Assembly (NCBI GenBank): GCA_016840035.1
Contig: JAEOTC010000086.1
Span: forward strand, 115,175 to 147,174
Length of the DNA stretch: 32,000 nucleotides
Reading direction: 5' to 3'
Origin: Candidatus Hodarchaeota archaeon
GTDB taxonomy: Archaea > Asgardarchaeota > Heimdallarchaeia > Hodarchaeales > Hodarchaeaceae
Every line of letters begins with the position of its first letter. Within the stretch, counting starts at the first letter, position 1. Below the pieces are notes generated by a model. It made no database searches. It worked only from the letters and a program-made list of their open reading frames with translations, and was not told the DNA's origin. This document shows, piece by piece, positions 1 to 32,000 of the stretch. The position numbers were made by a program, and so were the translations under genes.

Positions 1-396
1 TCGATTAGATTAAGTCACCTTGGAATCCATGTGAAATCTACTTATGATTGGCGATTTCGAACAAAAGATGATTTGTTGGTAGGTATTTCAGGTTCAGGGG
101 TATCTAGAAGAACACTGGAACAAGTGAAAAGCGCTAAACTATCTAAAATGAAAATTCTTGGCTTAACGTCATTTCCTGAATCTGCTTTAGCAGAGGATAG
201 TGATATACTATTAGAAATTGAGGGGAGACATGAGGAAGTGAGTGCTGATTTCCGAAAGATATCAGATATGAGTTTTTTCGTTCCTTCATTTGAATACGCC
301 GCTGCAATTGCTTTAGATTCATGTGTAGCTCAAATTGCTGATAATTTAGGCATTACAGAAGAATCTATGAAAGCAGAACATGCAAATATTGAATGA
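1..396 (+). CDS. hxlB: 6-phospho-3-hexuloisomerase (SIS domain), 5'-truncated by the window edge
   Basis: Frame 1 is open from nt 1 (SIRLSHLGIH... precedes the tracked ORF at 31). SIS-type motifs RLxHLG and DLLVGISGSGxS are present. The gene lies tail-to-tail with an HPS gene. Confidence 0.7.
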   Translation, partial: SIRLSHLGIHVKSTYDWRFRTKDDLLVGISGSGVSRRTLEQVKSAKLSKMKILGLTSFPESALAEDSDILLEIEGRHEEVSADFRKISDMSFFVPSFEYAAAIALDSCVAQIADNLGITEESMKAEHANIE

Positions 397-405
397 TAGG
401 AACCT

Positions 406-1098
406 TCAAGAATTAAGAGAGTCGAGGAATTTTTTCAATTCAACAAGGGGCTCCTCTGCTTGATAGATAGCTCTTCCCACAATAATTATGTCAGAACCAC
501 TTTTCAAAGGTTTTTGAACATTTTCTAAGGTGATACCTCCTGCTACCGCTATTAAACTGGGAACTAGTGACTTATATTTCTTAATTATTTCCCAAGAATA
601 TTCCTTTCCTGAGAGTTCTTCATCAATCCCTCTATGAATGATTAAAACATCAGGAAAGAGTTCTAATGCTTCGATCTTCTTTTCAAACGCATAAAATGGG
701 ACTCCCAACGTGTCAACCCAGCTATCGATATTCAAGGTTTTGCATTCACTGATAAAATTGTCAATTGTAGCGATAGGGGCAAGTCCAGAAACTACACAGG
801 CATCAACTTTTGCTTGAGCACCAATATTTACTTCAAGTTTACCGACATCTAATGTCTTGAAATCAGCAATAATGTAGTTTGAGGGAAAAAATTCCCGACA
901 GAATGGAGCTATCTTGCGTAAGCCTTCATTCTTCAGGAAAGGAGTACCAATTTCTATCAATAGTTGAGAAGAAGTAATTTTTGCTATTTTCATAAAGAGA
1001 TTTCTTACTTCAGATACTATAGGGATATCTATCGCAAGTTGGAGATATGGAGGGAATTTCAAGCTATTGGATCTTTGAGAGTTCAACTTTATGTTCAT
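406..1098 (-). CDS. hxlA: 3-hexulose-6-phosphate synthase (OMP-decarboxylase fold)
   Basis: LQLAIDIP, IEIGTPFLK, IIADFKTLDVG, VAGGITLEN and IIIVGRAIY match the HPS signature pattern. Start placed at ATG 1098 (MNIKL...) because the longer ORF would overlap the upstream radical-SAM gene by 38 nt. Confidence 0.75.
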   Translation of the reverse strand: MNIKLNSQRSNSLKFPPYLQLAIDIPIVSEVRNLFMKIAKITSSQLLIEIGTPFLKNEGLRKIAPFCREFFPSNYIIADFKTLDVGKLEVNIGAQAKVDACVVSGLAPIATIDNFISECKTLNIDSWVDTLGVPFYAFEKKIEALELFPDVLIIHRGIDEELSGKEYSWEIIKKYKSLVPSLIAVAGGITLENVQKPLKSGSDIIIVGRAIYQAEEPLVELKKFLDSLNS

Positions 1099-1117
1099 CT
1101 TATTTCTAAGACTCAGA

Positions 1118-2242
1118 TTAATTGAAGGGAATAAATGTTGTCTGTAGATTATCAAAGGAAGGGTATTCTTCAGCCATACCTACTTGTGCTTTCGGAAATT
1201 TCGTAATAATTTCCTGAGTAATTTCCTCTAATAAGGCAGCATTAGTTAGGAGCCTTTGTTTTTCATAATCAATATGAACTAAGTTCGCTGGAATATCCAA
1301 GTCTAGGACAAGGTACCGTTTTACCTCTTCCAAATCATAATCTACAGTTTTGATGATTCCTCTAATGAGGAGTCCTTTGTCAGTTCCCTCTTCTATGACA
1401 ACATCCGAAGGAAGTTTAGTGTTCATTGCCAATCGAAATAATCTGTTCGGTAATTGTACATTGTCCTTAGTGGCAAGTGCACAATAATGAACTGGAATTT
1501 TTGTATTCATCGTGGCCCATTCAACTATTTCCATTGCCAGCCTTGAACTATTCTTTACGGCAGACAGTCTAACCTCGTCAACTTCTAATTTATGAGAAAG
1601 AATATTCCTATAATTTGTTTCGCTTATCTCTAGTTCATTAAGATTTATGAAAAAAAAACGATTATCTTTAGGGATTATAGTTTCAAATTTCTTTATAATT
1701 TCTTGGTAGAAACTCATTCCTTTTGTTGGGATAACAGGTATTTCAATTCCAACATCAATTTCAAACTGTATGGCAAGTTGGATGGTTTTAATTTCCTTCT
1801 TAATGTTCAGAACATGAAATCTGATCTCATCCAGATAGGGAGTAATTTCTTTTAATAATGATTTATTTAGATCTTTTCCTCTTGTGTAGGCATGAATATG
1901 AAAATTTTCAGAAAAATGTTCTTTTAATGCCTTACAATATGAAAGAGTTTTATTAAACGAATGTAATTCAAGTGGATCTCCGCCTGTCATACTTGCTCCT
2001 TTGGCATTCATGTGTACAGCCTCAACAAGAAGTTCTGAGATGCTAGAAAAGGGGCGTTCATTGGCAAATGATGTCTTAGCTTCCTTTCGCTCAATACTTA
2101 AAGGACAATAAAAACAGCTACTCGAACATTGTGAACTAACCAGAACGACCATTTTCTCCCCTGATATGCATTGTTGACATCCTCTGGATATTGAACCAGA
2201 AAACATGCTTCCCCAATTAGTTTTCTTAGGTTTATTAGTCAT
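1118..2242 (-). CDS. radical SAM protein, pyruvate formate-lyase-activase-related family of unknown function
   Basis: CxxxCxxC cluster motif (CSSSCFYCP) preceded by GCQQC. GGDPL glycine-rich SAM-binding segment. Length of about 374 aa. Confidence 0.75.
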   Translation of the reverse strand: MTNKPKKTNWGSMFSGSISRGCQQCISGEKMVVLVSSQCSSSCFYCPLSIERKEAKTSFANERPFSSISELLVEAVHMNAKGASMTGGDPLELHSFNKTLSYCKALKEHFSENFHIHAYTRGKDLNKSLLKEITPYLDEIRFHVLNIKKEIKTIQLAIQFEIDVGIEIPVIPTKGMSFYQEIIKKFETIIPKDNRFFFINLNELEISETNYRNILSHKLEVDEVRLSAVKNSSRLAMEIVEWATMNTKIPVHYCALATKDNVQLPNRLFRLAMNTKLPSDVVIEEGTDKGLLIRGIIKTVDYDLEEVKRYLVLDLDIPANLVHIDYEKQRLLTNAALLEEITQEIITKFPKAQVGMAEEYPSFDNLQTTFIPFN

Positions 2243-2292
2243 ATTATCCCGTTTGAAGAAGAATTCAGCTTAAAATAAGTACTTACTACGTG

Positions 2293-2532
2293 TTAGAATT
2301 CCTGGAAATGAACAAGGAAGTGATCGCCCTGGGAAACGACTTTATAAACTCCAGGTAAGTCTCTCCGACCAAGTACTTTTTTTGTATAAAATTTAAGTTT
2401 TCTAGAAGAAAGATCCTTCGCAACTAAGGTTTTTCCTTCCTTTTTTGTTTTAATACCTTCTTTCTCTTTGATCATTTTTGCTAAGTCATCTAGTATATCT
2501 GGGTCTGGAATGTTTGAAAGATCTACCTTCAT
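2293..2532 (-). CDS. hypothetical small basic protein (79 aa)
   Basis: Intact ORF co-directional with its neighbours and separated by short gaps. No family recognised. Confidence 0.4.
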   Translation of the reverse strand: MKVDLSNIPDPDILDDLAKMIKEKEGIKTKKEGKTLVAKDLSSRKLKFYTKKVLGRRDLPGVYKVVSQGDHFLVHFQEF

Positions 2533-2571
2533 ACTTTTTCACCTATATGATGTTGATTAGGGTAAACTCTA

Positions 2572-3084
2572 CTAATTAATATCTGAATCACTAAGATCTG
2601 GAAGAGAAATGTCAATATAATCAAGGAGTACTGATAGATTATTATTATTGCGCATTTCTATAAGGTTAGTTTCGGCAGCAATAAATCTAGTGCATTCTCC
2701 TGCCTGGGATGATGTCGTTAAATTTCTATATGAGCATGCACGACTAATATCAAGAATAACGGATTCGAAAGGTCGTGATAACAGTTCCTGACGCACTTGA
2801 GATTCTGAAAATAAGCCGCTGGCTAAACCTGAAGATATAATCGGTTCAGCTTTCATTATATATTGGAGGAGACAGTTTATATGTCCAATATAACCATTAT
2901 CGACTTCCGCAACAATTTTTTCGTCAAACAGATCGTTTAATTCAACTCTATTTCCGCAATGAGAACAGATTAATCTTCCATTATTTGCAACGATTTCATA
3001 TATTAAAAATTCATTGAAATCATTGTCTTTTATTTCCAACTGGATCGATTCTCCGTAAAATATTCTTAGGAACGAGTTTTCCAC
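2572..3084 (-). CDS. hypothetical protein (170 aa) with a possible CxxC...HxxC metal site
   Basis: Intact ORF that heads a co-directional minus-strand gene run. Contains CSHCGN and GHINC. No family recognised. Confidence 0.4.
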   Translation of the reverse strand: MENSFLRIFYGESIQLEIKDNDFNEFLIYEIVANNGRLICSHCGNRVELNDLFDEKIVAEVDNGYIGHINCLLQYIMKAEPIISSGLASGLFSESQVRQELLSRPFESVILDISRACSYRNLTTSSQAGECTRFIAAETNLIEMRNNNNLSVLLDYIDISLPDLSDSDIN

Positions 3085-3373
3085 TACATTGTGCCGTCTA
3101 TTTCTGAAATATTTATAGTATTTTCTTAGGGAAAATACATAAATTTTGATTCCTTGGGTATTGGATTTTCCTATGAAGGTGTTAGATCAGTGATGAAACT
3201 TAAAAAGTAAAAATCATATATACGAAAAGAAAGGTTTTTCTAGATTTTTTGATTAGGCTGTCACAGAGAAGCTTGGAATTCAGAGCTCAATAAGATTGTT
3301 CTGACATCGTATATATTCCAAAAAATTGAGTATCTCTATATTCAATTCAATTAGAAGGTCTGGGTGATCAAAA

Positions 3374-3649
3374 ATGGAAGATAAAATTGAAAATTCAAAG
3401 ATGTTGTTACAGCAAATTTCATCAGATCATAGTGTACCAAAAAACATCAGAAGAGCGGCTAAAGAAGCATATATGGCGGTAACAGGTAAGAATAGCCAAG
3501 ATGATGACCCACCTGAAGTACGGGCGAATTTTGCTATTTCTATTCTGGATGAAATTAGTCAGGATCCAAATTGTCCTCTTTTTGCACGTACCAAAATATG
3601 GGGTATTTTGTCCTTACTAGAAACCATTACATCAGAGTCTCAGGAATAA
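3374..3649 (+). CDS. UPF0147 family protein (conserved archaeal helical protein)
   Basis: SVPKNIRRAAKEA ... VRANFAISILDEISQDPNCPLFARTKIWGILSLLE matches the UPF0147 consensus as I remember it. GGGTGAT Shine-Dalgarno sequence lies upstream of the ATG. Confidence 0.75.
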   Translation: MEDKIENSKMLLQQISSDHSVPKNIRRAAKEAYMAVTGKNSQDDDPPEVRANFAISILDEISQDPNCPLFARTKIWGILSLLETITSESQE

Positions 3650-3662
3650 AGTTGGGCACGGT

Positions 3663-3697
3663 AAAACGCCATAACTAGCGTTTTTCCTTCTTTTTTT
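3663..3697 (+). terminator. hairpin plus oligo-T terminator downstream of the UPF0147 gene
   Basis: 7-bp stem AAAACGC/GCGTTTT (3663-3669 with 3678-3684) and an 8-nt loop, followed by TTTTTCCTTCTTTTTTT. Confidence 0.5.
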
Positions 3698-3734
3698 AGT
3701 ATAAAAAATAAATGAATAGTTTCTCATTAAAGAG

Positions 3735-3741
3735 AAAAAAA
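3735..3741 (-). terminator. oligo-T (T7) tract downstream of the eL38 gene
   Basis: A7 run on the plus strand, equal to T7 on the minus strand, 18 nt past the eL38 stop. Archaeal termination typically uses oligo-T tracts. Confidence 0.4.
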
Positions 3742-3758
3742 TCCATGTTCGGAGAGCT

Positions 3759-3959
3759 CTAAACCTCTTCCACAGGTATATTTAAGTTTTGGACAATTTG
3801 ATTAGCTTCTTTCGGAGATGTTTTAAAAGTATAGAGACGTTTTTTTGTTCTAAGTTTCAATTTCACAATATCAGAGTCTTTTAATCGTTTGACATAACAA
3901 ACAGATGCTAAATCAAGGGTGGCCATAAATTCTTCTTTGGATTTTAACTCTTCTGGCAA
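3759..3959 (-). CDS. rpl38e: ribosomal protein eL38 (L38e)
   Basis: The 66-aa MPEELKSKEEF...VKLKLRTKKRLYTFKTSPKEANQIVQNL aligns by eye along its whole length with eukaryotic RPL38 (MP..IEEIKDF...[29 protein letters not shown]). Confidence 0.8.
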   Translation of the reverse strand: MPEELKSKEEFMATLDLASVCYVKRLKDSDIVKLKLRTKKRLYTFKTSPKEANQIVQNLNIPVEEV

Positions 3960-4040
3960 TTCTATTTCTTCCTGTATGAATTTTACTCGTAATTGTCCTT
4001 TCTTGAAATGAATTTTTATTTTTAATTCATTTTTTCCTAT

Positions 4041-4571
4041 CTATTTACTTAGATTCTCTTTGGAGAAATACTCTTTCACCTCTCCCCCACAATCCGGACA
4101 ATGCTGATGTGATCCTCGAATGACTGTTTTACAATTTTTACATTTTAGATAAGTCTTTCGTATCTCTGTGATTTCTTTCCCGCTGATTACATATATCGGA
4201 ATTCTAATCTGCTTCGCGATATTTTGCAAAGCAAGGTCATTTGTCACCAATACGCCCCCTTCTTGCTTGGCCAAGGATAAAACTTCAATATCCGTTTTGG
4301 AAAGACGTGTTTTAGGATCTAGCTCAAGTATTTTATTTTTGACTGTTTCTATAATTAGAGGGTCAGGAGATGATACTTTTAACTTATTGGTTTGGAGCAT
4401 GACATCTGAATTCATCTTTGATCGAAAATCTTTCAATTCTTGTAAAACCGAATTGACTGTCATAAATTTTCTGACCCTAAGAGTCTGAAGACCTGGAAAA
4501 TCTAGTCTGATAAATACTGTTGAATCTAATACAAATATTTGCTGAGAATTCTTGTTCAAGTCTAGTCTCAA
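4041..4571 (-). CDS. nob1: Nob1-type endonuclease (PIN domain plus C-terminal zinc ribbon)
   Basis: PIN motifs VLDSTVFI and LVTNDLALQN. C-terminal CKNC...CPDCGG zinc ribbon. TTG start overlaps the NAD kinase stop (TTGA). Confidence 0.75.
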   Translation of the reverse strand: MRLDLNKNSQQIFVLDSTVFIRLDFPGLQTLRVRKFMTVNSVLQELKDFRSKMNSDVMLQTNKLKVSSPDPLIIETVKNKILELDPKTRLSKTDIEVLSLAKQEGGVLVTNDLALQNIAKQIRIPIYVISGKEITEIRKTYLKCKNCKTVIRGSHQHCPDCGGEVKEYFSKENLSK

Positions 4572-5428
4572 TCCCCAATTTCAGGATGTAAGTGCTGTCG
4601 CCATCTTGAAGTAAAATGACGTCGCCGATAGAATTTTACTTTTTCTTGAGACAAAGAAATAGAGAATTTTACAGGTGTAGTATATTCTACACTAACCTGT
4701 CCATCAAATACCATTTTGATAGGATTAATTCTAGTTGAACAAATTATATCAATATTACGTGAACGATTTAGAATCACAGGACGAGAAGCTAAATTTATCG
4801 GATTAATCCATGAAATTATTATCCCCTGTAGGTTAGGATCCATAATACTCCCCCCACTAGATAAACTATGACCAGTTGAACCAATAGGAGTTGCTATAAT
4901 TATTCCATCAGCGGGAGAACCTGAAATAACTTCATTTTCCACAAGTACTTTAAAATCGATTGGTTTTAGTAGATCACCTGAAGTAATTAAGATTTCATTG
5001 ATTGCAGATCCTTGTAGATCTTTATCGATTTTTGCCATTATTTTAGTATGTTCTTCTAGTCGATAATTTCCTTGAAAAAATGATGCTAGAGAGATTTCGA
5101 TCTCATTTAACTCAATCTCTGTCATAAATCCCTTTCTCCCCTTATTAATGGATAAGATTGGGATATCAGGTTTGGCTCGTGCGATTCTAAGAATTGTTCC
5201 ATCTCCACCGATTGAAAGAATACAATCAGTTTTCATTTCTTGGAGTGATACTTTCTGAAATTTTTTGACCAAATCTGGATTATTCTTCTCAAGGAAGGTG
5301 AAAAGTTCAGGATTCAGTGAAAAGGAAATATGTTTGCTCTCATCAAGAGAGAGAATTCGCTTAAGGATATCTATTGTCTCTTCACATAAGACTTGGGAGA
5401 AAATACCAATTTGTGATACTTCTACCAA
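4568..5428 (-). CDS. nadK: NAD kinase
   Basis: GGDGTILR, NEILI and IATPIGSTGHSLSSGGS motifs. TTG start. Confidence 0.85.
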   Translation of the reverse strand: MVEVSQIGIFSQVLCEETIDILKRILSLDESKHISFSLNPELFTFLEKNNPDLVKKFQKVSLQEMKTDCILSIGGDGTILRIARAKPDIPILSINKGRKGFMTEIELNEIEISLASFFQGNYRLEEHTKIMAKIDKDLQGSAINEILITSGDLLKPIDFKVLVENEVISGSPADGIIIATPIGSTGHSLSSGGSIMDPNLQGIIISWINPINLASRPVILNRSRNIDIICSTRINPIKMVFDGQVSVEYTTPVKFSISLSQEKVKFYRRRHFTSRWRQHLHPEIGD

Positions 5429-5443
5429 GAATTAAACATCCTT

Positions 5444-5881
5444 CTAGTATTCCATTTCCCGAACTAAAGTAACTTTTTTCCGATCCATTACCTCCCAGTA
5501 ATCGATCTCGATACCCTTTCCAGCCTTAAAAAGTTCATTTAATTTTAACTTTAAATCTTCCTCTGTTGGAGAATCCACAATAAAAGTTTCATATGATTCA
5601 TTGTCCATGACATGTACGAATCCTGTATTCGATTCGACATTGGTTACCTGTCCTGTTTTTTTCTCAATAATAGGAACGTTTACCCGCTTGTCAACAGGCG
5701 AAATTAATTGTCGTTTTTGATTATCAAAAAGACCTATAATCATCATTCGAGCTTTAGCCGCTCCATGTTTACCAGGCTTTGACTTATCGATCGATATTAC
5801 TTTGCATGGTTCATTTGAATCTGGATCAATGATATATCTTCCTACCTTGATGGTACCTATTTTTTTCGGTTCGTACGCCAT
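5444..5881 (-). CDS. eif5a: translation initiation factor 5A (aIF5A)
   Basis: Hypusine-loop motif SKPGKHGAAKAR. About 145 aa. KOW-like N-terminus plus OB-fold C-terminus pattern. Confidence 0.9.
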   Translation of the reverse strand: MAYEPKKIGTIKVGRYIIDPDSNEPCKVISIDKSKPGKHGAAKARMMIIGLFDNQKRQLISPVDKRVNVPIIEKKTGQVTNVESNTGFVHVMDNESYETFIVDSPTEEDLKLKLNELFKAGKGIEIDYWEVMDRKKVTLVREMEY

Positions 5882-6096
5882 GGGATAACACCTTTAAAAG
5901 ATTTTACAGGGAATTCCTCTGAAAATCGACTTTAATCTGCAGAGGAAATGCTTAATTTAAATAGTTTTTAACAGCTTACTAGTTATTCCACCATTCTCAT
6001 TGTGTACAATATCTTCTGAATCGTTAAATATCCAAACTAAACTCGATTGGTTTGAAAGAGAAAAGATAGAAAAAGTTAATTTTCAGGTGGAATGAG

Positions 6097-6834
6097 TTGT
6101 TTGCCCCAAAAGGTTTAGGATATGACAGAGGGAGTACTATCTTTAGTCCTGATGGACGATTGTTTCAGGTAGAATATGCTATAGAAGCCGTGAAAAGGGG
6201 CACAACAGCAGTCGGCATTAAAACTGATGAGGGATGCATTCTCGTTGTACAAAAGAGATTACATACCACTCTAATCGAAAAAGAAAATGTAAAGAAGATT
6301 TTCGCAATTGATGATCACATTGCTGTTGCAATTGCGGGTTTAACTGCTGATGCACGTATACTTGTGAATCAGGCACGAATACAAGCCCAAATTCATCAAA
6401 TCACCTATAATGAATCAATCACTGTAGAAAATCTTACATATAGAATAGCGGATATGAAACAAGCATATACTCAACATGCAGGTGTCAGACCTTTTGGAGT
6501 CTCTTTGATCATAGCAGGGGTTGATGAAATTCATGGACCTCAATTGTACATGACAGAACCGAGTGGAAGCTACTGGGGGTATCGTGCCGCAGTGATTGGA
6601 TCTGGAACTCCGATAATCATAGAAGAATTAGAGAAATCTTACCCTAAAATATCTAAGACGATCCAAGAAGGAATAATTATCGCTCTAAAGGCATTACAAA
6701 AAGTGACGGACGATATTTTGGATCCCGAAATGGTAGAAATTGCTGTAATCTCAACTTCTGACAGAAAATTAATCTACTTTAGCTCGATAGATATATTAAA
6801 TCTCATAAAGCAAATTGGAAACACAGAGGAATAG
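6097..6834 (+). CDS. psmA: proteasome alpha subunit
   Basis: YDRGSTIFSPDGRLFQVEYA N-terminal signature. TTG start preceded by an AGGTGG Shine-Dalgarno sequence. Confidence 0.9.
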   Translation: MFAPKGLGYDRGSTIFSPDGRLFQVEYAIEAVKRGTTAVGIKTDEGCILVVQKRLHTTLIEKENVKKIFAIDDHIAVAIAGLTADARILVNQARIQAQIHQITYNESITVENLTYRIADMKQAYTQHAGVRPFGVSLIIAGVDEIHGPQLYMTEPSGSYWGYRAAVIGSGTPIIIEELEKSYPKISKTIQEGIIIALKALQKVTDDILDPEMVEIAVISTSDRKLIYFSSIDILNLIKQIGNTEE

Positions 6835-6836
6835 TT

Positions 6837-7571
6837 ATGTTACGTGATGCCAGAAGAGTAGATCTTTCAGGAAAATCTGTTGTCCGGGCAAAATTTGAAG
6901 GAAATCGATTCGAACTAATCGTTAATCCTGAACTCGCCCTAAAGTACAAAATGGGTCTACTTGATGAATCGAAAACTATAGATGATATTTTAGAAGTGGA
7001 TGAAATATTTGTAAACGCCAGTAAAGGTGAACGAGCACCAGAGGAGATTCTTAATCATTGTTTCCAGACAACTGACGTAATGGAAATTGCAGAGAAAATT
7101 CTTATCAAAGGAGACTTAAATTTAACGGCAGAACAAAGACAAGAATTCTTTGAAAAGAAAAGAAAACAAATCGTTACCTTACTTGCGAAAACCTGTGTAA
7201 ATCCAAAAACCCGAACACCTCACCCGCCTTTACGAATCGAAAATGCGATGAAAGAGGCTAAAGTGATGATTGATCCATCAAAATCAGCAGAGGAGCAAGT
7301 TAAAGACATCATCGTTGAACTGAGAAAAGTAATTCCTATTAGTATGGAAACTGTAAAACTAGCGGTTCAAATTCCCCCAGAATATACAGGAAAAGCCTTT
7401 GGGGAAATCAAACGTAAAGGACAAATCGAAAAAGACGAATGGCAGAAAGATGGATCATGGATTGCGGTTGTTAGTGTAGCTGCAGGAGTGCAAGGGGAAT
7501 TTATGGAGATGGTTCAAGGAATGACGAAAGGTCGTTCTGAAATCAAAGTCCTAGAACGAATAAGATTATGA
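6837..7571 (+). CDS. SBDS/Sdo1 ribosome maturation protein
   Basis: VVRAKFEGNRFELIVNPELALKYKMG N-terminal FYSH-domain pattern. Conserved position after psmA in the exosome superoperon. Confidence 0.85.
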   Translation: MLRDARRVDLSGKSVVRAKFEGNRFELIVNPELALKYKMGLLDESKTIDDILEVDEIFVNASKGERAPEEILNHCFQTTDVMEIAEKILIKGDLNLTAEQRQEFFEKKRKQIVTLLAKTCVNPKTRTPHPPLRIENAMKEAKVMIDPSKSAEEQVKDIIVELRKVIPISMETVKLAVQIPPEYTGKAFGEIKRKGQIEKDEWQKDGSWIAVVSVAAGVQGEFMEMVQGMTKGRSEIKVLERIRL

Positions 7572-7578
7572 TAATAAA

Positions 7579-8295
7579 GTGATCAAAATGGGAATTTTAG
7601 TAAGTAAAAATCAACTGGTTGTACCAGGTGAGGTTTTAGCGCGCGGATCGGGAGTTAATGTCGCCGGTGGAGTATATAGAAAAAAAGTTAAGGGAGAAAC
7701 TGAAATAATAGCCTCCATGATCGGTTTAGTAAAAATACGCAAAGACAGTGTAGGTGTAGTCCCCTTAGAAGGATGTTATATTCCCCTAGAAGGAGATATA
7801 ATAATTGGAAAAATAGTAAAGGTTGGCATTACCTCTTGGAATGTCGATATACGAGGTCCATACGTTGGGGCTCTTCGAGTTAATAGTGTGCTAGATCGCG
7901 ATTTCGATTCTCTTAGAGAAAGTCTGGATCAAGTTTTGAATCATGGTGATGTGATTAAAGCACAAATAACGTATTTTGATAGAACTAGAGATCCAGTACT
8001 CACTATGCAAGGAAGAGGGCTTCGAAAAATTACACATGGTAGATTAATCGAAGTCGATCCTGTCAAGATACCAAGAATTATTGGGAAGAAAGGCAGTATG
8101 ATCCAATTATTAAAGAATATGACAAATGCGCAGATAATTGTGGGTCAAAATGGGCGTATTGTTGTTTCTGCCAACTCCGTTGAGAAAGAAAACTTGGTAA
8201 TTAATGCTATTAGGAAAATTGAAGCGGAAGCTCATACAAGTGGACTTACCGATCGAATAAGAGCTTATTTAGACGCTGAAAAACGAAAATTATGA
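7579..8295 (+). CDS. rrp4: exosome cap subunit Rrp4 (S1 plus KH)
   Basis: S1-like segment GDIIIGKIVKV.. and KH motif IPRIIGKKGSMIQLL. Conserved position before rrp41. The start could be ATG 7588 instead of GTG 7579. Confidence 0.85.
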   Translation: MIKMGILVSKNQLVVPGEVLARGSGVNVAGGVYRKKVKGETEIIASMIGLVKIRKDSVGVVPLEGCYIPLEGDIIIGKIVKVGITSWNVDIRGPYVGALRVNSVLDRDFDSLRESLDQVLNHGDVIKAQITYFDRTRDPVLTMQGRGLRKITHGRLIEVDPVKIPRIIGKKGSMIQLLKNMTNAQIIVGQNGRIVVSANSVEKENLVINAIRKIEAEAHTSGLTDRIRAYLDAEKRKL

Positions 8296-8311
8296 TAAAG
8301 GTTGAATTTAA

Positions 8312-9067
8312 ATGACACAAGAGAAAACATCTCTACTTTTAGATAATGGAAGACGTTTAGATGGTAGAGAACTTCATGAATTACGTCCAATTACTATGCG
8401 AAGTAGTGTGTTGGATAGAGCAGATGGGAGTTGTTACCTCACTTGGGGTAATAACAAAATTATATGTGCAGTATATGGTCCTAGAGAATTGCATCCAAAA
8501 CATTTAGCTAAACCAGATCGAGCTATCGTTCGTGTTGAATATCGACTAGCCACATTTTCTGTAAATGAACGAAAAAGTCCCGCTCCTAGAAGAAGGGAAT
8601 ATGAATTAAGTAAATTAATTAAAGAGTCTTTAGATGCAGTTCTATTCTTAGAAAAATTTCCTAACGGCACAATTGATGTTTATATCACGGTTTTAGATGC
8701 AGATGGAGGAACCCGATGTGCTGCTCTAACAGCGGCATCGATAGCCCTAGCCGACGCCGGTATTCCAATGAAAGGATTCATTACGGGCTGTGCGGTTGGA
8801 AAAGTTGCCGATAAAATGGTTGTTGACTTATCTGATGTTGAAGATAAAGATGGCCAAGGTGATATGCCCGTAGCTATGAATCATAACACCGGGGAAATCA
8901 CTCTGCTTCAATGTGATGGAGAATTCACAACTGATGAGGTAAAAGAAGGATTATCACTCGCAGTTGATGCAATTGGTGAGGTTTACAAGATGCAAAGAGA
9001 AGCAGTTTTAGCGAAATACACCCAAATCGAGGGAAAAATAGATGACTTGGGAGAAGAAGAGGAATAG
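8312..9067 (+). CDS. rrp41: exosome RNase PH subunit Rrp41
   Basis: RLDGRELHELRPI...DGSCYLTWGNNKIICAVYGPRE RNase PH signature. Confidence 0.9.
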   Translation: MTQEKTSLLLDNGRRLDGRELHELRPITMRSSVLDRADGSCYLTWGNNKIICAVYGPRELHPKHLAKPDRAIVRVEYRLATFSVNERKSPAPRRREYELSKLIKESLDAVLFLEKFPNGTIDVYITVLDADGGTRCAALTAASIALADAGIPMKGFITGCAVGKVADKMVVDLSDVEDKDGQGDMPVAMNHNTGEITLLQCDGEFTTDEVKEGLSLAVDAIGEVYKMQREAVLAKYTQIEGKIDDLGEEEE

Positions 9068-9931
9068 GTGAATATCATGCGTTCAGAAGCAATAGTTGGC
9101 GTTTTAGAAAAACAATACGTCACTAAATTACTTGAAAAGGGAAAGAGAGTTGATGGAAGAGGCTTATTGGATAGTAGACCAATACAAATCATTCCAAATG
9201 TAGTTAAGAAAGCTGAAGGGTCTGCGATGGTAAAATGGGGAGATACTGTTGTCCTCGCAGGTGTTAAAGCCCAATTGGGTTCTCCATTTCCTGATACACC
9301 AAATGATGGAGTAATTACTGTCAATGCTGAAATCTCACCAATTTCATCACCAACCAATGAAAGTGGTCCACCTGGCCCTCGCACCGTTGAATTAGCGCGT
9401 GTAGTGGATCGTGGTATTCGTGAAAGTAAAGTACTTCCTATGAAGGATCCTAAACTTTGTGTAATCCCAGGAAAGAAAGTTTGGATTATATTTGTTGATA
9501 TCTATATCCTTGATGATGGTGGAAATTTATTTGATGCTGCAGCTCTGGGTGCTATAGCAGCAATTGCAAATACGCGTATAAAAAAGGTCGTTATTGATGA
9601 AGATCTAGAGGAAGTTACTCTTTTGGAAGAAACAGAACCTCTCCCAAGGAATGGATCTGTTGTGAGTCTTACTTTTGCAAAAATTGAAAATACAATAGTT
9701 TACGACCCAAATCTTATCGAAGATCGGGGAAAAGATGCTCGATTCTCATTAGCTCTGACTGATAAAGGAATCGTATGCTCAATGCAAAAAGGAGAGTCTG
9801 GAATCTTCACTCAGGAAGAATTTACAAAAATTTTAGACCAAAGTTCAGCGTTAGCTGCACCTTTACTTGAGAAAATTGAGGATTGTTCTCAATACCCTGA
9901 ACTGAATGAAATGTACAATTTTGAATTTTAA
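9068..9931 (+). CDS. rrp42: exosome RNase PH-like subunit Rrp42
   Basis: VDGRGLLDSRPIQI...EGSAMVKWGDTVVLAGVKA. Directly abuts the rrp41 stop. The start is GTG 9068 or ATG 9077. Confidence 0.85.
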   Translation: MNIMRSEAIVGVLEKQYVTKLLEKGKRVDGRGLLDSRPIQIIPNVVKKAEGSAMVKWGDTVVLAGVKAQLGSPFPDTPNDGVITVNAEISPISSPTNESGPPGPRTVELARVVDRGIRESKVLPMKDPKLCVIPGKKVWIIFVDIYILDDGGNLFDAAALGAIAAIANTRIKKVVIDEDLEEVTLLEETEPLPRNGSVVSLTFAKIENTIVYDPNLIEDRGKDARFSLALTDKGIVCSMQKGESGIFTQEEFTKILDQSSALAAPLLEKIEDCSQYPELNEMYNFEF

Positions 9932-9981
9932 CTGTCAAAAGGTAAAAAACAGACACTTAAAAATGGAAACTTGGTGGTAAA

Positions 9982-10257
9982 ATGGGTCGGACTAAGAAAG
10001 TAGGTTCAACTGGACGTTTTGGTACCCGTTATGGAGCTACAATTCGAAAACGAGTTAAAAAAATTGAGCAAGATTCGAAGAGATTTCACACTTGCCCTTC
10101 CTGCGACTCACTGAAAGTTAAACGTGTATCTATTGGAATTTGGCTGTGTAAATTCTGTGGACACAAATTTACTGGTGGTTCATGGGCTCCAGAAACCCCT
10201 GGAGGCAAGATTGCTCAAAGAACCGCGAAACGTCTTGCAACACAAACTGATTCTTAA
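9982..10257 (+). CDS. rpl37ae: ribosomal protein L37Ae (eL43)
   Basis: GRTKKVGSTGRFGTRYG plus CPSC...CKFCG zinc ribbon. GGTGGT Shine-Dalgarno sequence upstream. Confidence 0.9.
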   Translation: MGRTKKVGSTGRFGTRYGATIRKRVKKIEQDSKRFHTCPSCDSLKVKRVSIGIWLCKFCGHKFTGGSWAPETPGGKIAQRTAKRLATQTDS

Positions 10258-10299
10258 GAGGGACTTCCCTTAGCGAGAATATTAACCGAATGAAGAATA

Positions 10300-10875
10300 A
10301 TGACGAATAATGAGAAGGAAGCTTCCCCTTCCTTTTTAATTACAACTTCTCATAATCCTTCTCATTTTCTTCGTCGTGTGAGTAAATTAATTTCCTATTC
10401 ACTCCCTACTTCAAAGAGAATAAACCGAGGATCCTTAAATCTCAAGGAATTACGCAATTTTTGCTGGAATACCGGTATTCAGAAAGTATTAATTATACAA
10501 GGTTCTAAATCAATAGATTCAGTATCTATCTGCTGTTATAACTTCATTGAATCTCTCCAGCAAATGAAAGCAGATATCATTCTTTCTAACTTTAATTTCC
10601 CTAAGAGAGGAGATACTAATTCGAGAATTGAAGTAACCAAGATTAATGTTAAATTTTCTCCCGAAATTCCGGCGAGTATTCGAAGATCTGTCCATAACTT
10701 CATGCATCCTTTAGTGCTTGAAGTCGGAGAGGATGTATCAAAGTCAAGTTTATTGATAGACTTTGAAGGATATTCAAATGGGAATATACTAGGAGTTGTA
10801 ACTAGGGCAGATTCGATAGATAAATCCCCTCTCTATTCATTTAAATTAAGTAATTGCTTGGAGGCGGAACCATGA
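10300..10875 (+). CDS. Brix-domain (Imp4-like) ribosome biogenesis protein
   Basis: FLITTSHNPSHFLRRVSKLIS resembles the Brix N-terminal motif (TTSR.PS.R.R.F.K.L). Canonical superoperon position after L37Ae. Confidence 0.7.
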   Translation: MTNNEKEASPSFLITTSHNPSHFLRRVSKLISYSLPTSKRINRGSLNLKELRNFCWNTGIQKVLIIQGSKSIDSVSICCYNFIESLQQMKADIILSNFNFPKRGDTNSRIEVTKINVKFSPEIPASIRRSVHNFMHPLVLEVGEDVSKSSLLIDFEGYSNGNILGVVTRADSIDKSPLYSFKLSNCLEAEP

Positions 10876-11156
10876 GGGCCAAAGTTAGTGTAAGGACCAG
10901 AATCCAACTTGAATCATTGGAAGAGGCTGAATTTTTGTATGAATCCTTGTCTCCTGAAGTAAATGATCATCAATTTTTTCGATCAAGTATTACGCTGGAG
11001 TTGGATGGCACATCCTTGGTTGTACACGTTAATTCACATGATATTACTGCTGCAAAAGCAAATATTTCATCGATGCTACGATGGATTTCTTTGTTAACAG
11101 AGTTAATTCAAATTATCCCGAAGAAAATTGTAAATACAAAAAATAAATCTACTTAA
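10872..11156 (+). CDS. pcc1: KEOPS subunit Pcc1
   Basis: ATG 10872 overlaps the Brix stop (ATGA). LEEAEFLYESLSPEV...LRWISL pattern resembles Pcc1. Canonical position before prefoldin beta. Confidence 0.6.
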   Translation: MRAKVSVRTRIQLESLEEAEFLYESLSPEVNDHQFFRSSITLELDGTSLVVHVNSHDITAAKANISSMLRWISLLTELIQIIPKKIVNTKNKST

Positions 11157-11175
11157 TAACAGAGGAATTTCAAAA

Positions 11176-11520
11176 ATGGCACTCCCTGAACTCTCACCTG
11201 CTCAACAAGAACAACTAGTCCGATTTCGAACCTTAGAACAGAATATTCAGAATCTCCGCATTCAATTAAATGAGATAGAAAGAGCTCTCTCGGAAATAGA
11301 AGTTACAAAAAAGGAGTTACTAAATCTCGAAGGAGATACAGAAGTTTGGAAGGCTGTTGGAGGCGTTATGTTTCCAAAAAAGGCCCAAGATGTATTAAAA
11401 GAATTAACTGAGAAAGGAGAATTACTCGAAATCCAGAAAAAAGGGCTTTCCTCACAAGAAAAACAAAATGTTGAGCGTTTTGAAGAATTACAAAAGAAAC
11501 TAAGTCAAGATCTTGGATAA
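11176..11520 (+). CDS. pfdB: prefoldin beta subunit
   Basis: Coiled-coil/beta-hairpin/coiled-coil layout with EGDTEVWKAVGGVMF in the hairpin. About 114 aa. Confidence 0.8.
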   Translation: MALPELSPAQQEQLVRFRTLEQNIQNLRIQLNEIERALSEIEVTKKELLNLEGDTEVWKAVGGVMFPKKAQDVLKELTEKGELLEIQKKGLSSQEKQNVERFEELQKKLSQDLG

Positions 11521-11566
11521 TTAAATTCTAATCATTCCTTCATCATAGCTAATCAGGTCGATTCTT

Positions 11567-11857
11567 TTGTCAATATTAAATCCTGATGATTTACTTGACC
11601 ATCTCTATGAAGAGATAAACAATTTCGTTGTTAAGGAAGCGGGGGAAGAATTAGGACATTACGAAATTGATATATCCCTTGATTCAGATAAGAAGGGGGA
11701 AATAAACATCGATATTTCCCTAGAACTCGAACTGATAGCATATTCTCAAATAGATGTTGAAGAGCTAACTAATAGAGCTATCGCCTATGGCGGAGAAATT
11801 GCAGATAAGTACTGCCCTCCACTTGCTAAGCTAAATATTTCCAAACGTAAATTATAA
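11567..11857 (+). CDS. small acidic protein, DUF3194-like (superoperon-associated)
   Basis: 96-aa acidic ORF at the position after prefoldin beta where I recall a DUF3194 protein in other archaea. TTG start. The assignment rests on position and is weak. Confidence 0.4.
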   Translation: MSILNPDDLLDHLYEEINNFVVKEAGEELGHYEIDISLDSDKKGEINIDISLELELIAYSQIDVEELTNRAIAYGGEIADKYCPPLAKLNISKRKL

Positions 11858-11873
11858 TATTGGTTGCATTGGG

Positions 11874-12821
11874 ATGGCTGAAACGAGCTGTTGTAGTAAT
11901 CCAGCATACACCAAAGATACAAAGACAAGGAAAAATCTTTGTCGTCAACATTTTTGTGAGCTATTTGAGAAACGGGTCAAAAAAACCATATCAAAGTACA
12001 AAATGCTGGCCCCTGAAGACCATATAGGACTTGGTTATTCGGGTGGGAAGGATAGTACTGCTCTGCTTCATTTTTTTTCGAACGTTCTTCTGACAAAATA
12101 TTCCAAGAATAAACTTACACTTATTGTCGTAGATGAAGGGATAAAAGGATATCGTGAGAGTGCCTTAGAAATAATAAAGAATATTTCCATGAAATACAAT
12201 TTTAGACACCTTATCATCTCTTTTTCAGAACTATACGGAGCAACATTGGATGAAATCGTCCACAAAAGCCATGAATCAGGGAGTTCCTTATCTGCTTGTG
12301 CTATCTGTGGAATCTTACGTAGAAGAGCACTCAACTATGGTAGCCATAAGGCAAAAGTAACAAAGATGGCAACAGCTCATAATTTGGATGATGAAGCTCA
12401 AACTATTGTTATGAATCTTTTACGCGGAGACACAGGTAAGTTCAAGAGGATCACTAGAACTCCAGTAAAAAGATTTTCTTCTCTTATACCTAGAATTCGG
12501 CCCTTTGTAAAAGTCTCAGAACCAGAGATAGTACTTTATGCGCATGCAAATAATCTTGAATACCATTCTGTACCCTGCCCGTATGCTTCCACTGCAATGC
12601 GTAATGACATACGAAATTTCTTATCAGAGATGGAAAATAAACGACCTAGTACACTGATAAATATTGTTAATGTTCATGACTCATTATCGCAATTCTTTAC
12701 GACACCTGAAATTACTTCCACTACATATTCATGTAAAATCTGTAAAGAATTAACAACACAAGAAATTTGTCCTGTATGTCAATTATTTGAGAAAATCGGC
12801 TTAAAGGTAAAAGTAACTTAA
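11874..12821 (+). CDS. tRNA 2-thiolation PP-loop ATPase (Ncs6/Ctu1/TtuA family)
   Basis: PP-loop motif GYSGGKDS. N-terminal CC..C..H and C-terminal CKIC...CPVC zinc fingers. AHNLDDEAQT motif. Confidence 0.8.
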   Translation: MAETSCCSNPAYTKDTKTRKNLCRQHFCELFEKRVKKTISKYKMLAPEDHIGLGYSGGKDSTALLHFFSNVLLTKYSKNKLTLIVVDEGIKGYRESALEIIKNISMKYNFRHLIISFSELYGATLDEIVHKSHESGSSLSACAICGILRRRALNYGSHKAKVTKMATAHNLDDEAQTIVMNLLRGDTGKFKRITRTPVKRFSSLIPRIRPFVKVSEPEIVLYAHANNLEYHSVPCPYASTAMRNDIRNFLSEMENKRPSTLINIVNVHDSLSQFFTTPEITSTTYSCKICKELTTQEICPVCQLFEKIGLKVKVT

Positions 12822-12826
12822 TTTTC

Positions 12827-13099
12827 TCAGTCTTCCCCGACCGTAAGAAATTTATTCCCCTTTTGAATTCGTTTGATGACTCTTTGATTTTTCTTTATCG
12901 TTTGAACGTGAATTAATCCCTCAATTTCTAGTTTCATTAACGCTTGATTCAATTCTCGATCAGAAAATTCTCCTACATCAGATTCAAGGAGACGAGTAAG
13001 ATCATCTTCAAGGAGAATTCCCTCACGTCTCTCAACAATATTCATTATTGAGAAAGTCAGTGGAAAAGGCCTCCAATAAGGGTACTGTGGTGTTGTCAT
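12827..13099 (-). CDS. small winged-helix-like protein, unknown function
   Basis: ELNQALMKLEIEGLIHVQ...RVIKRI resembles a wHTH recognition helix plus wing. The start may be ATG 13045 (MNIVE...). Confidence 0.4.
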   Translation of the reverse strand: MTTPQYPYWRPFPLTFSIMNIVERREGILLEDDLTRLLESDVGEFSDRELNQALMKLEIEGLIHVQTIKKNQRVIKRIQKGNKFLTVGED

Positions 13100-13245
13100 T
13101 AGATGTCACTAAACTGTGGATTAATTTCTCTTTTGGTATCGATATTAAAATTACGTATAGATGGTCGATCCTTTGACTGTAGAATTCAGTTTTCAAGTAA
13201 TAATAAATAATTATTTAAGTATTCGAAAACTAGCAATAACTTCAA

Positions 13246-15450
13246 TTACCCAAATAGTGGAATTGTTTGATGTGAATCCACTCCGATTCGACGACGGAAT
13301 TGGGATTCTTGATCTTTATACCATTTCATCATATCAGGGGTACAAGAGGAGTGTACACTCGTTAGCGCTTGTTCAAAATGTCTCCATAAGACAATATCAG
13401 CCTTCAAATTTTCCCGTAATGCCAGCATACCTGCTTCTCTACAAATAGCTTCTAGATCAGCTCCTACATAAAATTCTGTTTCCTTTGCAAGTCGATCTAG
13501 ATTAACATCTTCTCCTAATGGCATATCTCGTGTGTGAATCTCTAATATCTTCTTTCTACTATCTTCTTCGGGAGGTGGAATATATACTACTCTATCAAAG
13601 CGCCCTGGTCTAAGTAAAGCTGGATCAATCATATCAGGACGATTCGTTGCAGCTAAGACTGCGACGTCTCGAAGGGGCTCAATTCCCGCAAGTTCAGTTA
13701 ATAATTGACTTATAACGCGTTCATTAGCTCCAGATGAGTCAGCTGAACCACGTCTTGCTGCAACGGCATCAATTTCATCAAAGAAAATTAGTGCTGGTGC
13801 AGCTGTACGCGCTTTCCTGAAAACTTCTCTAATTGCTTTTTCACTCTCACCTACCCACTTTGAGATTAATTCAGGGCCTTTCACACTGATGAAGTTTACT
13901 TGACTTTCAGTAGCAATTGCTTTTGCTAGTAATGTTTTACCCGTGCCTGGAGCTCCGAACAATAAGACAGCTCGGGGTGGATTAATTCCTAGACGTTCAA
14001 AATTATCTTTCTGTTTAAATGGCCATTCAACAATTTCAATTAACTCTTGTTTTACTTGATCCATTCCGCCAATATTTGTCCATCTTACATTTGGAATTTC
14101 AATAAATACCTCTCGGATCGCAGAAGGATGAATTTCTTTTAAAGCATCCCCAAAATGACGATCTTCAACTTCCAAGTTATCTAAAACAGCTGGGGGAATT
14201 GTATCTTCACTGAGATTAATATCAGGGAGAATTTCACGTAGTTTTTTCATTGCAGCCTCTCGACCAAGGGCCGCTAGATCAGCCCCCACAAATCCATGCG
14301 TAATAACTGCTAAGTGTTTTATATCCACTTTCTCAATGCCAGGCATTCGTCTAGTGTGGATTTGAAGGATCTCTAATCTCTCATTTTGATCGGGAACTCC
14401 GATTTCAATTTCTCTGTCAAATCTCCCCGGTCTTCTAAGAGCTGGATCGACTGCATTAGGACGGTTTGTAGCACCAATAACAATAGTTTCGCCACGACTT
14501 TCTAAACCATCCATTAACGCTAGAATTTGCGCAACGACTCGTCTCTCAACTTCTCCTGTAACATCTTCCCTTTTAGGAGCAATAGCATCAATTTCATCAA
14601 TAAAAATAATACTTGGAGCATTATCCTCCGCTTCTTTGAAGATGTCTCTTAGTCTCGCCTCACTCTCACCATAGAATTTTGACATAATTTCTGGACCCTG
14701 AATAGGTATGAAGTGTGCTTCAGATTCATTCGCAACTGCTTTTGCAATGAGAGTTTTCCCCGTTCCTGGAGGACCATGTAATAACACTCCCTTCGGAGGA
14801 TCTATTCCTAATTTCTTAAAAAGCTCTGGATGCTTTAGAGGGAGTTCTACCATTTCACGGATTTTCTGAATTGCATCTGAAAGCCCTCCGATATCTTCAT
14901 AACTTACTCCTGGCATGCTAGTTTCAGCTTCAGAAATGGGTTTTTCTGACACATTAAGTTTTGTTGTATCAGTAATCAGTACAATATCCGCAGGAGTTGT
15001 AGAATTAACTACAAACGGAATTGACCTTCCTAAAATAGGTATAAGGACAGTATCATTTTTGGAAACTGGATAACCAAGTAATTTTCGTTTTACGAAAGCT
15101 TCAAATCCGTAATCTAAAGAAATTTGGCGAGTAGGAGCAATATTAACAGTTTTAGCTACTTTAATTTGAGCTTTACGGATGCGAACATTCTCCTCTAGAG
15201 ATACTTTGGCGTTTCGCCTAATTATTCCGTCCATACGAACAATACCAGCACCCTGATCTTCAATGTAGGCGGGCCAAGCAATAGCACCTGTTTTTTGGCG
15301 CCCCCGAATCTCGACCACATCCCCCGTTGTTATACCGATCTCCCTCATATTGATATCGTCCATTCGGATTTTTCCGCGACCTACATCCCTTTGTCTGGCT
15401 TCAGCTACCTTTAATACTACTTCGTTTGCCAAATTATTCCGCCAACTCAA
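13246..15450 (-). CDS. cdc48: Cdc48/VCP-type AAA+ ATPase (N domain, D1, D2)
   Basis: Two Walker A motifs (GPPGTGKT and GAPGTGKT), two DEID Walker B motifs, and a double-psi-barrel-like N domain ([16 protein letters not shown]). TTG start. Confidence 0.92.
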
Positions 15451-15541
15451 TGAAAGCCTATGAAATATTGATTCTAATCTTGTTCAAAATAATTATATTT
15501 AATATGAGTTTTCTTTTGGAGATTCGAAATTATCGCTTGTA

Positions 15542-15591
15542 GAATGAATTCTTCCTTTAATTCATTCCCCGATTTATTCCCTATGATCGGG
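15542..15591. other. two adjacent perfect hairpins in the aEF-1beta/cdc48 intergenic region
   Basis: GAATGAATT-cttccttt-AATTCATTC gives a 9-bp stem (15542-15567). It is followed immediately by CCCGAT-N12-ATCGGG, a 6-bp stem (15568-15591). Confidence 0.5.
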
Positions 15592-15611
15592 AATACTAAA
15601 AGAATTAACTT

Positions 15612-15899
15612 CTAGTAATCAATAATTGTTTGAAGTTCTATTTCGCAATTATCAATATCTTCTACATCAATAAGTCGTTGCTCAAAAGTCTGAAGAACTT
15701 CATTTCCTTCATCAGAATCAACTGTCTTGACGAAGAGTTTCATAGCAACTAATCCAAAAAACAGAGGTTCCTCCTCGTATTTTAGTATTTCTATCTCTAA
15801 TCCTTCGGATAATTCACCTTTCGCTTTAGTTAGTAGTTCCTCTCGATTTGCTTCTGGAGAAGCAGGGATTACTTTTAATATCGATAAGACATTAGACAT
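15612..15899 (-). CDS. ef1b: elongation factor 1-beta (aEF-1beta)
   Basis: SILKVIPASPE...EEEPLFFGLVAMKLFV...DSDEG matches the aEF-1beta pattern (V.P.....D....EEEP.AFGL.A...). About 95 aa. Confidence 0.8.
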   Translation of the reverse strand: MSNVLSILKVIPASPEANREELLTKAKGELSEGLEIEILKYEEEPLFFGLVAMKLFVKTVDSDEGNEVLQTFEQRLIDVEDIDNCEIELQTIIDY

Positions 15900-15964
15900 G
15901 ATTGATCATCTTAATAATTCAATTGTTAAATCACAAAATATTATCATGAAACATTATTATAAAA

Positions 15965-16147
15965 TTAAGGTCCAGAAAATCCACAATTAGGACAAATATA
16001 TCTGTTTCCAAGTTTTCGACATCGCTCACATCGGATGATCGGGATCATTCCGCATGATGGACATGGAAAACGAGCCGTTCCATGTTCACTTGGCATAACT
16101 GCAACTTGACAAGGATTACAACGTTGCATTTTTATGTTTTCACTCAT
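15965..16147 (-). CDS. Zn-ribbon protein (double CxxC pairs) typically linked to aEF-1beta
   Basis: The 60-aa MSENIKMQRCNPCQ...CPSCG...CERC...CPNCG has four CxxC pairs. Start trimmed to ATG 16147. The 75-aa N-terminal extension in the tracked ORF has no support. Confidence 0.65.
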   Translation of the reverse strand: MSENIKMQRCNPCQVAVMPSEHGTARFPCPSCGMIPIIRCERCRKLGNRYICPNCGFSGP

Positions 16148-16509
16148 TCCAGTAACCTCTTTGCCTATTTGCCTCGGATAAGAATGCGATAATAAAAGCT
16201 TCTCTTGAGTTTTGAAGACTATTCGCAAGTGAAGGGATTTATTGCTTGAGTTTCGGAGTATTTCACCATTCTTTCCATTTAGTTGCATATTGCCTCTATA
16301 TACAAAGAAAGTTTGCCTCAATTCGTTTTTATTACTCGAATCGAGTATTTTTAGGATAAAATACTTTCCCACTAAGATATTAGTAACCTTGGAGACAGGG
16401 AAAAAGAACTTCTTATTACGTAAGATAATGATTTCAATTGGTTAACTTCCAAGAAAATTTTAGGTTTTAATAAATCAATCGATAATTTACTTGATGACTC
16501 AAATAGAAG

Positions 16510-16938
16510 GTGAAATTCTTGGCTACTTTTGAAAACATGACATTAGGCGATAATAATGGATATAATTCAATGGAACAGGTTCAAAAAATTATTGATGGTC
16601 TTGGAACGGTAAAAGGCGTAAAAAAAGTTCTACTAGTAACTGAGGAAGGTTTTCCTATAATATCTGCTAGAACCTTACCTATGTCAGACGAGGTGGAGAC
16701 TGTTGTATCAGCAATGGTAGCAGGTATTGTGAGTACATTTTCAAGTGCATGTATTCAGCTAAATTTGGGAGATCAAGTGGATTTCATTCACGTTCAAACA
16801 CCTATAGGATTAGGAATTATATCAAAGGTACAAAGTACAATTCTTGTATTAATAACCGATTCTAATGTAAAATTAGGTTTGATGCACTATTTAGTTACAT
16901 CCACCAAGATGAAACTTCTTAAAACAAGGGAATTTTGA
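16510..16938 (+). CDS. Roadblock/LC7 (MglB-like) domain protein
   Basis: VKKVLLVTEEGFPIISA (strand-strand), ETVVSAMVAGIVSTFSSACIQL (helix), DFIHVQTPIGLGIISKVQSTILVLITD (three strands). The start is uncertain: GTG 16510, TTG 16519 after an AGGTGA Shine-Dalgarno sequence, or ATG 16537. Confidence 0.7.
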   Translation: MKFLATFENMTLGDNNGYNSMEQVQKIIDGLGTVKGVKKVLLVTEEGFPIISARTLPMSDEVETVVSAMVAGIVSTFSSACIQLNLGDQVDFIHVQTPIGLGIISKVQSTILVLITDSNVKLGLMHYLVTSTKMKLLKTREF

Positions 16939-17060
16939 TCCAATTATTGAAGAAATTAATTAAATAGGAATCAAAGTTCGATAAAAACTTTATTTCTCTA
17001 AAGTCAAGCTTTTATTAACCCCGAATTCTAGAGACTCCTCATGACATTTTTATTCTCAAA

Positions 17061-17552
17061 ATGATGAGAATTGTCATGATAGGTGAATTTATAGTGACTT
17101 TGAATGAATCCCAGTTACAACTTTTTCCTGTTCCTTGTACATCAGGAATGGAACCGAACTGTATACTTGATCCTGATCACCCGTGTTGTGAGAACATAAA
17201 ACGCGAAACTATTGAGTTTAAAAATGGATTACTTGTGAAACAGGGAAATTCTGCAATTGTCTCTCTAAAATTATCTTTTAATGATCCTGTGGAAGAATTC
17301 ATATTTGACCGTATTCGGAATGATTTGTGGAGAAATCCTGGTAGTCATGTGAAAGTCATTAGAGCTCCAGAAGAAGGATTTCAGATTTCATTCTTCCTTA
17401 CGACCGAGATGGTGAAAACTCAGAATCAAAGGGAGAATCTGATTTCTTATTGGGAAGACTTTGCAATTAACATTCGCCAGGTCTTAACTGATGGTAAAAT
17501 GGCAGTCAACAAGTTTGTAAGAAGTAGAACGACAAGACTAAGACTGGATTGA
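17061..17552 (+). CDS. hypothetical protein (163 aa), Cys cluster near the N-terminus
   Basis: Intact ORF co-directional with the roadblock gene. Contains PCTSG..NC....HPCC. No family recognised. Confidence 0.35.
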   Translation: MMRIVMIGEFIVTLNESQLQLFPVPCTSGMEPNCILDPDHPCCENIKRETIEFKNGLLVKQGNSAIVSLKLSFNDPVEEFIFDRIRNDLWRNPGSHVKVIRAPEEGFQISFFLTTEMVKTQNQRENLISYWEDFAINIRQVLTDGKMAVNKFVRSRTTRLRLD

Positions 17553-17607
17553 ATATTATCGAATCCATATTGCAGGAATTGAACCCCTTCCCTATCTAAA
17601 TTATTTC

Positions 17608-17616
17608 AAAAAAAAA
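17608..17616 (-). terminator. oligo-T (T9) tract downstream of the pilin-like gene
   Basis: A9 run on the plus strand, equal to T9 on the minus strand, about 20 nt past the stop at 17638. Confidence 0.45.
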
Positions 17617-17637
17617 GAGAGATGGATTTCCCCTAAA

Positions 17638-18111
17638 TTATACAGCAATATCATATCCTGCACTATATATGGGATCCTGAGCTTCTCCATCAACTGAATA
17701 CTCGACTTTGATACGTACTTCATCATAAGCTCCAGGAGCAAAGGTGAAGACCATATCAATCTTGGATTGACTGGTTGCTATATTGAATGGAAAATTCGTT
17801 GAAGTATTATCATCATTAGTGAAAACAGCCCATGCACCAGATCCAGTTCTTCCTTCTAGAGTAACATTAGTTACTGCGACTGTGTCTGCGAGTTCATTGG
17901 TTAATGTAAACGTCAATTTGTCATTAAAACCATCAGTATCGATGTCTGAGAGGGTGGTTTTCCCGAATTTTAATTCTCCAGATGATTGGATCATCGGTAA
18001 CACAACTACAAACAATACAGCACCTGCAGCAACTGCGAGTCCAATTAGCAAAATAGCTGCTAATATTGGGCTTACAGCTCTTCTTCGTCTATATATTTTT
18101 ACTAAATTCAT
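17638..18111 (-). CDS. archaeal type IV pilin-like protein with class III signal peptide
   Basis: MNLVKIYRRRRAVSPILAAILLIGLAVAAGAVLFVVV shows a basic n-region, an R-A-V-S-P-I prepilin-peptidase-type site and a hydrophobic helix, as in the archaeal pilin N-terminal domain. Start trimmed to ATG 18111. Confidence 0.7.
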   Translation of the reverse strand: MNLVKIYRRRRAVSPILAAILLIGLAVAAGAVLFVVVLPMIQSSGELKFGKTTLSDIDTDGFNDKLTFTLTNELADTVAVTNVTLEGRTGSGAWAVFTNDDNTSTNFPFNIATSQSKIDMVFTFAPGAYDEVRIKVEYSVDGEAQDPIYSAGYDIAV

Positions 18112-18168
18112 TTTACTTAATTCTCCGTGAAATATGTTCAATTTCTTTCCGTATGAGCGGAATTAGCA

Positions 18169-18185
18169 ATATTGGTATATATTGG
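18169..18185. promoter_or_regulatory. direct repeat ATATTGG x2 at 10-bp spacing in a divergent promoter region
   Basis: ATATTGGTAT/ATATTGGATAT at 18169-18175 and 18179-18185, between the pilin-like gene and the membrane wHTH gene. Confidence 0.25.
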
Positions 18186-18327
18186 ATATTATTTAAGCAT
18201 TTCATTTCATATGCTCAGAGCTTAATAAGCAGAGTTGAATAAAATATCCGAGAGTCTAGAAAACGATTCTAGGAAAGATGAGTGCGGAATATTGATTCGG
18301 ATAACTTATTATCATACTCATCCTAAA

Positions 18328-19836
18328 ATGGACAAAAGGTGCATTTCAAGAATGGTGAGACGATTTTCCACAACAAGTAGCGTTCTCCTCCTTACTCTAG
18401 TTCTCTTTGGAGGACTATTTTCTTTAGCAAATTCGATCACCTCGGCTCATACACACAGCTTACTAGATAGTGATTCTCCTAAAATCGCGATCTTTTATGG
18501 ATCAGCTAATGATAAAAGAATCAGTGAACAAATGACTTTGGATACAGAGATTGACGTAGAATATTATAATATCTCATCTGTTCTCACGAATCCTTCTTTC
18601 GTTTTTGATAATAATAGTGTGAAAGCAATTTGGTGGATCAACGAACTTCATCTACCAATCGATTTCTCTTTTGTGGGCGATCTAGCTTCCTGGGTGAAAA
18701 GTGGAAATGGATTGTTTATTCTCAATAAATACTTTGATAGGACACCTCTTGTGGAGCTTCAGAATTTAGGAATCAATGGTTATTGGCCTGAAGTATATCC
18801 CCTGAATCAGAGGTCAGATATGCATACTATTGACCTAGTGAATGAATCTCTTCCTTCTCTACAGCTTGAACAACTGTCTTATGAATTCAATGGTTCTTCC
18901 ACTTGGGTAGATTTACATGAGAAAACAGTTGTCCTTGCAGAGATTTCTCAACCAGAAAATGAGGCGTATCTCTCAAAATTCAATTCGGGTCTCTGGTTGG
19001 TACAAAATAAAGTTATTGTAGGTAGCTTTTCAGTGAATTTATCCCCTCCACAGACTAGGAATAAGTATGAACTATTGAGTGTACGTTCTACTTTAGCAAG
19101 TGGTCTAATAGATGTCCTAGGGGAGATTGCTCTCTTGACAACTGATAGTTTCTCAGATTCATCAGGAATGTTTCAATTTACGGGATTTGAACAGATAACA
19201 ACAGTTGTTATTATTTCTATTGTGGCAATTATCACTTTTATTGGCTTCATGAAGGTTGGTATTATCACCAAAGCTCGTGAGATCATAGTTGGAGTATTTA
19301 TGGGGACGTTTTTTCTACTGGCCCATATTGCTTATTCCCCCCAAAGAAGGAGAATTAGTGAGGATGATTTATTAGATAATGAAATGCGAATGCAAATTGT
19401 CGGATACTTGGAAGAGAAAGGTGAACAGGGGGCACATCTTCGTGAAATTCAGAGAATCCTTGGATGTGGAATCTCCTCCCTCTTATGGCATTTACAAGCA
19501 TTAGATGATTTCAATATTGTAACACACCATAAAATTGGGAAGTATCATCTATTTTACCTCACAGGTTCAGAATCACTACAAATATCAGAAATAGCATTAG
19601 CATTAAAGAGTGAGGTGGCCAAAGATCTTTGCAAAGTGTTATTACGGAATAAGAATCCCCTCTCTCTTTCAAAAATATCCTCTAACATCAATGTTCATCA
19701 TTCAAGCGTTCAACATCATATCAAACGACTTTCTGATTTAGGAGTAATTATGATAATTAAAGAGAAAAAGCGATCGACTTATATTATAAATCCAAATAGG
19801 GTAGAATCATTAGAAAAAGTCATGGAGGTAGCCTGA
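18328..19836 (+). CDS. membrane protein: N-terminal signal/anchor, about 270-aa sequon-rich extracytoplasmic domain, two hydrophobic helices, two C-terminal ArsR-like winged-helix domains
   Basis: MVRRFSTTSSVLLLTLVLFGGLFSLANS signal-like N-terminus. TM segments ITTVVIISIVAIITFIGFM and IIVGVFMGTFFLLAHIAY. wHTH 1 is MRMQIVGYLEEKGEQGAHLREIQRILGCGISSLLWHLQALDDFNIV. wHTH 2 is LSLSKISSNINVHHSSVQHHIKRLSDLGVI. The start is ATG 18328 or 18352; the tracked ORF starts at TTG 18235. Confidence 0.6.
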   Translation: MDKRCISRMVRRFSTTSSVLLLTLVLFGGLFSLANSITSAHTHSLLDSDSPKIAIFYGSANDKRISEQMTLDTEIDVEYYNISSVLTNPSFVFDNNSVKAIWWINELHLPIDFSFVGDLASWVKSGNGLFILNKYFDRTPLVELQNLGINGYWPEVYPLNQRSDMHTIDLVNESLPSLQLEQLSYEFNGSSTWVDLHEKTVVLAEISQPENEAYLSKFNSGLWLVQNKVIVGSFSVNLSPPQTRNKYELLSVRSTLASGLIDVLGEIALLTTDSFSDSSGMFQFTGFEQITTVVIISIVAIITFIGFMKVGIITKAREIIVGVFMGTFFLLAHIAYSPQRRRISEDDLLDNEMRMQIVGYLEEKGEQGAHLREIQRILGCGISSLLWHLQALDDFNIVTHHKIGKYHLFYLTGSESLQISEIALALKSEVAKDLCKVLLRNKNPLSLSKISSNINVHHSSVQHHIKRLSDLGVIMIIKEKKRSTYIINPNRVESLEKVMEVA

Positions 19837-19893
19837 CTGAGAGTATCCAACAATCTTTTACGATTCAGTATAGCTATTACCTTCTCTATTCTT

Positions 19894-21510
19894 GTGGTCT
19901 CTACATTCTTCACAGGAGCTATAGGCAACAGTAATTCGATCCAATTCTCCCAGTTGGATCCTTTTTACCAACAATCGCTATTTGGATTGAGATTTGACTA
20001 TAATCATGGGATTTCGCAAGAGAATTCTCTACAATTACACACGAATTTGGTTACTGGACAAGAAATTAATGATTCCATTGATCCTGATCCAATCATTGAT
20101 AATAACATTTCGATTATCGGACAGGACTCCTATGGAATAAAATCGTTACTTTTCGCTACAGAAAATATTGGAAGATCAGAGTTTATACCTCTATTTGGAA
20201 CCTTAGAATGGCAAGCTTCTCTTCCTTACTTCAAATATATCTCCATGTTTGATTTGCCTTCTGGAGAAAGTGTGATACTAACTCAAGACATCTTAGGTTT
20301 AGCCTTGAAGCTAGATGGGCAGAATTTCCTGACTGATCAATATCTAGTAGGATATGCCAATATACCTGTAGAATTCTTGGAATTCTTGTTTGAATCCCTA
20401 AATCCTGTTCAGATGGCTGAAAATTCGATTAACGGGTATACTTCTCCAATTGATATGCCAAATTTGTCAAATCCAAATCCAATGAGAATTTCTATTGAAG
20501 AAAATGACAATGAATTGATAATTACCATGACTTATACAAATATATCTTATTTATTTCAAACAAATCCAATTAGTATTGAACACCTTAGTAGTTTTAGTCT
20601 TTCAGAAAATTTTGTTTTGATTGAGTTCGAATCAATCTCCTACATCACGAGAATATTGAAATATTCCACATCAAGTAATACTGGAGTAGAAACACAAGTA
20701 GAAATGAGTGTTGGGAGGATTCGGAATTTGTTAATCAATGAGAAACTACCATCAGAAGTAAGTTGGGATTCAGCATCAGAAACACATATCGTAAAAAAAT
20801 ACGAAGACTTGATCAACATTGATGAAACGATTTCATGGTATAAAGAGGTTGATATTGAAAAACGAATGGCTTTATTTAACCAAGCTTCTCTTTCATTTCT
20901 AGGTTCGCATAATCTAGGTGTGGTTTCTAACACTGAATCACAAAAGAATTCGTTTCTAAAAATTGATGGGCAAAATAGAACAAAAAATGAGTTATTACAA
21001 ATGGATCTCTCTGCTGAGAGAAATATTTCATTATATCAAGATAGCAATCTTCTCCTTTTGAATCAAATAAATGGCTATGATTATGCACTTCATCTGGAAC
21101 CAAACTTGCAACATTGGTCATTGTCACCTGTAAGTATAAAATCAATAGCATTGAATCAACATCCGAGTTTAAGTGGTAACATTTTATTTTTAGATCAGGC
21201 CTCTATTTTAAATCCGTTTTTGGTTGATGTTCTCCGACGTTTTACGGCTAATCTGTCTACTAGTACCCTTAGTGCAGAACAAATTCTAAAAACTGCCACA
21301 CTATATCTTACATCCGCGGAATATATTCAAGAGTATTGTATAAACTCATGGACTGGTTATCCCACAAAAATAAAATCACTTTCAACAGCAATACTTAATT
21401 CAAATAACTTAGAAGTTGGCCTATCAAGAATATCGTTCTTTCCACTCTTTCCTGGGTTATTATCGATATTTTTCATAACGGTTTACCAGACAAGAAAGAG
21501 ACGTATGTAA
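19894..21510 (+). CDS. large Asn/Ser-rich surface protein with C-terminal PGF-CTERM-like membrane anchor; start unresolved
   Basis: Many N-x-S/T sequons. C-terminus FFPLFPGLLSIFFITVYQTRKRRM has a motif, a hydrophobic helix and a basic tail. The first canonical start (GTG 19894) falls inside a hydrophobic segment that begins upstream of it. Confidence 0.5.
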   Translation: MVSTFFTGAIGNSNSIQFSQLDPFYQQSLFGLRFDYNHGISQENSLQLHTNLVTGQEINDSIDPDPIIDNNISIIGQDSYGIKSLLFATENIGRSEFIPLFGTLEWQASLPYFKYISMFDLPSGESVILTQDILGLALKLDGQNFLTDQYLVGYANIPVEFLEFLFESLNPVQMAENSINGYTSPIDMPNLSNPNPMRISIEENDNELIITMTYTNISYLFQTNPISIEHLSSFSLSENFVLIEFESISYITRILKYSTSSNTGVETQVEMSVGRIRNLLINEKLPSEVSWDSASETHIVKKYEDLINIDETISWYKEVDIEKRMALFNQASLSFLGSHNLGVVSNTESQKNSFLKIDGQNRTKNELLQMDLSAERNISLYQDSNLLLLNQINGYDYALHLEPNLQHWSLSPVSIKSIALNQHPSLSGNILFLDQASILNPFLVDVLRRFTANLSTSTLSAEQILKTATLYLTSAEYIQEYCINSWTGYPTKIKSLSTAILNSNNLEVGLSRISFFPLFPGLLSIFFITVYQTRKRRM

Positions 21511-21870
21511 TTAAATCAAACCCCACAATTATTTACCATCGGAATTTTAACACTAATAGATGTAAAAAATTTACATTTATTTAGAGTAGTTCCTTCACAG
21601 GTTAGCTAATAGAGAGATGAAATACTTTTTTACACGTCTTTGATAGTGTATCGACAGATAACAGCGAAATTATTAATTAATATGCAAATCTTCAGAGAAT
21701 GAACCTAAATTTAACCCCCGGATAGTTTCTCTATATGATATTGCGGATTTTCATAACATATGATGTTATAAGTTAAGGTTACTGGAGAGTACCTAGACTT
21801 TGGACTCGATAAATTTACTCTCGGAGAAACGAGAAAGATTTTCGAGAATTCCAAGATAGGTGTTTTAATA

Positions 21871-23655
21871 ATGAAGAAGAAACTTATTACGGGAAGTTCG
21901 GTAATCTTTTTACTGATACTTCTTACATTTACTTCTCCAGCTCAAGCCACGGATTATGCAGGGCATGATTTTAGTGAGGATCATTTTGCTGTTGAAATCG
22001 ATCTTTTCCCTAATCCTGCAGACCCTGACGTAATCTACGATTTTGGTACAGGAACTGGAGATGGAGACTCAGTTGAAGAAACTGATTTGCAATTCTTTAT
22101 GAGCTATATGAATCATAGTGGAATTGAAGTAGCTTACTCCGCTTTAGAAAAAATGGAACACTGGATAAAATTCCGTGATTTATTACCTACCGAAGTAGGT
22201 GAGCTCATTGATACTCTAGGTCCATTGGCACCTGAAGGCGCAGCAGAGGCTCTTAACTCAAACCTTGTTCATGTCAATGCAACAGCACCCTTCCAACAGT
22301 TAGTTCAACACTTTAACACTCCTTGGGGTACTGATGCCTTTGTAACAAATAATTTCATGACACTAGTTGCCTATTCTGGAGGAACTGGATCAGATCCTCT
22401 ACTTATGGACGCAGGTGATAATCTCTATATGGGTTATACTTTTGCAGTCCAAGAAGTGACAGATGCCCTTAACGCAGTCATGGCACCACATTATGAGATT
22501 CCTCATTTTGATTATGAAGCAAATTTTGAGCAAACTGCAGATGGATATACATTCGGTATCAATTATACCAATATGTTTGTCTTATGGCAGGATATTACCG
22601 TTCCCCTTCGTGGACCAGATTATTTAAATGCTGCGGGCCTTCAACTACCAGAAACTAAAGGAGTTATCTATGGACAAGATATTGTTGCCGCATCAGTTTT
22701 AGATCATCTTGCTTTTGAATATATTTTCAAAGTAGAACAAATTGATTTAGGAACTACTCCCTCAATTAAAGTTAACCTAGGAACTGTAGAGACAAGATAT
22801 CATATTGGTGAAACAAATTTACTTGTTACAAAAGATGATGCGACATTCATCTCAGATCATTCCGCCGATTGGCTTGGTTCACCTTTTACTGCAACACCCA
22901 GTTACACTTTAGATGTTCCTCTCGCTCTCCAAGGCCAAACTGTTGGTTCGTGGACTTTCCCAGCCAGTGTAACTCTAACTCTCTCAGAAATGGCTTTCTT
23001 TATCAACGATGATGCTAAAGTTAGAATGAGTATGGCTGATGCCTTTGGGTTAACTGTTGTAACTGCAACAAACTGGTTTGATACTCAAGTAGTAACAGAT
23101 CCTCAATATGCGACTCACTTAGATGAACCTGAAGATCCTAAAATTACTCTCGAAAGAGATGGAAATGAATTCTTCTGGACTAGTTTCAAAGATAAAATGA
23201 ACTATAAGTTAAGAGAGTTAAATTTTGATCCTTTCTTCGAGGATGACACTATTGATCGTGATGTGTATGTTACATTATTTGATCCAAGTGGTTGGTTTGC
23301 GGCTAATGTTGCTAAACCATATTTCCTTATCGAATTTTCACTTGCTTGGGGCTTTACAGTCTTCATGGCTTCAAAAATTGCACCAGAAATTGTTCATCCA
23401 GGAGCAGGTTCACATACAGAAGTGGTTAACCAAATCCTATATTTAACTTTCACTGAATTTCCAGAGTGGTTTGGTGGAGAAATCTATCATGATCCTTCAT
23501 ATTCTGCTGTTGCAGCGGTTGCTGCTCAACCAGAAACAACCACCGATAGTCCACCTGGAACTGATACGACTGACGCAGCCTTTCCAGGATTTGAATTAGT
23601 TTCTGTATTAGTTGCACTCCCTCTCATGTTTGCAGCATATCGAAAGAGACGATAA
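21871..23655 (+). CDS. acidic secreted cell-surface protein (S-layer/surface glycoprotein candidate) with PGF-CTERM-like sorting signal
   Basis: Sec signal MKKKLITGSSVIFLLILLTFTSPAQA|TD. Thr/Pro-rich linker QPETTTDSPPGTDTTD. C-terminal FPGFELVSVLVALPLMFAAYRKRR. AGGTG Shine-Dalgarno sequence 10 nt upstream of the ATG. Confidence 0.7.
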   Translation: MKKKLITGSSVIFLLILLTFTSPAQATDYAGHDFSEDHFAVEIDLFPNPADPDVIYDFGTGTGDGDSVEETDLQFFMSYMNHSGIEVAYSALEKMEHWIKFRDLLPTEVGELIDTLGPLAPEGAAEALNSNLVHVNATAPFQQLVQHFNTPWGTDAFVTNNFMTLVAYSGGTGSDPLLMDAGDNLYMGYTFAVQEVTDALNAVMAPHYEIPHFDYEANFEQTADGYTFGINYTNMFVLWQDITVPLRGPDYLNAAGLQLPETKGVIYGQDIVAASVLDHLAFEYIFKVEQIDLGTTPSIKVNLGTVETRYHIGETNLLVTKDDATFISDHSADWLGSPFTATPSYTLDVPLALQGQTVGSWTFPASVTLTLSEMAFFINDDAKVRMSMADAFGLTVVTATNWFDTQVVTDPQYATHLDEPEDPKITLERDGNEFFWTSFKDKMNYKLRELNFDPFFEDDTIDRDVYVTLFDPSGWFAANVAKPYFLIEFSLAWGFTVFMASKIAPEIVHPGAGSHTEVVNQILYLTFTEFPEWFGGEIYHDPSYSAVAAVAAQPETTTDSPPGTDTTDAAFPGFELVSVLVALPLMFAAYRKRR

Positions 23656-23660
23656 ACGTT

Positions 23661-23692
23661 CTCTTTTTTCCTCTTTTTTCCTTTTTTTTTCC
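23661..23692 (+). terminator. triple oligo-T terminator after the surface-protein gene
   Basis: CTCTTTTTTC CTCTTTTTTC CTTTTTTTTTCC: three consecutive T6-T9 tracts starting 6 nt after the stop. Confidence 0.6.
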
Positions 23693-23880
23693 TTATTCTT
23701 TGAGTAACACACTTTTCTTCTGGTAATAACCAAGAATTTCCATTTTCTCCTCAAGGTAAATAGTTTAGTTCTTCCTCTCATGATGAAGAGTAAAAGGGAA
23801 GGGATTATAAATGACAAGATTTAAACCGAAGTCTAGATAATAGAAACAACTAACTACAAATCTTGACATGAAGTGATGAA

Positions 23881-26451
23881 ATGACAAATATTGATCTTCT
23901 ATCAGATCCGATAAATCTAGTAATCTCTCTAATATTAACATTTTCCCCATTAATTGTTTTATTCATTCCATATCTGTATACTCGACGAAAGTCGGAAAAT
24001 TTTATCGCTACGATATTTAATCGGGCATATGTCGGGTTTGTGATTTTTTATATAGCGTATTTCATTTTTCCCAGTATTCTAAACTCATTTGTACCAGATC
24101 CGAATCAATATATTGATCAAGAATACTATCCAATTGCAGGAAGTTCTGGATGGACAACTGTATGGGATTCTGAATCAGTAATCACCCAAGGAGCAGTATC
24201 GGTACCTATACCACTGCTGATAAAGTATCTCTTTCAACATTTTTTTAACTCAATTGTGATATTTCTGAGTTATCCTGTAGTAATTCTCGCATTCGTCTTT
24301 GGTATTTCCCCTATAATTTCTATGTTGATTATTTTCTACCAGACTTGGACTGAAAAGCGGAATGAACTAAATCCAATCAAAAAATTAATCAAACGGAATA
24401 ATAAAGAAATTTCTCAACTCAAAAAGCAGTTAAAACACGCTAATGAATCAGAAGCTTATGAGAAGAACGTAGCTATTTCTGAATTTAAAACTGAAAATCA
24501 AGAATTGGAAAAACAACTTTCCGAAGCAAGATCAGTATCCCAACGTTTGCAAGAAATCCAATTCGAGCTCGAACACTCCCCGTTCCATGCTGTAATGAAA
24601 AGAGTAAAAGAGAAGAATTGGGATAATGAAAGAGAGTTATTGAAAGTTTTAATTGCGATATTACCCATTACATTATTTTTATTGATGACAATATTGCAGT
24701 TACTCGGAGAAACTGAAAACCCAAGCTTACTCCAAGGAACATCAATGGGGTGGTTTTTAGAAATTTATTTTGCCTATATCGCAACTCTAGTATTCAGTAT
24801 ATACCTAATAAAGGCCAGTCTATTATCAAGAAAAGGTAAGTTCTTGGGTAATCAAATGTACATTGCAATGGTTCAAAGTTTATCCACTGTTGGTGCTTTT
24901 ATGTCGGGATTGGCCGTTATATTATTCTTGGTGCAATATTTCGATCAGATATTCGTTGTTTCGTACTTTATCGTCTATTTCATCATGGTTTCACTATTTT
25001 TCGTGCTTTTCTTAGATGTATTTGAGCCATTCTCTATATACATCTTGTTAAAGCTAATAGAGAGCTTTAAATCGTTTAGAGTATCAATACGGAGATTTAA
25101 TAGGATAAATATTGCGAAAAGTACCATTTCAGGTATTCTAGTTGGTGTTCTTCTATCTGTTGGTTTTTTAACATATCTAGTAATTGTCAAAAGTATTTTT
25201 TCTAACTTTAGTACTGTTCAATATTCGACATTTTTCTGGTTAACTCAGAATTATGCAAGTTTTCTACTAGCAGCAACATTAGTTTTAATAATTAGGCGCT
25301 GGAATTGGAGTGTTATCGGAACTAGCACCATTACATATTTGTCTATATTATTTGTAAGTCTTTTCATAATTCGATGGTATTTTGAAGAGTGGTATATATT
25401 CCTAGGTTTCAGTGAAGGTGACCTATATCCAAGCTATCAAGGAGAGATTCTAGTTGCACCCTTTCTTCAGGCTACTTCGGTTTTAGGAACTATTGACCTA
25501 AACTGGTTAACTGCTGTATGGAAAGGTGGAACATATGGTGACTTTCAATTTATCTTACCTGAGTTACGGCAGATACCTGTGATCTGGCAAGGATCTGGAG
25601 GTCAATTTTTACAAGCTCTCTCAATCCCCTATAACTTATTTCATCCCTTGGCAATCCTTCTTATATATGGGGGTATTTTATTCCTAGCTGGTAAACAATT
25701 TCATGTCAGAACACAAAAAGGAGAAGAAAAAACTCAATATAAGTCAATTTTTTCAGATGTCACCCGTTTACTCAGTACGGATGAGCTAGAATCAAAATCT
25801 GACATTCTTTTAATCGCTGCAACTCCAGCTAAGGATGAAGAAAACGGAAAATTGATTGATAAAGCATGGCTGAATTCAGAAAAAGGAAGTTTCCTTCGTG
25901 ATGCAATTACTGGCCAAATGCAATCGATTTCTAAACTGATAGAGAAGACTGGACTTTCAATTGATGAAATCCATTCCATTTTAGATGAAGTGACATATGA
26001 CGCAGACGTACCTTTCAATCAGATTATTACTCTCTGGCATCGGGAATTCTCATATTCATTCGAAGAAGTAACTATCGATTCACTTCATGTAATGATGCTG
26101 GATGGGCGCGCGGTTCTTTCTCACACATTTGGAGAAGAATCACAAGTAGAACCAGCATTAGTAGCTGGATTATTTTCTGCCATTACATCTTTTGCAAAGG
26201 AAGCTGTTCGTAGTGAACAGTTACTCAAGACTATTGACCATGGGGATGTGGTTCTTACGATCGAGTATGCCAAATGGGTATTCGCTGCGATTTTTGCTGA
26301 CAGTACATCCACTGAATTACGTAAAAAATTAGGTGAATTTTTGAATGATTTTGAATCAAGGCATAAGAAAACCCTTCCTAAATGGTTAGGAGATTTAGAT
26401 GCATTCACGGGAGAAACAGAGATGATTCGGGAGCTCTTTCCTGGATCATAA
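23881..26451 (+). CDS. polytopic membrane protein (about 11-12 TM) with cytoplasmic coiled-coil insert and C-terminal longin/roadblock-like module
   Basis: Numerous 18-25-aa hydrophobic segments. Heptad-like charged stretch at aa ~160-250 (nt 24358-24630). C-terminal 125 aa (nt 26074-26448) has a strand-strand-helix-strand-strand-strand-helix pattern with PALVAGLFSAITSFAKE. GTGATGA Shine-Dalgarno sequence upstream. Confidence 0.7.
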   Translation: MTNIDLLSDPINLVISLILTFSPLIVLFIPYLYTRRKSENFIATIFNRAYVGFVIFYIAYFIFPSILNSFVPDPNQYIDQEYYPIAGSSGWTTVWDSESVITQGAVSVPIPLLIKYLFQHFFNSIVIFLSYPVVILAFVFGISPIISMLIIFYQTWTEKRNELNPIKKLIKRNNKEISQLKKQLKHANESEAYEKNVAISEFKTENQELEKQLSEARSVSQRLQEIQFELEHSPFHAVMKRVKEKNWDNERELLKVLIAILPITLFLLMTILQLLGETENPSLLQGTSMGWFLEIYFAYIATLVFSIYLIKASLLSRKGKFLGNQMYIAMVQSLSTVGAFMSGLAVILFLVQYFDQIFVVSYFIVYFIMVSLFFVLFLDVFEPFSIYILLKLIESFKSFRVSIRRFNRINIAKSTISGILVGVLLSVGFLTYLVIVKSIFSNFSTVQYSTFFWLTQNYASFLLAATLVLIIRRWNWSVIGTSTITYLSILFVSLFIIRWYFEEWYIFLGFSEGDLYPSYQGEILVAPFLQATSVLGTIDLNWLTAVWKGGTYGDFQFILPELRQIPVIWQGSGGQFLQALSIPYNLFHPLAILLIYGGILFLAGKQFHVRTQKGEEKTQYKSIFSDVTRLLSTDELESKSDILLIAATPAKDEENGKLIDKAWLNSEKGSFLRDAITGQMQSISKLIEKTGLSIDEIHSILDEVTYDADVPFNQIITLWHREFSYSFEEVTIDSLHVMMLDGRAVLSHTFGEESQVEPALVAGLFSAITSFAKEAVRSEQLLKTIDHGDVVLTIEYAKWVFAAIFADSTSTELRKKLGEFLNDFESRHKKTLPKWLGDLDAFTGETEMIRELFPGS

Positions 26452-26526
26452 TTTCTTAGACTAGGGAGGGTTTCTCCATCTTTGTATTCAAATCAATGGG
26501 CAGTGGAACGAATCACGGAATTTAGG

Positions 26527-29145
26527 TCATTCTATCTGAGCTATCACACAGAGAAAGGTATCTGGCGTATATATTGATACTGACACAATAAGATTTGCAC
26601 TTCCAGATGAAAGAATATATTTTGGTCCCTTTAAGGGGTTTGTAGTCTTTCTATTTGGTATAAAACCGGCTTTAGTTAATAATTTTAAGCTTTCAAGCAA
26701 TTCTGATTTAGTATAGATGTTAACGCTTTGAGTATTTCGTTTAATTTGAATATTTGATTCAAAAATAATGTCACGGATCAATATATCTTCTTTAAGTGCA
26801 TCTGGAATATCATTTTCATGAATTTCTGAAATCAACGGCATGATCCAATTCTCAAGGACTTCATTTGGAAGATCAATTGTGGATTCTAGAGAAGGGTCAA
26901 CCTCGAAGGCTTTAGTAAAAAAGTCTTCTTTTTGATCTGGTTCTAATTCTTGACGAACAGCGATTTCTTCTTTCTCAAAACTCGGTAATTTACGATTTTT
27001 ATCTTGTGGTACTAAAATACCCTTTTTAAATAGTATTATAAGTTGCTCAAAGATTTCATTATATTTAAATTTTGAACTAAATAAGCCATGATTTACTATT
27101 TCCTTAATAAACAAACCTTCAGTGTTAGCCAACTGATTATTTTGCTCTTGAATAACTTGAAGTAGTGGATTATCTGAAACTTGCTCTTCAGTATCTATTC
27201 TAAGTGCAAGCGGTCCTAATACAGATAAACCAAGAATATTATCAAGGTCTTCTATTGCTGATTGAAATGGATCTAGTTCTCCAACGAAATCAGTAAGTAG
27301 ATCCTGGAATCTCTTTTCAAAAGCGTAAACAAATTCCCGTCCTCGTTTTCTCAGACGTTTACTGAATCTTGGAGGTCGTTCTAATATAAATGCTGTTACT
27401 GAGTAATTTCCTTCAATAGTAACAATTTTAAAAGTCCTATCGCCAATATCCTCGGTAAAGTCTCTTACTATAGTTCGATCTTTTATTTCCTCACTTTTTA
27501 ATTCCGTAAATAAGCTTGAAATTGCTGTTAGGAAGCCAGAAACTAATTGTGGATCAACTTTGAGCATTGAAGTCCCAAATTTAAACAAACAAATACCAGT
27601 GAGCTTGTGAGTTATCATAATATGTTCACAATAAAGAAGATTCATTAGATCCTTGTAATCTATAGGATTCATAGGTGAAAATCCCAGGGAGGGTTCGACT
27701 TTGATTTCGTGAAAAATCTCGTCCTTTTTACTAGCACTCACTTGTTCTTCACGTATCCCAGACTTAGCACGAAAAATCGGTATTAAATCTGGCATACTAT
27801 CCTTTTGAGGATCAATATGTTTGGTTAACCTTGCTCGAACTTTAATTTTGACTGGACTCGAAATGCTATCTTGGAGACCCACAATTAAAGCTTCTCCTTT
27901 TGTTAAATGGGGGAGAACTGAAACTGTATCTGTATTTATTCCCTCCATTAAACGAATTTTTGTTATATCTTTTTCGGATTTGATTCGGAGAGCTACGAGA
28001 GTATTCATGTTCGCGATTATATTATCTGGCAGATCTCCTGGTCTTTGTGACACTAGCATCTCGTAAATACCAAATTTTCTCCCTTCACGCGCGATTTGTG
28101 CAAGAATATCGCTTTTTTGAACAAATCTATGTGCTTCCTCCAATATTATCAAGATTTCCTGTTCATGTGGAATCTCTCCCTGAATTTTTTTCTGAAATAT
28201 TTGAGTTAGTAATTCATTCACTAATGTATTCCTTTTTTTCTCATCTGTGTATTGATCAAGTCGAATGATCGATATCTGGTTTTCACGAACTAGAGAGGAA
28301 ATATCTATTTCTTCTTTATACACAGATTGTTTTTTAAGAGTGTTAATTTTCGAAATTAAATTTTCACGTGTTTGTGTGTGCATATCAGAATTCTTTATAT
28401 TGGTTAAAATAGATTCCAGATTATCTGGCTGGTCAAGAATGTTCGTGAGTGCATTTTCTTGAGCGGTTGATAATTCCAATAGTCTTCTTAGTTTTGGTAA
28501 ATCAAATTGGGTTCCTAATCCAATTGTTCCTTCTCCAAAAATTAGTAACCTTTCAGCGAACCCTTGTGGGTAATATCCTTCGTAATCTAAAGAACTGATT
28601 TCACTTCCTGTATTTTCTAATCCAAGTCCCCAATATTCGTTGTGAACGTCGAAGAGTAGTATCGAGGTGTTTTGGATTTTCAAAAGAATCTCCTCCAATA
28701 AAACACCAATACTGTATGACTTTCCTGCCCCCGTACTAGCTACACATAGAACATGTCGTTCTAAAAATTTAGGTGATATTAAGAATGGATCCGTTGATGA
28801 GGGAGAAGTAACAATATCTCCTAAATATATCCCCCCTTCTCCATCATAGGATATAATTTTTGAAATCAACCCTTTTGGAGGAATAGACACTTCTGAATCC
28901 ATTGAGATAGGAATTCGACATGGTTTTAAGCGAAATTCATCCATTTCAAATTCCCCCAGAATATCTGCAATCGCTTTCATCTCCCCTTCTTTTTCTTGTG
29001 ATAATCGGAATATTTGAGCAATTAGATGCTTATTACTTGACCGATTCTTGTCAAATAAAACAATATAATCTCCTTCGTGGAAAATATTCTCGTCAATATC
29101 CGAAAGAAAAGTAATACGGGAGGTGGTGGTTTTTGTAATTTTCAT
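26527..29145 (-). CDS. HerA/FtsK-superfamily P-loop ATPase (HAS-barrel plus DUF87-like core) with about 430-aa C-terminal extension containing a longin/roadblock-like module
   Basis: N-terminal barrel-like 95 aa. Walker A VASTGAGKS (nt 28717-28740). Walker B ILIILEEAH (nt 28129-28155). AREGRKFGIYEMLVSQRPGDL and LTKGEALIVG are typical of HerA. The module at aa ~500-640 (nt 27226-27648) carries PQLVSGFLTAISSLFTE. Confidence 0.8.
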   Translation of the reverse strand: MKITKTTTSRITFLSDIDENIFHEGDYIVLFDKNRSSNKHLIAQIFRLSQEKEGEMKAIADILGEFEMDEFRLKPCRIPISMDSEVSIPPKGLISKIISYDGEGGIYLGDIVTSPSSTDPFLISPKFLERHVLCVASTGAGKSYSIGVLLEEILLKIQNTSILLFDVHNEYWGLGLENTGSEISSLDYEGYYPQGFAERLLIFGEGTIGLGTQFDLPKLRRLLELSTAQENALTNILDQPDNLESILTNIKNSDMHTQTRENLISKINTLKKQSVYKEEIDISSLVRENQISIIRLDQYTDEKKRNTLVNELLTQIFQKKIQGEIPHEQEILIILEEAHRFVQKSDILAQIAREGRKFGIYEMLVSQRPGDLPDNIIANMNTLVALRIKSEKDITKIRLMEGINTDTVSVLPHLTKGEALIVGLQDSISSPVKIKVRARLTKHIDPQKDSMPDLIPIFRAKSGIREEQVSASKKDEIFHEIKVEPSLGFSPMNPIDYKDLMNLLYCEHIMITHKLTGICLFKFGTSMLKVDPQLVSGFLTAISSLFTELKSEEIKDRTIVRDFTEDIGDRTFKIVTIEGNYSVTAFILERPPRFSKRLRKRGREFVYAFEKRFQDLLTDFVGELDPFQSAIEDLDNILGLSVLGPLALRIDTEEQVSDNPLLQVIQEQNNQLANTEGLFIKEIVNHGLFSSKFKYNEIFEQLIILFKKGILVPQDKNRKLPSFEKEEIAVRQELEPDQKEDFFTKAFEVDPSLESTIDLPNEVLENWIMPLISEIHENDIPDALKEDILIRDIIFESNIQIKRNTQSVNIYTKSELLESLKLLTKAGFIPNRKTTNPLKGPKYILSSGSANLIVSVSIYTPDTFLCVIAQIE

Positions 29146-29385
29146 TGGTGGATCAGCTAAATGATTTACCTAAATGTAGTATTTGATAACTGAAGAACCT
29201 GAATTTACTATCTTGTGGGAAATAAAATTCTTTCTATCAAAATACATTTAATTTTCTTTGTACATCCTTTATTAGAGTTCAGGTTGAGAACTGTATCTCT
29301 TGATATCACAAAAGATTAATAATGAATCAATTATCTATCTAAAATAATATCAAATATCTGTTATTATATTGGAGTGTAGCGAAGT

Positions 29386-30339
29386 TTGGGTACAGAATCT
29401 CTGAAATATGATATGGTTATTGTTGGTGCGGGGCCTGCAGGAATGGCCACAGCGATTTATGCGTCAAGGATGGGTTGGAAGACAGTAGTTCTTGATAAAG
29501 GAGCAGTGGGTGGACTAGCAGCAACTACACCCAAGATTGAGAACTATCCAGGGTTCAGTGAAATTACCGGAATGGAATTCGCCGATAGACTCAAAAAACA
29601 GGCTGAAAAATTCGGTGCGGTAATTAAGGAATTAACAGAGGTTACTGATATTAATCTAGGGGAATCTGAGATAGAAGTCTTTACTCCATCGGAGAACTTT
29701 CTTGCCAATGTGGTCGTTCTAGCAATGGGTACATCTCACCGACATTTGGGTGTCCCAGGAGAAGAAAAATTGGAAGGAAAAGGAGTTTCATATTGTGCTA
29801 CATGCGATGGACCATTATACGGATCTAGAAAAGTAGTTGTTGTAGGTGGGGGTAATTCCGCAGTCACAGAGGCTCTGTATCTTGATAATGTAGTGCGCGA
29901 AGTCTCTCTCATTCATCGTAGGGATCAATTACGGGCTGAGGAATCACTCCAGAAAGAAATCCTTCAAAACTCGAATGTTAATATGATTTGGGATTCAGTC
30001 GTGACAGAAATCATTGGGGATGAGATGTCTGGAGTAAAGAAGGTTACAATTAAAAATATAAAAACTGAAGAAGAAGAGCAGAAACGAGTTAAAGCAGTAT
30101 TTGTCGCTATCGGGATATTACCAAACAATGAACTCGCAAAGAAGATTGGAGTTAATTTAAGCGAAGATGGTCTAATTCTTGTAGATTCAAAACAACGTAC
30201 AAATATTCCCCGAATTTACGCTTGTGGAGATATTACTCCAGGTCAAGGCCAGATTTCTGTAGCAGTCGGAGAAGGAACAACTGCAGCAATTTCAGCGTTC
30301 CTTGATATGCGTGGTGGGGATTGGTACGGAACGGAATAG
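29386..30339 (+). CDS. trxB: thioredoxin reductase
   Basis: YDMVIVGAGPAG FAD motif, redox-active CATCDG, GGGNSA NADPH motif and ACGDI. TTG start. Confidence 0.9.
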   Translation: MGTESLKYDMVIVGAGPAGMATAIYASRMGWKTVVLDKGAVGGLAATTPKIENYPGFSEITGMEFADRLKKQAEKFGAVIKELTEVTDINLGESEIEVFTPSENFLANVVVLAMGTSHRHLGVPGEEKLEGKGVSYCATCDGPLYGSRKVVVVGGGNSAVTEALYLDNVVREVSLIHRRDQLRAEESLQKEILQNSNVNMIWDSVVTEIIGDEMSGVKKVTIKNIKTEEEEQKRVKAVFVAIGILPNNELAKKIGVNLSEDGLILVDSKQRTNIPRIYACGDITPGQGQISVAVGEGTTAAISAFLDMRGGDWYGTE

Positions 30340-30344
30340 AATAC

Positions 30345-30866
30345 ATGACGCGATGTTTCTTGCCGTCTAAAACCAGTACATCATCCATCGGTCTGCATAA
30401 GTTTTCAAATCATTTCTCCGCATCCCATTTATTGTTAACTGAAGATTTTTCCGAAGGCTTGCATGGACATAACTACTATGTTGAAGTGGAATTATTTGGA
30501 GAAACTAACAGTGATGGCTTAATTTACGATTTTCTCAGGCTGGATGAAATTATCCGTGAAATTCTTTCTCAATGGGATCATTATACATTAATTCCTAGTC
30601 AAAATGAAAACATCAACATAACAGAAGTGGGCGGTAATCTTGAAATTCGTGCTAGAAAGCGATTTTACTCGATTCCTCGGTCAGAAGTAAAGTTACTAGA
30701 ATGTCAAAATGTGACGGCTGAATATTTAGCGAGATCTGTAGCACTCCAACTAAAGGAGAAATTGCTTTCACTAAAATCAACGAAGGGTATTACCGAACTT
30801 AGGGTTGATCTGTGGGAAACCCCCCTCTATCATGCCTCTTTTTCCAGTCAACTAGAGCGTTTTTAA
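30345..30866 (+). CDS. 6-pyruvoyl-tetrahydropterin synthase (PTPS/QueD) family protein, Cys-less variant
   Basis: FSASHLL...LHGHNYYVEVEL Zn-binding His triad pattern and C-terminal VDLWETP. Start placed at ATG 30345, just after the trxB stop. Confidence 0.7.
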   Translation: MTRCFLPSKTSTSSIGLHKFSNHFSASHLLLTEDFSEGLHGHNYYVEVELFGETNSDGLIYDFLRLDEIIREILSQWDHYTLIPSQNENINITEVGGNLEIRARKRFYSIPRSEVKLLECQNVTAEYLARSVALQLKEKLLSLKSTKGITELRVDLWETPLYHASFSSQLERF

Positions 30867-31647
30867 ATTCCTTTTGTCCAAGTTTTGGAAATCCAGAAAT
30901 TTCTTCTCCAGAGTCTGTTAAATTAAACCGAATTCCATTGTGCAGTTGATAGTAAGAAGAAATTAAGGATTGGGCTATTTTCAGCTTCACTCGTTTTCTA
31001 GAGGTATTTTTAAGGATTTGAGAGCTATTTTTACTGTACTTTCCGATTTTTTCTCCAAAATCAAAACCAATTAAGCCTATAATAGGAGATTGAAAATGAA
31101 TTGCTAGAAAAATACCTCTATCACCATCTGTAAATCCACCAAAATTAAAGAGATTAGTTTTCAACTTATTCTGAGTTGTACCCCAAATTAATGGCTTTTT
31201 GTCCAGAAGGTGCGTCTCCTCAAAGAAGTCTTGAATGATCGTTCTATTGTCCCCATGAGCATGGATAAGTGCAATAGCACCTCTAGAAATCGCCCATCTA
31301 ATCGCTGACCATTCTCCATCTAAATCTGAGATTACTATATCAGGAATAATTTGATGCTGTTGAAATAAAGAACAGCTTCCATCAATAGCGATGATTTTCA
31401 AATCATTGATTATAGAATGTTGCACACAAAGCTCTAAATCTATATCAAGAGAAGGCCCAGCTCCCACCACTAAAATTGGATGTTTTAACACATATTCTAC
31501 TTTTTCCAAAATAAAATTTGCTTCATAAGGAAGCTTTTCATTTAGAAATGATTCCAATTGACGTGTGGACTTAATATCCTCTTTAATACTTAGATTTAGC
31601 TTTGCTACAATTTTTAAGTATTCATTATTCCATTGATCGATAAGCAT
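30799..31647 (-). CDS. mptE: MptE-like 6-hydroxymethyl-7,8-dihydropterin pyrophosphokinase (DUF115 family)
   Basis: VVGAGPSLD, IIAIDGS, VISDLDG and HAHGDN motifs as I remember them for the MptE/DUF115 family. Adjacent to a PTPS-family gene. Confidence 0.65.
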   Translation of the reverse strand: MLIDQWNNEYLKIVAKLNLSIKEDIKSTRQLESFLNEKLPYEANFILEKVEYVLKHPILVVGAGPSLDIDLELCVQHSIINDLKIIAIDGSCSLFQQHQIIPDIVISDLDGEWSAIRWAISRGAIALIHAHGDNRTIIQDFFEETHLLDKKPLIWGTTQNKLKTNLFNFGGFTDGDRGIFLAIHFQSPIIGLIGFDFGEKIGKYSKNSSQILKNTSRKRVKLKIAQSLISSYYQLHNGIRFNLTDSGEEISGFPKLGQKEFKNALVDWKKRHDRGGFPTDQP

Positions 31648-31770
31648 TTGGTTATATCCATCAAGTTTTCTGTGATGAAATTCAATTTAGTATTAATTCA
31701 ATCGGAGTAAAGAAACCTGTCTATCATAAAATTAAATTTCTTTCCAAAATTAGTCTCGAGAGGATAAAAG

Positions 31771-31782
31771 CTAAATATATAA
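31771..31782 (+). promoter_or_regulatory. candidate BRE/TATA element upstream of the 5S rRNA
   Basis: AAAAGC-TAAATATATAAA. It is the only strong TATA-like element between the mptE start and the 5S gene, and it lies about 165 nt upstream of the predicted 5S 5' end. Confidence 0.35.
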
Positions 31783-31944
31783 AGATTCTTGAAAATGCCC
31801 CAACTGGTTTGTAATCTCACAAACACAAATCTTGTGCTGAAATATGCGCTGAAATAACCTGTGAGATATTGCCGAAAGTTAAGTCAGGCTCCGTTCTGAT
31901 CTGTACTGTTGTGCTCGCGCCTACGGGAAAATCAGAAAGCTGAA

Positions 31945-32000
31945 GGTTCTTCGGCCAAAGGGCCTGAGTCACACCCGGTCTCATTCCGAACCCGGAAACA
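31945..32000 (+). rRNA. rrf: 5S rRNA, 5' portion (truncated by window end)
   Basis: ACACCCGGTCTCATTCCGAACCCGGAA matches the conserved archaeal 5S loop B/helix III segment (compare Sulfolobus ACACCCGGACUCAUUUCGAACCCGGAAG). The 5' end was estimated by spacing and is approximate. Confidence 0.75.

Follow-up and report, generated by a model that had tools for sequence, protein, structure and literature searches.

Two genes encoded tail-to-tail in a Candidatus Hodarchaeota archaeon, a polytopic membrane protein (A) and a HerA-clade ATPase (B), carry the same longin-like module and possibly form a lineage-specific functional pair in Heimdallarchaeia, in which longin domains of B would recruit an ATPase ring to the membrane. 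This reading is favoured tentatively, with slightly less than even confidence, and A is the prime candidate partner because its gene stays beside that of B. The observations behind it are the domain anatomy of both proteins, the homology of their modules, the longin-like fold, the intact ATPase motifs and an adjacency that is kept across rearranged gene contexts. The genes lie in a 32,000-nt stretch of DNA, referred to here as the window.

In eukaryotes, longin and roadblock domains are central to the membrane-trafficking and signalling machinery, and the case for an archaeal origin of this machinery rests in good part on their abundance in Asgard archaea. The Hodarchaeales are the proposed closest relatives of eukaryotes. 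To our knowledge, almost no archaeal longin or roadblock protein has an assigned partner or role. The locus provides a concrete candidate pair, a conserved membrane-anchored longin protein encoded beside a motor ATPase with the same domain. Independently of any pairing, A belongs to a pan-Asgard family whose membrane domain has no solved structural relative, and the modules belong to a longin subfamily that is characteristically juxtamembrane and recurs in combination with oligomeric P-loop ATPases, of the HerA as well as the KaiC type. These findings suggest that Asgard archaea have a general means of linking membrane proteins to ATPases in the cytoplasm.

The locus and its distribution

The initial annotation described an 856-aa protein convergent to an 872-aa ATPase with 75 nt between their stop codons, and these coordinates were confirmed (Table 1). 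As the genes are convergent, they have separate transcripts, without co-transcription. Upstream of A, long T-runs at about 23665-23690, directly past the stop codon of the neighbouring gene S2, together with a TATA-like stretch, suggest that A has its own promoter. The locus is part of the core chromosome and is not a defence island.

Table 1. Features of the A-B locus, with positions counted from the first nucleotide of the window
Feature	Position	Strand	Basis
S2, secreted or surface protein with Heimdall-CTERM-like tail	21871..23655	+	NCBIfam NF045529, gene clusters
Spacer upstream of A	23656..23880	+	sequence: long T-runs, TATA-like AT-rich stretch
Gene A, polytopic membrane protein, 856 aa	23881..26451	+	ORF list, homologs, AlphaFold model
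A aa 1-605, membrane domain, about 11 TM helices	23881..25695	+	hydropathy scan, model
A aa ~157-245, cytoplasmic helical hairpin, coiled-coil-like insert	24349..24615	+	model
A aa 606-715, cytoplasmic linker region	25696..26025	+	model; no Pfam match
A aa 716-852, longin-like module	26026..26436	+	hhalign against B, model topology, Foldseek
Tail-to-tail spacer between A and B stop codons, 75 nt	26452..26526	.	sequence
Gene B, HerA-clade ATPase with longin-like module and two more C-terminal regions, 872 aa	26527..29145	-	ORF list, homologs, alignment
B aa 770-872, conserved C-terminal domain (DIL.RD..FES ... NPL.G.K)	26530..26838	-	invariant columns
B aa 646-720, conserved helical region (EGLF.EEIVN...)	26986..27210	-	conservation in alignments
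B aa 497-645, longin-like module homologous to that of A	27211..27657	-	BLASTP, hhalign, joint alignment, module HMM
B aa 117-443, P-loop ATPase core	27817..28797	-	Pfam, PDB HerA matches, invariant columns
B aa 1-110, N-terminal region, possible HAS barrel	28816..29145	-	profile alignment to HerA 9x1l

Linkage of the two genes in other genomes, on which the initial annotation had made its proposal depend, holds inside Heimdallarchaeia. The convergent pair was found in every Hodarchaeales-type locus with enough flank (about 25; the linked loci are L001, L002, L010, L011-L024, L026-L030 and L072). Of 27 linked loci, 25 have a spacer of 12-125 nt between A and B, and L018 and L027 carry an unrelated radical-SAM-like gene there. 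The whole region of +/-10 kb is syntenic in Hodarchaeales, so that most of these loci count as one observation. A and B also adjoin each other in two rearranged contexts, where A retains 33-38% and B about 25% identity. In L088/L090 the gene order is HTH, S1, B, A, S2, QRPTase, and in L089 it is MptE, PTPS, Metallophos, B, A, peptidase M24, topoisomerase. Restriction of the linkage to a single syntenic clade was rejected, since L088, L089 and L090 show the pair in other contexts; each of the two contexts shares one flank with the window type and they are therefore not fully independent. Module genes are sparse in the flanks (two confident and three marginal in 0.91 Mb), and a module-bearing neighbour would thus be expected by chance about 1-3% of the time.

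In non-Heimdall Asgard lineages, no B lies within a distance of up to 10 kb at about 55 A loci. A is also found without B in L006 and L059, and a B-type gene (P0061) without A in L005. As the A family is pan-Asgard and these loci are without B, the basic function of A does not need B. In other Asgard lineages the neighbours of short-type A genes include HDAC, profilin, ABC/FtsX and cyclase genes. A protein of about 153 aa, encoded convergent to or downstream of short-type A, was aligned with the module by hhalign in the right register, with a probability of 7.9% (E=4e-3); this is not significant and no homology is claimed.

The shared longin-like module

The module common to A and B comprises about 135-150 aa. 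BLASTP aligned A755-847 with B529-632 at 33% identity (E=2e-7), profile-profile comparison by hhalign aligned A734-853 with B506-638 with a probability of 95.1% (E=3.2e-8), and the module HMM matches B at E=1e-50. The earlier proposal that the two modules are homologous is therefore upheld.

The fold was identified only by structure prediction followed by Foldseek, and not by sequence: a Pfam scan of 20 module sequences returned nothing significant (the best match being Intu_longin_1, E=0.13, in one member), and nor did profile searches of the PDB with the module. In the model of A700-856 the predicted topology is strand-strand-helix-strand-strand-strand-helix (E33-40, E45-50, H59-75, E85-87, E92-97, E101-107 and H112-128, followed by short C-terminal helices), and the same elements are present in the full-length model of A. 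Foldseek of the A700-856 model retrieved AP sigma/mu, zeta-COP, Mon1-Ccz1, TRAPP and Sec22b, with longin domains first and roadblock/MglB proteins lower. E-values for longin domains were about 1e-4 to 1e-3 and target-normalised TM-scores were mostly 0.4-0.67 for single-domain targets. There is no helix before strand 1, and standalone members of the family start directly at that strand. Judged by the predicted structure, the module of A and B is a longin-like fold. The initial annotation had called it longin/roadblock-like. The longin part of this description stands, on topology and the top Foldseek matches, and the roadblock part does not, as there is no Robl_LC7 match, the N-terminal helix is missing in standalone modules and the Foldseek rank is lower. 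The module HMM likewise does not match the genuine Robl_LC7 protein of the window (16510-16938).

The module family comprises 5,310 cluster representatives with many architectures, including fusions to KaiC-type ATPases and other domains. In most of these other architectures the module is juxtamembrane, starting 0-16 residues from a TM helix. The modules of A and B are not sister branches or each other's nearest relatives within the family. Given such promiscuity, sharing the module does not single out A as the partner of B, and with thousands of family members B could have other membrane partners.

The membrane protein A

The initial annotation gave A about 11-12 TM helices, a cytoplasmic insert of about 90 aa and a soluble C-terminus of about 250 aa, and this anatomy was borne out by a hydropathy scan and an AlphaFold model of the full-length protein (pLDDT 81.7, pTM 0.83), both of which put the number of TM helices at about 11. 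The membrane domain is predicted to expose two short beta-hairpin regions on the extracellular side (aa ~80-111 and 541-566), and residues that are invariant or nearly so across the family include G290, E294, Y366 and E382/P383. No significant match to the membrane domain was found in the PDB. In the model TM3 extends into the long cytoplasmic hairpin (helices 112-184 and 189-214). This insert is missing in homologs of the Thor/Hermod type (an alignment gap in P0179 and P0181-P0185), and also in the A homologs of L088 and L089, which skip HMM positions ~158-213. The idea that the insert tracks the presence of B was rejected, since the latter two are paired with B.

The soluble C-terminal region (aa ~606-856) begins with the linker, modelled as short beta strands and a four-helix bundle (E607-613, E618-627, E643-647, H653-707); in the model the bundle looks like a winged helix. 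The longin-like module that follows is the most conserved part of the A family and is near-invariant across Hodarchaeales. In total 65 A homologs were found, and species-representative genomes yielded a further set of 140 relatives, each labelled as belonging to an Asgard lineage; by sequence the family is pan-Asgard. A carries the precomputed database tag PF28006.1, an entry that is not part of the Pfam copy searched, and no description of the family was found in the literature searched.

The ATPase B

Residues 120-437 of B match DUF87 (E=4e-16) and HerA_C (E=1e-5) in Pfam, and the best solved-structure matches in a profile search are HerA proteins (9x1l, E=8e-36; 4d2i, E=7e-30). The motifs ASTGAGKSY (Walker A), EEAHRF/ILEEAHRF (Walker B), REGRKFG and SQRPGD (SQRP.D) are invariant across 24 homologs. 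B therefore has Walker A, Walker B and the later arginine-containing motif of the HerA/FtsK superfamily, and its description as a motor of this superfamily was correct. A hexameric ring is presumed from family membership. All NCBIfam HerA models place B far below their cut-offs, including the HerA equivalog NF040819 (106.4 bits, cut-off 970) and NF040937 (86.6 bits, cut-off 800). The HAS-barrel-like N-terminus that had been proposed was recovered in part: the profile alignment to 9x1l begins at residue ~54 and covers ~54-100, corresponding to the last part of the barrel, and the earlier part has no alignment. The diverged B-type proteins of L088-L090 have no N-terminal region (in L088/L089 the match to the B HMM starts at HMM position ~113).

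Beyond the module, the helical region at aa 646-720 is possibly a winged helix and has no PDB or Pfam sequence match. The C-terminal domain has invariant columns at D787, I788, R791, N836, P837 and G840 and no PDB sequence match; a profile search of PDB sequences with the C-terminal 227 aa found nothing. About 60 clusters of full-length homologs make up the B family, which was found in no MAGs other than those of the Heimdallarchaeia type. Neither a HerA-longin fusion nor the A-B pair was described in the literature searched. The absence of NurA noted initially was confirmed, with no match to NurA, Mre11 or Rad50 in the scanned ORFs of the window or in homolog neighbourhoods. Canonical HerA, a helicase of double-strand-break repair, is encoded next to NurA, usually with Mre11/Rad50 as well. 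When metagenomes were scanned with B-type ATPases, most of what was retrieved were HerA-type ATPase domains without a fusion, which matched only residues ~10-420. A small module protein was encoded nearby only in L128 and L150, and the scan added no linkage statistics.

Proposed mechanism and alternatives

A and B would be two parts with different histories. A would derive from an ancient pan-Asgard family of ~11-TM proteins, and as its cytoplasmic tail ends in a longin-type domain it can be regarded as a membrane-anchored longin platform. B would be a soluble HerA-clade ATPase, presumably hexameric, which gained a longin domain of the same type along with two more regions at its C-terminus. 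Longin domains of B may pair with a membrane-anchored longin domain, as eukaryotic longin domains pair, bringing the ATPase ring to the membrane, where ATP hydrolysis by B could drive translocation or remodelling at or through A. Hexamer formation, physical contact between A and B, the mode of pairing and any substrate, for which the initial annotation named DNA or the neighbouring surface proteins, are predicted parts of this scheme. The proposal in the initial annotation, that the two modules heterodimerise and thereby dock B onto A, is supported in part, through the anatomy, the longin-like fold and the linkage. In lineages without B the longin domain of A would use another partner, for example a small GTPase or another longin/roadblock protein. 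The evidence for the pair consists of the homologous modules, the conserved convergent adjacency with its low chance expectation, the invariant motifs of B, and single-chain proteins in which a membrane anchor, the module and an oligomeric P-loop ATPase (of the KaiC type) are joined. The more specific proposal, that A and B constitute a membrane-docked hexameric motor held by longin-longin pairing, with a translocase of the HerA type seated on an 11-TM protein of novel structure, is unlikely on present evidence. If it is true, it would be a prokaryotic precedent for the eukaryotic longin platforms that recruit nucleotide-driven machines to membranes. Should the ~153-aa protein also prove longin-like, A and a longin partner encoded convergently would together represent an ancestral Asgard module, with B as the motor-bearing elaboration of that module.

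Several observations count against the pair, and they are also the grounds for a reading without any specific A-B partnership, in which two independent members of the longin-module family came to lie side by side a single time, in an ancestor of Heimdallarchaeia, and were kept together by the slow rearrangement of this chromosomal region, B having other partners and A acting as elsewhere in Asgard archaea. The genes are convergent within a neighbourhood that is syntenic throughout Hodarchaeales, A occurs without B in other lineages and in L006 and L059, B occurs without A in L005, and an unrelated gene separates them in L018 and L027. In addition, the modules are not each other's closest relatives, and they belong to a family with thousands of members in many architectures. 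Asgard genomes hold many longin/roadblock domains in shuffled architectures, and the literature on these archaea describes such shuffling as extensive; in MK-D1 the GTPase genes are reported not to share operons, in general, with roadblock, longin or TRAPPC3 genes. Nevertheless, the pair survives replacement of a flank in L088/L090 and in L089, at identities of 33% (A) and 25% (B), and a module-bearing neighbour would be expected by chance only rarely. Coincidental adjacency is regarded as a serious possibility, although on balance not the expected outcome.

Two further readings, which assign B to another process or enlarge the unit, are each improbable. B might be a classical nucleic-acid motor of the HerA kind, active in DNA repair or in HerA-based anti-phage defence, with the longin and C-terminal domains regulating it or binding an effector and with A irrelevant. 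The closeness of the ATPase core to HerA helicases and anti-phage HerA proteins, and the possible winged helix after the module, are in keeping with this, but the HerA equivalog scores are far below cut-off (106 bits against 970), no NurA, SIR2, DUF4297 or other nuclease or effector gene is nearby, and the fixed core-genome position in every Hodarchaeales-type locus differs from the patchy spread typical of defence genes. PADLOC matches cover the generic ATPase region only; the models are generic HerA models, with no defence matches in A or the neighbours, and a defence system was scored low. There is an equally slim chance that the unit is a trio or larger, in which A and B are joined by S2 (together with S1 and the HTH regulator), and that A and B export, anchor or process neighbouring Heimdall-CTERM surface proteins. 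S2 matches NCBIfam NF045529 at E=1.9e-4 (21.7 bits, cut-off 24), and its tail is Heimdall-CTERM-like; no description of Heimdall-CTERM was found in the literature searched. An S2 homolog stays beside A in the window type, in L006 and in L088/L090 (31% identity in L088), the last with S2, A and B inverted together as one block; S2 is therefore a possible third member. However, L089 retains A and B without S1, S2 or HTH, short-type A genes elsewhere in Asgard archaea have different neighbours, the T-runs past the S2 stop suggest separate transcription, and A showed no similarity to sortases or secretion components in Pfam, NCBIfam or the PDB.

Comparison with known systems

The ATPase core of B (aa ~117-443) shares the DUF87/HerA_C domains and motifs with the HerA clade, which includes archaeal HerA-NurA, bacterial anti-phage HerA-SIR2 and HerA-DUF4297, and TdpA. 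Unlike these proteins, B has no nuclease or SIR2 partner, falls below every equivalog cut-off and has about 430 extra C-terminal residues, including the longin-like domain. In the diverged B-type proteins of L088-L090, the region of the N-terminal barrel is missing too. Compared with anti-phage HerA systems in particular, B has no adjacent effector gene and no island-like distribution, occupying instead a fixed syntenic core position. The arrangement of a HerA-superfamily ATPase gene beside the gene of a polytopic membrane protein is shared with Ced and with systems resembling type IV secretion. The initial annotation drew this parallel with Ced, and as a claim of membership it fails: B scores 57.6 bits against NCBIfam CedD (cut-off 600), nothing in Pfam, NCBIfam or the PDB links A to CedA, VirB6 or PilC/FlaJ (CedA may itself be missing from the PDB), and the A-B unit contains no pilin or other Ced/T4SS components.

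The module shares its topology with eukaryotic longin domains, such as those of AP sigma/mu (N-terminal), zeta/delta-COP, TRAPP Bet5/Trs23, Mon1-Ccz1 and Sec22b/VAMP7. It differs from eukaryotic and known Asgard longins in having no sequence match to a longin or roadblock family of the Pfam copy searched, and in being typically juxtamembrane. Its fusion partners here are a HerA ATPase and a polytopic membrane protein, in place of GTPases, SNARE motifs or DENN domains. Ragulator/LAMTOR and SRalpha(SRX)-SRbeta follow a like logic, in which a membrane-anchored longin/roadblock platform recruits an NTPase, and for A and B this is a functional analogy only. These complexes recruit small GTPases and not hexameric P-loop motors, their anchors are lipidated or single-pass rather than 11-TM, and they have no homology to A and B beyond the fold.

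A single-chain counterpart of what A and B would form is provided by Asgard receptor-like proteins (for example P0269, P0272 and P0275), in which an ectodomain and a TM helix are followed directly by a module of the same family and then by an oligomeric P-loop ATPase (KaiC/DUF835). Their ATPase is of the RecA/KaiC type and not the HerA type, and a single TM helix with a large Ig-rich ectodomain takes the place of the 11-TM domain.

The membrane protein and the ATPase

Gene A encodes a polytopic membrane protein and gene B a HerA-clade ATPase, and the two were found, as the initial annotation had described them, convergent with 75 nt between their stops. About 11 TM helices in A are indicated by a hydropathy scan and by a confident AlphaFold model (pLDDT 81.7, pTM 0.83), in which TM3 is prolonged into a long helical hairpin on the cytoplasmic side (helices 112-184 and 189-214) and the C-terminal ~250 residues are soluble, in keeping with the cytoplasmic insert and soluble C-terminus first noted. 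Foldseek with the full-length model returned no significant structural match to the membrane domain, which on this model appears to be without a solved relative. A precomputed Pfam tag, PF28006.1, is attached in the protein database to A (P0121) and two close homologs, and a curated family covering part of A may therefore already exist. The A family is pan-Asgard, with 140 relatives in a species-representative genome scan, from which 77 loci were drawn for linkage analysis; homologs of A and B are labelled Hodarchaeales, Heimdallarchaeota or Promethearchaeota, all Asgard archaea.

The HerA-type motor proposed for B is well supported. Pfam places a DUF87/HerA_C core at aa 120-437, the ATPase motifs originally quoted are present and invariant in 24 homologs, and among solved structures the profile of the B family finds HerA proteins (9x1l, E=8e-36; 4d2i, E=7e-30). 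The alignment to 9x1l includes the end of the proposed N-terminal HAS barrel but goes back only to residue ~54, and the barrel is thus supported in part. Curated HerA and CedD equivalog models all scored far below cut-off on B, and the suggested likeness to the Ced system did not hold for CedD. No NurA was found among the scanned window ORFs, as had been observed.

Positions of the features discussed (window or homologous locus)
Locus	Feature	Position	Strand	Remarks
Window	Genuine Roadblock/LC7 protein	16510-16938	+	
Window	ARPC4-like protein	17061-17552	+	ARP2/3 complex subunit 4 family
Window	Archaellin/type IV pilin-like protein	17638-18141	-	
Window	HTH protein, 533 aa	18235-19836	+	Two C-terminal ArsR-type HTH domains; ~370 uncharacterised N-terminal residues
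Window	S1, secreted/surface protein	19894-21510	+	Hydrophobic-plus-basic tail, similar to that of S2
Window	S2, secreted/surface protein	21871-23655	+	Heimdall-CTERM-like tail (NF045529, 21.7 bits; cut-off 24)
Window	Three T-runs	~23665-23690		6, 6 and 9 T
Window	Gene A	23881-26451	+	ORF, 856 aa
Window	Gene B	26527-29145	-	ORF, 872 aa
L018	467-aa gene between A and B	4343-5746	+	
L027	467-aa gene between A and B	10290-11693	+	
L005	Arf-family small GTPase	1616-2176	-	
L090	Arf-family small GTPase	17033-17602	+	
L007/L008	Standalone module protein, 220 aa	6001-6663	+	Possible winged-helix tail
L128	Unfused HerA-type ATPase	8001-9266	+	Metagenome contig
L128	Standalone module ORF, ~140 aa	12070-12492	+	Module HMM E=3e-19
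L004	~153-aa protein	10244-10705	-	
L036	~153-aa protein	12234-12692	-	
L045	~153-aa protein	12241-12702	-	
L077	~153-aa protein	12252-12713	-	

A longin-like module in both proteins

That A and B carry a homologous module is borne out by BLASTP (A755-847 vs B529-632, 33% identity, E=2e-7) and by profile-profile comparison of the two families (A734-853 vs B506-638, probability 95.1%, E=3.2e-8), while Pfam and PDB sequence searches do not recognise it. With a joint alignment as input, AlphaFold predicts for A700-856 (pLDDT 75.6; 88-96 in the core blocks) a strand-strand-helix-strand-strand-strand-helix topology, and Foldseek matches this model to the longin domains of AP sigma/mu, zeta/delta-COP, Mon1-Ccz1, TRAPP Bet5/Trs23, Sec22b and VAMP7 (E ~1e-4 to 1e-3); the full-length A model gives the same matches. 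Of the longin/roadblock affinity first suggested, the longin half stands, but Asgard Roadblock2 and MglB rank lower, and standalone module proteins begin directly at strand 1, which also favours longin over roadblock. The module is real and, on the predicted structure, longin-like. The A module scores ~90 bits against modules of unrelated small proteins, above its scores against B-family modules, whereas the B module reaches 60-72 bits with modules of 1,500-1,900-aa proteins and at most 54 bits with those of the A family; by these scores, therefore, the two are not a recent duplicate pair or sister branches.

The joint module profile, used as an HMM in an exhaustive search, matches 5,310 cluster representatives (E<=1e-3), 1,167 of them at E<=1e-10. 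These proteins are 115-2,171 aa long, and all of those with a named owner come from Asgard archaea. Architectures include further HerA-type ATPases, Ig-rich ectodomains followed by the module and a KaiC/DUF835 ATPase, PCI plus winged-helix proteins, very large proteins without a Pfam match, and standalone modules, some with a possible winged-helix tail. The module starts 0-16 residues from a TM helix in 15 of 18 proteins inspected, and B-type ATPases are thus among its few soluble carriers. Receptor-like proteins with large ectodomains (P0269, P0272, P0275, P0316, P0361, P0322 and others) carry it beside a TM helix, in several cases followed by a KaiC/DUF835-type ATPase. Judged from sequence, this is a large, promiscuous, mostly juxtamembrane family that looks like a general Asgard adaptor domain. 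Many longin and roadblock families with extensive domain shuffling are already described in Asgard genomes; neither a description of this domain nor the A and B architectures (module with 11 TM helices; module with HerA) were found in the literature searched. The standalone module gene of L007/L008 directly follows an 858-aa MoxR-type AAA+/VWA gene, near a CDC48 gene, and is one more module-ATPase association. On L128, a standalone module ORF lies ~2.8 kb downstream of a HerA-type ATPase.

Genomic linkage

The proposed A-B linkage holds in some Asgard lineages and fails in others. Every Hodarchaeales-type A locus (at least 61% identity) with enough flank has a convergent B ortholog downstream, 12-125 nt away in all but L018 and L027. 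In these two the gap is widened to ~1.6 kb by an intervening gene that carries a CxxxCxxC motif (GCSWRRCRFCS) and looks radical-SAM-like by eye. Synteny in this clade extends over the entire +/-10 kb, which makes its loci roughly equivalent to a single observation. Restriction to one syntenic clade is ruled out by L088, L089 and L090, in which the gene of an A-family protein 33-38% identical to that of the window converges on one for a diverged protein combining HerA and module (~25% identical to window B, without the N-terminal ~100 aa). Gene order in L088 and L090 is HTH, S1, B, A, S2, QRPTase, with S2-A-B inverted as one block relative to the window; in L089 it is MptE, PTPS, Metallophos, B, A, peptidase M24, topoisomerase. 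Asgard DNA contains few module genes (2 confident and 3 marginal matches in 0.91 Mb of flanks), and a module-bearing neighbour would therefore be expected by chance only ~1-3% of the time. Against linkage, ~55 A loci in lineages labelled Loki, Thor, Hermod, Odin or Hel (26-33% identity) lack a B-type gene over flanks of up to 10 kb and have a conserved neighbourhood of their own (HDAC, profilin, ABC/FtsX, cyclase); in L005 a B-type gene (32% identity) adjoins a thioredoxin-reductase-like gene without A, and in L006 and L059 a 1,128-aa A lies beside HTH and S-type genes without B.

Downstream of short-type A, the form outside Heimdallarchaeia, a ~153-aa protein family without a Pfam match is encoded on the opposite strand in 18 of 52 non-Heimdall loci (the four tabulated and 14 more), with a gap of 30-121 nt in seven. 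It resembles the module in sequence (DPxIRAxFLxGLxxFIxEVFG), with an hhalign probability of only 7.9% (E=4e-3); if it is longin-like, the arrangement of A with a convergent longin partner would be an ancestral Asgard trait. Arf-family GTPase genes lie a few kb from B-type genes in two different contexts. Small GTPases are commonly regulated by longin domains, and this proximity is possibly relevant.

The window itself is core chromosome, with pyrF, NAD kinase, aIF5A, proteasome alpha, SBDS, exosome genes, Pcc1, prefoldin and CDC48, and from the HTH gene onward the order is HTH, S1, S2, A, B, thioredoxin-reductase-like, PTPS, MptE-like. The T-runs directly 3' of the S2 stop are consistent with an archaeal oligo-T terminator between S2 and A; given these and the convergence of A and B, the latter are probably separate transcription units. 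The Roadblock/LC7, ARPC4-like and pilin-like genes cluster upstream and keep their position in 13-14 Hodarchaeales-type loci. The HTH gene lies upstream of S1/S2 in every context retaining them, S1 and S2 match no Pfam family, and S2 homologs adjoin A in several rearranged contexts.

Interpretation

The docked system originally envisaged draws support from the linkage and the homologous longin-like modules, but is weakened by the unlinked cases and non-sister modules. A and B could well represent a lineage-specific coupling in Heimdallarchaeia, a reading held tentatively in view of the convergent gene orientation, the incomplete independence of the other contexts from the window type, the unlinked cases, the non-sister modules and the other juxtamembrane modules that could serve as partners instead. 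Its main rival, adjacency of historical origin with no specific partnership, is possible. A larger unit of A, B and S2 is hinted at by the persistence of S2 beside A, but is improbable in view of L089. That B is a classical DNA-repair or defence HerA is similarly doubtful, given its fixed core-genome position and the lack of a nuclease or effector partner.

Under lineage-specific coupling, A would be an ancient membrane-anchored longin protein and B a soluble motor of the HerA clade that gained a domain of the same type. Predicted single-chain 'TM - module - KaiC ATPase' architectures show the module family repeatedly joining membranes to oligomeric P-loop ATPases. The finding is assembled from known parts, with a membrane domain in A that lacks a solved relative. 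The simplest mode of docking B on A would be longin-longin pairing, by analogy with AP, TRAPP and Mon1-Ccz1.

What the first reader, a model, noticed from the sequence alone, without database searches (positions are those of the whole stretch)
26074..27648. Paralogous longin/roadblock-like module shared by the membrane protein (nt 26074-26448) and the ATPase (nt 27226-27648)
By-eye alignment of the two modules:

| Segment | Membrane protein | ATPase |
|---|---|---|
| first part | LHVMMLDGRAVLSHTFGEESQVEPALVAGLFSAITSFAKE | HIMITHKLTGICLFKFGTSMLKVDPQLVSGFLTAISSLFTE |
| C-terminal helix | ELRKKLGEFLNDFESRHKKTL..WLGDLDAFTGE | RLRKRGREFVYAFEKRFQDLLTDFVGELDPFQSA |

- In the segment P-x-L-V-x-G-x-x-x-A-I-x-S-x-x-x-E, 8 of 17 positions are identical.
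- The two C-terminal helices share EF..FE.R......G.LD.F.
- The LxxGxxxxxxSF helix resembles the first helix of sybindin/TRAPP-type longin domains.
- The secondary-structure order (two strands, helix, three strands, helix) fits longin better than canonical roadblock.
- Each module is accompanied by a helix-turn-helix-like segment. In the membrane protein SISKLIEKTGLSIDEIHSILDEV lies before the module. In the ATPase FIKEIVNHGLF..YNEIFEQLIILFKKGILV lies after it.

A longin-type domain fused to a HerA motor is an architecture I have not seen described.
Basis: partly seen in the sequence, partly recalled or inferred. Interest (0 to 1): 0.8.

Follow-up and report, generated by a model that had tools for sequence, protein, structure and literature searches.

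The report
Shared Roadblock/longin module, HerA and membrane partner
A HerA-type ATPase and the large membrane protein encoded next to it in a Hodarchaeales (Asgard) genome carry copies of the same small Roadblock/longin-fold domain, which belongs to a large, apparently Asgard-restricted domain family with no model in the libraries searched and may dock the motor to the membrane protein.

Summary
The C-terminus of the 856-aa membrane protein (nt 26035-26448) and an internal segment of the 872-aa HerA-type ATPase (nt 27217-27669, minus strand) are homologous: BLASTP E 4e-10, profile-profile probability 97.8%, E 9e-13.

An AlphaFold2 model of the ATPase copy (pLDDT 84) reads helix, two strands, helix, three strands, two helices. 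Foldseek matches it mainly to Roadblock/LC7 proteins, with longins just behind. The superfamily call holds. "Longin rather than Roadblock" is unresolved.

No Pfam or NCBIfam model in the copies used covers the module. A profile finds 880 protein clusters, and every named carrier checked is Asgard. The module usually follows the last transmembrane segment, or is fused to HerA, KaiC-like or Arf-family NTPases.

The convergent ATPase/membrane gene pair persists down to 26-33% identity with partly changed flanks.

My best reading, which is inferred and untested, is that the module mediates protein-protein pairing that docks the motor to the membrane protein.

The HTH claims are not confirmed. This is a new variant of a known kind, of moderate to high interest.

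The parts
23881..26451 (+). Polytopic membrane protein, 856 aa
   Evidence: ORF. About 55 orthologs at 60-87% identity in Hodarchaeales/Heimdall MAGs, plus distant ones at 27-36% identity. No Pfam, NCBIfam or PADLOC family.
23911..25692 (+). Transmembrane region, about 10 hydrophobic segments (aa 11-604), with a coiled-coil-like insert at aa ~165-235
   Evidence: Kyte-Doolittle scan. This is a crude predictor and topology was not determined.
25693..26034 (+).
   Evidence: Poorly conserved: 52% mean pairwise identity. No HTH family hit. No match to the family's post-module helical element.
26035..26448 (+). Membrane-protein copy of the Roadblock/longin-like module (aa 719-856)
   Evidence: HMM envelope. 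Its core is the most conserved part of the protein: 95% mean pairwise identity against 72% for the TM core.
26527..29145 (-). HerA/FtsK-superfamily ATPase, 872 aa, convergent with the membrane protein gene
   Evidence: ORF. Pfam DUF87 at E 4e-16 (60 bits against a cut-off of 23) and HerA_C. PDB HerA chains at E 1e-18 to 5e-25. About 60 full-length orthologs, all in Hodarchaeales/Heimdall-type Asgard MAGs.
27811..28800 (-). HerA P-loop core (aa 116-445) with Walker A GAGKS (aa 139) and Walker B-type EEAHRF (aa 336)
   Evidence: These motif columns are invariant in 50 orthologs.
27217..27669 (-). ATPase copy of the Roadblock/longin-like module (aa 493-643)
   Evidence: HMM envelope. AF2 model with pLDDT 83.7. 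Foldseek matches to Roadblock/longin proteins. As conserved as the catalytic core: 66.5% against 69.5% mean pairwise identity.
27001..27198 (-).
   Evidence: AF2 predicts four helices and a short strand, pLDDT about 80. It matches the family-wide post-module element at E 1.4e-10. No PDB or Pfam HTH match.
26530..26865 (-). C-terminal alpha/beta domain (aa 761-872) of unknown fold class
   Evidence: AF2 pLDDT about 93. Best Foldseek PDB E-value is 0.02. Found only in other HerA+module proteins.
18235..23655 (+). Three co-directional upstream genes (533, 538 and 594 aa). They travel with the membrane protein gene in close relatives and are context, not shown to be part of the system.
   Evidence: The 533-aa protein has three hydrophobic segments and a C-terminal HTH_20/TrmB hit. 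The 538-aa and 594-aa proteins end in a PGF-CTERM-like hydrophobic segment plus a basic tail. The same block is present in L001, L006 and L127 but absent in the distant pair L128.

Best explanation
Shown: the two segments are anciently diverged paralogs of one Roadblock/longin-superfamily domain. The domain is a ~140-aa alpha/beta sandwich in the order helix, two strands, helix, three strands, two helices. It belongs to a large, apparently Asgard-restricted domain family. In that family it usually sits after the last transmembrane segment of membrane proteins, or is fused to P-loop NTPases: HerA/FtsK-type, KaiC-type, and Arf-family small GTPases.

Inferred: like Roadblock and longin domains elsewhere (MglB dimers, LAMTOR pairs, Rag C-terminal domains on Ragulator), the module is a protein-protein pairing platform. 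In this locus the copy on the ATPase would pair with the copy on the tail of the polytopic membrane protein. That would dock the presumably hexameric motor at the membrane, so that ATP hydrolysis is coupled to whatever the membrane protein does. Translocation of a polymer across the membrane is the typical job of membrane-associated HerA/FtsK-type motors.

The pairing itself, the cytoplasmic location of the membrane protein's tail and the substrate are all untested.
For: Homology: BLASTP E 4e-10; hhalign probability 97.8%, E 9e-13.

Fold: AF2 pLDDT 83.7, pTM 0.79. Foldseek PDB top hits are Asgard Roadblock2 9jq8 (2.8e-4), HBXIP/LAMTOR5, p14/MP1, MglB and dynein LC7, followed by VAMP7 longin and AP sigma subunits.

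Family size and reach: 880 representatives at E<=1e-3 and 186 at E<=1e-10. Of 120 motif-selected GTDB loci, 110 carry a real module. All named carriers but two are Asgard MAGs or cultures, and another ~17 are labelled only 'archaeon'.

Architecture: 101 of 145 representatives have TM segments before the module and only 1 has one after it. 12 have a Walker A motif. The module is fused directly N-terminal to KaiC in P0239 and P0254. Further HerA+module proteins exist: P0205, P0220, P0232, P0273, P0304, P0327. Three Heimdall-type ORFs are Arf GTPase plus C-terminal module fusions.

Linkage: the convergent ATPase/membrane pair is present in the window and in L001, L005, L006, L044, L049, L069, L078, L126 and L127. 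It is also present in L128, where the membrane protein is 33% and the ATPase 26% identical and several flanking genes differ.

Selection: the module core is the most conserved part of the membrane protein (95% against 72%), and in the ATPase the module is as conserved as the catalytic core.

Clustering: 21 of 116 module-bearing loci hold two or more module-bearing ORFs within about 8 kb.
Against: No interaction was computed or measured.

The two genes are convergent, not co-transcribed. Most examples of the pair come from closely related, broadly syntenic genomes. MptE-like and PTPS genes persist on the ATPase side even in L128, so residual synteny is not excluded there.

A diverged ATPase homolog (P0062, L002) has no membrane partner on its 8-kb contig. 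Thor/Hermod homologs of the membrane protein have no HerA neighbour.

Foldseek E-values are modest (3e-4 to 3e-3) and TM-scores are 0.43-0.69 when normalised by target length.

No Roadblock or longin Pfam model reaches its cut-off. hhalign against the window's own bona fide Roadblock gene gives only 4.7% probability.

Clustering of module genes could simply reflect tandem duplication.
Confidence: 0.55

Rival explanations
1. The module is mainly a platform for small GTPases, with GAP/GEF/effector-type function as for MglB, Ragulator, TRAPP and Mon1-Ccz1. The copies on the ATPase and on the membrane protein would each recruit an Arf/Rag-like GTPase that switches them on or off, and they would not bind each other.
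For: The closest structural relatives are GTPase platforms. Three family members are Arf-family GTPase plus module fusions, a Rag-like layout. A diverged ATPase homolog has an Arf-like GTPase gene two genes upstream. Small GTPase ORFs occur in 22 of 129 fetched loci. GTPase-Roadblock and longin-GTPase fusions are documented in Asgard archaea (PMC10933270).
Against: No small GTPase gene lies next to the pair in the window, L001, L006 or L127. L128 does hold a 205-aa MMR_HSR1-type GTPase gene about 6.5 kb from the ATPase. None of the top 145 family representatives has a GTPase domain: all 12 Walker A motifs belong to HerA or KaiC-type ATPases. The 17% of loci with a GTPase is not clearly above what GTPase-rich Asgard genomes would give by chance; no baseline was computed. 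This reading is compatible with, rather than exclusive of, module-module pairing, as in Rag-Ragulator.
Confidence: 0.25
2. The module is a small-molecule or signal-sensing domain, working like GAF/PAS-type sandwiches. It would allosterically regulate the attached ATPase or relay signals from membrane receptors, without homotypic pairing.
For: The same alpha/beta sandwich is used by sensor domains. A GAF domain appears at rank 47 of the Foldseek list, E 3.3e-3. The architectures resemble signalling proteins: a large ectodomain, a TM segment, the module, then an effector such as KaiC.
Against: About 49 of the top 50 structural matches are Roadblock or longin proteins, not ligand binders. The most conserved motif, DPxL[IV]SGF[LI]xAIxSF, lies on the central helix. 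By my own recollection that helix contributes to the dimer interface in Roadblock proteins, not to a pocket. No ligand-binding family hit was found.
Confidence: 0.1
3. The shared domain is real, but the adjacency is incidental. The ATPase and the membrane protein would work in unrelated processes, each using a common Asgard adaptor domain, and sit side by side only through inherited synteny.
For: The genes are convergent. The ATPase keeps synteny with TrxR, PTPS and MptE-like genes on its other side in several genomes, and PTPS and MptE-like genes remain nearby even in L128. The membrane protein family exists without a HerA neighbour in Thor/Hermod MAGs. P0062 lacks the partner on its contig.
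Against: The pair survives in L128 at 26-33% identity. There the three upstream genes are absent and TrxR is replaced by a metallophosphatase gene.
Confidence: 0.2

Closest known systems
Roadblock/LC7 domains (MglB, LAMTOR2-5, Rag GTPase C-terminal domains, dynein LC7; Asgard Roadblock2, PDB 9jq8)
   Same: Best structural matches. Same helix, two strands, helix, three strands, helix order. Some family members sit C-terminal to an Arf/Rag-like GTPase, as in Rag proteins.
   Different: No hit to Pfam Robl_LC7 in 34 diverse members even at E<=10. The window's own bona fide Roadblock gene is not recognised by the module HMM (E 1.4). The module has an extra C-terminal helix and usually a ~65-aa helical appendix. 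It is embedded in large membrane proteins and ATPases rather than being a small stand-alone subunit.
Longin domains (sybindin/TRAPPC4, MON1/FUZ/HPS1 and INTU/CCZ1 longins, VAMP7, AP sigma subunits)
   Same: The core order of two strands, helix, three strands, two helices. Faint sequence hits: Sybindin 0.0032 in 2 of 34 members, Fuz_longin_1 8.9e-4, Intu_longin_1 0.2. Foldseek hits at E 1.4e-3 and upward.
   Different: All sequence hits are below Pfam cut-offs. Longins rank below Roadblocks in the structure search. The model has an N-terminal helix that canonical longins lack.
HerA/FtsK-superfamily ATPases with partners (HerA-NurA DNA repair, anti-phage HerA systems, Ced DNA-transfer ATPases)
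   Same: DUF87/HerA core with intact Walker motifs. Hits to HerA structures and to NCBIfam/PADLOC HerA models, and to CedD at 9e-16.
   Different: All NCBIfam equivalog cut-offs are missed by a wide margin, for example 106 bits against 970. No NurA, Mre11/Rad50, Sir2 or other known partner is adjacent. The 430-aa C-terminal extension (module, helical element, alpha/beta domain) is absent from the ordinary ~560-aa HerA homologs P0063-P0121.
Rag-Ragulator (eukaryotic lysosomal membrane docking through stacked Roadblock dimers)
   Same: The proposed logic is the same: a membrane-attached Roadblock-type domain recruits a soluble NTPase that carries its own Roadblock-type domain. This is an analogy from established knowledge, not something tested here.
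   Different: The NTPase here is a HerA-type ATPase (or KaiC-type in relatives) rather than a small GTPase. The membrane attachment is a polytopic protein, not a lipidated scaffold. No orthology is implied.

Membership tests
Roadblock/longin structural superfamily | Alpha/beta sandwich: a five-stranded antiparallel sheet with one helix on one face and two on the other | tested here: met
   AF2 pLDDT 83.7 with elements H-E-E-H-E-E-E-H-H. The Foldseek PDB top-46 are all Roadblock or longin proteins, probability 1.00, E 2.8e-4 to 3e-3, target-normalised TM 0.43-0.69. Helix packing faces could not be inspected because no coordinates are available.
Pfam Robl_LC7 (PF03259) | Sequence match above the Pfam gathering score | tested here: not met
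   No hit for either window module at E<=1. No hit for any of 34 diverse family members at E<=10. hhalign of the family profile against the window's own PF03259 protein gives probability 4.7%.
Pfam longin families (Sybindin PF04099, Fuz_longin_1 PF19036, Intu_longin_1 PF19031, Longin PF13774) | Sequence match above the Pfam gathering score | tested here: not met
   Only sub-threshold hits in a few members: Sybindin 0.0032 (2 of 34), Intu_longin_1 0.2, Fuz_longin_1 8.9e-4 at 19.9 bits against a cut-off of 26.1.
Roadblock/longin functional class | Forms homo- or heterodimers through the central helix and an edge strand | not tested
   No multimer prediction or experiment was done. Indirect evidence only: the conserved central-helix motif, clustering of module genes and the conserved gene pair.
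Roadblock/longin functional class | Binds or regulates a small GTPase | not testable with these tools
   The only support is architectural: three Arf-GTPase plus module fusions in Heimdall-type MAGs.
HerA/FtsK-superfamily ATPase (Pfam DUF87 PF01935) | Domain match above the gathering score, with intact Walker A and Walker B motifs | tested here: met
   DUF87 at 60.1 bits against 23.2, and HerA_C at 24.4 against 22. GAGKS at aa 139 and EEAHRF at aa 336, invariant among 50 orthologs.
DNA-repair HerA (NCBIfam NF040819 / NF040937 equivalogs) | Score above the equivalog cut-off and a NurA/Mre11/Rad50 gene neighbourhood | tested here: not met
   106 bits against 970, and 87 against 800. The neighbours are TrxR, PTPS and the membrane protein.
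Anti-phage HerA systems (PADLOC) | HerA together with a known effector partner (Sir2, DUF4297, etc.) | tested here: not met
   Only HerA models hit the ATPase. The membrane protein and the 538-aa and 594-aa upstream proteins have no PADLOC hit. The 533-aa protein hits only Csa3/CARF-type models through its C-terminal HTH.
Winged helix-turn-helix | Three-helix bundle with a beta wing, matching known wHTH profiles or structures | tested here: inconclusive
   In the ATPase, aa 650-715 is predicted as four helices and a short strand. There is no wHTH among the top-50 Foldseek hits and no Pfam HTH hit. The membrane protein segment was not modelled. It has no Pfam HTH hit and no match to the family element.

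The most novel reading that the evidence does not exclude
The module is the common connector of an Asgard-specific, Ragulator-like docking network. Polytopic membrane proteins and single-pass receptors with large ectodomains would use it to recruit HerA-type and KaiC-type ATPases and Arf/Rag-like GTPases to the membrane. The HerA/membrane-protein pair of Hodarchaeales would then be a previously unrecognised ATP-driven membrane translocation or remodelling machine in the closest known archaeal relatives of eukaryotes. It might serve the PGF-CTERM-like surface proteins encoded beside it.
Probability: 0.2. Interest if true: 0.8.

Novelty: new variant of a known kind. Interest (0 to 1): 0.58.

Why it matters
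Roadblock and longin domains are the platforms on which eukaryotic small GTPases are regulated at membranes (Ragulator, TRAPP, Mon1-Ccz1). Their expansion in Asgard archaea is one of the arguments for an archaeal origin of membrane trafficking.

This finding defines a large, sequence-distinct branch of that superfamily. It has at least 880 clusters at 50% identity, appears restricted to Asgard archaea, and has no model in the Pfam and NCBIfam copies used.

Its fusion partners among the best 145 representatives are not small GTPases. They are membrane proteins and ASCE-type ATPases (HerA, KaiC). A few Arf-GTPase fusions found separately tie the family back to the GTPase world.

If the module mediates pairing, it gives a concrete, testable wiring diagram for how Asgard cells couple surface receptors and membrane proteins to cytoplasmic motors and switches. 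The cultured species Promethearchaeum syntrophicum MK-D1 and Lokiarchaeum ossiferum carry family members (L111, L024), so experiments are feasible.

If the module turns out to be just another adaptor domain, the result is still a useful domain definition and annotation for hundreds of 'hypothetical' Asgard proteins.

Tried and rejected
- Searching the module alone in the word-indexed 5.8-billion-protein database gave one fragment. The exhaustive HMMER search was needed.
- Sequence searches of PDB with two family profiles found nothing relevant.
I replaced it with a degenerate DNA motif scan verified by a local hmmsearch.
- I tested whether the ~220-265-aa tails after the module are generally KaiC-like. 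Only 4 of 86 are.
- I tested whether the ATPase C-terminal regions recur in the large receptor-type proteins. They recur only in other HerA+module proteins.
- I tested whether the membrane protein's pre-module 'HTH-like' segment is a displaced copy of the post-module helical element. It does not match.
- Foldseek of the ATPase C-terminal 227 aa found no match below E 0.02.
- A defence-system reading was rejected: PADLOC hits only generic HerA models and no partner.
- I looked for more module copies in the window. There are none.
- PF28006.1 is a newer-Pfam annotation precomputed for three membrane-protein orthologs. I could not identify it: it is absent from the local Pfam copy and from the literature. 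It is not annotated on the ATPase orthologs, so it probably does not describe the shared module.
- I considered a fused two-module AlphaFold run and rejected it. The tool reports no PAE or interface metrics, so the result would not have discriminated.
Full report
**Anatomy.** The window has about 35% G+C. The finding spans two convergent ORFs. One is an 856-aa protein at 23881-26451 (+). The other is an 872-aa protein at 26527-29145 (-). Exact copies, P0122 and P0002, lie on one 147-kb NCBI contig. All close relatives that carry a source name come from Hodarchaeales/Heimdallarchaeota, or are named only at the level of the Asgard phylum (Promethearchaeota), apart from one labelled Thorarchaeota. 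The (+) protein has about 10 hydrophobic segments between aa 11 and 604, followed by a 250-aa tail. The (-) protein has a HerA/FtsK-type P-loop core at aa ~116-445: Pfam DUF87 at E 4e-16 and HerA_C, and PDB HerA chains at E down to 5e-25. Its Walker A (GAGKS) and Walker B-type (EEAHRF) motifs are invariant among 50 orthologs. A 430-aa C-terminal extension follows.

**What fold is it?** Neither module hits any Pfam family at E<=1 or any NCBIfam model. Family profiles find nothing relevant in PDB by sequence. An AlphaFold2 model of ATPase aa 484-652, built on 49 aligned modules, has pLDDT 83.7 and pTM 0.79. Its elements are H14-21, E23-30, E36-41, H49-66, E76-84, E87-95, E99-105, H112-135 and H142-155.

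Foldseek against PDB returns a coherent list at probability 1.00. It begins with Roadblock2 of Promethearchaeum (9jq8, E 2.8e-4), HBXIP/LAMTOR5, p14/MP1, MglB and dynein LC7. The VAMP7 longin and AP sigma subunits follow from E 1.4e-3. By my classification of the listed entries, about 40 of the top 50 are Roadblock-type, 9 are longin-type and 1 is a GAF domain. Target-normalised TM-scores are 0.43-0.69.

Sequence gives only faint signals, and these lean the other way. Sybindin scores 0.0032 in 2 of 34 diverse members, Intu_longin_1 0.2 and LAMTOR5 0.25. Fuz_longin_1 scores 8.9e-4 in a GTPase-fused member. All are below the Pfam cut-offs. hhalign of the family against the window's own genuine Roadblock/LC7 gene (16510-16938, PF03259 at E 9e-8) gives only 4.7% probability, although the alignment is in register.

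My conclusion is that membership of the Roadblock/longin superfamily is well supported. The module is a separate sequence family, and the choice between Roadblock and longin is open. The model has both the N-terminal helix typical of Roadblocks and the two C-terminal helices typical of longins.

**How big is the family?** A profile of the two window modules plus one fragment was searched exhaustively against 1.84 billion representatives. It finds 880 proteins at E<=1e-3, 186 at E<=1e-10 and 15 at E<=1e-30. Their lengths range from 110 to 3025 aa, and the module sits at many different positions. Among the best 145:
- 101 have hydrophobic segments before the module, and only 1 has one after it;
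- the lengths of the remaining C-terminal tails cluster at about 0, about 65 and about 220-265 aa.

Of the 86 tails of at least 55 aa, 79 share a conserved ~65-aa helical element directly after the module. The ATPase carries this element at aa 660-736, E 1.4e-10.

Partner domains found by Pfam are KaiC (immediately after the module in P0239 and P0254), DUF835/DUF7504, HerA/AAA_10/FtsK, and ectodomain repeats such as Big, FG-GAP and MG2. The full HerA + module + helical element + C-terminal domain architecture recurs in diverged proteins: P0205, P0220, P0232, P0304 and P0327. P0273 matched only the helical element, not the C-terminal domain. Ordinary ~560-aa HerA proteins (P0063-P0121) lack the module.

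Local hmmsearch confirms a real module in 110 of them. All 10 failures are bacterial records, as expected for chance matches. The confirmed loci come from Loki/Promethearchaeota, Thor, Hel, Hermod, Odin, Baldr, Sigyn, Heimdall and Hod MAGs, and from the cultured Promethearchaeum syntrophicum MK-D1 and Lokiarchaeum ossiferum. About 17 are labelled only 'archaeon'. Two MAGs carrying a real module are labelled Thermoproteota (L073) and Deferrimicrobium (L105). The source names of ten representatives are also Asgard or uninformative. Three module-bearing ORFs (in L051, L095 and L113) are Arf-family GTPases (Pfam Arf at E about 1e-35) with the module at the C-terminus, a Rag-like layout.

**Is the gene pair meaningful?** The convergent ATPase/membrane pair recurs in Hodarchaeum mangrovi (L001), in CP070695 (L006), and in L044, L049, L069, L078 and L126. 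In CP070760 (L005) the membrane gene is interrupted by a run of N, but its module still faces the ATPase. These genomes are broadly syntenic: TrxR, PTPS and MptE-like genes lie on one side and a three-gene block on the other. That weakens the argument.

Two more distant cases carry more weight. In L127 the proteins are 50% and 29% identical and the neighbourhood is the same. In L128 the membrane protein is 33% and the ATPase 26% identical. There the three-gene block is missing and TrxR is replaced by a metallophosphatase gene, although MptE-like and PTPS genes remain nearby.

There are counter-examples. The diverged ATPase P0062 has no partner on its 8-kb contig. Thor/Hermod homologs of the membrane protein have no HerA neighbour.

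Purifying selection is strong on the modules. The module core of the membrane protein has 95% mean pairwise identity against 72% for its TM core. The ATPase module has 66.5% against 69.5% for the catalytic core and 45% for the C-terminal domain. In addition, 21 of 116 module-bearing loci contain two or more module-bearing ORFs within about 8 kb.

**The rest of the ATPase, and the HTH claims.** An AlphaFold2 model of aa 646-872 has pLDDT 78 and pTM 0.50. It shows a four-helix element with a short strand (aa ~650-712), a disordered linker (aa 726-758), and a confident alpha/beta domain (aa 761-872, pLDDT about 93). Foldseek finds nothing below E 0.02 and no winged-helix protein among the top 50. 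The ATPase's 'HTH-like' segment is therefore a real, family-wide conserved helical element, but its HTH nature is unproven. The membrane protein's 'SISKLIEKTG...' segment lies in a poorly conserved linker (52% mean pairwise identity). It has no HTH profile hit and does not match the family element.

**Mechanism.** Three things are shown: the homology, the fold class and the architectures. The rest is inferred. Roadblock and longin domains act as dimeric platforms (established knowledge for MglB, LAMTOR pairs, Rag C-terminal domains on Ragulator, and TRAPP/Mon1-Ccz1; also stated in PMC10933270). Here the same domain sits on membrane proteins and on soluble NTPases. I therefore propose that the module pairs with itself or with its paralogs, and that in this locus it docks the HerA-type motor to the tail of the polytopic membrane protein.

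The strongest rival is that each copy instead recruits a small GTPase. The two readings are not exclusive, as Rag-Ragulator shows. A sensor-domain reading and an incidental-adjacency reading remain possible.

A defence role is unlikely, because PADLOC finds only generic HerA models and no partner. A DNA-repair HerA role is unlikely, because the equivalog cut-offs are missed by a wide margin and no NurA/Mre11/Rad50 genes are nearby.

**Novelty.** Expansion and shuffling of Roadblock/longin-superfamily domains in Asgard archaea is known. Liu et al. counted 130 asCOGs of the superfamily, described many fusions with signalling domains, and reported mostly lineage-specific architectures (bioRxiv 10.1101/2020.10.19.343400). 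Tran et al. described GTPase-Roadblock and longin-GTPase fusions (PMC10933270). Another study notes that Roadblock/LC7 is common in prokaryotes (PMC12962969). I found no paper describing a HerA or KaiC fusion, the membrane-protein partner, or this sequence family. I could not read the asCOG tables or identify PF28006. I therefore rate it a new variant of a known kind: a distinct family of a known superfamily in new architectures, with a plausible but untested docking role.

Noticed in passing
window 16510-16938 (+) and 17061-17552 (+): A bona fide Roadblock/LC7 gene (PF03259, E 9e-8, 142 aa) lies next to an ARPC4-like gene (ARP2/3 subunit 4, PF05856, E 2e-8). These are two classic Asgard 'eukaryotic signature' genes side by side, about 7 kb upstream of the finding.
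   Followed up: partly
window 18235-23655 (+): A block of three co-directional genes lies upstream of the membrane protein. The 533-aa protein has three hydrophobic segments and a C-terminal HTH_20/TrmB domain. The 538-aa and 594-aa proteins have no family hit and end in PGF-CTERM-like tails (…FPLFPGLLSIFFITVYQTRKRRM; …FPGFELVSVLVALPLMFAAYRKRR). The block is conserved in L001, L006 and L127 but absent in L128.
   Followed up: partly
L051 4295-7287 (+): Three tandem Arf-family GTPase genes of about 317 aa each, in an uncultured archaeon. Only the first has a recognisable copy of the module at its C-terminus (E 4e-16). The C-terminal halves of the other two are not recognised.
   Followed up: partly
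L105 26-2233 (-) and L073 6647-7435 (+): Real module copies (E 8e-39 and 2e-16) occur in MAGs labelled Candidatus Deferrimicrobium (a bacterium) and Thermoproteota. This could be mis-binning or horizontal transfer. They are the only carriers with a non-Asgard label.
   Followed up: no
L005 11740-12357 (-), record CP070760.1: In this chromosome-level Heimdall-type assembly the membrane protein gene is cut by a run of N. Only its C-terminal module was called, as a 111-aa gene, which makes the ATPase look unpaired.
   Followed up: yes
P0122, P0123, P0139 (orthologs of window 23881-26451): The precomputed annotation lists PF28006.1, a Pfam accession newer than the local library. It is not listed for the ATPase orthologs, and I could not find out what it is.
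   Followed up: partly
P0231 (424 aa); L121 1-7484 (-); L068: One protein carries two modules in tandem, at aa 14-171 and 179-345. Some loci have three module-bearing genes in a row. This suggests paralog arrays, possibly heteromeric sets.
   Followed up: no
L002 1616-2176 (-): An Arf-like small GTPase gene lies two genes upstream of the most diverged ATPase ortholog, P0062, which lacks the membrane partner on its contig.
   Followed up: no
window 13246-15450 (-), 11176-11520 (+), 29386-31647: Housekeeping context: a Cdc48/VCP-type AAA ATPase and prefoldin beta, then a thioredoxin-reductase-like gene, a PTPS-like gene and an MptE-like gene. The last three are named from the Pfam labels of their syntenic counterparts in L001, since the window ORFs themselves were not scanned. 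They stay syntenic with the ATPase in L001, L005, L006 and L127.
   Followed up: no
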